Source: Clostridia bacterium (GTDB lineage Bacteria; Bacillota; Clostridia; Oscillospirales; CAG-272). Taken from it: a DNA stretch of 64,000 bases. The position numbers and the translations under genes were made by a program. The stretch is taken from positions 13,083 to 77,082 of the forward strand of contig JAGAMD010000024.1 of NCBI GenBank assembly GCA_017624905.1, read 5' to 3'. Under the pieces are notes generated by a model. The model worked only from the letters and a program-made list of their open reading frames with translations. It did not search any database and had not been told where the DNA came from. Each line of letters opens with the position of its first letter. Within the stretch, counting starts at the first letter, position 1. Shown here one piece after another: positions 1 to 64,000 of this stretch.

Positions 1-167
1 AACACATAAATTTGCAATTGTAAATAAATTTTTAACAAAAAGTCGTTAATTTTTTAAACTTTTTTCACAACTTATTATTATTTTACAGTACTAATGTGAA
101 AACTATGTGAACATATAGTGTAATAATAATAAAAATATACACTTTTATAAAAATTTTACACATATAC

Positions 168-196
168 TTGCACGAAATAAAAAAATAATGTATAAT
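168..196 (+). promoter_or_regulatory. sigmaA-type promoter of ychF operon
   Basis: TTGCAC-N17-TATAAT upstream of RBS (GAGG) and ATG 238. Confidence 0.65.
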
Positions 197-237
197 TACA
201 ATGATAAATAATATTATAGACAATTAAGAGGTAAAAA

Positions 238-1329
238 ATGAAACTAGGTATCGTAGGACTACCAAATGTAGGTAAAAGTACATTATTTAACGCGCTGACA
301 AATGCAGGAGCACAAAGTGCAAACTATCCGTTTTGCACAATTGAGCCAAACGTTGGTGTTGTTGCAGTTCCGGACTCACGTCTTGATGTGCTTGCAAAAA
401 TGTATAATCCGGAGCTATACACTCCGGCTGTAATTGAGTTTGTAGATATCGCAGGTCTTGTTAAGGGTGCGAGTAAGGGAGAGGGACTAGGAAACAAGTT
501 CCTATCTCACATAAGAGAGGTTGACGCAATTGTACATGTTGTACGTTGCTTTGAAAATACAGACATTATCCATGTTGATGGAAACATCAATCCGCTTCGT
601 GACCTTGAAACAATCAACCTAGAGCTTATATTTTCCGATATGGAAATTCTTGAAAGAAGAATTGACAACGTAAAGAAGGCTATGAAGGGCGATAAAACTC
701 TTGCTCCAAAGGTAGCACTATATGAAAAGGTTATGAAGGTGCTTGAGGAAGGCAAGAGTGCAAGAAGCCTTGATTATGATGAGGAAGAACAAGCGTGGAT
801 TAGCGAGGTAGCTCTTTTATCAATTAAGCCTGTAATATATGCAGCTAATATTAGCGAATCAGACATAGGTAACCTAGATAGCAATCAATTCTATCAAAGT
901 GTACTAGAGTTTGCAAAGAGTGAAAAGAGCGAGGTTATCCCTGTTTGTGCAGAAATCGAGGCTGAAATTGCCGAGCTTGAAGACGAGGAGAAGGAAATGT
1001 TTCTTTCTGACCTTGGTATTGCTGAAAGTGGTCTTGATCGTCTTATCAAAGCAAGCTATTCACTACTTGGACTTATAAGCTATCTAACAGCAGGACCAAA
1101 GGAGGTTCGTGCTTGGACTATCACAAAGGGAACAAAGGCACCGGGTGCTGCCGGCAAAATTCACTCTGATTTTGAAAGAGGATTTATTCGTGCAGAGATA
1201 GTTTCTTTTGATGATTTAGTTGCCTGTGGTTCAATGAACGTAGCTAAGGAAAAGGGACTTGTTCGTTCCGAGGGCAAGGAATATGTAATTAATGACGGAG
1301 ATATTGTTCTGTTTAGATTTAACGTATAA
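238..1329 (+). CDS. ychF: Redox-regulated ATPase YchF (Obg family)
   Basis: GIVGLPNVGKST P-loop, NYPFCTIEPN, DIAGLVKGAS-GEGLGNKFL, TGS C-terminus ending FRFNV. Confidence 0.97.
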   Translation: MKLGIVGLPNVGKSTLFNALTNAGAQSANYPFCTIEPNVGVVAVPDSRLDVLAKMYNPELYTPAVIEFVDIAGLVKGASKGEGLGNKFLSHIREVDAIVHVVRCFENTDIIHVDGNINPLRDLETINLELIFSDMEILERRIDNVKKAMKGDKTLAPKVALYEKVMKVLEEGKSARSLDYDEEEQAWISEVALLSIKPVIYAANISESDIGNLDSNQFYQSVLEFAKSEKSEVIPVCAEIEAEIAELEDEEKEMFLSDLGIAESGLDRLIKASYSLLGLISYLTAGPKEVRAWTITKGTKAPGAAGKIHSDFERGFIRAEIVSFDDLVACGSMNVAKEKGLVRSEGKEYVINDGDIVLFRFNV

Positions 1330-1362
1330 TAAAAACCTTTAATACTAAGGGAGGAGGGCAAA

Positions 1363-3015
1363 ATGAAAAGATATTTAAAGAGTATCCATACAAGATACAT
1401 GCTAACCTTTATGGCTATTATGATACTCACTATTTTGATTTTAGGTATTATAATTGCAAGTATCGTTTCAAATTTCTCCCTTGATATGAAGCTGAAAGAG
1501 GTTTATTCTGCCCATTCTAAGGCAAGCTATTACTTTAAGCCGGACGAAAAAAATGGTAAGCTTCCGCAAATTTCAGATCCGCAAACAGGTGGACTTGATA
1601 GTGAGCTTGATGAAATCCTTGACACAATTTTGCTAGTATCTCCACAGTCAGGTATACTTGTTTTTGACGATAAGGGTGATTTGCTTTTATATGCCGCCAA
1701 GGATGGAGAAAACAACGTAATTTCTCAAAAATATGAAGAGGGAAAAATCCCTAATTTAATTCAAAAACAGACACTTCCTAAGGGATTTTTGCAGGATTTG
1801 ATGAGTGAAGGTGGTGTAATATCAGGTAATACCACACTTGATGGATATTTTAGGAATGAGGTGTATGTTTATGCATCTGCCATTACAACCAAGGTAGAGG
1901 TTGAAAATGATACTGATGCCGACGGAAGCACTAACACCTCTACATCAACAGGAAGCACCGATACAGATATAGTTGAAAATGAAACCGAAAATGAAGATGA
2001 AGGTGCTTGGGAGGATGTATTGCTTGGTGCTATAGTTTGCTATGATCCGGGAGAGACCGAAGAGGACAAAATGATGGAGAGAATGATGGTAGCTATCATT
2101 TCAACTCTAATTTGGATTACAATAGCCTCACTTGTGGCTATTTATGGAGTAAGCTATTATACAATGAGACCTCTTCGTGAAATCGGCCGTGCAGCAAAGA
2201 GCTTTTCACGCGGTAAATTTAATGTAAGAGTAAAGGTGAGAGGCAACGATGAGTTAGCTGAGCTTGCGGACTCCTTTAATAAAATGGCAATTGCTATTGA
2301 ATCGAAGGATGAAATGCAAAAGAACTTCCTTTCTAATGTTTCTCACGATCTTAAAACTCCTATGACAACCATAGCAGGATTTGTTGACGGTATTCTTGAT
2401 GGAGCAATCCCGAAAGATAAGCAGGATTATTATCTCAACATAATTAAAAACGAGGTTAAAAGACTCAGCCGTTTGGTAACCTCACTTCTTGACATTTCTC
2501 GTTTGCAGTCAGGTGAGAGAAAGTTTGAGTTTAAGCAGTTTAACATTTGTGAGCTAACTCGCCAAACAGTTCTTTCGTTTGAAAATCAGCTTGAGGAAAA
2601 GAAGCTTGATGTTGAGTTTGACGTTGATGATTTTGATATGATGGCATATGGCGATAAGGATGCTATCAATCAGGTTATTTACAATCTTTGTCACAATGCT
2701 ATTAAATTCTCATATGATGGTGCAAAATATAAGGTTAGCCTAAAATATGAGGACGAAAAAACAATAAGATTTACAATGTTCAATGAGGGTATCGGCATAA
2801 CAAACGATGACTTGCCATTTGTTTTTGACCGATTCTATAAGAGCGACAAGAGTAGAGGACTTGATAAGAGTGGAACAGGTCTTGGATTGTTCATTTCAAA
2901 GACAATCATTGATGCACACTCACAAAGCATCATTGCAAAGAGCGAATATGAAAAATGGTGTGAAATGTCATTTACGATCGCAAGAAACAGCCCATCAAAA
3001 GGAGAGGAACAATGA
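1363..3015 (+). CDS. HAMP-domain sensor histidine kinase (no adjacent response regulator)
   Basis: Two TM segments, HAMP, H-box SHDLKTPMT, N-box NLCHNAIKF, F/G2 boxes FDRFYK...GTGLGL. Confidence 0.92.
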   Translation: MKRYLKSIHTRYMLTFMAIMILTILILGIIIASIVSNFSLDMKLKEVYSAHSKASYYFKPDEKNGKLPQISDPQTGGLDSELDEILDTILLVSPQSGILVFDDKGDLLLYAAKDGENNVISQKYEEGKIPNLIQKQTLPKGFLQDLMSEGGVISGNTTLDGYFRNEVYVYASAITTKVEVENDTDADGSTNTSTSTGSTDTDIVENETENEDEGAWEDVLLGAIVCYDPGETEEDKMMERMMVAIISTLIWITIASLVAIYGVSYYTMRPLREIGRAAKSFSRGKFNVRVKVRGNDELAELADSFNKMAIAIESKDEMQKNFLSNVSHDLKTPMTTIAGFVDGILDGAIPKDKQDYYLNIIKNEVKRLSRLVTSLLDISRLQSGERKFEFKQFNICELTRQTVLSFENQLEEKKLDVEFDVDDFDMMAYGDKDAINQVIYNLCHNAIKFSYDGAKYKVSLKYEDEKTIRFTMFNEGIGITNDDLPFVFDRFYKSDKSRGLDKSGTGLGLFISKTIIDAHSQSIIAKSEYEKWCEMSFTIARNSPSKGEEQ

Positions 3016-4133
3016 CACTAGAGTATGTTGCAACCTGTCTTTTTGGGCTTGAAGGACTCCTCGGCGAGGAGATTGAAAAGCTTGGCTACAAGCGTACAGA
3101 AACTATGGATGGTAGAATTAGCTTTTTAGGTGATGAAAATGCCTTAGCTAGAGCTAGTGTCAACCTACGCTTTGCTGAAAGAATTTATATCAAAATCGGT
3201 GAGTTTTATGCTACTACCTTTGATGAACTGTTTGAGGGCACAAAAAAGCTCCCTTGGAGCGATTGGATAGGAAAGAGTGATGCTTTTCCCGTTAGAGGGC
3301 ATTCGATAAAGAGTACACTGTTTTCAATTCCGGATTGCCAAAAAATCATAAAAAAGGCAATAGTATCAAATTTGTCAAATAAGTACGGCGTTTCTTGGCT
3401 TGAGGAAACAGGCATAAAATACCAAATCGACTTTTTTATATTCAAAAATAGATGTACTTTAATGATAGATACCTCCGGTACGCCTCTTCATAAAAGAGGC
3501 TATCGACCAAGGTCGAATGAAGCACCAATAAGGGAAACACTTGCTTGTGCTATGGCAAAGCTGTCAAGACCACGCGAGGATGTTCTGTTTTGGGATCCGT
3601 TCTGTGGCTCCGGCACAATAGCTATTGAGGCTACAATGCTTATGCTTAATATAGCACCGGGTATAAATCGTCATTTTTCTTTTGAGGAATTTCCACAGCT
3701 AAACAAGCAAATATTGTTAGATGCAAGGGATGAGGCAAGAGCAAGTATTGTTACTGACAGCTCATTTGAAGCATATGCCTCTGATATTGATCCTGAGTGC
3801 GTTGAAATCGCTACTGAAAATGCTCGTAATGCAGGTGTTTCGAAAAATATTAAAATATTCCAAAGAGATGCCTTGACAATTACAACAGAAGGTCGTCGTG
3901 GTACGATAGTTTGTAATCCACCATATGGCGAAAGGCTATTTTCTATGAAGCAAACAGAGGAGCTATATAGAAAAATGGGTAAGCATTTTGCCACTCTTGA
4001 CAAATGGCAACAATATGTAATGACAAGTCATGAGAATTTTCAAAATTTGTTTGGCAGACGTGCAGACAAGGTAAGAAAGCTTTATAACGGAATGATACCT
4101 TGCTATTTCTATCAATTCTTTAAAAATAAATGA
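3012..4133 (+). CDS. THUMP-domain rRNA methyltransferase (YpsC/RlmL N-terminal type)
   Basis: LHKRGYR, APIRETLA, DPFCGSGT, NPPYGER motifs. Confidence 0.9.
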   Translation: MTLEYVATCLFGLEGLLGEEIEKLGYKRTETMDGRISFLGDENALARASVNLRFAERIYIKIGEFYATTFDELFEGTKKLPWSDWIGKSDAFPVRGHSIKSTLFSIPDCQKIIKKAIVSNLSNKYGVSWLEETGIKYQIDFFIFKNRCTLMIDTSGTPLHKRGYRPRSNEAPIRETLACAMAKLSRPREDVLFWDPFCGSGTIAIEATMLMLNIAPGINRHFSFEEFPQLNKQILLDARDEARASIVTDSSFEAYASDIDPECVEIATENARNAGVSKNIKIFQRDALTITTEGRRGTIVCNPPYGERLFSMKQTEELYRKMGKHFATLDKWQQYVMTSHENFQNLFGRRADKVRKLYNGMIPCYFYQFFKNK

Positions 4134-4143
4134 TTAAAAAAAC

Positions 4144-4187
4144 AACCTTCGTAAATACTAGTAAAAAAGTATCTACGGAGGTTTTTT
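4144..4187 (+). terminator. Hairpin/terminator overlapping the RBS of the GerA-family gene
   Basis: Arms 4144-4159 (AACCTTCGTAAATACT) and 4168-4183 (AGTATCTACGGAGGTT) followed by a T-run. Confidence 0.55.
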
Positions 4188-5624
4188 ATGTCAAGCGAGA
4201 AAAAAGAAGCTCAACCGTTTTCCTTTGATTTAGACGAAAATGTACGTACAATTGACAATATACTAAACGTCAATGAAAACTTTGATATCATAAAAAGAGA
4301 AATGGTGATAAATGAGAAAAAAGTAGTTATGTACTATATTGACGGCTTTGTTACCTCGGCTATTATGCAAAAGCTTATGATGCATCTAACAACCGTTAAG
4401 GATTTTGGCAACGGCAAGGAAGGGGCAGTTATAGAATTTGCTCAAAAAAGCGTACCAAGTGTCGAGATTGATCCTGTTTTTGACATTGATACGCTTATTA
4501 CAATGGTGCTCTCGGGATGCTCAGCAATTTTAGCTGAGGGCTTTGGAAATGGTGCAATAATAGTAGATGCCCGTTCATATCCTGCGAGAACAACCGAGGA
4601 GCCGGGTAACGACCGAGTAATGCGAGGGGCACGAGATGGATTTGTTGAAACGCTTATTTTCAATACAGCGATGATTAGACGAAGAATAAGAGATCCTAAG
4701 CTAACAGTTAAATACCTTTGCGTTGGAGAAAGCTCAAAAACTGACATTTCAGTGGTGTATTTAAACGGAAAAGCCGACCCTGTGTATGTAAATAGTGTGA
4801 TAAACAAGATTAAAAGCATCAAAACAGATGCACTTCCGATGGGACATCAAAGCCTTATAGAATGTCTTATAAAAAAACATTCGTTTAATCCTTTTCCAAG
4901 AGTTAGATGTACGGAGCGACCGGATTGTGCTTGTGCATCGATTTTAGAGGGTAGTGTAATTGTACTTTGCGATACCTCACCGGAAGCAATAATTTTGCCA
5001 ACCTCGATTTTTGACTTTTTACAAGATACAGACGATTACTATTTTACACCAATAACAGGCACATATTTAAGGCTTGTTCGTCAGTTAGTCTTTTGGAGTG
5101 CTGTCGTTTTAACACCTATATGGTATTATCTTGCAACTAATCCCAATATCGTTCCCGAATGGCTCTATTTTATAGTGCCGGAGGACTCGGGAGCTGTGCC
5201 GATACTTGTTCAACTTTTACTTGTAGAATTTGTAGTTGATGGATTAAAGCTGGCATCGCTTAATACACCAAGCGTTATGTCAAACTCCTTTGGCGTTATC
5301 GGCGGACTTTTACTAGGAGATTTTGCCGTACAGGTCGGTTGGCTAAGCGCTGATGTGATTTTCTATATGGCAATCGTTTCAATGGCAAGCTTCACACAAT
5401 CAAATTATGAGCTTGGATATGCACTGAAATTCGTAAGAATTATAACTCTGATTTTAGTTGCCTTGCTTGGTGGCTGGGGACTCCTTATAGGTGCCTTAAT
5501 CGGCATAGCTTTGGTTCTTACAACCAAGACCATAAACGGAAAACGCTCGTACCTGTATCCGTTATTCCCATTTAATCCAACCGCAATGTCTCGCCTTGTT
5601 TTTCGTCGACAAAAGCATAACTAA
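4188..5624 (+). CDS. Spore germination protein, GerA/SpoVAF family
   Basis: RSYPAR..EP..DRVMRGARDGFVETL..NTAMIRRRIRD, ERPD, hydrophobic C-terminal half. Confidence 0.88.
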   Translation: MSSEKKEAQPFSFDLDENVRTIDNILNVNENFDIIKREMVINEKKVVMYYIDGFVTSAIMQKLMMHLTTVKDFGNGKEGAVIEFAQKSVPSVEIDPVFDIDTLITMVLSGCSAILAEGFGNGAIIVDARSYPARTTEEPGNDRVMRGARDGFVETLIFNTAMIRRRIRDPKLTVKYLCVGESSKTDISVVYLNGKADPVYVNSVINKIKSIKTDALPMGHQSLIECLIKKHSFNPFPRVRCTERPDCACASILEGSVIVLCDTSPEAIILPTSIFDFLQDTDDYYFTPITGTYLRLVRQLVFWSAVVLTPIWYYLATNPNIVPEWLYFIVPEDSGAVPILVQLLLVEFVVDGLKLASLNTPSVMSNSFGVIGGLLLGDFAVQVGWLSADVIFYMAIVSMASFTQSNYELGYALKFVRIITLILVALLGGWGLLIGALIGIALVLTTKTINGKRSYLYPLFPFNPTAMSRLVFRRQKHN

Positions 5625-5626
5625 AC

Positions 5627-5655
5627 AAAAAAGCTACGGTTTTCCGTAGCTTTTT
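5627..5655. terminator. Bidirectional intrinsic terminator
   Basis: A6-GCTACGG-TTTT-CCGTAGC-T5 between convergent genes. Confidence 0.85.
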
Positions 5656-5665
5656 CTATATGAAT

Positions 5666-6718
5666 TTATCCCTCAATTTTCATTTGAGTAGCGCCACCGA
5701 TACCGAATGGTATGCCGAGGTGGTCGTAGGCAAGACGAGTTACGCATCTACCCTTAGGGGTACGGCTTAAAAAGCCGATTTGCATAAGATAAGGCTCGTA
5801 AACGTCCTCAATAGTGATTGCTTCCTCGCCGATTGTAGCAGCTAGGGTTTCAAGTCCAACAGGACCACCACCATAAAACTTAATAATTGTTTCAAGTAGC
5901 TTTCTGTCGATGTTATCAAGACCAAGGTCGTCAATCTCAAGAGCCTTGAGCGCCATTTTTGCAATTTCAAGTGTAATTTTGCCATCGCCCTTTACCTGTG
6001 CATAGTCACGCACACGCTTTAGTAGACGGTTGGCAATACGAGGTGTACCACGAGAGCGAGAGGCTATTTCAAGTGCCCCTGTGTCGTCAATTTCGACCTC
6101 AAGCAGAGAAGCACTACGCTTGATAATAGTAGCAAGCTCCTCAGCATTATAAAGCTCTAAGCGGAGCAGTACGCCAAATCTATCACGTAAAGGAGTAGTT
6201 AATTGTCCTGCACGTGTTGTAGCACCAACTAGTGTAAATTTAGGTAGTGGCACACGGATGCTCCTTGCTGCCGGACCCTTACCGATAATAATATCAAGGA
6301 CATAGTCCTCCATAGCAGGATACAAAATTTCTTCAATGGAGCGTGAAAGACGGTGAATTTCATCAATAAATAAAACATCGCCGGGTGCTAAATTTGTAAG
6401 TATAGCAGCAAGATCACCTTGCTTTTCAATAGCGGGACCGGAGGTAACTCTAAAGTTTACTCCCATTTCATTAGCAATAATTCCGGAAAGTGTTGTCTTA
6501 CCAAGACCGGGAGGGCCGTAGAGTAAAACATGGTCAAGTGCATCGCCTCTGCCTTTTGCAGCGTCAATATACACCTTTAGCATATCCTTAACCTTTTCTT
6601 GACCTATATAGTCCTCGAAGGCTTTAGGACGAAGGCTAACCTCAACCTCGGTATCTTCGCCTGTCATTTCAGTTGAAACTATTCGGTTTTCAAAGTCAAA
6701 TTCTGTTTCTTCAATCAT
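5666..6718 (-). CDS. ruvB: Holliday junction branch migration helicase RuvB
   Basis: [48 protein letters not shown]. Confidence 0.97.
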
Positions 6719-6728
6719 AATTTCAACC

Positions 6729-7337
6729 TCACTTCATTAATTTAGCTAGTGCCAATGGGATAATTTTAGATACATCAAGCTTTGGATCAATTCCGCCAAG
6801 TGCCTTTTGAGCCTCGGCACGTGTGTAGCCAAGCACACAAAGAGCATCAAGTGCCTCAGATAGATTAGAGCTTTTGCCAACGTTAACGGTTGCCACAGCA
6901 ATAGCCTCATCACTAGAGGTGGTAAACGGCATTTTAATAATTTTGTCCTTAAGCTCTAAAACAACACGAGCAGCAGTCTTAGGACCAATGCCACTTGCCT
7001 TTGCAATAGCCCTTGTGTCCTCGCTGGAAATAGCCATGCTAAGTCTATCGGGTGTGAGCAATGAGAGAATAGCCATTGCAGCCTTAGGACCAACACCGGA
7101 AACAGTGATAAGTAGCTTAAATGCTTCAAGCTCATCATTCGTGTTAAATCCAAAAAGCTCAACACCATCCTCACTCACCTTTAAGTAGGTAAGTAGCTTA
7201 GCTTTTTGACCTACCTTGCCAACAACACTTGAATAGGTGTTGTCGCTTATAGTCAATTTGTAGCCAACCCCCATGCAGTCAATAACGCAAAAGCTGGGCT
7301 CACAATATTCTAGTGTACCATTTACGTGATAAATCAT
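6729..7337 (-). CDS. ruvA: Holliday junction binding protein RuvA
   Basis: GVGY, LFGF, VSGVGPK and [17 protein letters not shown] HhH motifs; adjacent to ruvB. Confidence 0.95.
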
Positions 7338-9775
7338 ATAAGTTCCTTCTTAATTAAATCGTTTTTCTTTGATTTCCTTTTAATTATAAATTCAACGGTG
7401 CATAGAGTAGCAAACGCAACAATACCAACTAAAGAAACACTAAAGCCAACATACCATTGCATAGGTACATATTTTAGTTCTACCGTGTGCTCACCCTCGC
7501 TAACATCAAACGCAAGCATCGAGTCAACACATTTAAATGTATCAACTCTTTCGCCATCTACATAAACCTGCCAAAATTGATCATACGGAATTGTAGTAAA
7601 TACAAATTGATTTTCTGAAACCTTAATACTGCCCTTTATAGATGTGTCGCTATGCTCATATACATTTAATTCTCCCTTGCGTAGCTCACTTGTGATATAA
7701 GAAAGAGATGTGTTATTAACACTTGAGCTAAGAGAACGATTAAGCATATTTTCAGCTAAAAGAATAGCAAAATCCTCACCTCTTAATGAGGAATCCTTAA
7801 GAGCACTATCAAGAGTAACATCCTTTAGTCTTACATTGACCGCGTAAGCGATGGAAAGAGCATAAGGATTTTCATATATTTTGTAGCCGTTTTCAAGCGT
7901 ATCAATTTCGTTATATGCCTTACTTTGATCAGGTGTTAGCTCGTAGTCCCCTCGAGCAAAAACATATTTGATTCCAAGTAATGAGTCGATAAGCTTTGAT
8001 TTGTATACATACAAGCTACTTTGGTTTCCTGCGTGATTGCCTAAGCAGTATAAGAAATCCTTAGATTTCAAATTATAGGTAGAAACGAACTCGGAAACTC
8101 CATTTACATTGAAAATTATAGGATCGTTCGTTTCATAGTGATCAAAGGATTCAACTCTATATAAGCCGTCGTCCTTACCCTCAAAGTAATTGTTGATTAT
8201 TTCGCCTTCTTCTTGAATCTTGTAGTATTGTGAACGGCTTGTCCAACCGGCATCAACAAACTGGTCCTTGTAGCATAGGCAGGTGCTAAGCACTGCCTCA
8301 ACACAAACAAAGGAGCAGAGAATAATTGAAATTAATCTTGTTTTAGATACCTTTTGCTTTAAGAAATAGAAAATTAAGAAATATCCAAGTAGCAAAATTA
8401 AAGTAATCCAAACGGTTTGAGTGCCGAGGTTTGTTTCGGTTTTTTCGCTATTAATAAACTGAATAGGATGTACAGTCATTTGTAAAATGAACAAAAGACC
8501 AACAATTACTGATATTGCAATAGCAAAATATTTGAATTTGAACTCGCCTATTTTTTCATATCCACGATATGCCATAATTAGCATAATAAATGTGAAAGTG
8601 AAGCTATATCTATAGCTTAACCATACAGGCTCACTAAAGCCGTGCCAAGCTATATCAAATGTGCTGATTGTAAGACTAGCAAGAAATACTGTGCAAAGCA
8701 CACCGTAGCCGATTTTCTCTCGTAGCTTTATTTTCTTTGAAATAAAGAAAACAGGCAACAAAATAACAAGAAGAGTACCGGCATAAAGGTGAGGCAAGCC
8801 ACCGTCACTAATAGGTCTGAATGTGCCAAATGTACCAATGAACATTTTAGCTAAAATTTCAAGGAAGCTTGCGTGAGTGGTTGGTATAAGCAAATCAGCA
8901 TCCATGCTTCCTGCCTTACCAAATCTTAGTGAATAAACAGCACTGAATAAGATTGCAGCGCAAATAAGAAGTGCAACACAAACATAAAGAACATATCTTA
9001 AAATGCTCTTTAAAATGTGTAGGCTTTCACCTCTTGGGTTCCTTATCTCCTTCGAGTGAGTGCAAAGGAAAAATACAAAATAAATAAAGGTAAATATGCA
9101 AAGCATATAACCAATATAATAGTTGCTCCAAATGGCAAGAGCTAAAGAAGCAATAAATAGCTTGAATTTGTTTTCTTTTATTAATGCTTCGATTCCCAGT
9201 GTGATAAGAGGCAAGTAAATAAGTGCGTCCATCCACATATAGTTAGATTGATACGCAATAGCATATGCACATAGTGCATACATAACAGAAAACATACTAA
9301 AGCCAATAGAGTTTACAGGTCTTGTTTTATATAAATAAATAGAGAAGGAAAGACCGGAAAAGCCTGTCTTTAATATTGTAATCAAGGTCATAGCCTCGAT
9401 TATCATATTCTTAGGGAAGAGTGCTACTATAAGTGTAAATGGAGATGCTAAATAATAGGTAAAGTAACCTAGAAATTCACCACCTAGAGCACGTTGAAAT
9501 GTGTAAAAAAAAGATTCATTGCCTAGTATAATATCTCTTAATTGCTCGTGAAAGCGAACATATTGTGCATTAGCATCGAGCACTAAAATACTAGTACCGT
9601 TTTTGGACGCCATTCCTACAATCACAAAGCAAATTGAAAGTAGTATAACAGGCACAAAAAATGCAAAAAGCATATACTTTTTGTTTAATAGCTCTTTTTT
9701 GATATGGTTATACAATCGCCCCATAAAAGAGGAAGAGCTATTGTCAGCCGATAAAACTAAATTATTTGTTTTCAT
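7334..9775 (-). CDS. YfhO-family multi-pass membrane protein (GT-C-like glycosyltransferase)
   Basis: YYLASPF, WMDALIYLPL, SNYYIGYM, WHGFSEP..YRYSF, C-terminal TTIPYD..W.VYVDG; start placed at ATG 9775 (ORF track: GTG 9784). Confidence 0.85.
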   Translation of the reverse strand: MKTNNLVLSADNSSSSFMGRLYNHIKKELLNKKYMLFAFFVPVILLSICFVIVGMASKNGTSILVLDANAQYVRFHEQLRDIILGNESFFYTFQRALGGEFLGYFTYYLASPFTLIVALFPKNMIIEAMTLITILKTGFSGLSFSIYLYKTRPVNSIGFSMFSVMYALCAYAIAYQSNYMWMDALIYLPLITLGIEALIKENKFKLFIASLALAIWSNYYIGYMLCIFTFIYFVFFLCTHSKEIRNPRGESLHILKSILRYVLYVCVALLICAAILFSAVYSLRFGKAGSMDADLLIPTTHASFLEILAKMFIGTFGTFRPISDGGLPHLYAGTLLVILLPVFFISKKIKLREKIGYGVLCTVFLASLTISTFDIAWHGFSEPVWLSYRYSFTFTFIMLIMAYRGYEKIGEFKFKYFAIAISVIVGLLFILQMTVHPIQFINSEKTETNLGTQTVWITLILLLGYFLIFYFLKQKVSKTRLISIILCSFVCVEAVLSTCLCYKDQFVDAGWTSRSQYYKIQEEGEIINNYFEGKDDGLYRVESFDHYETNDPIIFNVNGVSEFVSTYNLKSKDFLYCLGNHAGNQSSLYVYKSKLIDSLLGIKYVFARGDYELTPDQSKAYNEIDTLENGYKIYENPYALSIAYAVNVRLKDVTLDSALKDSSLRGEDFAILLAENMLNRSLSSSVNNTSLSYITSELRKGELNVYEHSDTSIKGSIKVSENQFVFTTIPYDQFWQVYVDGERVDTFKCVDSMLAFDVSEGEHTVELKYVPMQWYVGFSVSLVGIVAFATLCTVEFIIKRKSKKNDLIKKELI

Positions 9776-9971
9776 TTTCCTCACCTGAGTGGATTTTTTT
9801 AATCATTTTTTCGATCTTTAGTCGCTCAATAGTCAAGGCTCTGTTACATCCGGTACAAGCAATTTTTATATCGGAGCCAACACGCAAAACCTTGAAGGCT
9901 TTTGCACCACACGGATGTTGTTTTTTCATTTCTAAAATGTCGCCAACATTTATAATTGGAATAGCTCCCAT
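9762..9971 (-). CDS. DUF951-family small protein
   Basis: VGDILEMKKQHPCG...RVGSDIKIAC.GC. Confidence 0.85.
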   Translation of the reverse strand: MGAIPIINVGDILEMKKQHPCGAKAFKVLRVGSDIKIACTGCNRALTIERLKIEKMIKKIHSGEENENK

Positions 9972-10071
9972 CTTGTACCTCCCATTAACAGATTTAAATT
10001 ATATATATTTTATCATACATATAGAAAAAATTCAACATTAAATATTTTTATATTTAAAATAAATATATTAT

Positions 10072-10100
10072 TTGACATAAAGAAAAAAATGTGGTATAAT
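10072..10100 (+). promoter_or_regulatory. Consensus sigmaA promoter of ruvC-methyltransferase-ecf-truA operon
   Basis: TTGACA-N17-TATAAT with extended -10 TG. Confidence 0.8.
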
Positions 10101-10154
10101 ATTCTGCAAGTATTTTTGTGAACCTAATTGGTAAATTGATTTTTAGGAGGTAGT

Positions 10155-10652
10155 ATGGTTATTTTAGGTATAGACCCTGGCTTCGCAATAGTCGGCTGGG
10201 GAGTGCTTGAATGTGTTAAGGGCAAGTTCCGTGTTCTTGGCTATGGCTCTATCCAAACCAAAGCCGGTGAACCAATAGAAGACCGTCTATCTCAAATTTA
10301 CGATGGGATGAACACAATTATTGATAAATATAAGCCCGAAACAATGGCGATAGAGGAGCTATTTTGGAACACAAACCAAAAAACAGGTATATGTGTTGCC
10401 GAGGCAAGAGGGACAATTCTTTTAAGTGCACATCGTAAGGGACTTAAGATTTTTGAATATACACCACTACAAGTTAAGCAGTCTGTTGTTGGATATGGCA
10501 GAGCAGAGAAAAAGCAGGTTATAGCAATGGTAACTACCTTGCTTAATCTACCTAAGCCACCAAAGCCTGATGATACAGCAGATGCACTTGCTTTGGCAAT
10601 ATGTCACGGACACGTTGGCTCAAACGTTTTGGGCAAATACTATAAAATGTGA
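10155..10652 (+). CDS. ruvC: Holliday junction resolvase RuvC
   Basis: ILGIDPG, AIEELF, EYTPLQVKQSVVGYGRAEK, DDTADALALAICH. Confidence 0.96.
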   Translation: MVILGIDPGFAIVGWGVLECVKGKFRVLGYGSIQTKAGEPIEDRLSQIYDGMNTIIDKYKPETMAIEELFWNTNQKTGICVAEARGTILLSAHRKGLKIFEYTPLQVKQSVVGYGRAEKKQVIAMVTTLLNLPKPPKPDDTADALALAICHGHVGSNVLGKYYKM

Positions 10653-10660
10653 GGCGGAAA

Positions 10661-11536
10661 ATGTATTTAGCTAATAATTGGAAGGACTATGAGCTTCTCG
10701 ATACCTCGGATGGCGAAAGACTGGAGCGTTGGGGAAAATATATATTAATTCGTCCGGATCCACAGGTTATTTGGAAGGGCAAAAGAGAGCACAAGCTTTG
10801 GAATAAGGCAGATGGCATTTACCGTCGCTCCAAAAGTGGTGGTGGAGCTTGGATTAAAAATGACGTGCCGGAGAAATGGACTATAAATTATGGCGATATG
10901 ACCTTTAATTTAAAGCCTATGGGCTTTAAGCATACAGGTCTTTTTCCCGAACAGGCTGCTAACTGGGATTGGTTTTCTGAGCTAATTAGAAATCGCAAAA
11001 GTGAGGGCAAGGAGGTTAAGGTTTTAAACCTATTTGCCTATACAGGTGGGGCGACCGTTGCCGCAGCCAAGGCGGGTGCTAGTGTTGTGCATGTTGATGC
11101 ATCAAAGGGCATGGTTCAATGTGCTAAGGAAAATATGGCATCAAGCGGACTTGAAAACGCACCTGTAAGGTATATTGTTGACGATTGCCGTAAGTTTGTT
11201 GAGCGTGAAATTAGACGCGGTAACAAATATGACGGAATTATAATGGATCCACCATCATATGGCAGAGGTCCGGGTGGTGAGGTTTGGAAGCTAGAGGATG
11301 CAGTTTGTGATTTTGTCAGCCTTTGTGAAAAGCTGATCTCAGATGATCCACTATTTATGCTTATAAACTCATACACAACCGGTTTAAGTGCCTTGACAAT
11401 GGGATATGTTCTAAATGTTGAGGTTGTTAAAAAGCATGGAGGACGAGCTGAAACAGCCGAGGTTGCACTCCCTGTTACACAGACAAAGGGCTATCTCCCT
11501 TGTGGTGCTAGTGCCCGTTGGATTGCAAAGGAGTAA
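10661..11536 (+). CDS. Class I SAM-dependent methyltransferase (RlmI/YwbD-like)
   Basis: FKHTGLFPEQ, VLNLFAYTGG, IIMDPPSYG; start at ATG 10661 after GAGG. Confidence 0.85.
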   Translation: MYLANNWKDYELLDTSDGERLERWGKYILIRPDPQVIWKGKREHKLWNKADGIYRRSKSGGGAWIKNDVPEKWTINYGDMTFNLKPMGFKHTGLFPEQAANWDWFSELIRNRKSEGKEVKVLNLFAYTGGATVAAAKAGASVVHVDASKGMVQCAKENMASSGLENAPVRYIVDDCRKFVEREIRRGNKYDGIIMDPPSYGRGPGGEVWKLEDAVCDFVSLCEKLISDDPLFMLINSYTTGLSALTMGYVLNVEVVKKHGGRAETAEVALPVTQTKGYLPCGASARWIAKE

Positions 11537-11538
11537 TA

Positions 11539-12396
11539 ATGGAGCCATTAATAAAGTTAGAAAATGTTTCGTTTAAATATCCGGATACAGATGAGCTTGA
11601 AAATAACTTTGCTGTAAACAATCTCTCACTTGAGATAAACGAGGGCGATTTTGTTGCAGTTTTAGGTCATAACGGCTCAGGTAAGTCGACGGCTGCGAAG
11701 CTAATCAATATGATACTCACACCGGATAGCGGAAATATCTATATTGACGGCAAATGTATCACCGAGGAAAAGGCGACTGAAAATGACATATATGAGGTTA
11801 GAAAAAGTGTTGGTATGGTTTTTCAAAACCCTGATAACCAAATCGTTGCTACGGTCGTTGAGGAGGATGTTGCATTTGGCCCTGAAAATTTAGGACTTGA
11901 GCCAAGCGAAATAAGAAAAAGAGTAGACGAGGCACTTGAGATTGTCGGTATGACAAGCTATGCACGTCATGCACCTCACCGTCTTTCCGGTGGACAAAAG
12001 CAAAGAGTTGCCATAGCCGGAATTATAGCTATGAAGCCAAAGTGTATTATCTTTGACGAGTCAACTGCTATGCTCGATCCTCTTGGCAGAAAAGAGGTAA
12101 TGAACACAATTTTAAGACTAAACAAGGAAGAAAAAATAACAATAATTTTAATCACACACTATATGAATGAGGCTGTTTTAGCCGATAAGGTTGTTGTTAT
12201 GAAAAACGGCTCAAAATATCTGGAGGGCACACCAAACGAGGTCTTTTCAAATCCGGACAAGCTCTGGGATGCAGGACTTGAGGTGCCACAGTCGGTAGAG
12301 CTATTACACGCACTAAACAAGGAGCTTAATCTGAAAATTCCTCTGAGAGTGTACGATTTTGATACTTGTGCAAGTATGATTAAGAATAAAATTTAA
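11539..12396 (+). CDS. ecfA1: ECF transporter ATPase A1
   Basis: GHNGSGKST, FQNPDNQ, LSGGQKQR, DESTAMLDP; start at ATG 11539 after AAGGAG. Confidence 0.92.
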   Translation: MEPLIKLENVSFKYPDTDELENNFAVNNLSLEINEGDFVAVLGHNGSGKSTAAKLINMILTPDSGNIYIDGKCITEEKATENDIYEVRKSVGMVFQNPDNQIVATVVEEDVAFGPENLGLEPSEIRKRVDEALEIVGMTSYARHAPHRLSGGQKQRVAIAGIIAMKPKCIIFDESTAMLDPLGRKEVMNTILRLNKEEKITIILITHYMNEAVLADKVVVMKNGSKYLEGTPNEVFSNPDKLWDAGLEVPQSVELLHALNKELNLKIPLRVYDFDTCASMIKNKI

Positions 12397-12412
12397 TTGA
12401 AAGGGAAGAAAT

Positions 12413-13297
12413 ATGTCGATAATCGAGCTTAAGGATGTCTCATTTATTTATGGTAAAAAAACACCATATGAAATAAAGGCTCTTGATAATGTTAGTTTGA
12501 ATATTGAAGAAAATTTAATAACAGGTCTTATTGGTCATACAGGCTCGGGAAAATCGACACTTGTACAGCTTCTCAATGGACTATTAAAGCCAAGCCATGG
12601 TACAGTAATCGTAGATGGTGAGGATATTTGGAAAAAGCCAAAGAAAATAGCAAAAATTCGCTATAAGGTTGGTATGGTAATGCAATATCCGGAGTATCAG
12701 CTTTTTGCCGATACAGTTAAGGATGATATTGCATACGGACCAAAAAATATGGGACTTGACGCTGAGGAAATTGAAAAAAGAGTCCAAAAAAGTGCAGAAT
12801 TTTGTGGCATAGATAAGGAAACACTATCTAAATCACCATTTGATTTGTCCGGCGGACAAAAACGTCGTGTTGCACTTGCCGGTGTTATGGCAATGAATCC
12901 TAAAATTTTGGTTTTGGATGAACCGGCAGCCGGACTTGACCCCAAGGGCAGACGAGAAATTCTTGGTGGTATCAAAAGATATCGTGAGGAAAGCGGAACA
13001 ACTGTTATTATAGTTAGCCACAGTATGGAGGATATGGCAATGTACTGCGACAGAGTCGTGGTTATGTCAAATTCTAAGCTGCTTTTAGATGGCACCTGTA
13101 AAGAGGTTTTCTCTAAGCATCAGTTACTCAAGGAAAATGGTCTTGATGTTCCGGAAATAACTAATCTTGTCTTAAAGCTAAATGAGCTGGGGGTAAATAT
13201 TCCAAGCGATGTTTACACAGTTGAGGATGCAGTTAAGGCGATAGTAGATTTAAAAGCTACCTCTAATAAAGCAAAGGAGGTAGAAGATGTCATTTGA
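12413..13297 (+). CDS. ecfA2: ECF transporter ATPase A2
   Basis: GHTGSGKST, QYPEYQLF, SPFDLSGGQKRR. Confidence 0.92.
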   Translation: MSIIELKDVSFIYGKKTPYEIKALDNVSLNIEENLITGLIGHTGSGKSTLVQLLNGLLKPSHGTVIVDGEDIWKKPKKIAKIRYKVGMVMQYPEYQLFADTVKDDIAYGPKNMGLDAEEIEKRVQKSAEFCGIDKETLSKSPFDLSGGQKRRVALAGVMAMNPKILVLDEPAAGLDPKGRREILGGIKRYREESGTTVIIVSHSMEDMAMYCDRVVVMSNSKLLLDGTCKEVFSKHQLLKENGLDVPEITNLVLKLNELGVNIPSDVYTVEDAVKAIVDLKATSNKAKEVEDVI

Positions 13298-14111
13298 TGT
13301 TTCGTTAGGACAATATTATGAGGCAAAATCTCCAATTCATAAGTTGGATCCAAGAACTAAGCTATTCTTTGTAATAATGTTTATGATTGCTACCTTTGTA
13401 GCACACGAGGTTGTTGCCTTTGCTGCCTTACTAGCTATTGTGCTAATTTCTATTATAATTAGCCGTGTCCCGTTAAGAGTTATCTTTAAGGGACTAAAGG
13501 CACTTGTGGTAGTAGTGATATTCACAGCCGCTTTAAATGTTTTTTGGACAACTGAGGGCACACTACTATGGGAGTGGTGGATAATTCACATTTATGACAA
13601 GGGACTTATAAATGCAGGAATACTAGCACTTAGAATAGTTATGCTGCTGACCTGTACAACTCTATATCTCTCATATACAACAACTCCAATAGAGCTAACA
13701 GATGGTATAGAAACAGCTCTTGCCCCACTCAAAAAGATAAAGCTGCCAATTCACGAGTTTGCTATGCTTATGACAATTGCGTTACGCTTTATTCCAACTC
13801 TTACTGATGAAACAAGTAAGATTATGAACGCACAAAAATCAAGAGGTGCAGACTTTTCAAGCGGTGGACTTATCAAAAGAGCAAAGGCTCTTATTCCAAT
13901 CATAATTCCGTTGTTTGTATCTTCATTTAGAAGAGCAGACGAGCTTGCCACAGCTATGGAATGTCGTTGCTATCGTGGCGGAGATGGCAGAACAAGAATG
14001 AAAAAATTGAAATTTAAGGTGCTTGATATTTTTGGACTACTTTTCTCACTAGCTCTTTTGGCGGGAGTAATCCTTATAAATATATATGTACCGATTTATT
14101 CGATAAGATGA
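13287..14111 (+). CDS. ecfT: ECF transporter transmembrane component T
   Basis: LDPRTK, ALRFIPTL, AQKSRG, AMECRCY. Confidence 0.92.
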   Translation: MSFDVSLGQYYEAKSPIHKLDPRTKLFFVIMFMIATFVAHEVVAFAALLAIVLISIIISRVPLRVIFKGLKALVVVVIFTAALNVFWTTEGTLLWEWWIIHIYDKGLINAGILALRIVMLLTCTTLYLSYTTTPIELTDGIETALAPLKKIKLPIHEFAMLMTIALRFIPTLTDETSKIMNAQKSRGADFSSGGLIKRAKALIPIIIPLFVSSFRRADELATAMECRCYRGGDGRTRMKKLKFKVLDIFGLLFSLALLAGVILINIYVPIYSIR

Positions 14112-14872
14112 GAAAAATTTTACTTACCATTTCATATAATGGGCACAAATATCAAGGCTATCAATTACAAAATGATAGACCTACAATAGCACTTGAGATG
14201 AATCGTGCTACTAAAGAGGTGTTTGGCTTTGACTGTAATGTTACAGGCTGTAGCCGTACAGACAGTGGCGTTCACGCACTTGGATTTTGCTTAACCGTTG
14301 AGCCAAAAGGCGAGAATGATGAAATAACAATTCCTCTTGATAAAATTCCTATTGCCTACAATACAAGATTGCCAAATGATATAGCAGTTTTGTCAGCAAA
14401 AGAGGTTGATAGCGATTTTCATCCAAGGTATAGCGTTATCAAAAAAGAATATGTCTATAAGATACATGCGAGTAAGATAAGAAATCCATTGTATTCAAAT
14501 TTAGTGCTTGAATATGGCAAGGAAATCAGTGATGAAAGCCTTGAAAAAATGACACGTGGTGCCACTTTTTTCCTTGGAACCCATAATTTTGATGCGTTTA
14601 TGTCAACAGGCTCAAAAATAGAGGATACTAAACGCACTGTATATGATGCAAGAGTTGAAAGAAACGGAGATTTAGTTGAATTTACCGTTTGTGCTGACGG
14701 CTTCCTTTATAATATGGTTAGAATAATGGTTGGCACACTTTTAGCTATTGATTCCGGCAAAATTGAGCCGGAGGACATAAAGAACATAATTATGTCTAAA
14801 AAGAGAGACAACGCAGGCATAACTGTTAAACCTGATGGATTATATTTGAAAAAAATATATTATAATAGTTGA
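14108..14872 (+). CDS. truA: tRNA pseudouridine(38-40) synthase
   Basis: GCSRTDSGVHA, GFLYNMVRIMVG; usual ecfAAT-truA order. Confidence 0.93.
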   Translation: MRKILLTISYNGHKYQGYQLQNDRPTIALEMNRATKEVFGFDCNVTGCSRTDSGVHALGFCLTVEPKGENDEITIPLDKIPIAYNTRLPNDIAVLSAKEVDSDFHPRYSVIKKEYVYKIHASKIRNPLYSNLVLEYGKEISDESLEKMTRGATFFLGTHNFDAFMSTGSKIEDTKRTVYDARVERNGDLVEFTVCADGFLYNMVRIMVGTLLAIDSGKIEPEDIKNIIMSKKRDNAGITVKPDGLYLKKIYYNS

Positions 14873-14897
14873 CAAATGCCGAAAAACAGTATATAAT
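14869..14897 (+). promoter_or_regulatory. Consensus sigmaA promoter
   Basis: TTGACA-N17-TATAAT. Confidence 0.75.
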
Positions 14898-14971
14898 ATA
14901 TAGGTAAATAAAACACAAACACATTATGCCTTTAGGCATAATTTGGTAAAAGAAGTAAAAAGGAGGAAAAT

Positions 14972-15772
14972 ATGGGAGCTGTAAAGATTGTTAATTTAGT
15001 ATTTGACTGCTTACTAGTTGGAATTATGGCATTCGTTATCATAAGAAACTGTGTAAACGGCTTTATCAAATCACTTGTTTCGTTGCTTAAGACATTTGCT
15101 GCACCATTTATCGCTATCGTATTCAACCTTCCTCTTGCTAGAATAATTAGTAAGCTTCTATTTACAAATATGTCAGTTGACTTTGTTCGTGGTTGGCTCC
15201 TTTCTACTGAAACAGTAGATATTGATGGCGTAGTACACTATGAGGTTAGCACACCGTTCGACGGTATCCCTAAGATGATAGCTGATTTCGTGCTAAACGC
15301 CGGTGAAGAAAACTGGGATGGAAGAGAATTAGTAAATACACATATAACCGGTAATATAATCGATGGCGACCTTGTTAAAGAACCGGCTTCACTTGAAGCA
15401 GTTGAAGAGCTATCCTTGCACCTTGGTGCTCGTATGTCGCTCGGTATTTCGATTATCGTTTCATTTGTTGTATTGTTCATTATCGCTGAAGTATTTTTTA
15501 TAGTTGTAGATAAGCTATCAAGAAAGCTTATTGAAAAGGCGAAAATGGTTAAATATGCAAACTGGATTTTAGGTGGATTAATTGGAATAGCAATTGCATA
15601 TGCACTAGTTTGCTCAATTTGTGTCGGTGTTGAAAAAATATTTGATTTCGGTCAACACTATTATGGAAACACAGTCTTTAAGGACGAGTATATTTCAGGC
15701 ACACTGATTTTGAAATTCTTTGTAAATCATAATATGTGGGATTTCATAGTTGCAAAGTTCCCAATATCATAA
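14972..15772 (+). CDS. CvpA-like membrane protein (paralog 1)
   Basis: N-terminal TM followed by GFIKSL, long loop, then ANWILGGLIG. Confidence 0.65.
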   Translation: MGAVKIVNLVFDCLLVGIMAFVIIRNCVNGFIKSLVSLLKTFAAPFIAIVFNLPLARIISKLLFTNMSVDFVRGWLLSTETVDIDGVVHYEVSTPFDGIPKMIADFVLNAGEENWDGRELVNTHITGNIIDGDLVKEPASLEAVEELSLHLGARMSLGISIIVSFVVLFIIAEVFFIVVDKLSRKLIEKAKMVKYANWILGGLIGIAIAYALVCSICVGVEKIFDFGQHYYGNTVFKDEYISGTLILKFFVNHNMWDFIVAKFPIS

Positions 15773-15777
15773 ACTAA

Positions 15778-15810
15778 AAGGGACTGTATAGCTTACAGTC
15801 CCTTGCTTTT
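15778..15810 (+). terminator. Hairpin between CvpA-like paralogs
   Basis: AAGGGACTGTA-TAGCT-TACAGTCCCTT followed by GCTTTT. Confidence 0.6.
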
Positions 15811-15835
15811 AAAATTTAACGAGAGGAGAATAGAC

Positions 15836-16579
15836 GTGAATCCAAGTACAATTCTTGACATAGTATTAGGTGTTACAGCATGCTTAGTTATAATAAAATT
15901 CACTGTCGAAGGCTTCTTTCAAAACCTTTTGGATTTGTGTAAGGGATTTTTGGCGATAGTAATATCATATTTAATGAGAATTGCTATTGGAAGGCTGTTT
16001 TGCTCTCTCTTTATGAAGGATGCAATGATCACCCTTGTCTCTAAATCATTGGATTTATATCAAAATCAAGATGTTGAAAACTTAGGATTTGATATAGCCT
16101 CGTTAAAAGAAAACACACCTGAGTTTTTTGAAAAAATTCTAACAAGATACGGGCTTGACTATCAAAGATTCCTTGGAGATTTTGAGGAGTTTTTTGTGGA
16201 TGGAAACCACGAGGTTAAAGACTCACTTGCAGAAAATGTAGGTGGCGCGGTTGCTATGCTTGTTTCAATAATTCTAGCTTTATTTGTTGGCTTGATTGTT
16301 GCATATGTTCTTTTGAGTATAGTTGTTTACTTTATACTAAAGCTAACAAAATTTGACGGTGTAAAGACTGCTAATAGATGGCTTGGACTTGCTCTCGGTG
16401 TAGTAATAGCATTTTTGGTGCTTTGGGGAGCAACAATAGTTGTCGAGCTGCTTGTTCAGTTTGTTGGGCCTGTTTTGCCGGAATATATAAATCCTAGTTT
16501 GGCAGAAAATTCAATGGTCGTGGGCATGTTTAAAATTATTAGCCCAATCAATTTTATCAAAGACTTAATATATTCGTAA
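15836..16579 (+). CDS. CvpA-like membrane protein (paralog 2)
   Basis: ILDIVL..., GFFQNL, ANRWLGLALG; GTG start 15836 after GAGGAG. Confidence 0.65.
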   Translation: MNPSTILDIVLGVTACLVIIKFTVEGFFQNLLDLCKGFLAIVISYLMRIAIGRLFCSLFMKDAMITLVSKSLDLYQNQDVENLGFDIASLKENTPEFFEKILTRYGLDYQRFLGDFEEFFVDGNHEVKDSLAENVGGAVAMLVSIILALFVGLIVAYVLLSIVVYFILKLTKFDGVKTANRWLGLALGVVIAFLVLWGATIVVELLVQFVGPVLPEYINPSLAENSMVVGMFKIISPINFIKDLIYS

Positions 16580-16598
16580 GAATAAGAGGAAATAAATT

Positions 16599-18872
16599 AT
16601 GGAAATGTGTGCAAGATGTAAAAAAAGACCGGCTACGGTTTATATAATGAAGCTTGAAAACAACGTGCAAAAGCAAGAGGGACTATGCCTCGTTTGTGCA
16701 AAGGAGCTTGGTATTAAGCCTGTCAACGATATGATGACAAAGATGGGCATCACTGAGGAAGAGCTTGAAAATATGGAAAAAATGTTTGCCGATATGCTTC
16801 CGGCGGTAACCGGTGACGATGATGACGGAGACGAGGATTCTCCAACTATCGATTTTTCAAAAATAATGAAAAATATGGGCGTTGCCGCTGAAACTGACAA
16901 GGACAACAAGGGCAAGAAAAAGGATAAAAAGGGCGATAACAGAAAGCATTTGAATACTTACTGCACCAATCTTACACAAAGTGCTTTGAATGGTAAGCTT
17001 GATAGAATTGTTGGCAGACAAAGAGAGCTTGAAAGAGTAATTCAAATTTTAAGCCGTCGCCAAAAGAACAATCCTTGCTTAATAGGTGAGCCGGGTGTTG
17101 GTAAAACAGCAATTGCCGAGGCTTTAGCCCAAAGAATAGTAGAGGGTAATGTTCCGCATAAGCTGAAGAAATGTGAAATTTATTTAGTTGACCTAACAGC
17201 TTTAGTTGCAGGTACTCAGTTTAGAGGACAATTTGAGGCTAGAATTAATGGTCTTTTGAAAGAGGTTAAGGAAGCCGGAAATATTATTCTTGTAATTGAC
17301 GAAATTCACAATATTGTTGGTACGGGCAACTCTGAAGGAAGCATGAATGCCGCTAATATTCTAAAACCGGCACTTTCTCGTGGGGAAATTCAAGTTATCG
17401 GTGCGACAACGCTTAAGGAATATCGTAAATACATCGAAAAGGATGCTGCTCTTGAAAGACGCTTTCAGCCTGTAAAGGTTGAAGAGCCATCTATTGAAGA
17501 GTGTATCGAAATGATAAAGGGAATTAAGCACTATTATGAGATTTATCACGGTGTTAAAATTTCCGATGAAATTGCTAAAAGTGCAGTTGTAATGAGCGAA
17601 AGATATATAACTGATAGATTTTTACCTGATAAGGCTATCGACTTAATTGACGAGGCTTGTTCACATATCGTCCTTCATTCACCACATATAAACGAAAGAC
17701 ACAATGTCATTGAAAAATTAGCTGAGGTTGATACAAAAACAGAGGCACTAAATGCTAAAATCGCAGAGGGAGGCAAGGAGCCAAACGAAAGCGAATATAA
17801 GCAAATAGCAGAGCTCAAAACAGAACGCTCAATGTTGCTTTTAGATAAGGAAAGACTTGACAAGGAATGCGAAAATACTGTAATGACAAAGCAGGATTTA
17901 GCAGGTGTTATCGAGATTTGGACAGGTATTCCTGCAAGTAACATTTCAGAGGTTGAGTTTGAAATGTTGGCAAAGCTAGAGGACAAAATCAAGTCTCGCA
18001 TTGTTGGTCAAGACGAGGCTGTAAAATCACTTTGCTCGGCTATTAGAAGAAACAGAGCGGGTGTTAGTGTGAAAAAACGCCCGGCGTCCTTCATCTTTGC
18101 CGGACCAACAGGAGTTGGAAAAACCGAGCTTGTAAAAACACTTGCAAGTGAGCTGTTTAATACACCTGACTCACTTATCCGCCTTGATATGACCGAGTTT
18201 ATGGAAAAGCACTCAGTATCAAAAATTATCGGTTCACCTCCTGGATATGTTGGCTATGATGAGGCTGGACAATTGACGGAGAAAATCAGACGCTCACCAT
18301 ACTCAGTAGTTCTTTTTGACGAGATTGAAAAAGCACATCCTGATGTATTAAACATTCTTCTTCAAATTCTTGACGAGGGCAAAATTGCTGACTCACAAGG
18401 CAGAACAATCAATTTTGAAAATACAGTAATTGTAATGACCACTAATGCAGGTGCTACCTTGACCTCCTCACAGGCAGGGTTTGGCTCAAGCACAATGCAG
18501 GTTGCCAAGGAAAAGACCGAAAAGGCACTTTCCTCCTTCTTGCGTCCGGAATTTATCAACAGAATTGATGAAATCATTACATTCCGTTCACTTGAGGAAG
18601 AGGATTTTGTGGAAATAGCAAAGATTATGCTCGGTGATATGAAGGAAGCACTCCTTGAAAGAGGAATTAAATTCACATTTACTAAAAAGGCTTGTGAGTT
18701 TATTGCAAAGGAGTCATTTAGCAAAAAATACGGTGCAAGAAATATGCGTAGATATATTCAAACAGAAATTGAAGATAAGCTGGCTCACGCAATTATCTTT
18801 GAAATTAAGGGCAATATTACAGGCGCTGCCGTTGATGTTAAAAAATCACAGCTTGCTGTTGACTGCATATAA
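16599..18872 (+). CDS. ATP-dependent Clp protease ATP-binding subunit (ClpE/ClpC type, N-terminal CxxC..CxxC)
   Basis: GEPGVGKT and GPTGVGKT Walker A motifs, [20 protein letters not shown]; N-terminal CARC...CLVC. Confidence 0.93.
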
Positions 18873-18877
18873 TAGAC

Positions 18878-18914
18878 AAAATCACTCTCTTGTTTTTTAG
18901 AGGGTGATTTTTTT
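18878..18914 (+). terminator. Intrinsic terminator
   Basis: AAAATCACTCTCT...AGAGGGTGATTTT followed by more T. Confidence 0.7.
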
Positions 18915-19006
18915 GTAAAAAAATTCACTTTAGTTTGATAAAGTACTTGAAATTGGTTTTTTCGTGTGATATTATAAAATATATTATTTTTGATTTGAGG
19001 ATTAAA

Positions 19007-20443
19007 ATGGCTAACGACAAGAAAATGGTAGAGCAAATTACCTCTATGGAAGAGGACTTTGCAAAATGGTACACAGACGTAGTTAAAAAGGCTGACCTGA
19101 TTGACTATTCAAGCGTTAAGGGCTGTATGATTATTCGTCCTTATGGCTATGCAATTTGGGAAAACATCCAAAAGCTACTCGATGCAAGATTTAAGAAAAC
19201 AGGCGTTGAAAATATCTATATGCCTATGTTCATTCCTGAATCCTTGCTACAAAGAGAAAAGGATCACGTAGAGGGCTTTGCACCTGAGGTTGCTTGGGTA
19301 ACACACGGTGGCAGTGAGCCACTTACAGAAAGACTTTGTGTTCGTCCTACATCTGAAACTCTTTTCTGTGAGCACTATGCAAATATTATTCGCTCATATA
19401 GAGATTTACCAAAGCTATATAACCAATGGTGTAGCGTAGTAAGATGGGAGAAAACAACTCGTCCATTCCTACGTAGCCGTGAGTTCTTATGGCAAGAGGG
19501 ACACACAATGCACGCAACAGCAGAGGATGCAGAGAATGAAACATTGCAAATGCTAAATGTATATGCAGATTTCTTTGAAAAGGATCTCGGTATTCCCGTT
19601 CTTAAGGGAAGAAAAACAGACAAAGAAAAATTTGCCGGTGCAAATGCTACATATACCGTTGAGGCTCTTATGCACGATGGTAAGGCACTACAAGGTGGTA
19701 CTAGCCACAACTTTGGTGATGGCTTTGCGAAGGCATTCAATATTCAATATCTTGACAAGGACAATACTTTGAAGTATTGCCACCAAACCTCTTGGGGTGT
19801 TTCTACAAGAATTATCGGTGCCATCATTATGACACACGGCGATAATAATGGTCTTGTATTACCACCACAGGTAGCACCAATACAGGTTGTTGTAATTCCT
19901 TGCGCTCAGCACAAGCCGGGCGTTATTGAAAAGGCGACAGAGGTTATGGAAAGAGTAAATCAATTTGCAAGAGCAAAGATTGATACATCTGATAACTCAC
20001 CCGGATGGAAGTATGCTGAATATGAGATGAAGGGCGTTCCTCTCCGTCTTGAGATTGGTCCACGCGATATTGAAAACAATCAATGCGTATTAGTTCGCCG
20101 TGATAACAGAGAAAAAATCTTTGTTTCACTCGACGAGCTTGAGACTAAGATTCCGGAGCTACTTGCTGATATTACTAAGGGACTATACAGCAAGGCAGCA
20201 GAAAATAGAAAAAATCGTACATATACAGAAACAGAGCTTGATAGCTTCATCAAAACAGCTAGTGAAAAATCCGGCTATATTAAGGCACACTGGTGTGGCG
20301 ACCTTGAATGTGAGCTAAAGCTCAAGGAGGTTGCTGATGTAACCTCACGTTGTATGCCACTTGATGAGCAAGGCACAACCGGAAAATGTATTTGCTGTGG
20401 TAAGGAAGCCGATAAGCTTGTTTACTGGGGCAAGGCATATTAA
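19007..20443 (+). CDS. proS: Proline--tRNA ligase (archaeal/eukaryotic type)
   Basis: [38 protein letters not shown]-terminal Cys cluster and GKAY; start ATG 19007 after GAGG. Confidence 0.95.
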
Positions 20444-20478
20444 TTTAATTTGCTAAATATCTTAGGAGGATATATATT

Positions 20479-21831
20479 ATGAGTTTCAAAAATCAATATC
20501 TTAACGAGCTTATGGAAAGAGTCGTTAAAAGAAACCAAAACGAGCCGGAATTTCACCAAACAGTAGAAGAAGTTCTTGCATCAATCGAGCCGGTTATCGA
20601 AGCACGTCCGGAGTACATCACAAGTGGCGTTCTTGAGAGAATGGTGGAGCCTGAAAGAATTATTAAGTTCAGAGTTCCGTGGGTTGATGACAACGGTAAG
20701 GTTCAAGTAAACCGTGGCTTTAGAATTCAATTCAACAGTGCAATCGGTCCATACAAGGGCGGACTTCGTTTCCACCCATCAGTATATGAAGGAATTATCA
20801 AATTCCTTGGATTTGAGCAAACATTTAAGAACAGCTTAACATCACTCCCAATGGGTGGTGGTAAGGGTGGCTCTGACTTTGACCCACAAGGTAAGAGCGA
20901 TGCAGAGGTTATGCGTTTCTGCCAAAGCTTTATGACAGAGCTTTATAGACATATTGGTGCAGATCTTGACGTTCCGGCAGGCGACATCGGTGTTGGTGCA
21001 AGAGAGGTTGGCTATATGTTCGGTCAATATAAGAGACTTAAGAACGAGTTTACAGGCGTATTAACAGGTAAGGGAATTGCATATGGCGGTTCACTAATTC
21101 GTCCAGAGGCAACAGGCTATGGTGCTGTTTACTACACAGAAAATATGCTAAGCTATTTCAAGGATTCAATTAAGGGCAAAACCTTTGTAATTTCAGGCTT
21201 CGGTAATGTTGCTTGGGGCGCAGTAAAGAAGGTTACTGAGCTCGGCGGTAAGGTTGTTACAATCTCCGGTCCTGACGGATATATATACGACGAAGACGGC
21301 GTAAACACAGAAGAAAAAATCAACTTTATGCTTGAAATGCGTGCTTCCTGCCGTAACAAGGTTCAAGACTATGCTGACAAGTTTGGCGTTCCATTCTTTG
21401 CCGGTCAAAAGCCATGGGGCGTAAAGGCTGACATCCTAATGCCATGTGCTACTCAAAACGAGGTTGGCATTAAGGAAGCTGAAGCAATTGTTGCAAATGG
21501 CGTTAAGTACTATGTTGAGGTTTCAAATATGCCTACAACTAATGAGGCAGTTGCATACTTAAAGGCAAATGGCGTTATTGTTGCTCCATCTAAGGCTGTT
21601 AACGCAGGTGGTGTTGCAGTTTCCGGTCTTGAAATGTCACAAAACTCAATGCGTTATAGCTGGACAGCTGAAGAGGTTGATGAAAAGCTTAAGGGCATTA
21701 TGAAGAACATCTTCGACAACTCAATTAAGGCTGCTAACAAGTATGGTCTAGGTGATGACCTAGTTGCCGGTGCTAATATCGCAGGCTTCATTAAGGTTGC
21801 TGATGCAATGCTTGCACAAGGTGTTGTTTAA
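20479..21831 (+). CDS. gdhA: NADP-specific glutamate dehydrogenase
   Basis: GPYKGGLRFHPSV, GGGKGGSDF, VPAGDIGVG, RPEATGYG, GFGNVA. Confidence 0.96.
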   Translation: MSFKNQYLNELMERVVKRNQNEPEFHQTVEEVLASIEPVIEARPEYITSGVLERMVEPERIIKFRVPWVDDNGKVQVNRGFRIQFNSAIGPYKGGLRFHPSVYEGIIKFLGFEQTFKNSLTSLPMGGGKGGSDFDPQGKSDAEVMRFCQSFMTELYRHIGADLDVPAGDIGVGAREVGYMFGQYKRLKNEFTGVLTGKGIAYGGSLIRPEATGYGAVYYTENMLSYFKDSIKGKTFVISGFGNVAWGAVKKVTELGGKVVTISGPDGYIYDEDGVNTEEKINFMLEMRASCRNKVQDYADKFGVPFFAGQKPWGVKADILMPCATQNEVGIKEAEAIVANGVKYYVEVSNMPTTNEAVAYLKANGVIVAPSKAVNAGGVAVSGLEMSQNSMRYSWTAEEVDEKLKGIMKNIFDNSIKAANKYGLGDDLVAGANIAGFIKVADAMLAQGVV

Positions 21832-21844
21832 TACTGAATTATAT

Positions 21845-21875
21845 AAAAAATGCACTCGAATTGAGTGCATTTTTT
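21845..21875 (+). terminator. Intrinsic terminator
   Basis: A6-TGCACTC-GAATT-GAGTGCA-T6. Confidence 0.85.
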
Positions 21876-22025
21876 CATTGTATTAATAAAATTATTACAA
21901 AACAGATAATTATTAACAGAATATTTATTAATATATAACAAAAAAATATTGTAAGCATATTGATTTTTGTGCAACTTTGTAGTATAATATATCCAGCGAA
22001 ATATGAATTTTTTAGGAGGTAAGTA

Positions 22026-23699
22026 ATGAAAATCAAGATTTTCGCATTTTTACTTGTTGTATTAATGCTTGTTCCTATGATTGTTGCTTGTGGTGGTAAT
22101 AAGAAGACTGATACTACATCAAATACAAATTCTAATACTACACCAACAAACACAAATACAGAAAGCAACACAAATAGCAACACAGAAAGTACAACAAATA
22201 CAGACTCTACTACAAACACAGATAGTGGTAAGCCTGTAGAAAAGGTTGATGTTACATCAGCAGCTTCTAAAGAGTACGCTAAATCAAAGTGGAGTGGCAA
22301 GACACTTGATGTTTTAGCAGCTCGTTGGTATGGTACAACCTCTATGGAAGAAGCTGGAACATGGTCACAACCTGAGTTCTATGTAAAAGGTTATTTCAAT
22401 GATACACAGTATGGCCAATTAGTTAATGATGCTGTGTGGACAAGACAAGAAAAGATCAAGGAAGACTATGGAGTAGATCTTAAGTGGTTCGCCGGAGCAA
22501 ATGATGGCGTTCTTCAAAACGAGCTACAAAGCGGTCTTGAGGCTGGATATGCTAAGTATCATATCGCTCTTCCACGTATGTTTGAAGCACAAGCACTACT
22601 TGGTGCAGAAACCGTATATGATCTTGCAAACAGCAAATATATCGATTTAACAAAATCACACTACAATCAACTATCTGTTGATTCATTCTCAGTTTATGGT
22701 CACACATTCTTCGTAGCTGGTGACTTTAGCTTTGTTGATGAAGAAACAGCAACAGTAGTATTCTACAACCAAGCTATCTCAGAGAGCATCGCTACATTCC
22801 CTAACCTTTACAATAAGGTAAGAAATGGTGAATGGACAATTGCTGAGCTTTCTAAGTGGGCTAAGCTTCCTGGCTTATCCGGTGATATAGCAGAGCCTAA
22901 GGGCTATGGCGATGAAGACGCATATGGCTTTGGTTCTAACTCACTTGCTGGATTCTTCCAATCAAGTGGCATCCAACAGGTTGATGTTCAAACATCAAGT
23001 AATGGTGAGCGTTCATACGTTGTTTCACTAAATGCAAACAATGCAGCAGTTAACTCACTTGTTACACAATTAACATCTATTAAATCTTCAACATGGGCTA
23101 GAACATCATGGTCCGGTGGATACGGTGGTCTTGAAGGTGCGTTCAACGATGGTAGAATTCTTTTCTACAATGAGGTTGTACAAAAGATTCGTCAATTCCC
23201 GGAACAAAGTGAAGACTTCAAGATTGGCGTTCTTCCAATGCCTATGCTTGATACAGACCAAACTATGTATTACACACCACTTTGCTCACAAACAACAGTT
23301 ATGTGTATTCCAAAGTCAACAACAGACCGTGAAATGTCAGAGTTCTTCTTCGAGGTACTTACATATACCGGTTCTTCAGTAATGGAAGCATACTATGAGA
23401 CACTCGGTCAAAAGCTATATGATGACAAGTCACCTGATGCAGATGGTAACACATCTCTCGATAACACTCTTGAAATGTTAACTGACTACATATTCCCGGG
23501 TATGTGCTATGACCAAGGCTTTATGTATGATGCAATGGGTCAAAAGTTTATGACAACTGTTCAAACTGAGACCGTTAACTCAACAGCTAGCTCATCACCA
23601 TTTATGACTCTTTATATGGAAGCATATGGCGATGCTGACAAGAAGCTAAACGATCCAAAAACAGGTTGGAACACAGTAGCTAAGAACTATAAAGACTAA
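22026..23699 (+). CDS. Extracellular solute-binding lipoprotein (sugar-binding family 1-like), no adjacent permease
   Basis: Lipobox IVAC, Thr/Asn linker, VFYN, LYNKVRNGEWT, IGVLPMP. Confidence 0.75.
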   Translation: MKIKIFAFLLVVLMLVPMIVACGGNKKTDTTSNTNSNTTPTNTNTESNTNSNTESTTNTDSTTNTDSGKPVEKVDVTSAASKEYAKSKWSGKTLDVLAARWYGTTSMEEAGTWSQPEFYVKGYFNDTQYGQLVNDAVWTRQEKIKEDYGVDLKWFAGANDGVLQNELQSGLEAGYAKYHIALPRMFEAQALLGAETVYDLANSKYIDLTKSHYNQLSVDSFSVYGHTFFVAGDFSFVDEETATVVFYNQAISESIATFPNLYNKVRNGEWTIAELSKWAKLPGLSGDIAEPKGYGDEDAYGFGSNSLAGFFQSSGIQQVDVQTSSNGERSYVVSLNANNAAVNSLVTQLTSIKSSTWARTSWSGGYGGLEGAFNDGRILFYNEVVQKIRQFPEQSEDFKIGVLPMPMLDTDQTMYYTPLCSQTTVMCIPKSTTDREMSEFFFEVLTYTGSSVMEAYYETLGQKLYDDKSPDADGNTSLDNTLEMLTDYIFPGMCYDQGFMYDAMGQKFMTTVQTETVNSTASSSPFMTLYMEAYGDADKKLNDPKTGWNTVAKNYKD

Positions 23700-23702
23700 T
23701 AT

Positions 23703-23733
23703 AAAAAAGCATTGCTTCGGCAATGCTTTTTTT
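23703..23733 (+). terminator. Intrinsic terminator
   Basis: A6-GCATTGC-TTCG-GCAATGC-T7. Confidence 0.88.
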
Positions 23734-23806
23734 GTTTGAAATGTTGAAAACGTAATTTTATTATGTTATACTATTTTTAGCAAAAATTTGTCTTTTGGGG
23801 GATAAA

Positions 23807-25990
23807 ATGTCTATATTAATTAATGAAGAAAAAATTTTCACCTTAAACACCAAAAATACTACATATCAAATGTATGTAAACGAGGATGGTCTTCTTTTTC
23901 ATTCTTATTATGGTGCAAAAATGGAGTATGATGATCTTTCATATGCCTCACACTATGCTGGTTGGGGAGCCTCATTTTCTCCAAATCCAAAGGGAGCAAA
24001 TTATTTTCATAGTCATACTTGCGAGGAGCTTTCTTGCTTTGGCGTAGGGGATTTTAGATTGAGTGCACTTGCTCTTGTAAACCACGATGGTACAGTTGCG
24101 GCTGAGCCTATATATTATAGCCATAAGGTGTTAAAGGGCAAATATCAAATTAAAGGATTACCGGCATTTTATGGTGACGAGGGGGAAACTCTTGTAATTA
24201 CTCTAAAGGACAAGGCATATGATATTTATTTCCATATGTATTATGGCGTTTTCGAGGAGTATGATCTTATTACCAGGGCAATGGTAATAGAGAATAAGAC
24301 AGATAAGGAAATCAAGCTAAATAAAGCTCTTTCTATGACACTTGATTTTACAAGTGGTACATATGATATGGTTCATTTTTACGGTGCACATATGCGTGAA
24401 AGACTGCTTGAAAGAACAAGAATAACACATTTAACCTCAACTGTATCAAGCATACGTGGAGCATCAAGCCATATGCAAAATCCATTTGTTATAATTTGCG
24501 ATAAGGATGCAAACGAGGAATATGGTAGTGCATATGGTATAGGTCTTGTTTATAGTGGTAATTTTGTTATCTCAGCAGAAAAGGATCAGCACGAAACTAC
24601 AAGAGTAGTGGCAGGAATTAATCCGGAAGGCTTTAATTATTCAGTTTTCCCGAATGAAACCTTTGAAACTCCTGAGGTTGCTATGGTTTATAGTAACGAG
24701 GGATTTGCTAAAATATCAAACAACTATCACAAGGCAGTAAGAAACAATCTTTGCCGTGGCAAGTATAAATACACTAGACGTCCGGTTCTTATCAACAACT
24801 GGGAGGGCACATACTTCGACTTTAACGCGGATAAGCTTGTTGCTATGGCAACTGATGCGTCAAAGCTTGGAGTTGAGCTGTTTGTAATGGATGATGGTTG
24901 GTTTGGACATAGAGACGACGACCACACATCACTTGGTGATTGGTTTGTAAATGAGAAAAAGCTACAAGGTGGCCTTGATAATCTTGTCAAGAGAATAAAT
25001 TCACTTGGTATGCAGTTTGGCATATGGTTTGAGCCTGAGTGCATTTCTGAGGATAGTGAGCTTTTCCGTGCCCATCCTGACTATCGTTTTGCAATTCCTA
25101 ATCGTGAGCCTCAGCTTTCACGTCACCAATTCGTTCTTGATATGTCAAGAAAAGAGGTTCGTGATAATATATATGACCAAATGGCAAAAATACTAAATAG
25201 CACAAATATCGCTTATTTAAAGTGGGACTTTAACAGACACCTAAGCGACCTTTATAGCGTGGCTCTACCAAAGGAGCGTCAAGGCGAGATATATCACAGA
25301 TATATGCTTGGTGTATATGAGCTTCTTGAAAGAGTAACCACCAATTTCCCCAATATTCTTTTTGAAAGCTGTTCGGGTGGAGGAGGCCGTTTCGATTTCG
25401 GTATGCTTTATTATATGCCACAGGTTTGGACAAGCGACAACTCGGATGCAATAGATAGACTAAAAATTCAATATGGTACATCCTTTGCATATCCTGTAAG
25501 AACAATGGGAGCTCACGTTTCTGTTTGTCCTAACCACGGTAATGCAAGAGTAACACCGCTAAAAACGAGAGGAAATGTGGCTTATTTTGGCACATACGGG
25601 CTTGAGCTGGATGTTACAAAGATGACAGATGAGGAAAAGGAAGAAATCAAGCGTCAAATCATTGAATTTAAAAAGCATTATGACCTTATTCAATTCGGTG
25701 ATTATTATAGACTTCTTTCACCATATACGCCTGAAGAAAGCCGTTATTGTGCTTGGGAGGTAGTGAAGGAGGACAAGAGCGAGGCTCTTGTTTGCACAGT
25801 CGCATATGAATCAAAATGTACAGTTGCTCCCGAGCTTTTAAAGGTTAAGGGACTTGATAAAGATAAAATGTATAGAATAAATGGTTCAGAAAAAACCTAT
25901 CTTGGCTCATCACTGATGAATGTAGGATTTTGGCTTGAATATGACCATTTCTCTTATGCATCAAGACTCTATCACATCACATTAGCTTAA
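23807..25990 (+). CDS. Alpha-galactosidase, GH36
   Basis: NNWEGTYFDF, FVMDDGWFG, FGIWFEPE, YLKWDFNR, CSGGGGRFD, WTSDNSD; start ATG 23807. Confidence 0.94.
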   Translation: MSILINEEKIFTLNTKNTTYQMYVNEDGLLFHSYYGAKMEYDDLSYASHYAGWGASFSPNPKGANYFHSHTCEELSCFGVGDFRLSALALVNHDGTVAAEPIYYSHKVLKGKYQIKGLPAFYGDEGETLVITLKDKAYDIYFHMYYGVFEEYDLITRAMVIENKTDKEIKLNKALSMTLDFTSGTYDMVHFYGAHMRERLLERTRITHLTSTVSSIRGASSHMQNPFVIICDKDANEEYGSAYGIGLVYSGNFVISAEKDQHETTRVVAGINPEGFNYSVFPNETFETPEVAMVYSNEGFAKISNNYHKAVRNNLCRGKYKYTRRPVLINNWEGTYFDFNADKLVAMATDASKLGVELFVMDDGWFGHRDDDHTSLGDWFVNEKKLQGGLDNLVKRINSLGMQFGIWFEPECISEDSELFRAHPDYRFAIPNREPQLSRHQFVLDMSRKEVRDNIYDQMAKILNSTNIAYLKWDFNRHLSDLYSVALPKERQGEIYHRYMLGVYELLERVTTNFPNILFESCSGGGGRFDFGMLYYMPQVWTSDNSDAIDRLKIQYGTSFAYPVRTMGAHVSVCPNHGNARVTPLKTRGNVAYFGTYGLELDVTKMTDEEKEEIKRQIIEFKKHYDLIQFGDYYRLLSPYTPEESRYCAWEVVKEDKSEALVCTVAYESKCTVAPELLKVKGLDKDKMYRINGSEKTYLGSSLMNVGFWLEYDHFSYASRLYHITLA

Positions 25991-25991
25991 T

Positions 25992-26020
25992 AAAATGCCA
26001 ACCAGATGGTTGGCATTTTT
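25992..26020 (+). terminator. Intrinsic terminator
   Basis: AAAATGCCAACCA-GA-TGGTTGGCATTTTT. Confidence 0.85.
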
Positions 26021-26120
26021 CTTACCACTGTGTGTAAGAAGTTTGACAAGACTTTTTGGAACTTAAATTATAGGCATAATTAATTTATACTATACTTATA
26101 ATAACTATGGTGGTGATGTT

Positions 26121-26348
26121 ATGCATGAGTATGGAACAATTAATATTAAACTAAAAGAGCTATTAGAGAAAAAGGGACTAAGTAAAAACAAATTCAGCCA
26201 CAGGGCAGAAATGCAAAGAACACAAATAAATAATTTCTGCAATAACAAAATCACACGACTTGATACGGACGTATTAGCAAGAATTTGTACTGTTTTAGAG
26301 TGTGAAATCTCTGATTTACTAGAGTTTGTGCCTCCACAAGACAAATAA
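26121..26348 (+). CDS. Small XRE/Cro-type helix-turn-helix regulator
   Basis: LKELLEKKGLS...LARIC.VLECEISDLLEF pattern; own RBS (GGTGGTG) and terminator. Confidence 0.85.
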   Translation: MHEYGTINIKLKELLEKKGLSKNKFSHRAEMQRTQINNFCNNKITRLDTDVLARICTVLECEISDLLEFVPPQDK

Positions 26349-26349
26349 T

Positions 26350-26378
26350 AAAAAGAGTGTTGAAAAACACTCTTTTTT
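26350..26378. terminator. Bidirectional terminator
   Basis: A5-GAGTGTT-GAA-AACACTC-T6 type hairpin between convergent genes. Confidence 0.8.
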
Positions 26379-26418
26379 AGATAGAATTATTATTTACAAA
26401 ACTAATGCGACCAAACTA

Positions 26419-27354
26419 TTATTTATATAATTCCTCAAGACGCTTGTTAAATTCCTCAGCTGTGTTATAGCCCATTCTCTTAAGACGTGAGTTCATAGCT
26501 GCAATTTCGAGTACAACAGAGAGGTTACGACCGGGGCTAACAGGAATTGTAATAGCCGGGATTTCAATACCGAGAATAGACACTGTTTCGTTATCAAGTC
26601 CCATTCTATCATAAGCCTTACCGTCAACCCAACGCTCAAGCTTAATAACAAGCTGGATTTTCTCCGTTTCCTTAACGGCTCCCATACCAAAGATACGACG
26701 CACGTCAATCAGACCAATACCACGTAGCTCAGAGTAGTGTCTTATAATAGCAGGAGCACGACCAACTAAGGTCTTTTCTGAAACCTTGCTTATTTCAACA
26801 GCATCGTCGGCAATTAGACGGTGACCTCTTTTTATAAGCTCTATAGCAGTTTCGCTCTTACCAATACCACTATCACCAAGAATAAGCACACCCTCACCAT
26901 AAACCTCGACCAAAACACCGTGACGAGTAATAGTGGGAGCAAGCTCAACATTTAGAGTGGAGATAATATTTGAAACAAAGCTATTAGTAGAAATTTTTGT
27001 TCTCAAAAGCGGAATTTTAAATTCCTCGGACATTTGACGCATCTCAATAAACGGCTCAATATCTCTTGCAAGAACGATACAAACAGGCTTTCTCTCCATA
27101 AAAGCACGGATTCGTTCATATCTAACGCTTGGCTCAAGCTTTTCAAGATATATTGACTCAACAAGACCTATAATTTGCATTCTTAGCGGATCAAAATACT
27201 CGAAAAATCCTGTTAATGGAAGACCCGGACGATGTATTTCGGCACGAGTAAGCTCGATAGTATCGATATTCTCAGGTGCGTATAATGTTTCAAGATTGAA
27301 ATCTTTTATTATTTTTGTTAACAAAACAGTTCTCTTAGTTGTAGCAGTATCCAT
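26419..27354 (-). CDS. hprK: HPr(Ser) kinase/phosphorylase
   Basis: HGVLVEVYGEGVLILGDSGIGKSE, LIADDAV, ELRGIGLI, PGRNL; start ATG 27354 after GGGAGG. Confidence 0.96.
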   Translation of the reverse strand: MDTATTKRTVLLTKIIKDFNLETLYAPENIDTIELTRAEIHRPGLPLTGFFEYFDPLRMQIIGLVESIYLEKLEPSVRYERIRAFMERKPVCIVLARDIEPFIEMRQMSEEFKIPLLRTKISTNSFVSNIISTLNVELAPTITRHGVLVEVYGEGVLILGDSGIGKSETAIELIKRGHRLIADDAVEISKVSEKTLVGRAPAIIRHYSELRGIGLIDVRRIFGMGAVKETEKIQLVIKLERWVDGKAYDRMGLDNETVSILGIEIPAITIPVSPGRNLSVVLEIAAMNSRLKRMGYNTAEEFNKRLEELYK

Positions 27355-27431
27355 AAATACCCTCCCACACTTTTTATAAAACAATTCTATCATATATAAA
27401 TAAAAAAAGCAATAAAGGAAGAGAAAATATT

Positions 27432-28271
27432 ATGAAATTAATTACGTCAAATAACAAAAGAAAGGAAAAATACTTATACGGAAATAAGCTTGACAGCTTG
27501 TCGAACAAGCTTGTTTCAAGCGAAATTGATAAGACGATTGAGCCAAGATATGCAAAGGTAACAATAGGCAAGATAGAGCTTTCAAAGTCGCCCGACAAAA
27601 CGCACGATATGTTGGTTCTCACAAGATTTATCGGCAGTAAAACAGTCATTGAAATAAAAGACCTTGAGACGATTAGAAGCGACAGTGAATTTGAATGTGA
27701 TGCTAGAATTATTTCTACCTTTGAAATGCTGAATAGTAAAAGAGATGTAAGAAGAATATTCCTTGATACCTTCCTTAGTGAAATAAAAGAAAAATTCAAA
27801 TTAGACATTAGAACCGCATACAAGAAAATTGAGACAAGTGCAACTAAAAAAGATGAGCACAGTGTCTATATTTATCATATGTATGGACTTCTTGCCGCCT
27901 CAATATCGATTATAAACGAGCTGGATTTTAAGCCACCTGTATATATTGAGCTGAAGAAAATACCAAAGGGAATAAAGCTTTCCTTGAAGATAAAATCGCC
28001 TAAGCTGGATGAAATAAAAAACAGACAGAAACTAATAGATATTCCAGGCATAGAAATGCGTCTTGAATACCTTGGATTATTATGTCAAGAAGATGGAATA
28101 AACGGTACATTTGAAATTACTAATAACACCTTGAATATAGAATATGATATTGTAGAAGCTCCATATAAAGAAGGAGTATTACTTGCAGATACACAAGAGG
28201 AGGATCGTTTCTTCTACGAGCTTATGGAAATATTTAGCTATAAAGGAGCAGACAGAGAAGAGGAAGAATAA
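27432..28271 (+). CDS. Hypothetical protein, possibly a degenerate GHKL/histidine-kinase-like fold
   Basis: 279-aa ORF with RBS AAAGGA/GAGA; only weak resemblance to an HATPase C-terminus. Confidence 0.6.
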   Translation: MKLITSNNKRKEKYLYGNKLDSLSNKLVSSEIDKTIEPRYAKVTIGKIELSKSPDKTHDMLVLTRFIGSKTVIEIKDLETIRSDSEFECDARIISTFEMLNSKRDVRRIFLDTFLSEIKEKFKLDIRTAYKKIETSATKKDEHSVYIYHMYGLLAASISIINELDFKPPVYIELKKIPKGIKLSLKIKSPKLDEIKNRQKLIDIPGIEMRLEYLGLLCQEDGINGTFEITNNTLNIEYDIVEAPYKEGVLLADTQEEDRFFYELMEIFSYKGADREEEE

Positions 28272-28752
28272 TTGTATTATCATCATTATTGTTTTCGCTA
28301 AGGAGCAAAACAATAATAGCAAGAATAAGCAAATCCTCGCCTTTTAGACTACCTGTAAGCTTGCCGATTAATGAACCAAGCTCACACAATAAACCATTAC
28401 CACTAGTAGCTTTTCTGCTGGTGGTATTTTCATTGTATGTATTGTCAGGCTTGTTAATCGAAAAATCTTCTTTTACATTATTATATTCATCTGATTCTGC
28501 TTCATTGTCTTCTATGTCGGTTATACTATCCTCTGTTACATCAAGGTCTTGCTCGTCTTCATCGACAAAGGGCATTGAAAGCTCGTTGTTTTTTTGTCTT
28601 ATCACTTCCTCAAAGGTTGGAGAAAGCGAGGTTTTTGTTCCTGTGTATGTTGGAGTCGGCTTATGCAGCTTTGTTTCAGTTTCGAGTGGTGCTTTAAATC
28701 TGTTCCCACTATAGTTTTCGGGGATGTTTATTCCCTTATATCTAGTAAACAT
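28234..28752 (-). CDS. Hypothetical acidic protein with hydrophobic C-terminal tail (clostridial, possibly sporulation-related)
   Basis: GINIPENYSG start, EDLLILAIIVLLL tail; RBS GAGG. Confidence 0.7.
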   Translation of the reverse strand: MFTRYKGINIPENYSGNRFKAPLETETKLHKPTPTYTGTKTSLSPTFEEVIRQKNNELSMPFVDEDEQDLDVTEDSITDIEDNEAESDEYNNVKEDFSINKPDNTYNENTTSRKATSGNGLLCELGSLIGKLTGSLKGEDLLILAIIVLLLSENNNDDNTIILPLLCLLLYS

Positions 28753-28761
28753 ATATCTACC

Positions 28762-29166
28762 TCACTTTGCTAAATTAACTATACCTGCAAGCTGAGACAT
28801 TTTAACTATTGAGTCAATCATATCGCATCGCCCCTTACTTAAATAAGGCTTCAAGGCAATGAGCAAGGGCGCATTTTTTGATATGGCTTTGCAAAGCGAT
28901 AAAAGAAACCCTTCAACACCGCCACTCTCGTCTTTTTTATCTAAAATTCTTAGAGACGTGTCTGAAATTATATCTTTTTCATCCTTTTTTTCTTCCTTTG
29001 AAGCACCTTGGTTCAATATATTACTTTGGGATAAAATATCGATAACACTGGATAAAGCCTTGCCCATGTCGCCGTCTCCATCCTTAACGCTGGAGGAAAT
29101 TTTGTTTAATAGGTCCGGATTTGCACCGATTTTTGAAATAATATCTTCAAAGCTATTTTCACTCAT
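28762..29166 (-). CDS. Hypothetical protein (clostridial LLxALKPYLS family)
   Basis: LLIALKPYLS..R...ID motif; in operon with neighbours. Confidence 0.7.
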   Translation of the reverse strand: MSENSFEDIISKIGANPDLLNKISSSVKDGDGDMGKALSSVIDILSQSNILNQGASKEEKKDEKDIISDTSLRILDKKDESGGVEGFLLSLCKAISKNAPLLIALKPYLSKGRCDMIDSIVKMSQLAGIVNLAK

Positions 29167-29167
29167 T

Positions 29168-29380
29168 TTATTTACCTCGCTTGAATGAATTTAAAGCCTT
29201 TTGTATGTCATCTTCGCTTAGCATACTAAGTGTTTGACGTATTTTTGTCATATCCTCTGGCTTCTTTAGGTTGGAAAACTCCTCCTTGCCACTTTTTCTT
29301 GCAACGTATTGTATCGTTTTCCAAAGCTGTTCATCGTTCATCATAAGAACCTTATCAATAGTATTTTTATCAATTTTCAT
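29168..29380 (-). CDS. Small hypothetical protein
   Basis: 70-aa ORF with strong RBS AGGAGG; first gene of a three-gene operon. Confidence 0.7.
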   Translation of the reverse strand: MKIDKNTIDKVLMMNDEQLWKTIQYVARKSGKEEFSNLKKPEDMTKIRQTLSMLSEDDIQKALNSFKRGK

Positions 29381-29459
29381 AAATACCTCCTAATAAATTC
29401 TTTACATAGCGGTATTACTATGATATGATAAAGTAAGTAAAACGACACAAGGAGTAAAT

Positions 29460-29939
29460 ATGAAGATTCTTGTCTTTTCTGATTCACACGGAAAATCAAA
29501 ATATATAGATGAAGCACTAAAAATTCACGGAGGAGTGTGCGATTTGGTCGTCTTTTTAGGTGATGGACTGAGCGATATTGAATATATAAAGGATAAATAT
29601 CCCAATCTCACATTCTTTGCTGTGAAAGGCAATTGCGACTTTTTTACAGGCAACTATCCAAGCTATAGTGTACTTGATTTAGATGGTATTAAGGTGCTAA
29701 TCACTCACGGGCATTTGTTTGGCGCAAAAAGTGGCTATGAGCGACTTGTTTATCTAGCTCTTGAAAAGGAAGCGGATGCTGTTTTCTTTGGTCATACTCA
29801 TATGCCAATTGATGAAATTGTTGAATGTAATGATAAGCAAGTACATCTTTTTAATCCGGGTAGTATAGGCTATGGTGGCACATATGGTGTAGTAAACACT
29901 AGCGGAAGAGTTCTTGTTTGTTCATATGGAAAAATTTAG
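29460..29939 (+). CDS. YfcE/MJ0936-family metallophosphoesterase
   Basis: SDSHG, FLGDG, VKGNCD, THGH, FGHTH, NPGS. Confidence 0.92.
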   Translation: MKILVFSDSHGKSKYIDEALKIHGGVCDLVVFLGDGLSDIEYIKDKYPNLTFFAVKGNCDFFTGNYPSYSVLDLDGIKVLITHGHLFGAKSGYERLVYLALEKEADAVFFGHTHMPIDEIVECNDKQVHLFNPGSIGYGGTYGVVNTSGRVLVCSYGKI

Positions 29940-30037
29940 TTAAAATTGAGCTAAAAACACAAATAAATGCTTGAAAGTTTAAATATTATATGTTATACTT
30001 GGGATAGTAATTATTATTTGTTCGGAGGAATAAATTT

Positions 30038-31126
30038 ATGGAAAAGAAAATCAAGGTTGGTATCATCGGTTGTGGTGGTATCGCAAACGGCAAGCATATG
30101 CCTTCTCTTAAGAAAACAGGTGAGGTAGAAATGGTTGCATTCTGCGACATTATTGTCGAAAGAGCAGAAGAGGCTGCAAAGAAGTATGGCACACCGGACG
30201 CAAAGGTGTATGCTGACTACAAGGAGCTTCTAAAGGATAAGGAAATTGAGGTTGTACACGTTTGTACTCCTAACAGAAGCCATAGCTTTATTACAGTTGA
30301 TGCTCTTGAGGCTGGAAAACACGTTATGTGTGAAAAGCCAATGGCTATAAACGCTGAGGAAGCAAAGAAGATGGTTGATGCAGCAAATCGCACAGGCAAA
30401 ATGCTCACAATCGGCTATCAAAACAGACAAAGAAAGGACGCTAAATACCTAAAGGCTGAGGCAGAGGATGGCGTATTTGGCGACATTTACTACGCAAAGG
30501 CAACAGCACTTAGACGTCGTGCAGTTCCTACATGGGGCGTATTTATTAACGAGTATGAGCAGGGTGGCGGTCCACTTATCGATATCGGTACTCACGCACT
30601 CGACCTAACACTTTGGACAATGGATAACTACAAGCCAAAATATTGTGTAGGTACTACATATCACAAGCTCAATGACCAAAAGGAATCAGCAAACGTGTTT
30701 GGTCAATGGAAGCCTGAGGAATTTACTGTTGAAGACAGTGCGTTCGGCTTTATCGTAATGGAAAATGGTGCAACAATTGTTCTTGAGTCCTCTTGGGCTA
30801 TCAATATGACAGGGACAAAAGAGGGTTGTACAACAATTTGTGGAACAAAAGCTGGCGCTACAATGATTGATCAAGGCGTTCTTGAAATAAACGGTGTTAA
30901 GCACAACAATATGTATGAGACAAGACCTAACCTTGATGGTAAGGGCGTTGCTTTCTACGACGCAGGCTCATATGATGCAGGCGCAGAGGAAGCAAAGCAA
31001 TGGATCAATGCTGTAAAGACTGGTACTAAGCCAACAGTTCTTCCAGAGCAAGCATATTGTGTAACACAAATTCTTGAAGGTATTTACGAGTCAGCAAAGA
31101 CCGGTAAGCCATACTACTTTAACTAA
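30038..31126 (+). CDS. Gfo/Idh/MocA-family oxidoreductase
   Basis: GIIGCGGIA, CTPNRSH, CEKPMA, GGGPLIDIGTH. Confidence 0.93.
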   Translation: MEKKIKVGIIGCGGIANGKHMPSLKKTGEVEMVAFCDIIVERAEEAAKKYGTPDAKVYADYKELLKDKEIEVVHVCTPNRSHSFITVDALEAGKHVMCEKPMAINAEEAKKMVDAANRTGKMLTIGYQNRQRKDAKYLKAEAEDGVFGDIYYAKATALRRRAVPTWGVFINEYEQGGGPLIDIGTHALDLTLWTMDNYKPKYCVGTTYHKLNDQKESANVFGQWKPEEFTVEDSAFGFIVMENGATIVLESSWAINMTGTKEGCTTICGTKAGATMIDQGVLEINGVKHNNMYETRPNLDGKGVAFYDAGSYDAGAEEAKQWINAVKTGTKPTVLPEQAYCVTQILEGIYESAKTGKPYYFN

Positions 31127-31186
31127 TAAAAACGGGGCAATTTACTCGCTAAATTGCCCATAATCTTAAATAAATAGGAGATAAAT

Positions 31187-32155
31187 ATGAAGCTTAGTGT
31201 TTTAGCTAACCTCTATGGTTCAAAATCACTTGATGAGGCACTTAAAATAATTTCCTCACTCGGTGTCCATTCTGTAGAAATCGGTGCAGGCGGATATCCG
31301 GGCAAGGATCACTGTGATCCGGAAAAACTACTCGCAGACGAGAAGGCACTTGAAGAATTCAAGGCTACATTTAAAAAGTACGATGTTGAGATTTGCGCTC
31401 TTGCTACTCACGGTAACCCTGTTCATCCAAATAAAGAGATTGCAGCTCAATTTGACAAGGATATGAGAAATACAATTCTTTTAGCTGAAAAGCTTGGAAT
31501 TGATACAATCATTACATTCTCCGGTTGCCCTGGCTCAGATCCTGATGCAAAGCTACCATCTTGGGTAACTTGCCCATGGCCGGACGATTTCCTTGAGACA
31601 CTTAACTATCAATGGAACGATGTTATGATCCCTTACTGGAAGGAAGCAACAGCTTTTGCAAAGGCTCACGGTGTTACTAAGATTGCTCTTGAAATGCACC
31701 CTGGCTTCTGTGTATACAATCCGGAAACACTTCTAAAGCTGAGAAATGCAGTAGGCGATGTAATCGGTGCTAACCTTGACCCATCACACCTAATTTGGCA
31801 AGGTATTGATCCTGTAATGGCAATCAGAGCTCTTGAGGGTGCTATTTACCACGTACACGCAAAGGATACAAAGGTTGACAAGGCTAACACATCAGTTAAT
31901 GGTGTTCTTGATACAAAGCACTACGGCGACGAAATTCACCGTTCTTGGATCTTCCGTACAGTTGGATACGGCAACAACGAGGAGTTTTGGAGAGCATTTG
32001 TTTCCAACCTTCGTCTCTGTGGCTATGATAAGGTTCTTTCAATCGAGCACGAGGATAGCTTAATGACTATCGACGAGGGCTTAAAGAAAGCAGTTGAATT
32101 CCTTGATAAGGTTATGATTAAGGAAGAAAAGCCAACAGGTATGCGTTGGGCTTAA
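31187..32155 (+). CDS. Xylose-isomerase-like TIM-barrel (sugar phosphate isomerase/epimerase family)
   Basis: HGNPVHP, LEMHPG, NLDPSH, HVHAKD, LSIEHED metal ligands. Confidence 0.9.
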   Translation: MKLSVLANLYGSKSLDEALKIISSLGVHSVEIGAGGYPGKDHCDPEKLLADEKALEEFKATFKKYDVEICALATHGNPVHPNKEIAAQFDKDMRNTILLAEKLGIDTIITFSGCPGSDPDAKLPSWVTCPWPDDFLETLNYQWNDVMIPYWKEATAFAKAHGVTKIALEMHPGFCVYNPETLLKLRNAVGDVIGANLDPSHLIWQGIDPVMAIRALEGAIYHVHAKDTKVDKANTSVNGVLDTKHYGDEIHRSWIFRTVGYGNNEEFWRAFVSNLRLCGYDKVLSIEHEDSLMTIDEGLKKAVEFLDKVMIKEEKPTGMRWA

Positions 32156-32240
32156 AGCCTTCACCTTGAAGGGAAGGGGATATGGACGAGGTTAAGAACA
32201 ATCCTTAAAAAATTCCCAACCCACCAAAAACGAAAAACAC

Positions 32241-32269
32241 AAAAAACGGACACAGGAGTGTCCGTTTTT
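32241..32269. terminator. Bidirectional terminator
   Basis: A6-CGGACAC-AGGA-GTGTCCG-T5. Confidence 0.8.
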
Positions 32270-32288
32270 GTTATATAATATCAAAAAT

Positions 32289-32313
32289 GTAGGGGAGGCT
32301 AGTAGCCTCCCGC
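32289..32313 (+). repeat. REP-like GTAG + GC-rich hairpin
   Basis: GTAG-GGGAGGCT-AGT-AGCCTCCC-GC; related copy at 45269-45292. Confidence 0.45.
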
Positions 32314-32319
32314 AAAAAA

Positions 32320-32994
32320 TTATTGTTTGCTTTCTGTGTTGGTATTATCGCTGTTTTCGGTGCTTTCACCATTGTTTTCCTCGGGCTTTTGTCCCGGAAA
32401 TTTAAAGTGCTTCTTTGGATCAACGTGTGTGCCGTCTACCTTTAATTCATAGTGTAGATGAGGCTCGCTTGCAAGCTCGTTCATAGCACTTTCACCAACT
32501 GCACCAATTACATCACCACTATTAACACTAGCACCGATAATGATGCCGTCAGCTACCTCCGGATCTAGGTTCTTATAAATGCTTATAGCATTTCCTGAGT
32601 GTTCAATAGAGATGCAAGTGCCCATAAATGGGTCATCCCATACATTTGTTACTACACCATCAGCAACAGCTATAACCTCCTCACCAAGACTTGCAGAAAT
32701 ATCAACGCCCAGGTGAGTTCTATAGTCGTTCAAGGTTTCAGAGAATACAGGTACTGTATCACTAAAATCCATACTGATTTCGCCACTTACAGGGAGGGAA
32801 AATGTAGGGAGAGTGTCTGAAATATTGCCATTTGTCTGTTCATCATTAGTGTCTGTGTTTGTGTTGTCCCCGGTATTTGTGTTTGGCTTATTTGCAACTG
32901 TTGTAGCAATAATAATTACTGAAACAAGAGCTAAAACAATAGCCACACTCAAATAAATAATTCTGGGAGTTTTTTTGTTTTCGTTTTCTTCCAT
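32320..32994 (-). CDS. Membrane-anchored M23/LytM peptidase (SpoIIQ-like)
   Basis: One N-terminal TM, HLGVD and HLHYE motifs; sigmaF-like promoter upstream. Confidence 0.8.
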   Translation of the reverse strand: MEENENKKTPRIIYLSVAIVLALVSVIIIATTVANKPNTNTGDNTNTDTNDEQTNGNISDTLPTFSLPVSGEISMDFSDTVPVFSETLNDYRTHLGVDISASLGEEVIAVADGVVTNVWDDPFMGTCISIEHSGNAISIYKNLDPEVADGIIIGASVNSGDVIGAVGESAMNELASEPHLHYELKVDGTHVDPKKHFKFPGQKPEENNGESTENSDNTNTESKQ

Positions 32995-33029
32995 TTTGTA
33001 AATTTCCTTTCAAAATTTAATTGCAAGAC

Positions 33030-33059
33030 TATTATTTACCACCAAAAATGGAATTATAC
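33030..33059 (-). promoter_or_regulatory. sigmaF-like forespore promoter for the M23 gene
   Basis: Minus strand GTATA-N15-GTAAATAATA against consensus GYATA-N15-GGnnAnAHTW. Confidence 0.55.
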
Positions 33060-33152
33060 ACAAAAAATATAAATGTGAATTTTAAAATGATTGACTTTAT
33101 TTTGCGTATGTGTTATTATATATATAACTAAAGCTTAAATTTTGGGGGATTT

Positions 33153-33788
33153 ATGATTAAAATTGAAAGAGTAAGCGTTATGAATATGGAAAACGCTATA
33201 AGAGGAGCAAGAAACCCACTAAATTCATGGAGTAGAATGGATAGCTATTATGATGAGGACGGCAACTATGTTCTCGGAGAAAACGATCTTTCCTTAGCTA
33301 AAAAACTAGCAAAGGCAGGCTCAGACCATAGAAAATATCTACGCCAAATTTTTGTATCAATGGATATCACAGCACCACTATATTGGTGGAAGGAATTTGA
33401 TACATATAAGGTAGCAACGGTTGCAAACTCAACTTCTACAATGCATAAAATTCAAGCTAAACAGTTTGAACGTGCTGATTTTAGCTGTGATAGAATGAGC
33501 GAGGGTGCTTTAAGAGTGCTCGATATGACAATCGATTATTTGGAAGAGGTGCGTCTAAAGTTTATTGAAACCAAGGAAAAGTGCTATTGGCACGATATGA
33601 TTCAGCTCCTTCCATCTAGCTATAATCAATTAAGAACTGTTACTATGAACTATGAAACACTAATTAACATATACTATGCAAGAAGAACACATAAGCTTGC
33701 TGAGTGGCATACACTTTGCGACCTTATTATGTCCTTGCCATATGCAAAGGATATTATCGCAGTAAAGGAAGAAAATGATAATAAATAA
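33153..33788 (+). CDS. ThyX (Thy1)-fold protein with non-canonical active site
   Basis: Motif order parallels ThyX (H..xLRQ, APLYWWKEFDTYK, STS, LLPSS..RTVTMNY, R..H..EW) but RHRx7SxRY is absent. Confidence 0.6.
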   Translation: MIKIERVSVMNMENAIRGARNPLNSWSRMDSYYDEDGNYVLGENDLSLAKKLAKAGSDHRKYLRQIFVSMDITAPLYWWKEFDTYKVATVANSTSTMHKIQAKQFERADFSCDRMSEGALRVLDMTIDYLEEVRLKFIETKEKCYWHDMIQLLPSSYNQLRTVTMNYETLINIYYARRTHKLAEWHTLCDLIMSLPYAKDIIAVKEENDNK

Positions 33789-34968
33789 GCTAATTAAAGA
33801 TTACAATAGTCCGCAAAAGCCTGAGGTCCGTGTACGAGTTGGGCGTTTTGCGGGCTTTGTCGGCATAATATCTAATTTATTGCTTTTTGTTGTAAAGCTG
33901 GTAGTTGGTATTATAACAGGAGCTATATCTATAATTGCCGACTCTCTAAACAACCTTTCAGACTGTGGCTCAAACGTGCTTACGGTTGTTGGTTACACAA
34001 TTTCGGGAAAGCCTGCCGATAAGGATCATCCATATGGACACGCACGTATGGAATATCTGTCATCATTGTTTATTGCAATGATTATATCATTCCTTGGCTT
34101 TGAAATGCTAATTACCTCTGTTGAAAAAATAATAGATAATGAGCCGAACGAGGGATATAGCCTACCACTTATTATAATTGTTGCCTCTACTATAATTGTA
34201 AAGGGCATAATTGCTGTGTTTTATCGAAAGCTGGGAAAACATATAAGCTCTGACGTATTAAAGGCATCAGCCATTGATAGCATCGGCGACGTTGTTGCCA
34301 CAAGTGCAGTAGTTGTTGGTATGTTGCTTGCTAAGTATGCTTCATTGCCATTCAATATTGATGCAGTGATAGGTATTTTGGTTGCAATTTACATTATAAT
34401 TATGGGAATTAAATTGGTAGTTGAGTCTTCAAACACACTGATAGGCAAAGCTCCCGACCCACAGCTTACCCACAAAATGATTGATAAAATCAAGAGCTAC
34501 GATGGTGTGCTTGGAATACACGATTTAGTGATTCACTCATATGGTGCAAATAGATGCTTTGCAACTGTACACGTAGAGATTGATGCAGATGCCGATGTTA
34601 TGCACAGCCACGATTTGATGGACGTAATCGAGGCAGATTTTTTAAAGGATGGCATAAATTTAGTTATTCATATGGACCCGATTTCTGTTTCTGATCCGGA
34701 AACAAATGAGCTACGTACAAAATGCTTTGAAATGATGTCCCACATTTCCGGTGAATATTCAAGCCCGATTTCAATGCACGATTTCCGCATTGTAAAGGGA
34801 ATAACACACACAAATGTGATTTTTGATGTTAGCGTTTCGGATGATTTTCCACTAAAAAACAAGGAAATCTGCGAGGAAATAACTAAAAGATTAAGAGAAA
34901 TAAACCCACTTTACAATTTAGTTTTAACTATTGACAGAGACTATTTTTCTGAAAGATATGGCGAATAA
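33775..34968 (+). CDS. Cation diffusion facilitator family transporter
   Basis: IADSLNNLSD, PADKDHPYGHARMEY, DSIGD, HDLVIHSYG. Confidence 0.92.
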   Translation: MIINKLIKDYNSPQKPEVRVRVGRFAGFVGIISNLLLFVVKLVVGIITGAISIIADSLNNLSDCGSNVLTVVGYTISGKPADKDHPYGHARMEYLSSLFIAMIISFLGFEMLITSVEKIIDNEPNEGYSLPLIIIVASTIIVKGIIAVFYRKLGKHISSDVLKASAIDSIGDVVATSAVVVGMLLAKYASLPFNIDAVIGILVAIYIIIMGIKLVVESSNTLIGKAPDPQLTHKMIDKIKSYDGVLGIHDLVIHSYGANRCFATVHVEIDADADVMHSHDLMDVIEADFLKDGINLVIHMDPISVSDPETNELRTKCFEMMSHISGEYSSPISMHDFRIVKGITHTNVIFDVSVSDDFPLKNKEICEEITKRLREINPLYNLVLTIDRDYFSERYGE

Positions 34969-34969
34969 A

Positions 34970-37030
34970 ATGAAAAAAGCTTTTAAAACTTTACTATTTT
35001 CGGTTGTTTTTGTGATTATTCTTGCAGTAAGCATAAGTGCTTATGATATAGCAGTCAAGGACGCACAAGGAAACGAATATTATCACGATGGCTATAAGCT
35101 TTATTTGCCGTCGCACATATCTCCTTATGCAGTCAGCTTTGCTTTGGATGAATGTAATACCGTTACATATACCGATCTTGATGGTAACGATGTGCAATTA
35201 TTAGAGGGGGAGCCAATAGATATAACTCCTTATTTATCACCCTATTATAATGAGCCTGTTTATGTTTTATCTATTAAGATTGATGGTGTATTTAAGTATT
35301 TAATTATAAGAATGGCAAATACATTGCCAAGCCTATATGTAGAGATGGATACCGACGTTGATAGCTTTCTTAGATATAATTTGTCAAGTGAAAGCACCAA
35401 TGCAACATTTTTTGATAAAAACGGCACGGTTGAATTTAAGGACACTGACGGATTTTGTGAGTTTAAGGTGCGTGGTAACGCAACAACCGACTATCTAAAA
35501 AAGCCATTTCAAATAAAGCTTCCTACACGTGCAGACTTATACGGTATGGGTAGCTCAAAGACTTGGCTTCTTCTTGCCAATTATGATGACCAATCCTTGC
35601 TCAGAAACAGCGTTATGTATAAAATCAGCGAGTACTTAGGTATGCAAACGTGCGATTTTAGATCGATAGACCTGTTTATTAATGGTGAATATTATGGCAT
35701 ATATCTTCTTTGCGAGAAGGTTCAAATTGGTAAAAATCGTCTTGAAATCACCGATTTAGAGGATGAAAATAACGAGCTAAACGACTCATATACCTCATAT
35801 TCAACAAATGTTACAAGTGGCACACTAATCGACACTACTAATTTAGCTCAATATAGCTATATACCTAATATAATAAACCCTGATGATATTACAGGCGGAT
35901 ATCTTATCGAGCTTGATAATAACTATTATTCAAAAGAGCTATGCTATTTCACAACCGATTATGGCAACCATTATGTTATAAAATCGCCTGAATATGCTTC
36001 GCGTGAGCAGGTTGAATACATTGCTACTCTTTTTGCAAACATGGAAGAAGCAATAATGGCAAGTAATGGCTATAATTCACAGGGTAAGCATTATAGTGAT
36101 TATGTAGATGTTGATTCTTTAGTAAGTGCATATATAATGCAGGAATTTGGTAGAAACTATGATGCAGGATCATCAAGCATGTATTTTTATAAGGATAGAG
36201 ATACAGATGGTATTACCTCAAAAATATACAAAGGACCTCTTTGGGACTGCGATAATACATTAGGAAATATACATAAAAATGGTGCATCAAGCATTTCAGG
36301 TTATTGGGCTAAGGACCGTAGCATTTGGGCGGGACTTACAAAAAAGCCTGAATTTATGAATCTTGTCAGCCAAAAGTTTTCAAGTGCCTATAATTACATC
36401 TTTGATATGATAGATAAGGATGGTTATATTGATAGTGAGGTTTTACTAATAGGCGATTCCATTTATATGGAGCAAAGCATTTATGGCACAAACGATTATA
36501 GCAAATGGCCACTTTATTATGACGGAACGCACTATGATAAATGGCAAAGCTCACAGGTGTTTAATTTCTGTGCAGTATATTCCCAAGGAAATAATGAAGA
36601 TAGCACAACGGTAATAGGTTACCTATGTGAGCATATTGAAGATAGAGCTAACTGGTTAGCAAAAAACTGGAATTGTGATGTCCAATTAAGAGAAAGACGA
36701 GTAACGGACATAGTTGTTCCGGAAGAACCGGCTGAGCCGGAAGCTCCAACGGTCCCTGAATTACCCATCGAACCGGAAGTACCTAAGGAACCAATCACAC
36801 CAGAGCCACCGATAAGCTCTGATACAAGTACCAATACAGATACAGAGTCAAACACAAATACCAATACAAGCACTAACACTAGCACAAGCACTAACACTAG
36901 CACAAGCACGGACTCTAATACAAGCACTGACAACTCTCAAGAGCCAAGCAACCCAAAAAAAGGCTTTTTTGAATCACTTTGGTGGATGATTAAGGATTTC
37001 TTTAAGAAATTATTTTCAATGTTTAAATAA
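34970..37030 (+). CDS. Secreted CotH-kinase-family protein with Pro/Glu and Thr/Asn linker and amphipathic C-terminus
   Basis: Signal peptide; KVRGNAT, KKPFQIKL, WLLLANYDD.SLLRN, NGEYYGIYLLCEKV, GPLWDCD; start ATG 34970 (or 34958). Confidence 0.85.
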   Translation: MKKAFKTLLFSVVFVIILAVSISAYDIAVKDAQGNEYYHDGYKLYLPSHISPYAVSFALDECNTVTYTDLDGNDVQLLEGEPIDITPYLSPYYNEPVYVLSIKIDGVFKYLIIRMANTLPSLYVEMDTDVDSFLRYNLSSESTNATFFDKNGTVEFKDTDGFCEFKVRGNATTDYLKKPFQIKLPTRADLYGMGSSKTWLLLANYDDQSLLRNSVMYKISEYLGMQTCDFRSIDLFINGEYYGIYLLCEKVQIGKNRLEITDLEDENNELNDSYTSYSTNVTSGTLIDTTNLAQYSYIPNIINPDDITGGYLIELDNNYYSKELCYFTTDYGNHYVIKSPEYASREQVEYIATLFANMEEAIMASNGYNSQGKHYSDYVDVDSLVSAYIMQEFGRNYDAGSSSMYFYKDRDTDGITSKIYKGPLWDCDNTLGNIHKNGASSISGYWAKDRSIWAGLTKKPEFMNLVSQKFSSAYNYIFDMIDKDGYIDSEVLLIGDSIYMEQSIYGTNDYSKWPLYYDGTHYDKWQSSQVFNFCAVYSQGNNEDSTTVIGYLCEHIEDRANWLAKNWNCDVQLRERRVTDIVVPEEPAEPEAPTVPELPIEPEVPKEPITPEPPISSDTSTNTDTESNTNTNTSTNTSTSTNTSTSTDSNTSTDNSQEPSNPKKGFFESLWWMIKDFFKKLFSMFK
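36866..36909 (+). repeat. 18-bp coding tandem repeat (about 2.4 copies) in the CotH linker
   Basis: ACAAGCACTAACACTAGC x2 + ACAAGCAC (TSTNTS). Confidence 0.85.
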
Positions 37031-37055
37031 AAAACGGGAGCTTATCCCGTTTTTT
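37029..37055 (+). terminator. Intrinsic terminator
   Basis: A-run-CGGGA-GCTTA-TCCCG-T6. Confidence 0.75.
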
Positions 37056-37160
37056 ATTTAATAAATATATTCACATATGAGCAGATAATAATATAACATA
37101 AAAAGTATATATTTATCCTATTTGGGTAATATATGATTATTATTTGCGATAGGAGAATAT

Positions 37161-37643
37161 ATGAAAGCAGTACTTTTATTAAATCAAAATGAGCAACAAA
37201 ACACCGAAAATACAATCAAATCACTTGCAAACGAAGGGATAGGTGAGTTTATAATATTTTCCCACCAATACAAAAAAAGTCAAACATTTATAGATGAGCT
37301 TACAAAAAATGGCATAACTGCAACCTTTATTGATTTAAATAGACGCATAAGTACATTTGATGCACTTGATTTAATAAAGGGTAGCTTAAACGATACTTTT
37401 TTGCTTGTGTATTCCAATGAAATTTCTAATTTCGATATAAACGATGCACACTACTACCATAAATCAAACGAAAAGCTAGCGACCTTGTTATCAAGTGATA
37501 AGCTCACAGCGGGTATTTTCCTTGAAAACGATGTTTTTGATTATATGATTGAGCCAAACCACTTTGAAAAGGTCATTTTAAAGCGTCTTTTTGAGGATGA
37601 TGAAGCATTGGTATACAGTGCACTAACATATGAACTATATTAA
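37161..37643 (+). CDS. Degenerate sugar-phosphate nucleotidyltransferase-like protein
   Basis: MKAVLL start, DTFLLVYSN, DINDAHYYHKS..KLATL, AGIF, FEK.IL.RL match the NTP_transferase layout; GGxGTRL loop absent. Confidence 0.6.
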   Translation: MKAVLLLNQNEQQNTENTIKSLANEGIGEFIIFSHQYKKSQTFIDELTKNGITATFIDLNRRISTFDALDLIKGSLNDTFLLVYSNEISNFDINDAHYYHKSNEKLATLLSSDKLTAGIFLENDVFDYMIEPNHFEKVILKRLFEDDEALVYSALTYELY

Positions 37644-37668
37644 AAAAGGAACGGAAAATCCGTTCCTT
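37641..37668. terminator. Bidirectional terminator, identical 28-bp copy at 45518-45545
   Basis: TAAAAAAGGAACGGAAAATCCGTTCCTT. Confidence 0.8.
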
Positions 37669-37674
37669 CTTTCT

Positions 37675-40041
37675 TTATTCAAGCTCAAATGCACCTGTAT
37701 ATAGCTGATAATATTTGCCCTTTTCTGCAATTAAGCTTTCGTGTGAACCTCGCTCAATAATGCGACCTTGCTCAAGCACCATAATTACATCCGAGTTTTG
37801 AATTGTTGATAAGCGGTGTGCAATTACAAATACAGTACGTCCCTTCATAAGAGAGTCCATACCGGCTTGAACAATTGATTCAGTTCTTGTATCAATAGAG
37901 GAGGTAGCCTCGTCCATTATCATAACGGGTGGATCTGCAACTGCTGCACGGGCAATTGAAATAAGCTGTCTTTGTCCTTGAGATAGACCACCACCGTCGC
38001 CCTTAAGCATAGTGTTGTAGCCATCAGGTAGCATTTCAATAAATGAGTGAGCATTAGCAAGCTTAGCAGCCTCAATACATTCCTCATCTGTTGCATCAAG
38101 CTTACCATAACGTATATTATCCATTACAGTTCCCGTAAATAGGTTTACATCCTGTAAAATCACGCCCAAGGAGCGTCTTAAATCGTCCTTTTTAATCTTA
38201 TTAATGTTAATGCCGTCATATCTGATTTTTCCGTCAGCAATGTCGTAGAAACGGTTAATAAGGTTAGTTATAGTTGTTTTACCGGCACCTGTTGCACCAA
38301 CAAATGCAATTTTTTGACCCGGCTCGGCGTAAATTGAAACATCGTGTAAAACTATCTTTTCAGGAACATAGCCAAAGTCAACCTCGTTCAGTCGAACATC
38401 GCCACGAACACGCGTGTAGGTAACCGTGCCATCACCATGAGGATGCTTCCAAGCCCAAATGCCTGTACGCTTTTTAGCCTCAACAAGCTCACCATTATCG
38501 TTATACTCAGCATTTACAAGAGTAACATAGCCATTGTCAACCTCAGGATCCTCATCGAGCATTTCAAAGATACGCTCAGCACCTGCAAGAGCCATTGTGA
38601 TTGCGTTAGCCTGTTGTGAAAGCTGAGAAACATTGTTTGTAAATTGCTTAGATAAGCCAAGGAAAGCAACAGCAGTACCGATAGTAAATACAGGATCCTC
38701 AATGCCTAAGAAGGTAGCAAATGATGGATTGTATTTTCCAACAAGCATTGTACCAACAAAAACCAAGCAAACATAAAGCACGTGTCCTATGTTGTTCATA
38801 ATAGGCATAAGAGTGTTAGCACGTGTGTTAGCCTTAGTTGCGTGTTCACATAGCTTAGAGTTTAATGCTTCAAATCTCTTTTTGCTCTTTGGCTCGTAGT
38901 TAAATACCTTAACAACTCTTTGACCGTTAATCATTTCCTCAATGTAGCCCTCAGTTGCACCAAGTGATTCTTGTTGCTTTCTAAAATATTTAGCTCCTGA
39001 ACCACCGATTTTCTTGGCTACAAAGCTCATTACAAGCATACCGCCAATAACCACAAGTGCCATCCAAAAGCTCATAGAGAACATAAAGATAGTAACAGTT
39101 GTAAGAATTATAACAGTAGTAATAATTTGTGGTAGAGATTGAGAAATTAACTGTCTTAACGAGTCAATATCGTTTGTATAGTGGGACATTATATCCCCAC
39201 GCGGATGAGTATCGAAATATTTTACAGGTAGCTTTTGCATCTTGCCAAACATAAGAGTACGTAGCTTGTGTAGACAGCCCTGTGTAACAACTGCCATAGT
39301 TCTTGTTTGAACAAAGGCACAAATCAAACCGATAATGTAAATAGATGCAAGAATGAGAACAGTTATAGTAATTTCTTTGAATTGATGCTTCATAGCATAA
39401 TCAATTCTAGCTTTCTTTTCTATATCAATTTTTTCATTTTGCAATGAGGTAATATCGTTTTGTAATTTGGTTTGTTCGGAATCAGGCAAAAGCGTGATTT
39501 TTTCATTAGACAAAGCATCAACCTTGCTAACAAATAGTAAAGTAACCTTTTCGTCTATTTTGTTTGCTAATAAAGAATTGTATTTTTCGTCAATTTGCTT
39601 TTCGATATCCTCATCAGAATATCGTATCTTATCAATTAAAGAAAGGATATTTTTAACCTCGCTCTTAGCAATATCCTTTAGCTCAGCCATTTCTTCATTT
39701 GAAACAACTACCTCATTCTTTGCTTGCTGAAGAAGAAGAGCAGCTTCACTATCAGTAAGAAGTAGCTCCTTTTGAGCCTCAGCCTTTAAAATGCTTTTAT
39801 CCGTAGGAGTTATGATAATATGCTGAATGGCATCGGAGGCTGTGTCAATAACATTCCTTTGGAATATTGATGGAGAAGCAGTTGCTAAAGCACTTAAGCA
39901 AATGCAAACCAATACTATAATAAAAGGCGCTTTATAGAAGGACAAGAGTAACTTAAGAAGTCTGCCAAAAGTCCCTTTTTTAACCTTTTTCATTGGTCTA
40001 CCCATCATAGGTTGACGAGGATTTTTTACAGTTTTATTCAT
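37675..40041 (-). CDS. Heterodimeric ABC exporter subunit (TM288-like) with a large loop insertion
   Basis: GATGAGKTT, LSQGQRQ, DEATS, IAHRLST; fused TMD. Confidence 0.92.
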   Translation of the reverse strand: MNKTVKNPRQPMMGRPMKKVKKGTFGRLLKLLLSFYKAPFIIVLVCICLSALATASPSIFQRNVIDTASDAIQHIIITPTDKSILKAEAQKELLLTDSEAALLLQQAKNEVVVSNEEMAELKDIAKSEVKNILSLIDKIRYSDEDIEKQIDEKYNSLLANKIDEKVTLLFVSKVDALSNEKITLLPDSEQTKLQNDITSLQNEKIDIEKKARIDYAMKHQFKEITITVLILASIYIIGLICAFVQTRTMAVVTQGCLHKLRTLMFGKMQKLPVKYFDTHPRGDIMSHYTNDIDSLRQLISQSLPQIITTVIILTTVTIFMFSMSFWMALVVIGGMLVMSFVAKKIGGSGAKYFRKQQESLGATEGYIEEMINGQRVVKVFNYEPKSKKRFEALNSKLCEHATKANTRANTLMPIMNNIGHVLYVCLVFVGTMLVGKYNPSFATFLGIEDPVFTIGTAVAFLGLSKQFTNNVSQLSQQANAITMALAGAERIFEMLDEDPEVDNGYVTLVNAEYNDNGELVEAKKRTGIWAWKHPHGDGTVTYTRVRGDVRLNEVDFGYVPEKIVLHDVSIYAEPGQKIAFVGATGAGKTTITNLINRFYDIADGKIRYDGININKIKKDDLRRSLGVILQDVNLFTGTVMDNIRYGKLDATDEECIEAAKLANAHSFIEMLPDGYNTMLKGDGGGLSQGQRQLISIARAAVADPPVMIMDEATSSIDTRTESIVQAGMDSLMKGRTVFVIAHRLSTIQNSDVIMVLEQGRIIERGSHESLIAEKGKYYQLYTGAFELE

Positions 40042-41870
40042 TGTAAGCTCGCCCCCTTTGTTTGTGAGGTATATATTTCACGATAAATATCGTTTTCTTG
40101 CAAGAGTGTATCGTGGTTGCCAATAGCGTTAATTTTACCATCATTTAAAATTATGATAATATCGGCATCCTGTACACTGGAAATTCTTTGTGCAATGATT
40201 ATCTTTGTGGTATTGGGAATTTCCTCACGCATTGCTTTTCTGATAAGTGCATCGGTTCTTGTATCGACAGCACTTGTTGAGTCGTCAAGAATAAGAATTT
40301 TTGGCTTTTTAAGCAGAGCTCTTGCAATACATAGTCTTTGCTTTTGTCCACCTGATACATTTGAGCCACCTTGCTCAATATATGTATCATATTTATCAGG
40401 GAATTTTTCAATAAATTCACTAGCACAGGCAAGCTCACAAGCATGCTTCATTTCCTCGTCTGTTGCGTTTTCATTGCCCCAACGTAGGTTTTCCTTAATT
40501 GAACCGGAGAAGAGCACGTTTTTCTGCAAAACAACACTAACTGCATCACGCAAGGCTACAATATCATATTCCTTAACATTTACGCCACCAACTAAAACCT
40601 CTCCCTCTGTCGCATCATAAAGACGTGGAATCAAGGAGATAAGTGTTGATTTAGCACTACCGGTACCACCGATAATACCAACGGTTTGTCCGGACTCAAT
40701 TTTCAAGCTGACATTGGATAGAGCATTCTTTTCAGCTCTTTTTGCGTACTTGAAGTTGACATTTTTAAACTCAACAGAGCCATCGTTTATAGTAGTGATA
40801 GGATTTTTGGGGTTTTTAATTGTTGTTTCCTCGTCAACGACCTCGCAAATACGGTTAGCACTTTCGGCAGACATAGTAACCATAACAAAAATCATTGAAA
40901 CCATCATTAAGCTCATAAGCATTTGCATACCATATGTGAGCAAGGTAGAGAAGTTACCAATAGCAAATGACGCACCACCTGATGAAATGAGTAGTCTCGA
41001 ACCGATTAAAAGAATGCCAACCATTAATGAGTACATACATAATTGCATAACCGGAGAGTTAAACGCAAGAATCTTTTCAGCCTTTACAAAGTCGCCTCTT
41101 ACATCATCGGATGCATCGGTAAACTTGTTTGACTCATATTTCTCACGTACAAATGATTTAACAACACGCATACCCTGTACATTTTCTTGAACGGAGCTGT
41201 TTAGCTTGTCGTACTTTTTGAATACCTTTTTGAAAATAGGCATTGCAAAGCGAGAAATAAGAATAAGAGTAAATAGTAAGATAGGAACAACTACAACAAA
41301 AATCCAAGCCATTTTTCCACCAACGGAAAACGCCATAACAATTGAGAAAATGAACATAAATGGTGAACGGATAGCTGTTCTTATAATCATCATAAATGAT
41401 TGTTGTACGTTTGTAACATCAGTGGTTAGACGTGTAACTAAGCTGGATGTTGAGAAGTTGTCAATGTTTTCAAATGAAAACTCTTGTGTTTTGTTAAACA
41501 TAGCACTTCTTAGATTCTTAGCAAAGCCACAGGATGCACGAGAGCAGTGCACTCCCGCTAAAGCACCAAACATAAGAGATAAAAGAGCAAGACAAATCAA
41601 AATAGAGCAGAAAACAATAATAACTGCAGTAGTGTTCGATTCGCCAAACTTACCTTGAATTAAGTCTATAAGCCATTTTGTAATTTGTATTCTTTCAAGA
41701 GATGCCCCCTCAACACCATTTGATGCCTCGATAAATGTAATAAGCTCACCGGCAATTGCAGGTATTAGGCATTCCATAATAACCTCGAATAAAACCAAAA
41801 TTGGTGAAAGAATGGCATTTTTCTTGTATTCACCAACAAATTTAAACAAGGTTTTGAAGTTTTTTATCAC
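40038..41870 (-). CDS. Heterodimeric ABC exporter subunit (TM287-like, degenerate site)
   Basis: GGTGSAKST, VSGGQKQR, degenerate DDSTS and AQRISS. Confidence 0.92.
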   Translation of the reverse strand: MIKNFKTLFKFVGEYKKNAILSPILVLFEVIMECLIPAIAGELITFIEASNGVEGASLERIQITKWLIDLIQGKFGESNTTAVIIVFCSILICLALLSLMFGALAGVHCSRASCGFAKNLRSAMFNKTQEFSFENIDNFSTSSLVTRLTTDVTNVQQSFMMIIRTAIRSPFMFIFSIVMAFSVGGKMAWIFVVVVPILLFTLILISRFAMPIFKKVFKKYDKLNSSVQENVQGMRVVKSFVREKYESNKFTDASDDVRGDFVKAEKILAFNSPVMQLCMYSLMVGILLIGSRLLISSGGASFAIGNFSTLLTYGMQMLMSLMMVSMIFVMVTMSAESANRICEVVDEETTIKNPKNPITTINDGSVEFKNVNFKYAKRAEKNALSNVSLKIESGQTVGIIGGTGSAKSTLISLIPRLYDATEGEVLVGGVNVKEYDIVALRDAVSVVLQKNVLFSGSIKENLRWGNENATDEEMKHACELACASEFIEKFPDKYDTYIEQGGSNVSGGQKQRLCIARALLKKPKILILDDSTSAVDTRTDALIRKAMREEIPNTTKIIIAQRISSVQDADIIIILNDGKINAIGNHDTLLQENDIYREIYTSQTKGASLQ

Positions 41871-41913
41871 CTTATCACCCTTTCTATATATTTAAATATA
41901 ATTTAACAGTACA

Positions 41914-41942
41914 ATTATAGCACTGTGAAATTTTAATGTCAA
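41914..41942 (-). promoter_or_regulatory. Consensus sigmaA promoter of the ABC exporter operon
   Basis: Minus strand TTGACA-N17-TATAAT with TG extension. Confidence 0.8.
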
Positions 41943-42045
41943 TTAAGTTATAAAATATTTTATGTGAAAATTTTGTGAAAACGAAAAGGGAGCGAAATGC
42001 TCCCTGATTTATTTTGTTGAATTAGTCAAAAACTTGATAAAGTGT

Positions 42046-42417
42046 CTAGATTTGGGGATACGCAAGATTAAAAAGCTCGCTTATTCTTTCCTCGTTTTTT
42101 GTGAGTCTTAAATAACCAAAAATCGCTTCAAATCCCGTTGCTATTTTGTATTCAAGAAGGGACGCACTTTTAGATGCATTTAGGTGTGAGGAATTTTTGC
42201 CACGGCGAAAAATTTGTGCTTCTATCTCAGTAAGACTAGATTCGATATTTTCATACGCCTTAGCTTGATTAACAGCTGTAACATAATTAAGAGCTTCCTT
42301 GTTTAGCTTTGATGATTTTTCGTAGCCCTTTAAAATAAGTCTTTCTCTAATCAATGCTTCAAGAACAGAGTCTCCAAGATAAGCAAGAGCTCCGGCATTT
42401 ATTTGAGTAAAATCCAT
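42046..42417 (-). CDS. mrnC: Mini-ribonuclease III
   Basis: LAYLGDSVLE, V.A..QA, RRGKN, Y..ATGFEAIFGYL; start ATG 42417 after AAAGGAGG. Confidence 0.9.
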   Translation of the reverse strand: MDFTQINAGALAYLGDSVLEALIRERLILKGYEKSSKLNKEALNYVTAVNQAKAYENIESSLTEIEAQIFRRGKNSSHLNASKSASLLEYKIATGFEAIFGYLRLTKNEERISELFNLAYPQI

Positions 42418-42576
42418 AGCTATTCCTCCTTTTGTAGTTTTCTTTATTTTATCATAAAATAAAGGCATTATCAAGTAATACTTGAAAAAATGGTAAAAAT
42501 ATGATAAAATGTATATGATTTGAATTTTAAAATTTCAAGGATAGCAAAATGGCTATCATAAAAAAAGAGGTATAAT

Positions 42577-44031
42577 ATGTCTATAAAATCTTATGATGTT
42601 GCCATAATTGGTGCCGGAATTACAGGTGCTATGACAGCATTTCAGATTGCAAAATATAGTGTTAAGGTGGCAGTTTTGGAGGCGGGTATTGACGTTGCCT
42701 CCGGCTCTACTCGTGCAAATTCAGCAATAGTACACGCAGGCTACGATGCTAAAGAGGGCACACTTAAGGCTCTTTTAAATGTAAAGGGATGTGAAATGAT
42801 GCCGGAAATTACATCTCAGCTAGGAGTACATTATAAAAAATGTGGCTCACTTGTTATCGGGTTTAATGCTCGTGACCTTGAGCATCTTAAAAAGCTGATG
42901 GAAAGAGGCAAAACTAACGGAGTAAAGGGACTTCGCATTCTCAACAAAACAGAGCTTCATAAAATGGAGCCAAATGTTTCCAAGGATGCAAAATATGCCT
43001 TGTACGCGCCCTCAGCAGGTATAGTTTGTCCATATGATTTAGCTTATGCAGTTAGTGAAAACTCTGCGACCAATGGTACAGATTTCTATTTTGAATATAA
43101 GGTTGATAATATCGAGTATGATGGAAAGCACTATACTCTATATGCCGGAGACAAAAAGGTAAAGGCTAAATATGTCATCAATGCAGCGGGACTATATGTT
43201 GATGAGATTGCAAAAATGATAGATGACGACCTGCCGTTTGAGATAATTCCACGTCGTGGAGAATATATGCTTCTTGACAAGAGTGAAATAAAGACTGCAA
43301 AGCATACTATTTTTGTTACTCCTAACGAAAAGGGCAAGGGTATACTTGTTTCTCCAACAGTTGATGGTAATATCATAGTTGGACCAAATGCCAATATAGT
43401 TGATTCCAAGGCTGATACAGGCGTTACCGAGGAGGGGCTTGACGAGATATCTAAGGGAGCAAGAGTCATTGTTCCATCAATTAATCTTGGAGCAGTTATT
43501 ACAACCTTTGCAGGAGTTAGACCAACTCCTACAAGTGGAGATTTTTATATAAAGGAATCGGAAAAATGCAAGGGCTTTATACACGTTGCAGGTATTGAAT
43601 CTCCGGGACTCGCTTCAGCACCTGCTGTAAGTGAATATGTTTTGGACATACTAAAAAAAGCAGGTCTTACTATGCGTAAGAAAAGGAATTACATTCCAAC
43701 AAGAACCAAGGATGGCAACTGTAAGCTCTTTTATGAAATGAATGAAAGAGAAAGACGTCAGGCAATTAAAAAGGACTCAAGATATGCTATTATGGTATGC
43801 CGTTGTGAAATGGTAACAGAGGGCGACGTTGTAAACGCAATAAACCGTCCTATAAGTGCTCATACTGTTGATATGGTTAAGCGCCGTACTCGTGCAGGAA
43901 TGGGTAGATGCCAAGGTGCACATTGCCGTACTAAGGTTGCAGAAATTATAGCAAAAGAGCTTAACATTGATATATCAGAGGTTAAAAAATTCTCTCAAAA
44001 CTCTAAATTGCTTTTAGGCAAAACGAAATGA
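42577..44031 (+). CDS. FAD-dependent oxidoreductase with C-terminal BFD-like [2Fe-2S] domain (GlpA/LhgO-like)
   Basis: IIGAGITG, ANSAIVHAG, GIESPGL, CRCE...RRTRAGMGRCQGAHC. Confidence 0.88.
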   Translation: MSIKSYDVAIIGAGITGAMTAFQIAKYSVKVAVLEAGIDVASGSTRANSAIVHAGYDAKEGTLKALLNVKGCEMMPEITSQLGVHYKKCGSLVIGFNARDLEHLKKLMERGKTNGVKGLRILNKTELHKMEPNVSKDAKYALYAPSAGIVCPYDLAYAVSENSATNGTDFYFEYKVDNIEYDGKHYTLYAGDKKVKAKYVINAAGLYVDEIAKMIDDDLPFEIIPRRGEYMLLDKSEIKTAKHTIFVTPNEKGKGILVSPTVDGNIIVGPNANIVDSKADTGVTEEGLDEISKGARVIVPSINLGAVITTFAGVRPTPTSGDFYIKESEKCKGFIHVAGIESPGLASAPAVSEYVLDILKKAGLTMRKKRNYIPTRTKDGNCKLFYEMNERERRQAIKKDSRYAIMVCRCEMVTEGDVVNAINRPISAHTVDMVKRRTRAGMGRCQGAHCRTKVAEIIAKELNIDISEVKKFSQNSKLLLGKTK

Positions 44032-44038
44032 GGCACAA

Positions 44039-45085
44039 ATGAAAAGAAAGCTTGTAATTATAGGCTCAGGACCTAGTGGACTTGTTTGTGCTATGAGTGC
44101 TGCAAAAAACGGAATAGCACCAAAGGATATTTTAGTGCTTGAAAGAGAAAATGAGCTAGGTGGCACATTGAACCAATGCATTCATACAGGCTTTATGAAA
44201 AACTTAACAGGAACGGAGCTTGCTACCAATCTTATTAAGACAGTAAAAAAAGCAGGAATTGAATGCTTGACTGAGGCTTGTGTATTGTCCTTTAATAAGG
44301 ATAAGGTTTTAACTGTAATTTCACCTAAATCCGGATATATCAAAATTCAAGCAGAAGCAATAGTAATAGCAACAGGATGTCGAGAGCAATCACGTGGTGT
44401 TCTTTCAATAGGCGGCACCCGTCCGGTAGGTGTATTATCAGCAGGAGCAGCTCAAAGATATATAAATATCAAGGGCTATATGCCCGGACATAAAACAGTT
44501 GTAATCGGCTCGACTGAGATAGCATTTATTGTCGCACGTCGTATTGCGATTGAAGGTGGTACGGTTGTCTTTGCTTGCGAGCCGAAGTCGGCAACCTTAG
44601 CTGATAAAAAGTATCTTAAGGAATGTATAAAGCCGTTTAATATTCCATTTAAGCTAAATCACAATGTAACAAAGATTTACGGAAAGGAAAGAATAGAGGC
44701 GGTTGAGGTTTGTCAGCTTGATAAAAAGGGCAAACCAATAAAGAAGACAAAGCAAAAAATCGAGTGCGATTCACTTGTTTATTCTTGTGGCTATACTCCC
44801 GATGTCGATATCGCTATTGAGGCAGGAATATCGATAAAAAGAGATACCAAAGGACCTAGAACCAAGCGTAACTATGAAACAACTATTCCGGGTGTTTTTG
44901 TTACAGGAAATGCACATTATATTCACAAAACAATAGAAAAAATATTGTCCGAGGCTATAGCCGTGGGAACAAATGTTGCAAAATCTTTGAAGCCAACACA
45001 ACCAAAGATGCCATCGGATAAAAAAGCTAAAAAGGAGAAGACGGATGAGAATAATGCTCACATCAACAGTGAAAATAAAGAGTGA
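44039..45085 (+). CDS. NAD(P)/FAD-dependent pyridine nucleotide-disulfide oxidoreductase-like subunit (divergent)
   Basis: IIGSGPSG, LGGTLNQCIH, ATGCRE, AGAAQRYIN. Confidence 0.82.
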   Translation: MKRKLVIIGSGPSGLVCAMSAAKNGIAPKDILVLERENELGGTLNQCIHTGFMKNLTGTELATNLIKTVKKAGIECLTEACVLSFNKDKVLTVISPKSGYIKIQAEAIVIATGCREQSRGVLSIGGTRPVGVLSAGAAQRYINIKGYMPGHKTVVIGSTEIAFIVARRIAIEGGTVVFACEPKSATLADKKYLKECIKPFNIPFKLNHNVTKIYGKERIEAVEVCQLDKKGKPIKKTKQKIECDSLVYSCGYTPDVDIAIEAGISIKRDTKGPRTKRNYETTIPGVFVTGNAHYIHKTIEKILSEAIAVGTNVAKSLKPTQPKMPSDKKAKKEKTDENNAHINSENKE

Positions 45086-45266
45086 AACATCTACCTTGCT
45101 CCCTGTTAAAACAGATAAGCCGATTTTAAAGAGCTATCTCAAAACAGCTATGAAAAAAATCAACTCGCTCGAGCTAACCCCACCAATCTATATCGGTGAT
45201 ATAATTGAAGAGGGCTTTATTGAGGATGATATCAATCTAATAGCAACAAAGACAGTAGAAAAATAA
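45045..45266 (+). CDS. DUF1667-like protein lacking the N-terminal Cys domain
   Basis: LTSTVKI...LPVKTDKPI...PIYIGDII...LIATK; RBS AAGGAG; usual third gene of this operon type. Confidence 0.7.
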   Translation: MRIMLTSTVKIKSETSTLLPVKTDKPILKSYLKTAMKKINSLELTPPIYIGDIIEEGFIEDDINLIATKTVEK

Positions 45267-45268
45267 AA

Positions 45269-45292
45269 GCAGGGAGGAGTTGTTCCTCCCGC
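45269..45292 (+). repeat. REP-like hairpin
   Basis: GCA-GGGAGGA-GTTGT-TCCTCCC-GC, similar to 32289-32313. Confidence 0.4.
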
Positions 45293-45399
45293 TTAGCCTT
45301 TATAAAGCATCTTTAGAAAAAAATAATAAAAAATCAAAAAAAGTATTGCAAAGATAAAAAATCTATGATAAAATAATCAAGCAATAAAAAATCACACAT

Positions 45400-45486
45400 G
45401 CCGGTGTGATGGAATTGGCAGACGTGCCGGACTCAAAATCCGGTGGTAGCGATACCGTATCGGTTCGACCCCGATCACCGGCACCA
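45400..45486 (+). tRNA. tRNA-Leu (anticodon CAA)
   Basis: Acceptor stem GCCGGTG/CACCGGC, D-loop GG, anticodon arm CCGGA-CTCAAAA-TCCGG, long variable arm, GGTTCGAC, encoded CCA. Confidence 0.96.
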
Positions 45487-45511
45487 ACCTCTGTTTTTAC
45501 AGAGGTTTTTT
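45486..45511 (+). terminator. tRNA terminator
   Basis: AACCTCTGT-TTTT-ACAGAGGTT followed by T-run. Confidence 0.8.
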
Positions 45512-45517
45512 ATTTAA

Positions 45518-45548
45518 TAAAAAAGGAACGGAAAATCCGTTCCTTTTA
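45518..45548. terminator. Terminator of the LRR gene; second copy of the 28-bp element
   Basis: Identical to 37641-37668. Confidence 0.8.
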
Positions 45549-45556
45549 TTATTGTT

Positions 45557-48500
45557 TTATTCTTCCTTGCCTAAAAGATACCAAGCAGGTGTTGTGGATT
45601 GCTTTAATGTATTTGCATTAGCACTTGAGTTTAAAAGAGTAAGCTCAGCCCCGTTTGCATCAACCCAACCGTCAGTTGTTGTGAAATATACGTTAATTAA
45701 TGCACTACATCCATAGAATGAATCCTTGCCTATAAATCTAACATTCTTTGGTATTGTAATTGATTCAATACTTGCACAATTGTAAAATGCACGTGGAGCG
45801 ATACCAACTGTATCCTCGCTTAGTACAACATTTTTAGCAGTTTGCTTACAATCAATTACCCAACCATCAACATAGTAAACTCCGTCAACCTCTGTGATAG
45901 CTTTTTCGCAACCATAGAAGACGCTTTCACCAAGTGATTTAACGCCATTGCCGATTGAAACAGATGTTAGATTATCACAGCCATAGAACGATCTTGTGCC
46001 AAGCTCTGTAACTGCATCAGGGATTGTTACAGATGTGATAACATCGTTGTTGTAGAAGGCATATGGATTTATTGCATATTCCTTGCCATCAAAGGCATCA
46101 GGTAATACTAAATCAGTATTGCTACCTAAATAACTAAGTAGATAGCTGTTACCGTCAATAGTAGCGAATAAGAAGTCGCCATCTCTTGTGATTATGCTTT
46201 TACTGTCCTTTGCTGTGTGAACAACCTTAGCATAGTATCCAATGTAACCATTTTTATTTGAGTGTGCATAAATTGTAATAGCACTGGACAGGTCATAAAC
46301 CTCAACAAGCTTAAAGCAATTATAGAATGCGTAATAGCCGATTTGATCAGCCTTAACTCTTTGACCAATTGTTACGCTTGTTAGGTTAGAGCAGTTTTGG
46401 AAAGCATTTTGACCGATAGTCTCTACATAGTCGCCAATAACCACATTGTAGAGTGATGTGCAACCAAAGAATGCTTGTGCACCGATTGTCGAAGCACTTG
46501 AAGCTCCAATATTAACCGTAGTTAGCTTTGTACAAGTGTAAAATGCTTGGTTGCCAATATTTTTAATTGCATTATTGGTAATTAGATTTGTAAGGTTATC
46601 ACAGCTATAGAATGCCATATCTCCAATGCTAGTAGCAGGAGGTGTTATTCCATCACTAACAGGAATACCGAGTGTTATGGATACTAGTCCATCACAATCA
46701 TAGAAGGAGCTGTTTGAAATGGAAGTAACTGTGCTTGGCACGATAATGCTTGAAATCAAGTCACAATCATAGAAAGAGTAATCAGCAATTGTTTTTAGAC
46801 CTTCTGTTAAATAAACATTTGTTAGCTGTGTGCAGCCCTTAAATGCACTGTTTCCGGTAGTTTCCACACTCTTAGGAATGTAAATTGTTTCAAGTGAAGT
46901 ACAGTCAGCAAATGCACTTGCATATATTGTTTTTACATTGTTTCCAATAGAAACATTTGAAAGAACAGGACAACCTGAGAATGTGTCAGCAGGAATGCTT
47001 GTTAAGCCATCGCCAATTCTAACGCTTTCAAGATTGCCACAGATTGAAAATACCTTTTCACCAAGAGTAGTAACAGAATCCGGAATATCCACATTGTATA
47101 GAGCATAGCACTTTGAAAAAGCACTGTCGCCTATCTTTGTAAGAGTATCGCTCAAGGCTAGATTTGAAATTGAGTTACAATCGTTAAAGGCATTGTTGCC
47201 AATTGTTTCAAGACCGCTGGAAAATACAACATATTGAAGTGTATCAGCATTTTCAAAAGCACTGTTGCCGATTTCCTTAAGCGTTGGAGGTAAAATTACC
47301 TTTAATAATGTACCGCAATTGTAGAATGCATAGTCGTTAATCTTTGTAACATTTGAAGGAACAACTAAGGTTGTAACTCTTGTGTTGTTTAGATATAAAT
47401 CAGCACCTAAAGCAAATGGATTAGAAGCAATTGAAGCAAAAGAGATGTTGAACCAAGTGCTAATAGATTTAATGTTTACATCGTCAAGCTTAGGACATAG
47501 AACAAATGCGTCAGTGCCTATTGATTTTATGCCGGTTCCAAAGCTGATAGATGAAAGCTCCCGACAGGAATTGAAGGCGTTATCGCCAATTTTTTCAACT
47601 GTATTAGGAATAACAATACCTGTCATTATTTTGTCGCTTGCAAAAGCACTGGCAGCGATTTCCTTAACCGGTAAATCTTCATAATAGCTTGGAACTAAGA
47701 TTGACTTGTCAGTACAATCTCCTCTGCCTACTAGTATGTAATATGTTTCATCATTGCTTTTCTTAAATGTAAGCCCCTTGCTTGTGAACTCAAGGTCCTT
47801 ACAAATAGTACATAATCCATTTACAAAATTGTGTGATGTTGCTGCAATACCGTTGTGGTCAACTAAAACCGTGCTACAAATGGAGCAGTATGCCTTGCTC
47901 GTAGATCCGGGAGCCTTACAGGTAGCCTCTGAGCCCTCAACAATTACAACCGTATGATTCTTGTATGCCGGAACCTGTTCCTTTAAAACAGTATTACAAA
48001 CCTCACAAATAACGCCCTCGCTAAGCCCCGGTTGATAGCAATGAGCAACCGTTGCTTCAATAACCTTCTCAGTATGAGCGATAGTAGGAATTGAAACTTG
48101 AGCTACAGCAACGTAACCACAATTCTTACAAGAAGCACCTTCAGTTAAACCGGTCTTTGAGCAGGTAGGAGCAACTGCCTCCAATTTTTGAATATCATGC
48201 TTCTTTACAGGAATAATTTCTTGTTCAATTTCAGCAGTGCCACAAATGGTACAAGCAAAGCCGTCAGTAAGTCCAGGCTCTGTGCATGTTGCATCGTATC
48301 CTACAACTGTTGCCATATTACACGGGATTTTTCCAAGTGGCTTTGTTTCTTTTTCTTTACATTCATCGCAAACTCTTTCCATAGAGCCTTCCTTTAGGCA
48401 GGTAGGCATCTTGATTGTTTTCCAAGAGCTGAATTTGTGTGTATGCTCACTTTCTGTATTGGTAGATGAGTTGGTTGAAGTATTTGTGTTACTTTCTGTA

Positions 48501-48631
48501 TTTGTATTTGTGTTTGTTTCAGTATTGGTGTTGGTATCGGTATTTGTATTGTCATCACCACACGATGCCACAAACAAGCAAAGCAAAAGAGACAATATAA
48601 TCAAGGTTATAGTAAAGATTCTTTTCTTCAT
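45557..48631 (-). CDS. BspA-type leucine-rich-repeat surface lipoprotein with Cys/His repeats
   Basis: Lipobox VASC, T/N linker, about 5 (A/P)TC...G.....C..C repeats, many IG..AF..C..L..I.IP repeats. Confidence 0.9.
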   Translation of the reverse strand: MKKRIFTITLIILSLLLCLFVASCGDDNTNTDTNTNTETNTNTNTESNTNTSTNSSTNTESEHTHKFSSWKTIKMPTCLKEGSMERVCDECKEKETKPLGKIPCNMATVVGYDATCTEPGLTDGFACTICGTAEIEQEIIPVKKHDIQKLEAVAPTCSKTGLTEGASCKNCGYVAVAQVSIPTIAHTEKVIEATVAHCYQPGLSEGVICEVCNTVLKEQVPAYKNHTVVIVEGSEATCKAPGSTSKAYCSICSTVLVDHNGIAATSHNFVNGLCTICKDLEFTSKGLTFKKSNDETYYILVGRGDCTDKSILVPSYYEDLPVKEIAASAFASDKIMTGIVIPNTVEKIGDNAFNSCRELSSISFGTGIKSIGTDAFVLCPKLDDVNIKSISTWFNISFASIASNPFALGADLYLNNTRVTTLVVPSNVTKINDYAFYNCGTLLKVILPPTLKEIGNSAFENADTLQYVVFSSGLETIGNNAFNDCNSISNLALSDTLTKIGDSAFSKCYALYNVDIPDSVTTLGEKVFSICGNLESVRIGDGLTSIPADTFSGCPVLSNVSIGNNVKTIYASAFADCTSLETIYIPKSVETTGNSAFKGCTQLTNVYLTEGLKTIADYSFYDCDLISSIIVPSTVTSISNSSFYDCDGLVSITLGIPVSDGITPPATSIGDMAFYSCDNLTNLITNNAIKNIGNQAFYTCTKLTTVNIGASSASTIGAQAFFGCTSLYNVVIGDYVETIGQNAFQNCSNLTSVTIGQRVKADQIGYYAFYNCFKLVEVYDLSSAITIYAHSNKNGYIGYYAKVVHTAKDSKSIITRDGDFLFATIDGNSYLLSYLGSNTDLVLPDAFDGKEYAINPYAFYNNDVITSVTIPDAVTELGTRSFYGCDNLTSVSIGNGVKSLGESVFYGCEKAITEVDGVYYVDGWVIDCKQTAKNVVLSEDTVGIAPRAFYNCASIESITIPKNVRFIGKDSFYGCSALINVYFTTTDGWVDANGAELTLLNSSANANTLKQSTTPAWYLLGKEE

Positions 48632-48820
48632 AAAATGCTCCTAAAAATTGAAAATAGTCTATAAATATTCCATTATATCTATATTATAGCACACGCATTT
48701 ATGATTTGCAATAGTAAAATTTTTTGTCAAATAGTACTAACCTATCGTCAAATTGCTATTTACTTTTTTTCTTAAGTATGATATACTTAAATCGATATAT
48801 TTAGAAATGGAAATTTAAAG

Positions 48821-51202
48821 ATGACGGAACAAGAAAAAAGTAGATTTTTAAAAGCAAAAAGAGCACTCTTTGATAAATATTATTCGTTCCTAAACGAAAA
48901 GCAAAGAGAGGCAGTATATACAGTAAAAGGCCCTGTTTTGATTTTAGCAGGAGCAGGTAGTGGAAAGACTACGGTTTTAACCAATCGTATAGCACACATC
49001 ATAAAGTATGGCAACGCGTATTTCTCGAACGATGTGCCTGATTTTATGACAGCCGACTCGGTTGAGGATCTTGAAAATGCAATTAATTTAACCAATGAGG
49101 AAATAGAGAAGTATCTAGAACTCTTTTCGAAGGATGCGTGTCCCGCTTGGAACATTTTGGCAATCACATTTACAAATAAAGCAGCCAATGAAATCAAGGC
49201 TCGTTTGGCAAGAATATTAGATGAGGATGCAAGTGATATTTGGTCCGGCACCTTCCACTCTGTTTGTGTGAGAATATTGCGTTCATATGGTACACTCATT
49301 GGCTATCGTCCTGCGTTCGGTATTTGCGACACAGATGACGCAAAAAAGCTTATTTCCAAGTGTATGAAGGACCTAAACATTGACGAAAAGCGTCTTTCCA
49401 TCAAGGCTGTTATGAACGAAATAGGCAGAGCCAAGGATAGGCTACAAGATCCACAGGATTATGCAAGTGAGGTCGGTAATGATGCAAAGTACAAGGATGT
49501 TGCAAGAGTATATGAGCTATACCAAAAGCGACTGATGGATTCAAACCTCTTAGACTTTGATGATATCATTATGAAAACGGTTCAGCTGTTCCGTGAAAAC
49601 AGTGATGTTTTGGCACACTATCAAAACAAATTTAAATATGTTTTGGTCGACGAGTATCAGGATACAAATAAGGCACAATTTGTACTTGTATCACTTCTTG
49701 GAGATTTTTATAAAAATGTAATGGTAGTGGGCGACGACGACCAGAGTATTTATAAATTCCGTGGTGCAACAATTGAAAATATTCTTAATTTTGACGCAAA
49801 ATATTTAGATGCAACTGTGGTTAAGCTAGAGCAAAACTATCGTTCAACCTCAAATATTCTAAATGCGGCAAACTGTGTAATTTCCAACAATCCTCATAAG
49901 CATCAAAAGGAGCTTTGGTGTCAAAACGAAGAGGGCGACAAGATACTTGTTAAAGAGACCTATACACAAAACGATGAATCGAGATTTATCATAGATAAAA
50001 TCATAGAGCTTAGAAATGATAGAAATCTTGAATATAAGGACTTTGCAATTCTGTATCGTATGAATGCACAGTCAATGAACCTTGAAACAATGTTTGCCAA
50101 GAGCGGTATTCCGTATCGTATGCTCGGAGCACTACGCTTCTATGACCGTAAAGAGGTCAAGGATATGATTGCGTACCTATCTATAATCAACAACCCAAGT
50201 GATAATGTCCGTTTGCGTAGAATAGTCAATGAGCCAAAGCGTAAAATTGGAGATGCATCATTCGATACAGCATCGAAAATAGCAGAGGAGCTTGGCGTTC
50301 CAACACTTGAAATTTTGGAAAAGGCGACGGATTATTTAGCAATTCCTAAAATTGCAGCCAACGCAATGGTTGCATTTGCAAAAACCATAAATTCACTGCG
50401 TGAGGATGCGGAATTCATTCCACTTTCCGGTCTTGTCCGTGAGGTTATGAAGCGTACAGGCTATGAGGCATCGATTGTAGCACTCGGTCAAGCAGAGGCG
50501 GAGAGACTTGAAAACCTTGATGCTCTTTGCGTTGCTATTAAGGAATATGAGGAAAGAGACGAGGATCCAAGCCTGTCGGGATTTTTAGAGGAGGTTACTC
50601 TTGTATCCGACGTTGACCGTTATGATGAAAATGCTGATGCTGTAACTCTTATGACAATCCATAGTGCAAAGGGACTTGAGTTCCCTGTGGTATTCTTGCC
50701 GGGTATGGAGGAGGGCGTTTTCCCGGGTCAGCAATCAATGGCTATGCCATCAGAGATTGAAGAGGAAAGACGTCTTGCATATGTAGCCATTACAAGAGCA
50801 AAAAAGACATTAATCATCACTCACGCAAGAGAAAGAATGCTATATGGTATGACACAGCGTAATCCTCTTTCCAGATTTGTAAGAGAAATTGACGAGGAGT
50901 ACCTCGACATAAAGAAGGAAAGACAGCTTTCATATAGTGGCTTTGAAACTACCTCAAGACCTAAGCCACAAAATATAATGGGACTTTTTACAGCCAACAA
51001 TCAAGCTACTAAAAAGCCGGAAAGAAAGCTCGAAGAGGTATATTCAGTTGGAGACAGAATAAAGCATATGACTTTTGGTGAGGGAACTGTGTTGAATGTT
51101 ACCCCAATGAGCTCAGACTTTATGTATGAAATCGCATTTGATAATGTCGGAACTAAAAAATTATTGGCAACATATGTTGCAAAGCTAATGAAGAAAATTT
51201 AA
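48821..51202 (+). CDS. pcrA: ATP-dependent DNA helicase PcrA/UvrD
   Basis: AGAGSGKT, TFTNKAA, VDEYQDTN, VGDDDQSIY.FRGA, TIHSAKGLEF, EEERRLAYVAITRA. Confidence 0.95.
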   Translation: MTEQEKSRFLKAKRALFDKYYSFLNEKQREAVYTVKGPVLILAGAGSGKTTVLTNRIAHIIKYGNAYFSNDVPDFMTADSVEDLENAINLTNEEIEKYLELFSKDACPAWNILAITFTNKAANEIKARLARILDEDASDIWSGTFHSVCVRILRSYGTLIGYRPAFGICDTDDAKKLISKCMKDLNIDEKRLSIKAVMNEIGRAKDRLQDPQDYASEVGNDAKYKDVARVYELYQKRLMDSNLLDFDDIIMKTVQLFRENSDVLAHYQNKFKYVLVDEYQDTNKAQFVLVSLLGDFYKNVMVVGDDDQSIYKFRGATIENILNFDAKYLDATVVKLEQNYRSTSNILNAANCVISNNPHKHQKELWCQNEEGDKILVKETYTQNDESRFIIDKIIELRNDRNLEYKDFAILYRMNAQSMNLETMFAKSGIPYRMLGALRFYDRKEVKDMIAYLSIINNPSDNVRLRRIVNEPKRKIGDASFDTASKIAEELGVPTLEILEKATDYLAIPKIAANAMVAFAKTINSLREDAEFIPLSGLVREVMKRTGYEASIVALGQAEAERLENLDALCVAIKEYEERDEDPSLSGFLEEVTLVSDVDRYDENADAVTLMTIHSAKGLEFPVVFLPGMEEGVFPGQQSMAMPSEIEEERRLAYVAITRAKKTLIITHARERMLYGMTQRNPLSRFVREIDEEYLDIKKERQLSYSGFETTSRPKPQNIMGLFTANNQATKKPERKLEEVYSVGDRIKHMTFGEGTVLNVTPMSSDFMYEIAFDNVGTKKLLATYVAKLMKKI

Positions 51203-51212
51203 GGAGCTAAAA

Positions 51213-52928
51213 ATGAACATTCCAAGACCTGAGCATCCCAATCCACAATTTGAAAGAGAAAATTGGCAAAATCTAAACGGAGAATGGAAATTTGAATTTG
51301 ATTTTGGTGTAAGTGGTAGAGACAGAAGATTCTATGAAAGAGATAGCTTAAATTCAAAAATTATCGTTCCATTCTGCCCTGAAAGTGTGCTTTCCGGTAT
51401 AGGAAATACCGACTTTTTAAACTGTGTTTGGTATCTAAAAAAGGTAAATATCGAGGACAACGATAAAAACGTAATTCTTCACTTTGGTGCAGTCGATTAC
51501 GAAAGCTACATTTACATAAATCATAAAGAGGTATATCACAATGTTGGTGGATATGTAGGCTTTGATATTGATATTACTGAAGCTGTAAAGCGTGGAGAAG
51601 AAAATATAATTACTGTTTGTGCAATAGATACTCATCCAAAGGGAAAGGCCTCAGGAAAGCAGTCTAAAAATTACTATTCGGGTGGATGTGATTATACAAG
51701 AACAACAGGTATTTGGCAAACTGTATGGCTTGAATATGTTGAAAAAAGCTATATCAAGAGCGTAAAATACTATACAAGTCCGGAGCAAAAGAATGTACAA
51801 ATCGAGGTTGAAGTAGTAGGAAATGCAACATTTACCGCTAAAGCAACATATGAGGGCAAGTTGGAGGGCGAGATTTCCGTTCCGCTTTACGAGGGCATCT
51901 CTCGTGTAACCTTACCACTTGAAGAGCTTTATCTTTGGGAGGTAGGCAAGGGCAGACTTTATGACCTTGAATTGACATATGGAAACGATAAGGTAAAGAG
52001 CTATTTTGGTATTAGAAGCACTCGATTTGACTCTAAACATTACCTATTAAACAATAAGCCGGTATATCTTCGCACAGTTTTGGATCAAGGCTTCTACAAG
52101 AAGGGTATTTATACAGCTGAAACCGAGAAAGAGCTAGTAAAGGATATTTATCTTTCACTTGATGCAGGCTTTAACGGAGCAAGACTACACCAAAAGGTGT
52201 TCGAGCCAAGATTTTTATACCATTGCGATAAGCTCGGCTATATGGTATTTGGTGAAACAGGCAACTGGGGAATAGACTGCTCAAATATGGAACATTTAGC
52301 ACCATTCTTACTTGAATGGCAAAGAGAAATTAATCGTGATTTCAACCACCCGTCAATTATAGGTTGGTGTCCTCTAAATGAAACATGGGACTTTGATTAT
52401 AGACATCAAAATGACGATTTTATAAGAACAATGTACTACGCAACAAAAGCAATGGATTCAACTCGTCCTTGCGTTGGCACAAGTGGTAATTATCAGGTAG
52501 TTTCTGATGTCTATGACCTCCACGACTATCTGCAAAGCAAGGAAGAGTTTGAAAAGATTTACCTTGCAAAAACATATCAAGAGCTTGCAGAAAACTACGA
52601 TAAAATGCATGAGTGGGTATCAAAATATCAAAATAGTAAGGATTATGAAAATTTTGCACTTTACCTCAGTGAATATGGTGGTATTCGTTGGGATACAGAC
52701 GGCGTTGGTGGCTGGGGCTACGGCGATGGGCCAAAAACAGAGAAAGAATTCCTTGAAAGATATGAGTACCTCACAAAAGCTCTCATTGATTCCCCTTATG
52801 TGTGCGGCTTCTGCTATACACAGCTCTATGACGTAGAGCAAGAGGTAAACGGCCTCTATACCTACGAAAGACAACCAAAATTCGACATGGCAAAAATCAA
52901 AGAAATCACCCAATACGGCGACAAATAA
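51213..52928 (+). CDS. Glycoside hydrolase family 2 (beta-galactosidase/glucuronidase-like)
   Basis: PRPEHPNPQ, LNGEW, HFGAVDY, TGIWQTVWLE, NHPSII.W..NE, SEYGG, YTQLYDVEQEVNG. Confidence 0.9.
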   Translation: MNIPRPEHPNPQFERENWQNLNGEWKFEFDFGVSGRDRRFYERDSLNSKIIVPFCPESVLSGIGNTDFLNCVWYLKKVNIEDNDKNVILHFGAVDYESYIYINHKEVYHNVGGYVGFDIDITEAVKRGEENIITVCAIDTHPKGKASGKQSKNYYSGGCDYTRTTGIWQTVWLEYVEKSYIKSVKYYTSPEQKNVQIEVEVVGNATFTAKATYEGKLEGEISVPLYEGISRVTLPLEELYLWEVGKGRLYDLELTYGNDKVKSYFGIRSTRFDSKHYLLNNKPVYLRTVLDQGFYKKGIYTAETEKELVKDIYLSLDAGFNGARLHQKVFEPRFLYHCDKLGYMVFGETGNWGIDCSNMEHLAPFLLEWQREINRDFNHPSIIGWCPLNETWDFDYRHQNDDFIRTMYYATKAMDSTRPCVGTSGNYQVVSDVYDLHDYLQSKEEFEKIYLAKTYQELAENYDKMHEWVSKYQNSKDYENFALYLSEYGGIRWDTDGVGGWGYGDGPKTEKEFLERYEYLTKALIDSPYVCGFCYTQLYDVEQEVNGLYTYERQPKFDMAKIKEITQYGDK

Positions 52929-52968
52929 TAAGAAAAAGCATTTCCCCGAGAGGAAATGCTTTTCTTTT
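52900..52968 (+). repeat. 69-bp direct repeat, left copy (GH2 3' end plus terminator)
   Basis: 68/69 identical to 59033-59101. Confidence 0.95.
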
Positions 52969-53019
52969 AGCAAAAAACAATTTAATTTGATCATTTTTTT
53001 GAAAATGAGTAAATTGAAG

Positions 53020-53048
53020 TTGACATTGAGTAATTGTAGTGTTATAAT
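53020..53048 (+). promoter_or_regulatory. Consensus sigmaA promoter of the fic-hsdM operon, overlapped by TGAGTAA repeats
   Basis: TTGACA-N17-TATAAT. Confidence 0.8.
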
Positions 53049-53084
53049 ATAAAATAGATAAAAGTATTAAAAAGCGAGGGTTAT

Positions 53085-54143
53085 ATGCGTAATTACGATT
53101 ACAAAGATAAATGGAAAAGATTACTTACTCCAGAAATTGTTGCGCTCATTACTAAAATACACGAATTTAAAGGCGAACAAAACAGTTTTCTCGGTGCAAA
53201 AAAAGACACTTTAACTCATCTTGTAAAAATTGCTAAAATACAAAGCACAGAAAGCTCAAATAAAATTGAAGGTATTTATACATCAAGTGAAAGACTTACT
53301 AAAATTCTTAAAGATAAAACACGCCCGGCAAATAGAAGTGAGCAAGAAATTGCAGGTTATCGTGATGTTCTTTCGCTGATTCACGAAAACCATGATTTTA
53401 TTCAACCAAAGTCCAATATGATCTTGCAGCTTCACAAAATGCTTTATAAGTATGGTGGAAATGAAGGCGGCGAATATAAATTCAATGATAATGTAATAAG
53501 TGAAGAGGATAGCGAAGGAAACAAGAGAATCAGATTTACGCCTGTTCCGGCATGGGAAACTCCGGATGCAATGGAAAAGTTATGCCGTGCGTTAGATGAA
53601 GCGATGGCTGATCCAGAAGCTGATGAGTTAATAATAATTCCAATGTTTATTCTTGATTATTTATGTATTCACCCATTTGGTGATGGCAACGGAAGAATGA
53701 GCCGTTTGTTAACGCTTTTACTTTTATACAGAACTGGATATATTGTAGGAAAATACATTAGTATAGAAAAAGCTATTGAACAAACAAAAACAACATATTA
53801 CGAAGCACTTGAAGACAGCTCTTACGGATGGCACGAAAATCAAAATGATTACAGCCATTTTGTAAGATATATGCTCGGTATCATCCTTGGTGCATATAGA
53901 GAATTCAAAGAAAGAGTGCAGCTTGTGATTGAAGCCCAGACTTCAAAACCCGACCGCATAAGGAATCTTATAAAAAACAGTTTTGGAAAGATAACAAAAA
54001 CAGAAATTATCGATCAATGTCCGGATATTAGTCAAGCTACTATACAGCGTGCATTAAATGATTTGTATAAAAAAGGCGATATTTTAAAAATTAGTGGTGG
54101 TCGATATACCGCATATGTTTGGAACCACGATAAGGAGAGTTAA
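53085..54143 (+). CDS. Fic-family protein with C-terminal HTH (class II, autoinhibited)
   Basis: HPFGDGNGRMSR catalytic motif, SNKIEG inhibitory motif, C-terminal wHTH (ISQATIQRALNDL). Confidence 0.92.
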   Translation: MRNYDYKDKWKRLLTPEIVALITKIHEFKGEQNSFLGAKKDTLTHLVKIAKIQSTESSNKIEGIYTSSERLTKILKDKTRPANRSEQEIAGYRDVLSLIHENHDFIQPKSNMILQLHKMLYKYGGNEGGEYKFNDNVISEEDSEGNKRIRFTPVPAWETPDAMEKLCRALDEAMADPEADELIIIPMFILDYLCIHPFGDGNGRMSRLLTLLLLYRTGYIVGKYISIEKAIEQTKTTYYEALEDSSYGWHENQNDYSHFVRYMLGIILGAYREFKERVQLVIEAQTSKPDRIRNLIKNSFGKITKTEIIDQCPDISQATIQRALNDLYKKGDILKISGGRYTAYVWNHDKES

Positions 54144-54145
54144 AA

Positions 54146-55645
54146 ATGATTACAGGCGAACTTAAAAATAGAATTGACGGACTTTGGGACGTGTTTGCAG
54201 CAGGAGGACTTGTAAATCCACTTGATGTAATTGAACAGATAACATACCTTATGTTCATAAAAGATCTTGATGATACAGACAATCTTCGTGCAAAAGAGGC
54301 GGTTATGCTTGGCTTGCCTCATAAAAGCATTTTTGCTGATAAAGTAAAGGTTGGAGATAGAGAAATAGATGGCAATCAACTAAAATGGTCCGTGTTTCAC
54401 GATTTTCCAGCAGGTAAAATGTATTCAACTATGCAAGAGTGGGTGTTCCCGTTTATCAAAAATTTACACGACGATAAAGATAGTGCATATTCAAAGTATA
54501 TGGATGATGCAATCTTTAAAATCCCAACACCATTACTTCTTGATAAAATAGTCACAATTCTTGATGATATTTATGCCCAAATGGCACAAATAAAGGATAG
54601 CGATATCCGTGGAGATGTGTATGAATATCTTCTTTCTAAAATAGCGCAATCCGGCTTAAATGGTCAGTTCCGTACCCCACGTCATATTATCCGTATGATG
54701 GTGGAATTAATGGATCCAAAAGCAGATGAGGTAATTTGCGACCCTGCTTGTGGTACATCGGGCTTTTTAGTTGCTGCAGGCGACTACTTAAAAGAGAAGC
54801 GCAAAGAAGAAATTTTCTTTAATAGACAAAAGAAAGCTCACTATATGAACGGAATGTTCCACGGCTACGATATGGACAGAACCATGCTCCGCATCGGTGC
54901 TATGAATATGATGACTCACGGTGTAGATAATCCATATATTGAATATCGTGACAGCTTGTCCGATCAAAACCCGGATAAGGACAAATATTCACTCATCTTG
55001 GCAAACCCACCATTTAAGGGTAGCCTTGATTATGATACAGTTTCAGCGGATCTTTTAAAAGTTTGCAAAACCAAAAAGACAGAGCTACTGTTTTTAGCGC
55101 TTATGCTTCGTATGCTTCGCGTAGGTGGTAGATGCGCTGTTATCGTTCCTGATGGCGTTTTGTTTGGCTCTTCAACAGCACATAAGGCTATCAGAAAAGC
55201 GATAGTTGAAAACAATCGCTTGGAAGCAGTTATATCTATGCCATCTGGTGTATTTAAGCCATACGCAGGCGTTTCTACTGCAATCCTTATCTTCACAAAG
55301 ACAGGACACGGTGGTACCGATAAGGTTTGGTTCTACGATATGCAAGCTGACGGATTCAGTCTTGATGATAAGCGCACTGAAACCAAAGAAAATGATATCC
55401 CTGACATCATTGCACGCTTCCACAATCTCGAAGCTGAAAATGATAGAGAACGCACCGAAAAATCATTCTTTGTACCAAAGGATGAAATTGTAGGAAATGA
55501 ATACGACCTTTCAATAAATAAGTACAAAAAGACAGAATATAAACCGGTAGAATATGCACCAACAAGTGAAATCCTTGCTGAAATTAACGCACTTGAAGAA
55601 CAAATTCAAAATGGCATAAAAGAACTTGAGGAGCTACTTAAATAA
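54146..55645 (+). CDS. hsdM: Type I restriction-modification methyltransferase subunit
   Basis: GQFRTPRHI, DPACGTSGFL, ANPPF, VIVPDGVLFG. Confidence 0.95.
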   Translation: MITGELKNRIDGLWDVFAAGGLVNPLDVIEQITYLMFIKDLDDTDNLRAKEAVMLGLPHKSIFADKVKVGDREIDGNQLKWSVFHDFPAGKMYSTMQEWVFPFIKNLHDDKDSAYSKYMDDAIFKIPTPLLLDKIVTILDDIYAQMAQIKDSDIRGDVYEYLLSKIAQSGLNGQFRTPRHIIRMMVELMDPKADEVICDPACGTSGFLVAAGDYLKEKRKEEIFFNRQKKAHYMNGMFHGYDMDRTMLRIGAMNMMTHGVDNPYIEYRDSLSDQNPDKDKYSLILANPPFKGSLDYDTVSADLLKVCKTKKTELLFLALMLRMLRVGGRCAVIVPDGVLFGSSTAHKAIRKAIVENNRLEAVISMPSGVFKPYAGVSTAILIFTKTGHGGTDKVWFYDMQADGFSLDDKRTETKENDIPDIIARFHNLEAENDRERTEKSFFVPKDEIVGNEYDLSINKYKKTEYKPVEYAPTSEILAEINALEEQIQNGIKELEELLK

Positions 55646-56118
55646 TGGACAAGCTTTTTGAGTGTCGAGAGATGTTTTTACAAGCACAAGGATTTTCAAA
55701 ATGCGCAGAATTAGTGCGTAATGAGGGAATTGAATGTTCAACTTCTGTAATAGTAAATTATGCATTTGCTTGCGAGGTATATTTAAAATCTTTGTTATGT
55801 TTTTATGATATTTCATTTAAGAAAAAACACAAATTGAGAGATATGTATGATTTGCTATCTAAAAAAGCAAAAGAGTACATAAAACTGTATGCTTTTGATG
55901 AATACGGCAGTTGGGATACTTGTTATTTAGAGAATATTTCAAATGCATTTGTTGATTGGCGATATAGCTATGAAACAGTTGGAATAAAAAGAGCATCAAT
56001 GCAAATTAAAACAGGATTTTTAATAGCGTTAAATAACGCACTTAGAGAGTTGTGCACAAACGAGTTTTTTGGAATAAGTTATGACAAATTCAGGAGAATA
56101 AATTTTGAGCAAAAATAA
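55645..56118 (+). CDS. HEPN-like domain protein
   Basis: NYAFACEVYLK...H.L..MY..L...ISNAF..WRYSYE; start overlaps the hsdM stop. Confidence 0.6.
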   Translation: MDKLFECREMFLQAQGFSKCAELVRNEGIECSTSVIVNYAFACEVYLKSLLCFYDISFKKKHKLRDMYDLLSKKAKEYIKLYAFDEYGSWDTCYLENISNAFVDWRYSYETVGIKRASMQIKTGFLIALNNALRELCTNEFFGISYDKFRRINFEQK

Positions 56119-56641
56119 TAAAAACAAAAATAAACAACAGAATAATAATTCACAAAAAATTGTAGTCCAAGAATTTGACTATGATAAATTGGCTGAGGCG
56201 ATAATTAAAGCACAGAAAAAAGTAGAAATTGTACCACAAGAAGATGACGATGAAGAAACATTTGTAGAAAAAGCAGTAACTGGGAAAATACAACAAGGCA
56301 AGTTGTTTCCACAAAGTTTATCTAAATTGATGCAGGCATTTTTCTACGTATTAGCAGTGGCAATAGCTCTATCTATGCTGTTGGTAATAGCACTAATAGT
56401 AATAGGTATTATCAACACAGGGTGGAGTGATATAGAAGTCGTTTTTACGAACATTTACCTAATAGCTATAGCAGTTTTATCTGTTCCCATCGTTAGTGTT
56501 GCAGTTGTAATAATGTTTAAAATAGCTAAAGAACTAGGGGCTGAAAAGGATAAAAACTATATTATTTCTTCTTTTTCTAGCGTTGTAAGTTTTGTAGCTT
56601 TGATAGTTGCATTAATAGCACTTTTTAAGGGGGTAGGATGA
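56105..56641 (+). CDS. Hypothetical membrane protein (about 3 TM)
   Basis: Three hydrophobic stretches; overlaps both neighbouring ORFs. Confidence 0.7.
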   Translation: MSKNNKNKNKQQNNNSQKIVVQEFDYDKLAEAIIKAQKKVEIVPQEDDDEETFVEKAVTGKIQQGKLFPQSLSKLMQAFFYVLAVAIALSMLLVIALIVIGIINTGWSDIEVVFTNIYLIAIAVLSVPIVSVAVVIMFKIAKELGAEKDKNYIISSFSSVVSFVALIVALIALFKGVG

Positions 56642-57777
56642 TGGCGAAATTAGGTGATTTGGGAAGAATAATAACAGGAAACACACCAAAAACATCTGAG
56701 GTGTTGAATTATTCATCAAATGATATTTGCTTTGTTAAGCCAAGTGATATATTAGATGGTGAAATAACAAAATTAACAAAAACTGAGTTTTATATTTCTG
56801 AGTATGCGCGTCCAAAAGCTCGCATATTACCACCTAAAAGTGTTTTAGTTACTTGCATTGGAATCATAGGCAAAGTAGCGATTAATGATGTGGAATGTGC
56901 CTTTAATCAGCAAATTAATGCTATTATTCCGGATTTCAGAAAATGCCTAACGGAATATTTAGGATATGCAATTCAAAACAAACAAAAAGAAATGCAAGAT
57001 ATTGCTAATGCCCCAGTTGTTCCAATATTAAACAAAACTCAATTTTTAGAGATTGAAGTTTCTTTGCCCTCAATTGAAGAACAAGTTGAAATTGTTGAAA
57101 AAATAAATGCAACTGATAAATTAACTTCTTTACGCAAAGAACAGCTTGCAAAAATGGATGAGCTTGTAAAATCCCGATTTATCGAGATGTTTGGAGATGT
57201 TAAAGATGAAGAAAAAGTAACCTTGTCAGATATATGCTTGATTATTACTGACGGAACTCATCAACCTCCCAAATTTACAACCACTGGCATACCGTTCCTA
57301 TTCGTTTCTAACATTGTGGGGAATACAATAACCTATGATGCGGAAAAATTCATATCCCAAGAAACTTATGACGAACTAATAAAGCGCACACCAATAGAAA
57401 TTGGAGATGTGTTGTTATCGACGGTAGGATCATATGGTCATCCGGCAGTAGTAAAAAGCGATAAACCATTCTGCTTCCAAAGACATATAGCATATTTGAA
57501 GCCGAACAAGGAGCTGATTGATAGCGAATATCTACACGGAGCGATACTTTCCGTAGATGTACAGAAGCAGATTGAAGAACGAGTAAAAGGAATTGCTCAA
57601 AAAACCTTGAACTTGTCTGAAATAAGAAAAATCAAGCTGCCGTTACCAAGAATTGACGAACAAAAGCAATTTGCCGCCTTCGTCGAACAAGTCGACAAAT
57701 CGAAATTTGAAATTCAAAAGAGCCTTGAGAAACTCGAAACACTAAAAAAATCATTAATGCAAAAATACTTTGGATGA
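56638..57777 (+). CDS. hsdS: Type I restriction-modification specificity subunit
   Basis: Two TRDs (TGNTP.., DGTH.PP), LPSIEEQ and LPRIDEQ conserved regions, LVKSRFIEMFG, SLMQKYFG. Confidence 0.93.
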   Translation: MMAKLGDLGRIITGNTPKTSEVLNYSSNDICFVKPSDILDGEITKLTKTEFYISEYARPKARILPPKSVLVTCIGIIGKVAINDVECAFNQQINAIIPDFRKCLTEYLGYAIQNKQKEMQDIANAPVVPILNKTQFLEIEVSLPSIEEQVEIVEKINATDKLTSLRKEQLAKMDELVKSRFIEMFGDVKDEEKVTLSDICLIITDGTHQPPKFTTTGIPFLFVSNIVGNTITYDAEKFISQETYDELIKRTPIEIGDVLLSTVGSYGHPAVVKSDKPFCFQRHIAYLKPNKELIDSEYLHGAILSVDVQKQIEERVKGIAQKTLNLSEIRKIKLPLPRIDEQKQFAAFVEQVDKSKFEIQKSLEKLETLKKSLMQKYFG

Positions 57778-57790
57778 GGTGTATTGGAAT

Positions 57791-58180
57791 ATGGAACTGA
57801 AAGATTTAGCTCCTTGGATAGCAATAGCAATTACACTTGCGCTTTCTATATTGGTGCCATTGTTTACACAAATAGCAAACAACCGTCATCAACGCAAATT
57901 GCAACAAGAACAATTCGAGAGAGAAGAAAGGCAAAAGAAAGCAAAAGCGTATGAGGCATTTTTGTCTGAGGTTGGAGGAATTATAACAGCTAGAGGTTTT
58001 GTAGATGCCCAATATTTATCTAAAGCGGGTGCTTCTTTATATCAAGTTTATATTTATTCACCAGCAGAGTGGCACGAAGATTTAGATGCATTAACCGAAT
58101 ATATTATGAAAAAAGATTGGGAACAAGCAAGAAAGTTGATTCAGCTATTCAGCCGTTTAATATCAATAGAATTAAAATAG
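57791..58180 (+). CDS. Hypothetical single-TM protein with coiled coil
   Basis: PWIAIAITLALSILVPLF then a Q/E/R-rich helix; ATG 57791 after GAGGTG. Confidence 0.7.
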   Translation: MELKDLAPWIAIAITLALSILVPLFTQIANNRHQRKLQQEQFEREERQKKAKAYEAFLSEVGGIITARGFVDAQYLSKAGASLYQVYIYSPAEWHEDLDALTEYIMKKDWEQARKLIQLFSRLISIELK

Positions 58181-58231
58181 TTTTAATTAAATTTAGAAAA
58201 TGCCAAATTAAGAATGGAAAGGAGAGTAACA

Positions 58232-58885
58232 ATGGATGTTTATGTAATTGGAAATGGATTTGACTTGCAACATTTGTTGCCAACAAAATATATCAATTTC
58301 CTCAATGTGGTTAATTTCTTGATAAGTTATTATGATAAAGAAAATATGAAAACAGTTGGAGATGTTTTTTCTAAATTAGCAAACGGGATCAATCCACTAG
58401 ATGATATGCCCGTTCCGGAAAACGATATAGTAAACAATGTTCGCTTATCTCGATGTTTTTTCTATGTATCTGATATTCTTCGTCAGATAATAGAAAATAA
58501 AGGTATAACTAAAAACAAAAGAAGTTCTAAAATACCATTTTCTATCACCGAAGAACAAATCGCAAGATTTGAATATTCTAAAGAACCAATTTCTCTTAGT
58601 GAAATTTCAAAAAGAATTTTCGCGGTAGCAGAAAATGACAATATGGAAAAAATAACGTATAAACAAATGCTTCAGTGGTTGATTGAAATAGGACTGTTGT
58701 ATGTAAATAGCATAGATGGAGAAAAATCTGAAAAACTACCAACAGAACAAGGAAAGCAAGTAGGAATAGCAATTGAGAATAGAAGAGGACATCGAGGAGA
58801 ATATAAGGTTATTACCTATAATATTGAGGCTCAACGATTCATTGTAGATAACATCGGAGCAATAATAGCTACTATAAACAAATAA
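58232..58885 (+). CDS. Chimeric ORF: AbiH-like N-terminus fused to an unrelated clostridial hypothetical domain
   Basis: VIGNGFDLQHLLPTKY..F (AbiH-like start) followed by KLANGINPLDD..VNNVRLSRCFFYV; ATG 58232 after AAGGAG. Confidence 0.6.
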   Translation: MDVYVIGNGFDLQHLLPTKYINFLNVVNFLISYYDKENMKTVGDVFSKLANGINPLDDMPVPENDIVNNVRLSRCFFYVSDILRQIIENKGITKNKRSSKIPFSITEEQIARFEYSKEPISLSEISKRIFAVAENDNMEKITYKQMLQWLIEIGLLYVNSIDGEKSEKLPTEQGKQVGIAIENRRGHRGEYKVITYNIEAQRFIVDNIGAIIATINK

Positions 58886-58906
58886 AATAATTAACGAGAA
58901 AATAAA

Positions 58907-59000
58907 ATGTCAAAAAGTGTACTTTTTTGATTTTGAAATCGGAGTAGAAGACAAAAAATAAAAGATATAGGTGCAGTAAATAGTAATTCATTCATACGTA
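58907..59000 (+). pseudogene. Frameshifted 5' remnant, possibly of a helicase/exonuclease gene
   Basis: MSKSV/FFDFEIGVEDKK/IKDIGAVNS reconstructed across two homopolymer frameshifts. Confidence 0.3.
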
Positions 59001-59032
59001 TGTGTCACAAAAAGTTAGACAAACAAATAGCC

Positions 59033-59101
59033 AAGAAATCACCCAATACGGCGACAGATAATAAGAAAAAGCATTTCCCCGAGAGGAAATGCTTTTCTTT
59101 T
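59033..59101 (+). repeat. 69-bp direct repeat, right copy (contains bidirectional terminator)
   Basis: One A>G difference from 52900-52968. Confidence 0.95.
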
Positions 59102-59181
59102 GTGCTCGGCACAGCCAAAGCACTAGTCATACAAAACTATTCCACTACTTCTTGTCAAGTAGTTCTTCTGAAAGAAGGCTC

Positions 59182-59385
59182 TTATTTTGTACCCTTAATG
59201 GAATTTTCGTAAGATTCTACCATCTTCTTAACCATTTGACCACCGATAGAACCTGCTTGCTTTGAAGTAAGGTTACCGTTATAGCCGTTTTGGTTAAGAG
59301 TTACGCCAACCTCGCTTGCAGCTTGCATCTTGAATTGGTCAAGAGCAGCCTTAGCTTCTGGCACTGAAATCTTCTTGCTAGCCAT
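59182..59385 (-). CDS. Alpha/beta-type small acid-soluble spore protein
   Basis: VPEAKAALDQFKMQAASEVGV, G.LTSKQAGSIGGQMVKKM. Confidence 0.95.
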   Translation of the reverse strand: MASKKISVPEAKAALDQFKMQAASEVGVTLNQNGYNGNLTSKQAGSIGGQMVKKMVESYENSIKGTK

Positions 59386-59583
59386 AATAAACTCCTATTC
59401 GTTTTATATATATTATCGAGCATAAGCGATTTAATCAAATCGCCCATCTCGACAATTTAATCAAATCTCAAACGCTCTGCTATTATTATGGTGCTTTGAT
59501 ACAAAAATATAATTGGTAATTTAAAGATAATTTAACACAAAATCCTTTATAAAAACTCTTCCTATTATAAATAGAAAAATATT

Positions 59584-59590
59584 TTCGACA
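59584..59590 (-). promoter_or_regulatory. Possible Spo0A box
   Basis: TGTCGAA on the minus strand in the SASP/antiporter intergenic region; a 7-mer can occur by chance. Confidence 0.3.
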
Positions 59591-59606
59591 AAATTCATTT
59601 TTACCC

Positions 59607-59635
59607 TTGACAAAAGGTGATTACCGTATTAAAAT
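59607..59635 (+). promoter_or_regulatory. sigmaA promoter of the antiporter gene
   Basis: TTGACA-N17-TAAAAT. Confidence 0.65.
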
Positions 59636-59686
59636 AGTATGCGTTTTGAAAACTAGAATTTTATCACTATTTTAGAAGGTAGAAAA

Positions 59687-61048
59687 ATGGAAATTATTTT
59701 TACTTTAGCAATTGCATTATTTGCAGGACTTCTTCTATCTAGACTTGCAAAGCTTGTTAATCTTCCTGCTGTTACTGCATACCTGATTGCAGGTGTTCTT
59801 ATTGGCCCATATCTTTTAGGTCAGCTTGGTGTTCACTTCGCCGATGTTTCGTTCCATTTCGGTTTTTCAGAAGCCGATATAACAGGCAACAAGTTTGAGC
59901 TTATTTCAAATGTGGCTCTAGGCTTTATTGCTTTTTCGATCGGTAATGAATTTAGAGTTAGTGATTTAAAGAAATTTGGTAAGCAAGCTACCATAATTGG
60001 TATTCTACAAGCAGTATTTACAACACTCGTTGTTGACGGAGCACTAATTGGCTTACACTTTATTTTAGGTGAAGATGTGTTCCCGCTCAAGTCAGCAATA
60101 ATCCTTGGTGCAATAGCATCAGCAACTGCTCCGGCGGCAACGCTTATGGTTGTTAAACAATACAAAGCACACGGACCTGTTACAAAAACACTTTTGCCGG
60201 TAGTTGCTCTCGATGATGCAGTTGGTCTTATTTTGTTTGCAATTTCATTTGGTGTAGCAAAATCAATAGGAACCGTTGGCGGGAATGTAAATCCTTGGCA
60301 GGTTGTAATATCTGTCGTTGTTGAACCAATTTTAGAGGTTCTTCTTTCAATCCTTCTTGGTGCTCTTATGGGCTTTGTATTCCAATTTATTGAAAGATTT
60401 TTCCATTCACGCTCAAAGCGTCTTGCTGTTTCAGTTGCGTTTGTTCTTATAACAGTTGCGATTTCAATGATTAAGTTCCCAATCGAGTTTACAGATGATG
60501 TTTCACTACATGTTGGCTTCTCATCATTACTTGCTTGTATGATGCTCGGTACAATATTCTGCAACATTTGTGATTTCTCAGCTGAGCTTATGGACCGTCT
60601 TGATCGTTGGACTGCACCAATTTATGTTTTGTTCTTTGTTATAAGCGGAGCAGAGCTAAAGCTGAGCGTATTTGCAAGATGGGAGTTTGTTGTTGTCGGT
60701 CTTGTTTATATCTTGTTCCGTTGCCTAGGCAAATATTTTGGTGCAAGAATCAGCTCTGATATTTCAAAAGCAGATCCAAATGTAAGAAAATTCCTCGGCA
60801 TCACCTTGTTCCCACAAGCAGGTGTAGCACTTGGTATGGCTAACATAGTAACCGAGCATTTTGGTGACTCGGACACAACAGCCGAAATGGTACTAAACAT
60901 CGTTCTGTTCTCAGTTCTTGTTTACGAAATTGTTGGTCCGTTCTTAACAAAGATTTCTCTTGAAAAAGCCGGAGAAATCGATAAAACTAAGAAAACAAGT
61001 AACAGAATTCGCCACCACGACAAAACCGTACCAACTACAAAAATATAA
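59687..61048 (+). CDS. Cation:proton antiporter (CPA/Na+-H+ exchanger family)
   Basis: LPAVTAYLIAGVLIGP, ATAPAAT, VALDDA, FFVISGA, PQAGVALG. Confidence 0.9.
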   Translation: MEIIFTLAIALFAGLLLSRLAKLVNLPAVTAYLIAGVLIGPYLLGQLGVHFADVSFHFGFSEADITGNKFELISNVALGFIAFSIGNEFRVSDLKKFGKQATIIGILQAVFTTLVVDGALIGLHFILGEDVFPLKSAIILGAIASATAPAATLMVVKQYKAHGPVTKTLLPVVALDDAVGLILFAISFGVAKSIGTVGGNVNPWQVVISVVVEPILEVLLSILLGALMGFVFQFIERFFHSRSKRLAVSVAFVLITVAISMIKFPIEFTDDVSLHVGFSSLLACMMLGTIFCNICDFSAELMDRLDRWTAPIYVLFFVISGAELKLSVFARWEFVVVGLVYILFRCLGKYFGARISSDISKADPNVRKFLGITLFPQAGVALGMANIVTEHFGDSDTTAEMVLNIVLFSVLVYEIVGPFLTKISLEKAGEIDKTKKTSNRIRHHDKTVPTTKI

Positions 61049-61049
61049 T

Positions 61050-61082
61050 AAAAAGTCGCCACCAAAAGTGGTGACTTTTTTT
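61050..61082 (+). terminator. Intrinsic terminator
   Basis: AAAAAGTCGCCAC-CAAAA-GTGGTGACTTTTTTT. Confidence 0.8.
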
Positions 61083-61196
61083 AATTTTTGTGCAATAAAA
61101 TTGGAAAGCATTTAATTACTATAACAAAGGAGAATATTGTTTTTTATCACTTTTCGTGGTATAATTAAAACAATTACTAACGAAAGGATGAAAGCT

Positions 61197-61778
61197 ATGC
61201 CGAACAAGAGAGATTCTTTAATAGAAGAGCTTATTTTACAAATCTCAACTGGCGATATGTCTGCTTTAGGTGAGCTATACGAGCTTATAAAAACCGATGT
61301 TTTTGCATACGCTTTGTCGAAAGCCTTTTCAGTACAAGATGCAGAGGATATCACTCATGATACCTTTGTACAAATTTATAAGTATTCCAAAAGATATATA
61401 CAAAAAGGAAAGCCCTTGGCTTGGATTTTTACAATAGAGCTAAACCTTGTGCGCCGTCAATACAATTTAAGCAAAAGAGTAATAGCCTTAGACGAAGAAA
61501 TCAAAACAAAATCAAGCGAAAATGATTTTTCAACACAAATAGTTGATAATCAATTTTTATGTCAAATAATGCGTACATTAAGCAAGGAAGAGCAAGAAAT
61601 TATAACCTTGCATGTTGTATCAGGACTAAAGCATAGAGAAATAGCTAAGCTAATCCAAAAGCCATTGTCTACTGTGCTATCAAAATATAATCGTGCTATT
61701 AAAAAGCTACAATCTAACGCAAAGGAGGAGAAAAATGAACGAGCAGGAAATGAAGAAAAAAATAAAAGAAGCATATGA
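61197..61778 (+). CDS. ECF-type RNA polymerase sigma factor
   Basis: DAEDITHDTF, AWIFTI region 2; LSKEEQEII.L....GLKHREIA region 4; alternative TTG start at 61137. Confidence 0.9.
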   Translation: MPNKRDSLIEELILQISTGDMSALGELYELIKTDVFAYALSKAFSVQDAEDITHDTFVQIYKYSKRYIQKGKPLAWIFTIELNLVRRQYNLSKRVIALDEEIKTKSSENDFSTQIVDNQFLCQIMRTLSKEEQEIITLHVVSGLKHREIAKLIQKPLSTVLSKYNRAIKKLQSNAKEEKNERAGNEEKNKRSI

Positions 61779-62718
61779 GAGCCAAAGCGTTGATTTGCTT
61801 TCTCAAATAGAATCATCATGTCAACAAGAAAAGCAAGCAGATGCATTTGAAAGCTCCAATAGAAGGTACACAATGAGTCGTACTTTAAGAAGCATAATTG
61901 CGTGTACTATTTGTCTAGCTTTGTTTATAACAGGATTCGGTGTTGGCTTTGTTATTCCAAATGCGATGGATAATAACAAGACCACATTTAATGATTCGAT
62001 AGAAACCTTTGTGTATTTAGATGTAAATCCAAGCGTTGAGCTTCAAGTTAATAATGAAAGTAAAATAGTTTCCTGTATTCCTACCAACAATGATGCGGAA
62101 ATAATTCTTAATGGATTAGAGCTTAAGGGAGTCGATATGAATACAGCACTTACTGCAATAATTGGCTCTATGTATGTAAATGGATACCTTTCAACTGATT
62201 CCAATTCCATTCTCGTCAGTGTAAACACTAGCGATGAAGATAATGAAACATCTATTATAGAGAGCATAACAGATAGAATTAACAAGGTGTTTGAGAAAAC
62301 CGATATGGAATGCTCAATAATTACGCAAAGTGTCGAGCTTAACGACGAATTAAAGCAAAGAGCAGAAGAAAATGGAGTATCAGTTGGCAAAATGCACTTT
62401 ATTGATAAAATAATAGAAAACAGAGAAGACTTTGGTGATGATGACCGCCCAGATCTATCTCATATGTCAATAAAGGAGCTTGATAAAATGTTTCCTAAGC
62501 ATCCAAATATGAATGGTGAAAATCCACCACCATTGCCTGAAAATGTCGAAGGCATGGATTCGGAGTTCCCGCCTCCATCTGGTCAAATGTCAGGTGTCAT
62601 CGAGGAGCCACCATTCCTTCCACCAATTGATAAAAAGCCACTAAAAGATGAGCAAGAATCCTTAGAACAATATCCAAAGCAAAAGGATGATAAGAGCTTA
62701 TCAAATATTCAAAACTAA
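61735..62718 (+). CDS. RsgI-like membrane anti-sigma factor with Pro-rich tail
   Basis: One TM, VYLDVNPSVEL..N...NNDAE extracytoplasmic domain, AEENGVSVGKM; ATG 61735 after AAGGAGG. Confidence 0.8.
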   Translation: MNEQEMKKKIKEAYESQSVDLLSQIESSCQQEKQADAFESSNRRYTMSRTLRSIIACTICLALFITGFGVGFVIPNAMDNNKTTFNDSIETFVYLDVNPSVELQVNNESKIVSCIPTNNDAEIILNGLELKGVDMNTALTAIIGSMYVNGYLSTDSNSILVSVNTSDEDNETSIIESITDRINKVFEKTDMECSIITQSVELNDELKQRAEENGVSVGKMHFIDKIIENREDFGDDDRPDLSHMSIKELDKMFPKHPNMNGENPPPLPENVEGMDSEFPPPSGQMSGVIEEPPFLPPIDKKPLKDEQESLEQYPKQKDDKSLSNIQN

Positions 62719-62726
62719 ATAAGAAT

Positions 62727-62758
62727 AAGAGCAGATTTGAAAAAATTTGCTCTTTTTT
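62727..62758 (+). terminator. Intrinsic terminator
   Basis: AAGAGCAGATTT-GAAA-AAATTTGCTCTT-TTTT. Confidence 0.75.
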
Positions 62759-62819
62759 GCAATAAAAAAATTAAAAATTTTATTATTTTTACAGATATAA
62801 TGTAGTTTTGGAGATGCTT

Positions 62820-64000
62820 ATGAAAAAAACTAAACTTATAAGTCTAATAGCACTTTTTATCAGTGTGTTGCTTATATTTACATCTTGTGGCTTTAGTGGC
62901 TGTAATAAAATTAACTTTAATGATGATTTTTCTGATGAAAGACCACCGTCCCACATGGGGAATATACCAATGCAACCACCGATGGAGCCACCTGCTATAC
63001 CACCAATCGAGGATTCGACTAGCAATACCGACGATAATACAGTTGAAACCGAGCATTCACATTTTCTTGTAAAAGAGTCTACCGAGCCATCAACTTATGA
63101 AAGTGAAGGACGAGTTGTTTACAAATGCTCATTCTGTGATTATGAAGAATATGAGGCAATACCAAGACTTGAGCATAGCTTTTCTACAACTCTCAGCTAT
63201 GATGAAAACAATCATTGGTATGCTTGTCTTGATAAGGGCTATGATACTCTAAAGAGTGGCGAATCTGAGCATAGCTTTTCTGTAAAGAGCGTTTCTTCCG
63301 CGACCTATGAAAGTGAGGAAATTACTGAGTATTTGTGCACCTGTGGTTATGCTAAATTTGAAATAACAAGTGGTAAGCTTGAGCATAACTATTCAAGCAC
63401 TTTCTCCTATGATGATACCCACCATTGGTATTCTTGTGTTGACATAGGATACGAAGAGCTTAGAGCTGGAGAAGCTATGCATACAGATTCAAATGAAGTA
63501 ATCTTACAAGCAACAACTGATACCACTGCTGGTCGTGCAAGATATACTTGTAGTGAGTGTGGACATACCTATGAAAAAACAATATATCTAAAAACGGAAA
63601 TCACAGCCTCTCCTGTTGCATCTAATAATACAGTTTATATAGGACAACCACTTTCAAGCATTAGCTTGATTGGTGGCGAGGGCAGTGTTGAAGGTGTATT
63701 TAATTGGTCAAATCCTAATGAGATAATAACTACTAGTGGTCAGTATAGTGTTACCTTCACACCAACACAGAGCGATGTATATGAAACACTTTACACAACT
63801 GTATATGTAACCGCTACACAATTAACCATAACATTAAACATTGGCGAAAATGGTACTGCAAGTCAAAGCGGAACAATAAATGTCAATTATGGGGAAGATG
63901 TTACAGTAGCATTTTCTGCAAACAACGGATATGAAATTTCAGAGGTTTTATTAGATGGAATTTCACAAGCCAATCTTAATGAAATCACGCTTGAAAATGT
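62820..64000 (+). CDS. Large surface lipoprotein, runs off the window end (absent from the ORF track)
   Basis: ATG 62820 after GGAG: MKKTKLISLIALFISVLLIFTSC lipobox, Pro-rich stretch, His/Cys repeats (HW..C, C..CGH), then Ig/InlB-like segment (VNYGEDVTV..ANNGYEI..V.LDG); frame open to 64000. Confidence 0.85.
   Translation, partial: MKKTKLISLIALFISVLLIFTSCGFSGCNKINFNDDFSDERPPSHMGNIPMQPPMEPPAIPPIEDSTSNTDDNTVETEHSHFLVKESTEPSTYESEGRVVYKCSFCDYEEYEAIPRLEHSFSTTLSYDENNHWYACLDKGYDTLKSGESEHSFSVKSVSSATYESEEITEYLCTCGYAKFEITSGKLEHNYSSTFSYDDTHHWYSCVDIGYEELRAGEAMHTDSNEVILQATTDTTAGRARYTCSECGHTYEKTIYLKTEITASPVASNNTVYIGQPLSSISLIGGEGSVEGVFNWSNPNEIITTSGQYSVTFTPTQSDVYETLYTTVYVTATQLTITLNIGENGTASQSGTINVNYGEDVTVAFSANNGYEISEVLLDGISQANLNEITLEN

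Follow-up and report, generated by a model that had tools for sequence, protein, structure and literature searches.

A truncated Fic-linked Type I restriction-modification island between two copies of a gene end and its terminator in a Clostridia bacterium

As judged from sequence comparison with relatives, a Fic-linked Type I restriction-modification (R-M) island has been inserted between a GH2-family glycoside hydrolase gene and a SASP gene in the window (the whole 64,000-nt stretch of Clostridia bacterium DNA analyzed here), and 69 bp of target sequence are now found at either end of it (Table 1). We lean towards the view that the island entered by host recombination, with duplication of the 69-bp target and without a dedicated integrase, and that it then decayed. 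In consequence, the GH2 gene retains its end and the left terminator, and the SASP gene its original terminator on the right. The prediction of the first-pass annotation that the duplication leaves each neighbor its own terminator was borne out, with a dead 29-nt GH2 tail preceding the SASP-side terminator.

Table 1. Features of the GH2–SASP interval and its flanks, in window coordinates
Feature	Position	Strand	Basis
GH2-family glycoside hydrolase, 571 aa, left core flank	51213..52928	+	Pfam Glyco_hydro_2_N/_2/_2_C
Left 69-bp repeat: 8 GH2 codons, stop, bidirectional terminator hairpin	52900..52968	.	Single copy at relatives' empty sites
Left palindromic hairpin, arms AAAAGCATTTCC / GGAAATGCTTTT, loop CCGAGA	52933..52964	.	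Terminator scan and folding
Putative Fic operon leader and promoter, left end of inserted DNA	52969..53084	+	Homology to 13 other Fic-R-M loci
Fic-domain protein, SoFic-like, C-terminal winged-helix-like region, 352 aa	53085..54143	+	Pfam Fic 6e-14; PADLOC SoFic 2.9e-39
HsdM, Type I R-M methyltransferase, full length, 499 aa	54146..55645	+	PADLOC MTase_I 3.4e-183 over 1-499
Weak HEPN-like protein, 157 aa, accessory, between hsdM and hsdS	55645..56118	+	Pfam HEPN 1.4e-3, below cut-off
178-aa accessory protein, family unknown, hydrophobic C-terminal half	56105..56641	+	No family match
HsdS specificity subunit, 379 aa, two target-recognition domains	56638..57777	+	Pfam Methylase_S x2; PADLOC Specificity_I 5.4e-77 over 3-378
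136-aa accessory protein after hsdS, family unknown	57770..58180	+	No family match
Chimeric ORF, 223 aa: AbiH 1-46 plus residues ~21-191 of an unrelated ~190-aa family	58214..58885	+	Homology searches
147-nt stretch without open frame, right end of insert, cut by right repeat	58886..59032	.	Stops in all three + frames
Right 69-bp repeat: GH2-end relic (AGA for AAA) and terminator serving SASP	59033..59101	.	Repeat match
Right palindromic hairpin	59066..59097	.	Terminator scan and folding
Alpha/beta-type SASP gene, right core flank	59182..59385	-	Pfam SASP 2.5e-28

The two repeat copies agree at 68 of 69 positions and lie 6133 nt apart, start to start. Their single mismatch (A at 52924, G at 59057) turns the last GH2 codon from AAA (Lys) to AGA in the right, relic copy. 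A repeat search extended the match to 78 nt at 95% identity; because the runner-up direct repeats between 50000 and 62000 were at most 34 nt long and at most 86% identical, the 69-bp pair is far beyond chance. Each copy holds 2 nt, eight full GH2 codons and the stop (29 nt), and then the hairpin. Both the repeat with one A>G difference and this content, read here from the GH2 reading frame, had been described in the first-pass annotation. The worry that the repeat might be a multi-copy dispersed element was addressed by searching the organism's own assembly (1.51 Mb in 39 contigs, 75% complete), in which the 78-mer and the exact-stem hairpin pattern each occur in two places only; the 69-mer is not a dispersed element.

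Hairpins at this locus are perfect palindromes with loops of 5–9 nt and T-runs; attC-type sites of integrons are imperfect palindromes of fixed geometry. Both window copies are terminator-like on either strand. The left one was picked up on the minus strand in the scan and folded on the plus strand with −16.1 kcal/mol (z −4.76); the right one was terminator-like on both strands and folded on the minus strand with −17.7 kcal/mol (z −4.38). The loop CCGAGA is common to both window copies and, among 24 hairpin copies, was seen elsewhere only in genome G003.

An empty site, in which GH2 and SASP are separated by one hairpin, had been predicted and was seen in nine relatives: seven genomes of the genus (G003, G019 and G008 from their sequences; G012, G020, G045 and G018 from coordinates) and the metagenome contigs L059 and L056. 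L059 carries the closest GH2 relative found (96% amino acid identity). Comparison of these loci shows the ancestral site in the host species to have been GH2, a single bidirectional terminator, and SASP. The core flanks are conserved across genus genomes, the GH2 orthologs of relatives being 77–91% identical at the amino acid level and adjoining UvrD/PcrA, and SASP 79–100% identical. In the window, the DNA after the right repeat is the native flank on the SASP side and is similar to that of G011 and L059, and the right copy is evidently a fossil of the empty site, a GH2 tail on a hairpin on the native SASP flank. The content between these flanks is variable: in about 25 genus genomes with both genes on the same contig, the two are separated by as little as 59 nt and as much as about 21 kb, with one hairpin at empty sites and two or three where modules sit. 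The suggestion of a defense hotspot held insofar as different species carry different cargo, but the cargo is not defense alone and includes an amino-acid permease, glycoside hydrolases and polysaccharide clusters.

The DNA between the repeat copies amounts to 6064 nt and seven ORFs, and, as had been proposed, no integrase, recombinase or transposase family was matched in any of the seven (family searches including Pfam and PADLOC). From its gene content and homology, the cargo represents the first portion of a Fic-HsdM-HsdS-(accessory)-HsdR operon of a kind common in gut Clostridia. Homology to the 13 other Fic-R-M loci starts at 52968–52984, that is, at the repeat edge, and a sigma-70-like promoter (12/12, with TG) lies at 53020–53048. 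Of the 76 related loci that could be assessed, 51 have a Fic gene directly 5′ of HsdM, and the HsdM of the island is 94% identical to that of locus L080 over residues 1–499. The accessory genes recur as well: homologs of the 157-aa HEPN-like gene occupy the same position in L083, L105 and L107, 7 of the 80 related loci have a homolog of the 178-aa gene in the interval from hsdM to hsdS, and a 50% identical homolog of the 136-aa protein follows hsdS in L105. The 147-nt stretch at the right end had no homolog in any related locus compared or in the own genome; 10 nt are inserted into it after 59004 in public run X4.

The island, first described as a defense cassette, is not an intact one; it is a Fic-linked Type I R-M operon that has been truncated and lacks HsdR, ending in an ORF that joins the start of AbiH to another gene. 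A full-length HsdM and a two-domain HsdS are present. HsdR is absent, with no match in the own assembly to TIGR00348 or, by tblastn, to the HsdR of L080, while 50 of the 52 related loci whose downstream sequence extends for 6 kb or more carry it. Residues 7–52 of the chimeric ORF match the first 46 of a 400-aa AbiH (54%, E 1e-15), and residues 43–223 match a 193-aa protein of G018 (61%, E 5e-84). A full-length AbiH (about 350–400 aa) in the cargo was rejected, since only residues 1–46 are AbiH-like and the rest belongs to another family. The in-frame fusion lies at about 58370; to the left of exactly 58372, contigs from runs X4 and X5 part from the window sequence. Because the AbiH start is fused in frame to an unrelated gene, this ORF records an internal deletion after insertion, joining the AbiH part (ORF codon 52) to about codon 21 of the neighboring gene. 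The same deletion probably also took the rest of AbiH and, given its retention in related loci, HsdR; the loss of HsdR would leave the cell with methylation (HsdM and HsdS) and not restriction. As the assembly is 75% complete, an HsdR or an integrase could sit in unassembled DNA.

A mirror-image case was found in G002, where a 132-nt duplication (97%; hairpin, SASP end and a species-specific spacer) flanks other defense cargo. The order there is full SASP, hairpin, two DUF488 genes, DuOB, a HipA-like gene, and then a SASP tail (the last 16 codons and stop) with its hairpin; the corresponding empty sites are in G044 and G014. The window and G002 duplications (69 and 132 nt) lie on opposite sides and have only the hairpin in common. 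Among the 80 loci that carry the closest HsdM relatives, 5 have the complete Fic/HsdM...HsdR unit set between direct repeats of 44–149 nt: a tRNA 3′ end (57 nt), a guaA end with a terminator arm (44 nt), a spoVAC/AEB 3′ part, and two hairpin-bearing stretches. Neither an integrase nor a remnant of one was found inside these five units, in the G002 cargo or in the window island.

Recombinases were likewise scarce in the wider comparison. No tyrosine integrase occurs in 131 ORFs from the GH2–SASP locus of relatives and the related R-M loci (annotated sets of 9, 41 and 49, and of 33 and 24, respectively, with some overlap), and no related ICE, IME or integrase was found to use the GH2–SASP site in 50 genus genomes searched. 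The only recombinase among the annotated locus ORFs is a large serine recombinase in G013, whose element targets and splits the SASP gene; no remnant of it was found in either the window or G002. The own genome has two Xer-like tyrosine recombinases (contigs C27 and C38), none on contig C20, and an orphan Ccr/XisF-like large serine recombinase on C17; with no tyrosine recombinase on C20 and the Xer-like pair elsewhere, the locus lacks the adjacent integron integrase with attI expected of an integron gene cassette array.

We therefore favor insertion by the host recombination machinery rather than by a dedicated integrase, for which two routes can be envisaged. A single crossover may have joined the chromosomal 69-mer to circular conspecific DNA with the same 69-mer, or homology-facilitated illegitimate recombination may have anchored one end in the GH2/terminator homology and joined the other illegitimately 29 nt inside the GH2 end. 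The shared CCGAGA loop, together with the species-specific spacer duplicated in G002, indicates that the duplications were made from local DNA, and breakage at this locus may have occurred repeatedly at the palindromic terminator. Recombination between the repeat copies could also delete the island, as in the 6,133-bp circle proposed in the first-pass annotation, or amplify it. Counting against this explanation, no circle, read from an empty site, or donor was observed, with k=31 contigs as the run data, and 69 bp of homology is short for a RecA-type crossover.

It is possible, if unlikely, that the island is instead a decayed site-specific element resembling a CIME. Its attP would have carried the GH2 end and terminator, the 69-mers would be attL and attR, integration would have been the work of its own integrase or that of a helper, and the integrase would have been lost by deletion or would act in trans, for example by the orphan C17 serine recombinase, in which case the remnant may be mobilizable. 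The architecture is typical, with a full target gene restored and a 3′ relic at the far end. Reconstitution of gene 3′ ends and repeats at tRNA or guaA ends, as in the related Fic-R-M units, are classical marks of tyrosine-integrase islands, and CIMEs often carry defense genes. The deletions within the island make a lost integrase possible, which counts against our preferred explanation. So does the inner edge of the G002 duplication, which is, to the nucleotide, the crossover point at which the G013 serine-recombinase element splits SASP, and which hints at a recombinase-made junction there. The definition of a CIME in the available part of PMC5704250, an element stripped of the genes for integration and transfer that retains attL and attR, fits an island that is free of integrase and transfer genes and has direct repeats including a target gene 3′ end. 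Unlike a CIME, however, the island has no remnant of an integration or transfer module, and no integrase-bearing element sits on the hairpin or GH2 end in the annotated genus loci. The repeats copy species-specific non-coding sequence (loop, spacer) with no conserved core, their extents differ between the window and G002, and no third, attP-like copy of the 69-mer was found near the C17 recombinase in the own assembly.

A further reading, speculative and quite unlikely, is that the palindromic terminator acts as a true recombination site, whichever way it is oriented, and serves as a genus-wide chromosomal cassette platform with no linked integrase. Defense, transport and sugar-use modules would then come and go across the genus, through a recombinase acting in trans or through processing of the hairpin by the host; with each module gained, the locus would acquire another hairpin and in some cases part of the neighboring gene. 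As a corollary, Fic-linked Type I R-M operons would travel by this route as self-contained passengers at gene 3′ ends in many gut Clostridia.

We consider it very doubtful that the terminator duplication is old, two or more copies having long enclosed resident modules, and that cargo has been swapped, the R-M genes coming in by double crossover in the conserved flanks or at the hairpins, with gene conversion keeping the copies alike. Hairpin copies do bound modules in G011, G064, G053, G005 and G013, and the permease(-amidohydrolase) module has diverged as far as the flanks (84/80/77% vs 87/82/81%) and is therefore vertical and old. Flank-mediated transfer has also been proposed, in the available part of PMC10250203, for Pseudomonas core hotspots with conserved flanks and without scars of mobile elements. 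However, the hairpin-bounded modules elsewhere repeat only 31–40 nt and differ in their loops, while the window repeat is 68/69 identical and reaches 29 nt into the GH2 end, which would need a separate, later duplication of an empty-type site; nor would gene conversion produce the GH2 tail.

Finally, it is barely conceivable that an empty-site chromosome and a separate molecule (a plasmid or circle) sharing the 69-mer were stitched together in this metagenome bin. Repeats of such length can mislead assemblers, but at any k above about 45 the A/G difference ties each copy to both its flanks, and the word depth of the long pieces of the island (about 8–10 in runs X2 and X3) equals that of the flanks. 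The first-pass annotation had itself named an assembly artifact as grounds for rejection, and both junctions recur in the k=31 contigs of other public runs, from three studies; these contigs break at the repeat and cannot tell filled from empty sites. The hairpin-to-Fic junction is bridged in X2, X3 and X4, and the cargo-to-right-repeat junction appears in X4 and X5, carrying the G and extending over 30 nt of the repeat, where the bridging threshold is one nucleotide more. With this recurrence and the phasing of each copy to its own flank, a chimeric assembly appears unlikely. Since the junctions are common to strains about 98–99% identical, the insertion predates the split of those strains, and the notion of a recent event needs care in spite of the near-identity of the copies.

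In gene order, leader and promoter, the island agrees with the Fic-HsdM-HsdS-X-HsdR family found in gut Clostridia (HsdM 76–94% identical), including accessory genes between M and S and after S. Unlike the members of this family, the window copy ends inside AbiH, without HsdR. As to its mode of entry, by host recombination in our preferred explanation, insertion of R-M genes with long target duplication was reportedly described by Nobusato et al. 2000 (Gene 259:99). The architecture is already known and fits the "insertion with long target duplication" of R-M genes treated in the available part of Furuta, Abe & Kobayashi 2010 (NAR 38:2428; PMC2853133); such recombinase-free chromosomal entry is known but poorly understood. 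There, R-M genes lie between unique duplications of more than 30 bp without mobility genes, the repeats often span a stop codon, and in a Haemophilus Type I M-S-R case the duplication is 46 bp long and takes in 15 bp of a gene 3′ end. An orphan M inserted in this way is listed and gene fusions at such insertions are described, amplification through the long target repeats is cited, and the proposed mechanism, double-strand breaks made by the R-M system, is a hypothesis (PMC2853133), as is the one favored here for the window. In the same manner, the window has an R-M block of less than 20 kb without mobility genes, between 69-bp repeats that span the stop codon of the flanking gene, that are single copy at empty sites (G003, G019, G008 and L059), and that are not multi-copy in the 75%-complete assembly. 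Both R and M are expected in the inserts of that class, and HsdR is absent here today. The window also differs in its host, a gut clostridial lineage outside the taxa of that study as given in its available part (PMC2853133), and in its target, a palindromic bidirectional terminator that in a second species has served again, on the opposite side and with non-R-M cargo, which indicates that the process is not tied to R-M genes.

The GH2–SASP locus can also be compared with cDHS1/2 of Pseudomonas aeruginosa, which the available part of PMC10250203 presents as core defense hotspots bounded by conserved core genes. As in those hotspots, the core flanks are fixed, the content varies from nothing to about 21 kb, and defense systems are among the cargo. 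In contrast to cDHS1/2, metabolic cargo (GH39, permease, polysaccharide clusters) is as frequent here as defense cargo, copies of a single locus-specific hairpin stand between the modules, and two long target duplications are present.

The direct repeat described in the first-pass annotation was borne out: the two 69-nt copies are 68/69 identical, and their starts are separated by 6,133 nt. The sole mismatch (A at 52924, G at 59057), 44 nt before the right-hand end of the repeat, gives AGA in the right copy for the last GH2 codon, AAA. Since the GH2 ORF ends at 52928, each copy takes in 29 nt of this gene (2 nt, 8 codons, and the stop). After the stop, both copies carry a perfect palindrome with arms of 12–14 nt and the loop CCGAGA, which resembles an intrinsic terminator on both strands and folds far better than shuffled sequences (−16.1 and −17.7 kcal/mol, z about −4.5). 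No other direct repeat in 50000–62000 exceeded 34 nt or 86% identity. A dispersed multi-copy element was ruled out, as searches of the window's own assembly (1.51 Mb, 39 contigs, 75% complete) with the 78-mer and with the exact-stem hairpin hit just two places, with no further copies of the 69-mer.

The exact-stem hairpin was found in 19 of the 50 genomes of the genus, including the window's own (reversed control, 0), and in 17 of the 18 other genomes its copies sit on the GH2 contig. Empty or simple sites have one copy, while sites with modules have two (G000, the window's own genome, and G002, G005, G011, G013, and G064) or three (G053); diverged terminators also exist (G004, G015 left). Among the 24 hairpin copies listed, the loop CCGAGA occurs elsewhere just in G003. 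The terminator loop is found in either orientation between species (G019, G053, G002, G064, and G013; for example, GCAACCGC vs GCGGTTGC), and the left hairpin of G002 has a compensatory A>G/T>C change at the stem base; both features fit a functional palindrome. Stem conservation was set aside as evidence of protein binding, because the search demanded an exact stem and 31 of the 50 genomes gave no match. The hairpin was also compared with dif/Xer and attC sites, in which a fixed core is expected; its loops of 5–9 nt would speak against such a core.

To the left of the island are the core genes for UvrD/PcrA and GH2, and to the right a minus-strand alpha/beta SASP gene, followed by those for a Na+/H+ exchanger, a sigma factor, and an RsgI-like anti-sigma factor. 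The GH2 3′ end was detected in 46 of the 50 genomes (own included), and the GH2 region was retrieved for 34 loci. The empty site predicted in the first-pass annotation, in which GH2 and SASP converge on a shared terminator, is real, since it was found in seven genomes of the genus and two metagenome contigs, with 59–222 nt in total from the GH2 stop through a single hairpin to the SASP stop. One of these contigs, L059, carries the closest GH2 relative found (96% aa identity over residues 479–571). In the right repeat copy, the GH2 tail abuts the hairpin and the hairpin abuts a SASP-side flank resembling those of G011 and L059; this copy thus reads as a fossil of the empty site. In G019, the GH2–SASP interval is empty, yet a 445-aa ORF with no Pfam match lies between SASP and the exchanger gene.

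Comparison of the junction across relatives also revealed other cargo at the same locus, in agreement with the proposed hotspot. GH2 and SASP remain linked, as little as 59 nt or as much as about 21 kb apart, and what lies between them differs among species; no tyrosine integrase was present in the intervals annotated across the genus. In G011, G064, G053, and G005, the repeats are of just 31–40 nt with differing loops, and the permease module is as diverged as its flanks (identity of 84/80/77% vs 87/82/81%), which indicates old, vertically inherited duplicates. The UvrD-like helicase gene of G064, whose product has C-terminal topoisomerase-type zinc ribbons, comes directly after the GH2-proximal hairpin and before the permease–amidohydrolase module.

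The seven cargo ORFs correspond to the front part of a Fic–HsdM–HsdS–HsdR operon of a Type I restriction-modification (R-M) system, as judged from shared gene order and positional homologues. In a search of species-representative genomes with HsdM, the closest 80 loci (76–94% identity, mostly gut/rumen Clostridia) were retained. In 51 of the 76 of these that could be assessed, the gene immediately before HsdM is Fic, and of the 52 that extend 6 kb downstream, 50 have an HsdR of about 1,100 aa there. All six fully annotated loci (L080, L083, L084, L088, L105, and L134) have the order Fic–HsdM–(0–2 small genes)–HsdS–(1–5 accessory genes)–HsdR, with AbiH, TIR-AAA, and HNH among the accessory genes. 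The small genes of the window have homologues at matching positions in some HsdM-related loci.

The last cargo ORF is chimeric: residues 7–52 correspond to residues 1–46 of a 400-aa AbiH (54%, E 1e-15), and residues 43–223 match residues 11–191 of a 193-aa protein from G018 (61%, E 5e-84). We infer an internal deletion that took most of AbiH, further accessory genes if any, and HsdR. No HsdR was found in the own assembly (75% complete) with the TIGR00348 profile or the HsdR of L080 as query. The cargo had been called defence-type; the island is a decayed, restriction-less remnant whose operon end is missing, and after the deletion it would be limited to methylation. No relative of the whole cassette was found in the genus, where 12 of the 50 genomes (own included) show partial matches; a metagenome scan with GH2 gave six loci, none of them a conspecific contig carrying the undeleted island. 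The C-terminal part of the chimeric ORF belongs to a family of about 190 aa, with 1,798 relatives and without a Pfam entry, whose gene adjoins the SASP-proximal hairpin in three species.

Positions and contents of the features (L, fetched locus; G, genome of the same genus; C, contig)
Feature	Source	Position	Strand	Content
Left repeat copy	window	52900–52968		
Right repeat copy	window	59033–59101		
12/12 promoter	window	53020–53048		
Cargo ORF 1	window			Fic, SoFic-like
Cargo ORF 2	window			HsdM, full length
Cargo ORF 3	window			157 aa, weakly HEPN-like
Cargo ORF 4	window			178 aa, no known family
Cargo ORF 5	window			HsdS, two recognition domains
Cargo ORF 6	window			136 aa, no assigned family
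Cargo ORF 7	window			223 aa, weak AbiH match
AbiH fusion point	window	near 58370		
Frameless stretch	window	58886–59032		147 nt
~190-aa family	window	58214–58885		part of chimeric ORF
~190-aa family	G002	L034:2289–2855		
~190-aa family	G018	L047:1471–2052	-	
~190-aa family	G044	L069:2024–2587		
~190-aa family	G014	L072:212–778	-	
G002 repeat copies	G002	L034:2854–2985, 8291–8422		
Serine recombinase element	G013	L037 (G013:C6) 1543–3237, 3186–3454; L160 (G013:C18) about 880–1200		
Orphan serine recombinase	G000	L161 (G000:C17:28000–36000) 3633–5243		536 aa
Helicase	G064	L060 1318–4410		1,030 aa
ORF beyond SASP	G019	L028 9762–11515		445 aa
Empty site, by sequence	G003, G019, G008			
Empty site, by coordinates	G012, G020, G045, G018			
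Empty site, metagenome contigs	L059, L056			
Interval	G015			one small gene, no assigned family
Interval	G011			amino-acid permease
Interval	G005			649-aa protein, no assigned family
Interval	G042, G052			GH39
Interval	G044, G014			GH39, ~190-aa family gene
Interval	G064			UvrD-like helicase with zinc ribbons, permease, amidohydrolase
Interval	G053			GH39, four small genes, then permease-amidohydrolase
Interval	G002			GH39, ~190-aa gene, then DUF488, DUF488, DuOB, HipA-like gene
Interval	G056			GH39, HTH protein, KAP NTPase
Interval	G021, G023, G016, G060, G059			polysaccharide clusters, 12–20 kb
Repeat of R-M unit	L083			57 nt, perfect, tRNA 3′ end
Repeat of R-M unit	L143			44 nt, last guaA codons, stop, terminator arm
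Repeat of R-M unit	L085			149 nt, hairpin-bearing
Repeat of R-M unit	L149			64 nt, 84% identical, within 3′ part of spoVAC/AEB gene
Repeat of R-M unit	L112			49 nt, hairpin-bearing

The island was compared over 52500–59500 with four public runs, all read as k=31 contigs. It is present at 100% identity in X2 and X3, which belong to one study, the one from which the window's assembly probably derives. X4, from a second study, has a contig over 52919–53957 (hairpin into Fic) at about 98%, and X4 and X5, the latter from a third study, have one contig each over 58372–59062, comprising the cargo end and 30 nt of the right repeat including the G, one letter under the bridging threshold. Fic and HsdM pieces were also seen at like depth. 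Among the joints listed for the runs, none skips the 6,133 nt, although filled and empty sites would look alike in k=31 contigs, given the position of the A/G mismatch. An assembly artefact is made unlikely by this recurrence of the hairpin–Fic and cargo–repeat junctions in contigs of other studies. We read the island junctions as real and common to strains 1–2% apart, and the insertion as older than the split of these strains. Left of 58372, precisely where AbiH is fused, the X4 and X5 contigs continue with a different sequence, and in our reading the fusion deletion is confined to the window's own lineage. In X3, contigs end at 52900, each with one other letter in the overlap 52900–52929; at a guess, X3 may have G at 52924, i.e., identical repeat copies. 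Parts of hsdS (56946–57413 and 57648–57881) had a summed word depth of 218–934 in X2 and X3 vs about 10 elsewhere, and joints in both runs jump over 57198–57661; conserved hsdS framework segments are common to far more abundant organisms with other recognition domains.

At the left end, homology to 13 other Fic–R-M loci begins at 52968–52984, the repeat edge, so the operon's own leader, with its promoter, marks the start of the inserted DNA. At the right end, the insert halts in a stretch without an open frame, abutting the GH2 tail. Neither tblastx nor blastn found a homologue of this stretch in all fetched loci or the own genome. We had interpreted it as the disrupted 5′ part of a DEDD-type exonuclease gene on the strength of what we took to be a motif of that family, and dropped this reading for want of a homologue in these searches.

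A second, independent long duplication occurs in G002, where a 132-nt direct repeat (97% identical, spacing 5,437 nt) brackets the DUF488–DUF488–DuOB–HipA-like cargo. In this repeat, a species-specific spacer separates the hairpin from the SASP end (its last 16 codons and stop), and the matching empty sites are those of G044 and G014. Viewed from the SASP strand, G002 has the layout of the window: full gene and hairpin, cargo, then gene tail and hairpin. The two duplications have the hairpin alone in common, differing in extent and side, and both copy local, species-specific DNA. Complete Fic/HsdM...HsdR units also lie inside direct repeats of 44–149 nt in at least five of the closest 80 HsdM loci, a minimum because many of these are cut by contig ends; no integrase was found between the repeats of the five.

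We favor insertion of the island via host recombination, which could have been either a single crossover with a conspecific DNA circle bearing the 69-mer or homology-facilitated illegitimate recombination, with one end homologous and one illegitimate. Either form would account for an arbitrary outer edge within a codon, the lack of an open frame at the right end, the presence of local non-coding DNA in the copies, a variable extent of duplication, and the absence of a recombinase. The leading alternative is an integrase island that has decayed, a CIME (a decayed ICE/IME with attL and attR kept) as defined in the excerpt of PMC5704250. The restored gene end has the classical look of such an island, sister R-M units have tRNA and guaA repeats, and the inner edge of the G002 duplication (between …CATCTTCTT and AACCAT…) coincides with the exact nucleotide at which SASP is split in G013 by a large serine recombinase element. 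Remnants of the G013 recombinase were sought in G002 and the window, and just the shared SASP tail was matched. As the first-pass annotation had it, the island carries no integrase and has the duplicated target at both ends. The search it proposed for an orphan integrase found, on other contigs of the own genome, two Xer-like tyrosine recombinases and one orphan Ccr/XisF-like serine recombinase, none with copies of the 69-mer nearby. A mechanism bound to restriction enzymes is disfavored, since the cargo of G002 is not R-M.

The 564-aa recombinase ORF of G013 reads through, in frame, into the tail of SASP, whose 5′ part is on a different contig; the element resembles a gene-intervening one, here in a sporulation gene. 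The best NCBIfam matches of the orphan recombinase are CcrB/CcrA/XisF, all under cut-off, and its neighbors are a 456-aa gene (no assigned family), an LRR protein, and an AraC regulator.

The locus bears on the way in which defence genes that lack their own recombinases come to occupy fixed chromosomal hotspots. One genus provides a compact natural series of empty sites, two independent opposite-polarity long target duplications around one hairpin, older hairpin-bounded modules, and an integrase-bearing element in a neighboring gene. This puts the mechanism of insertion with long target duplication within reach of tests in gut Clostridia, namely of whether it depends on recA, what the palindrome contributes, and whether circles form. 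Excision and amplification, like the insertion mechanism, are what we infer from the structure. The island also suggests a decay route in which a Type I system sheds HsdR and keeps M and S, becoming an orphan methylase of fixed specificity.

[quoted passage not shown] 2000, cited in PMC2853133). In the excerpt of PMC2853133, this class comprises R-M genes of types I–IV, without mobility genes, between unique repeats of >30 bp that are single-copy in the empty genome and frequently span a start or stop codon; a Haemophilus Type I system has a 46-bp repeat, 15 bp of it over a 3′ end. Amplification through such repeats is cited there and, as to mechanism, the excerpt suggests a role for double-strand breaks and nothing further. 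The island thus joins a described class and the phenomenon itself is already known; what the present case adds is a series spanning the genus and centered on a single palindromic terminator, with two independent duplications of opposite polarity.

Follow-up and report, generated by a model that had tools for sequence, protein, structure and literature searches.

A probable hsdR-deleted type I restriction-modification cassette in a Clostridia bacterium, and an unnamed membrane protein family at the hsdM-hsdS junction

In the window (the whole stretch of Clostridia bacterium DNA that was analysed, 64,000 nucleotides), a glycoside-hydrolase gene carries a 6.1-kb insert at its 3′ end. This insert is most probably a truncated type I restriction-modification (RM) cassette that has lost hsdR by internal deletion, and not a new nuclease-free design; we hold this reading with a probability of about 0.8. 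The parent cassette is widespread in gut and rumen Clostridia, and relatives display the gene order Fic-HsdM-[HEPN-like and/or 3TM]-HsdS-[variable cargo]-HsdR. The full cassette may be pictured with two insertion slots, slot 1 between HsdM and HsdS (HEPN-like and/or 3TM or other small genes) and slot 2 between HsdS and HsdR (variable cargo, e.g. AbiH or TIR). The remaining M2S1 methyltransferase would still methylate its bipartite target, and the locus would be unable to restrict. As first submitted, the locus is an ordinary decayed restriction locus. New are an unnamed three-helix membrane family at the hsdM-hsdS junction and the two insertion slots with recurrent residents in type I RM cassettes of gut Clostridia. 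Features are listed in Table 1.

Table 1. Features of the repeat-bounded element, in positions of the window.
Feature	Position	Strand	Remarks
Direct repeat, left copy	52891-52968	.	final 38 nt of GH2 gene (51213-52928) and GH2 terminator hairpin
Sigma-70-type promoter, consensus	53020-53048	+	TTGACA-17-TATAAT with TG; 37 nt 5′ of Fic start
Fic-domain protein, 352 aa, SoFic-like, C-terminal winged-helix-like tail	53085-54143	+	Pfam Fic E 6.1e-14
Fic-HsdM junction	54143/54146		2-nt gap
HsdM, type I m6A methyltransferase subunit, 499 aa, apparently intact	54146-55645	+	Pfam, PADLOC
HsdM/HEPN-like junction	55645		1-nt overlap
HEPN-fold protein, 157 aa, non-canonical site	55645-56118	+	alignment, predicted structure, fold matches
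HEPN-like/3TM junction	56105-56118		14-nt overlap
3TM protein, 178 aa	56105-56641	+	alignment, hydrophobicity, context of homologues
3TM/HsdS junction	56638-56641		4-nt overlap
HsdS specificity subunit, 379 aa, two target-recognition domains	56638-57777	+	Methylase_S, PADLOC
HsdS-1TM junction	57777/57791		13-nt gap
1TM protein, 129 aa from ATG, N-terminal membrane anchor and helical domain	57791-58180	+	variable cargo
Chimeric ORF, 223 aa, marks deletion	58214-58885	+	codons 7-53 abiH start; from nt 58373 unrelated P0171-like gene of unknown function
Direct repeat, right copy	59024-59101	.	contains operon-ending terminator hairpin 59067-59096

Two direct-repeat copies of 78 nt each, 95% identical, enclose 6133 bp. 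In two congeners (L111, L112) the site is empty, with a single repeat copy and the GH2 gene joined straight to the right flank; hence, the 6.1-kb element is an insertion. ORF calls and translations display seven tightly coupled ORFs on the same strand. The promoter matches both hexamers in 12/12 positions and is the sole full match among 27 promoter-like sites, a total no higher than in shuffled sequence (mean 25.3). The operon is predicted to be one transcription unit, running from this promoter to the duplicated terminator. These data agree with the first-pass annotation of the DNA, which had described a tight operon with overlapping or 2-13-nt junctions, HEPN-like and 3-TM ORFs between hsdM and hsdS, and a repeat-bounded element without hsdR: the insert contains none. 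The same annotation had named the 1TM ORF as the final gene, which requires correction, since the chimeric ORF follows and still lies inside the repeats. The fic, hsdM, HEPN-like, 3TM, hsdS and 1TM genes are all intact. With six intact genes behind a perfect promoter, the locus is as compatible with ongoing selection for a function of some kind as with a recent deletion.

The Fic protein, correctly described before as intact and first in the operon, displays the core motif HPFGDGNGRMSR and an N-terminal SNKIEG. The former matches the Fic core HxFx(D/E)GNGRxxR, and SNKIEG is presumably a Fic motif as well. The best PADLOC match is the SoFic model (E 2.9e-39, residues 31-346), and the protein may be a SoFic-like, self-inhibited AMPylase. 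SoFic acts by abortive infection via AMPylation (PMC12249575). However, SoFic is a single-gene defence, whereas the Fic gene here opens a type I RM operon, and the 47.5 bits that its product reaches with the NCBIfam SoFic equivalog model lie far under the cut-off of 550. In addition, no small AS1-like antitoxin gene is evident downstream, where hsdM starts after 2 nt.

HsdM matches N6_Mtase (E 1.9e-66), HsdM_N and, over residues 1-499, the PADLOC model MTase_I (E 3.4e-183). Its translation contains NPPF and DPACGTSGF, the latter presumably the SAM-binding motif. Methylase_S covers HsdS in two stretches (E 4.4e-39), and the PADLOC model Specificity_I spans residues 3-378. Of the complete type I set, HsdM and HsdS are present, and HsdR was found neither in the element nor in the assembly. 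Membership in MADS was considered and rejected, given scores of 105 bits against 720 for MAD2 and 49 bits against 400 for MAD5, which reflect generic similarity of methyltransferases and S subunits only.

The last ORF of the insert is a chimera. Its residues 7-53 are identical in 45/47 positions (96%) to the N-terminus of a 404-aa AbiH protein (P0174), and its residues 43-220 display 44% identity to residues 5-188 of P0171; the two matches abut at nt 58372/58373. A full-length AbiH domain (about 260 profile positions) was not found in this ORF, which holds only about the first 47 residues of AbiH. In three relatives (L005, L006, L092) abiH lies between hsdS and hsdR. In two further samples, X2 and X3, contigs of 1165 and 1184 nt, respectively, span the joint without differences; both samples share their study with the probable source sample and are not fully independent. 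Two runs of other studies, X4 and X5, have contigs whose exact fit begins at 58372 and in which the right-hand gene is unbroken. Hence, the joint is real DNA. The loose end of X4, read by eye in frame, gives KIEYTKMFI(D), identical in 8/10 positions to P0171 residues 6-15. An internal deletion fused abiH, at its codon 53, with the downstream gene at about codon 16 and removed hsdR; we infer that the strains of X4 and X5 carry hsdR intact.

In relatives, hsdR is encoded in cis and follows the 3TM gene within about 0-5 kb. Loci selected by the HEPN-like gene carry it behind variable cargo in 5/5 cases with enough downstream DNA (a sixth locus ends inside hsdS), and its product is about 1100 aa long with DUF4145, HSDR_N, ResIII and EcoEI_R_C. 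HsdR was likewise found at 16/16 RM-context 3TM loci with at least 5 kb downstream, and at 22 of 65 3TM loci in all. The first-pass annotation had proposed the gene order without hsdR as a candidate new defence architecture, and had named the routine presence of hsdR in homologous loci among the outcomes that would refute it. Since hsdR is present in 21/21 related loci with enough DNA, and lacking in none, the proposal is not supported. The architecture without HsdR is a deletion product, because relatives carry hsdR and the joint sits where their abiH and hsdR lie. A decayed RM locus, which the annotation had itself stated as the alternative, is supported by the joint and by the hsdR genes of the relatives.

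A further suggestion of the annotation was a selected defence system in which M2S1 senses anti-restriction proteins or acts as their decoy, the part of the endonuclease being taken over by Fic, HEPN-like or membrane effectors. The six intact and tightly coupled genes with their 12/12 consensus promoter would be consistent with this, as would the match of the Fic protein to the SoFic defence model and the precedent of PrrC as an RM-guarded effector. However, the HEPN-like and 3TM genes occur in complete R-M-S loci and therefore do not stand in for HsdR, no related locus with enough DNA does without hsdR, and the deletion joint lies exactly at the abiH/hsdR place of the relatives. Hence, we regard such a system as highly improbable.

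The locus may, on the other hand, still restrict, if a compatible hsdR in the unassembled quarter of the genome joins M2S1 in trans; subunits are exchangeable within one family of type I enzymes. A matching hsdR elsewhere in the genome was another outcome that the annotation had named against itself, and it did not materialize: in the 1.51-Mb assembly, neither a TIGR00348 search nor tblastn with the HsdR of L005 returned a match. Because this assembly is just 74.7% complete, an hsdR elsewhere is still conceivable. However, every relative has hsdR in cis, and the other N6_Mtase-bearing ORFs of the genome are of other kinds, which makes restriction in trans quite unlikely. Under the favoured reading of a truncated cassette, the locus resembles solitary type I methyltransferases in its intact hsdM and hsdS without hsdR, and M2S1 methylates without R (PMC11411939). 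In contrast to a long-standing orphan, the solitary state would here be the product of a recent deletion with a visible scar.

The hsdM-hsdS junction is where the 3TM protein habitually resides. At E<=0.001, 216 homologues were found, and 41 of 65 loci adjoin hsdM and/or hsdS, with hsdM upstream in 32, hsdS immediately downstream in 34 and mostly overlapping gene junctions. An unselected sample displays hsdM and then hsdS directly in 23/26 loci with downstream information. The 3TM loci span three HsdM families, with about 74-94%, 55-57% and 22-26% identity to the HsdM of the window. A starred split (97/98) groups two family-A loci with the 3TM type of family C; the 3TM gene therefore moved between RM families and yet kept its hsdM-hsdS position. 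By its distribution, the family appears to live almost only at this junction, in three divergent type I families. The annotation had predicted that homologues of the embedded ORFs would recur inside hsdM-hsdS loci, which proved strongly so for 3TM and, within the HEPN-like family, for its closest branch; hence, these genes are not random inserts.

The protein has three hydrophobic stretches, which agrees with the annotated membrane topology, and its fold has no Foldseek match in the PDB at E<=0.001. A basic N-terminus is followed by an invariant helix, (E/D)IDYDKLAxAI. The middle (linker and TM1-TM2) is hypervariable, run X4 shows it exchanged as one block, and towards the end the loop E..EKD.NY and TM3 are conserved. 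Searches of Pfam, NCBIfam, PADLOC and PHROGs gave no match, no relatives were found in viral contigs, and the ESM Atlas lists unnamed Bacillota clusters only. Within a limited literature collection, no paper describes a membrane protein encoded between hsdM and hsdS, nor one counted among the subunits of type I RM enzymes; such a component is not known to us.

3TM probably serves type I RM as a partner or effector in the membrane. That it works with the methyltransferase core, either tethering it to the membrane or acting as a PrrC-style membrane effector that M2S1 keeps in check, has in our view a chance just short of even. An autonomous embedded defence gene seems a somewhat weaker candidate, and a role of another kind is unlikely. 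The N-terminal motif is invariant across RM families whose HsdM is just 22-26% identical, which would argue against a family-specific contact with HsdM. In a more specific and rather doubtful model, 3TM may be a fourth, membrane-embedded component of many type I enzymes, whose invariant cytosolic N-terminal helix and TM2-TM3 loop dock M2S1. Docking would either keep the enzyme at the membrane, where foreign DNA comes in, or prime an abortive response that damages the membrane when the core has been put out of action; an arms race with phage proteins would then be recorded in the hypervariable linker and TM1-TM2 block. Type I enzymes have long been observed to associate with the membrane, and a tether or guard, if real, would give a concrete handle on this association and a new component to a defence system that is among the longest studied.

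PrrC, the effector held silent by an RM core, is a larger protein with NTPase and nuclease domains, encoded within the EcoprrI type I RM locus. The likeness to the present genes is that of an accessory gene nested among, and co-expressed with, hsd genes. In contrast to PrrC, the HEPN-like protein is a 157-aa single domain without the histidine of the Rx4-6H motif, 3TM is a membrane protein without nuclease features, and guarding is hypothetical here. An N-terminal NTPase fused to a nuclease, as in PrrC and RloC, was not seen, and the HEPN-like protein matches no ATPase family. According to Payne et al. (bioRxiv 10.1101/2024.01.29.577857), PrrC is almost exclusively embedded in type I RM, and many independent systems are nested there, with 3,231 embedded families; the HEPN-like, 3TM and 1TM proteins may be among them.

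The HEPN-like and 3TM genes may also be autonomous passengers, defence or selfish genes for which the hsdM-hsdS junction is a safe, co-expressed harbour with no tie to RM. Recurrent nesting in unrelated genomes ('guilt-by-embedding'), as described for genes embedded in type I RM, BREX, DISARM and Hma in the preprint and in the TgvAB paper (PMC11411939), applies here too (3TM 41/65; HEPN-like 6/28 and 5 metagenome loci), as does cargo that varies between similar loci. TgvAB of Vibrio cholerae VPI-2, according to that paper, works without HsdR activity. Consistent with passengers, 21/28 HEPN-like loci lie in other mobile or defence contexts, 3TM copies free of RM genes occur in L072, L093, L047 and prophage-like loci (7 loci with flanking DNA but no RM genes, 11 prophage-like with only an hsdM remnant), and the 3TM middle is of the variable kind described above. 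However, 3TM keeps one precise position in three divergent RM families, even after moving between them, whereas other cargo lies mostly between hsdS and hsdR; unlike embedded defence genes in general cargo slots, it is tied to the junction. We consider autonomy a tentative explanation, on the weaker side of even.

The label of the HEPN-like protein holds for the fold and is qualified at the active site. The Pfam HEPN score (PF05168) is sub-threshold (19.2 bits, cut-off 22), and precomputed PF05168 matches exist for 5/50 homologues. The fold check that the annotation had called for returned a HEPN fold: the model (pLDDT 86.4) is a four-helix up-down bundle, and the top six rows in VIA are proteins with a HEPN domain or are described as homologues of such proteins (Z scores: 4nqf 11.7, 1ufb 10.3, Csm6 10.0, sacsin 10.0, 1wol 9.8, 2hsb 9.4), although for helical bundles a Z below 13 does not settle the fold. 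An AMPylated HEPN toxin (Z 8.4) and AbiV (Z 7.8) follow, and the best Foldseek rows are HEPN as well, at a weak E of 0.019. A profile of the family against PDB sequences gave nothing meaningful. The fold is that of HEPN-MNT toxins, Csm6 HEPN domains and AbiV. In contrast to HEPN-MNT, no MNT partner lies beside any family member examined, and the canonical histidine is missing in 20/24 aligned members, including the protein of the window. R106 is invariant and sits at the usual helix-loop junction (WRYSYETVG) with no histidine 4-6 residues after it; only 4/24 members have one at +5. E44, K48, H62, W105-R106-Y107, Y109 and E110 are invariant, and the conservation of E44, K48, H62 and E110 suggests an altered or non-catalytic site. 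The protein may hence be an accessory of uncertain catalytic competence.

Among the 28 genome loci of the HEPN-like family, the six closest all read Fic-HsdM-(0-2 ORFs)-HEPN-HsdS. Kinship with the N-terminal DUF4145 domain that HsdR has in the relatives, which might have pointed to a dimer partner, was rejected (hhalign probability 1%). Fic as the dedicated AMPylase of the HEPN-like protein, by analogy to MntA-HepT, was likewise set aside, since some Fic loci lack the HEPN-like gene and 21 HEPN-like loci have neither Fic nor MNT; the analogy would be a distant one.

Neither the HEPN-like, the 3TM nor the 1TM protein matches a PADLOC v2 model, PDC candidates included. No member of the 1TM family turned up in the fetched RM loci, among 398 further genomes of the class or in viral contigs. 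Its ORF has one hydrophobic stretch, and its homologues comprise 86 representative clusters at E<=0.001.

Our analysis shows that the locus arose by deletion from a complete type I restriction-modification (RM) cassette; its unexpected part is the three-TM protein (3TM). Seven open reading frames (ORFs) occupy one strand between 53085 and 58885 (see the table), the last of them lying beyond the stretch covered by the first-pass annotation. A perfect promoter (TTGACA-17-TATAAT) is located 37 nt 5′ of fic, and the transcription unit is closed by a terminator within the right copy of a direct repeat.

Features of the inserted element and its borders
Feature	Position	Remark
Direct repeat, left copy	52891-52968	78 nt, copies 95% identical; brackets the 6133-bp insert
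Fic	53085-54143	first ORF
HsdM	54146-55645	2-nt gap after Fic
HEPN-like, 157 aa	55645-56118	1-nt overlap with HsdM ORF
3TM, 178 aa	56105-56641	14-nt overlap with HEPN-like ORF
HsdS	56638-57777	4-nt overlap with 3TM ORF
1TM, 129 aa counted from ATG	57791-58180	13-nt gap after HsdS
223-aa ORF	58214-58885	seventh ORF
Direct repeat, right copy	59024-59101	

Both methylation subunits are full-length: HsdM is a methyltransferase of type I (PADLOC MTase_I E 3.4e-183), and HsdS contains two target-recognition domains. The Fic protein is matched by Pfam (E 6.1e-14) and by PADLOC SoFic (E 2.9e-39), its score of 47.5 bits being under the NCBIfam SoFic cut-off of 550. It contains an intact HPFGDGNGRMSR, which we take to be the Fic core motif, and at its N-terminus SNKIEG, which presumably fits the inhibitory-helix motif. 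It may thus resemble the self-restrained SoFic class, for which abortive infection by AMPylation is described (PMC12249575).

The locus had been proposed as a new defence architecture lacking hsdR. Inside the repeat-bounded insert hsdR is indeed absent; a TIGR00348 search and tblastn with the HsdR of a relative likewise returned none from the 1.51-Mb, 39-contig assembly (74.7% complete). A 1067-aa open frame elsewhere in this genome (locus L002, G000:C5:65239-66204) carries N6_Mtase (E 4.9e-38); it is not an hsdR, and a fusion of restriction and methylase parts belonging to some other type is probable. Scanning a genome collection for the HEPN-like family gave 28 loci, and the six closest (36-46% identity) are all arranged Fic-HsdM-(0-2 ORFs)-HEPN-like-HsdS. 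The contig of one stops within hsdS; in the five with downstream DNA variable cargo follows, and then an HsdR of ~1100 aa with DUF4145, HSDR_N, ResIII and EcoEI_R_C domains. The cargo comprises AbiH (L005, L006), a TIR protein, an integrase and a second hsdS (L004), or unknown ORFs (L007, L010). A metagenome scan for the 3TM family, together with one genome match, gave 65 loci (L080 and L081 being near-duplicates). HsdR is present in 16/16 of those in RM context with at least 5 kb downstream, and in 22 loci in total; in L092 it is split in two pieces. A complete relative of the L042 type has the order Fic-HsdM-HEPN-3TM-HsdS-...-HsdR. Homologous loci routinely carry hsdR, an outcome that the first-pass annotation itself had named as refuting its proposal, and the lack of HsdR is not a genuine design feature.

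The TIR protein of L004 is of CAP12/Pycsar type; the slot between hsdS and hsdR (11662-20472) also contains a tyrosine recombinase, the second hsdS (741-aa), an AAA_23 protein and another HEPN-like gene, a divergent paralogue at 17288-17713 (31% identity).

The 223-aa ORF displays a weak AbiH match confined to its N-terminus, and a search among longer proteins reveals it to be chimeric. Its residues 7-53 are identical at 45/47 positions to the N-terminal 47 residues of P0174, an AbiH of 404 aa, and its residues 43-220 share 44% identity with residues 5-188 of P0171, an unrelated, functionally uncharacterised protein of 439 aa; the two matches meet on the DNA at 58372/58373. Because AbiH is located between hsdS and hsdR in L005, L006 and L092, a deletion from abiH codon 53, across hsdR and into the next gene explains the structure seen today. 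Faulty assembly does not account for the joint: contigs of two further samples, X2 (1165 nt) and X3 (1184 nt), both belonging to the study that probably supplied the source sample, cross it without a single difference, and for contigs of X4 and X5, from two other studies, the fit starts precisely at 58372. When the 30 loose letters at the end of X4 are translated by eye in the frame of the ORF, they spell KIEYTKMFI(D), identical at 8/10 positions to residues 6-15 of P0171; an unbroken right-hand gene therefore exists in other strains. M2S1 is presumably still made and methylates, so that the element would behave like a lone methyltransferase accompanied by passenger genes.

To the right of the joint (58373-58885), the chimera belongs to an unnamed domain of ~125 residues. 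P0171 and P0172 each contain this domain as a tandem duplicate, and in the 674-aa P0173 it makes up the C-terminus; the N-terminus of P0173 is signal-sequence-like by eye. None of these three proteins has a Pfam family. The 1TM protein is a member of a genuine family, with 86 representative clusters at E<=0.001, and its profile found no member in the fetched RM loci, 398 other genomes of the class or viral contigs; we regard it as a further gene of the variable cargo.

The direct repeat comprises the final 38 nt of GH2, the gene upstream, together with the GH2 terminator. In two congeneric genomes (L111, L112) the site is empty and GH2 abuts the right flank directly, and two further congeners (L109, L110) hold other inserts there. 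The GH2 3′ end with its terminator is a variable site within the genus. One of the latter two inserts (5.8 kb) carries a UvrD-like helicase bearing topoisomerase zinc ribbons, an amino-acid permease and an amidohydrolase, the other (1.5 kb) a permease; the terminator is duplicated in both.

The HEPN-like protein has 50 homologues at E<=0.001, and an alignment of 24 displays the invariants AFACEV..K, H62 and S..AF..WRY.YE. For its AlphaFold model (pLDDT 86.4), a search independent of Foldseek returned as its six best matches HEPN-domain proteins or described HEPN homologues (4nqf, Z 11.7; 1ufb, 10.3; Csm6 HEPN, 10.0; sacsin HEPN, 10.0; 1wol, 9.8; 2hsb, 9.4), with Z <13 not being decisive for helical bundles. 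An AMPylated HEPN toxin and AbiV appear lower in the same list, and Foldseek also points to HEPN, weakly (best E 0.019). The consistent match list and a sub-threshold Pfam HEPN match support a predicted HEPN fold. The Rx4-6H motif is absent from the protein, the invariant R106 being followed by YSYETVG, and His at +5 occurs in only 4/24 aligned members. A relation to the DUF4145 domain of HsdR was ruled out (hhalign probability 1%).

Beyond the six closest loci, 21 of the other 22 lie in varied mobile or defence settings (relaxases, integrases, Hachiman-like genes, TIR with RhuM, type III RM). We conclude that the family is mobile and stands alone as a gene, its closest branch having settled between hsdM and hsdS of this RM cassette. 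In the remaining locus, L009 (237-5287), the homologue (38% identity) adjoins an isolated HsdM_N fragment, followed by a Gabija-like pair of OLD-family ATPase-TOPRIM and UvrD helicase.

The 3TM protein has 216 homologues at E<=0.001, no family match in Pfam, NCBIfam, PADLOC or PHROGs and no PDB fold match at E<=0.001; the ESM Atlas yields unnamed Bacillota clusters only. From its N-terminus it is built of a basic stretch, an invariant helix (E/D)IDYDKLAxAI, a variable linker with two TM helices, a conserved loop E..EKD.NY and a conserved third TM helix. Compared pairwise, 25 members share on average 78-79% identity at the two ends and 23-25% in the middle. In the near-identical locus of X4, residues 39-146 (window 56221-56543) are swapped en bloc for 270 unrelated letters, both ends fitting; the variable block is exchanged as a cassette.

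The embedding of these ORFs at hsdM-hsdS, noticed in the first-pass annotation, recurs in the six closest HEPN-like loci; of the 65 3TM loci, 41 are RM-adjacent. An hsdM, full or clipped by the contig end, lies upstream of 3TM in 32 (19 directly adjacent, 13 with a small gene between, HEPN-like in 4), and hsdS starts -55 to +29 nt downstream in 34; in the exceptional L090 it follows after 493 nt, with HEPN-like between. RM genes are absent from the available flanks in 7 loci, 5 are too short to tell, 1 is ambiguous and 11 are prophage-like. Three RM families are represented, with HsdM 74-94% (A), 55-57% (B) and 22-26% (C; 576-701 aa) identical to that of the window; HsdR carries DUF4145 and EcoEI_R_C in A and T1R_D3-like in C. 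In a maximum-likelihood tree of 18 3TM proteins, poorly resolved elsewhere, one starred split (97/98) groups two family-A loci with the four of family C. The 3TM gene has therefore moved between RM families, still landing between hsdM and hsdS.

Its fixed position, its overlapping junctions and the keeping of that position after transfer suggest a role tied to the methyltransferase core, either as a tether at the membrane or as a guarded membrane effector of the PrrC type (probability about 0.45). The N-terminal motif is invariant despite greatly differing HsdM families, which counts against a family-specific HsdM contact; that 3TM is an autonomous embedded defence gene is a somewhat less probable, still serious alternative. 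PrrC is an example of a gene nested in type I RM. Such nesting of accessory or independent defence genes is already established, as reports on TgvAB (PMC11411939) and a guilt-by-embedding survey (bioRxiv 10.1101/2024.01.29.577857) document. In the survey text, as far as accessible, neither Fic nor AbiH nor any membrane protein comes up, and its HEPN example, HEC-08, differs from the protein described here in being DUF3644-type with an intact Rx4-6H. The association of 3TM with type I RM seems unreported in the limited collection of literature searched.

The prophage-like loci, all from metagenomes (L049, e.g. 2999-3806, L050, L052, L059, L061, L068-L070, L074, L075, L082), have only a ~90-residue C-terminal hsdM remnant before the 3TM gene, which is fragmentary in some; the neighbours are holin and virion genes. 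The remnant is decayed and of family B (49% identity to residues 430-521 of the L055 HsdM). They resemble an RM junction that a lineage of phages has captured and now carries.

A close HsdM is present in 33 of 399 genomes drawn from the class without selection. Among the 26 fetched loci with downstream information, hsdS follows hsdM directly in 23, and 2, possibly 3, contain embedded genes. Fic lies 5′ of hsdM in 6/16 family-A loci of this draw, embedded genes occurring only in Fic-bearing ones (0/9 Fic-less), and in 18/18 family-A loci reached via HEPN-like or 3TM with upstream DNA; these loci are mutually related, and the counts are not a statistical test.

Contig depth in gut runs reaches ~2500 over the conserved central and C-terminal parts of hsdS (57052-57293, 57657-57777), and joints in these runs jump over the second recognition domain, from 57198 to 57661; both reflect either the hsdS genes of other organisms in high abundance or hsdS variants that are shuffled or of half size.
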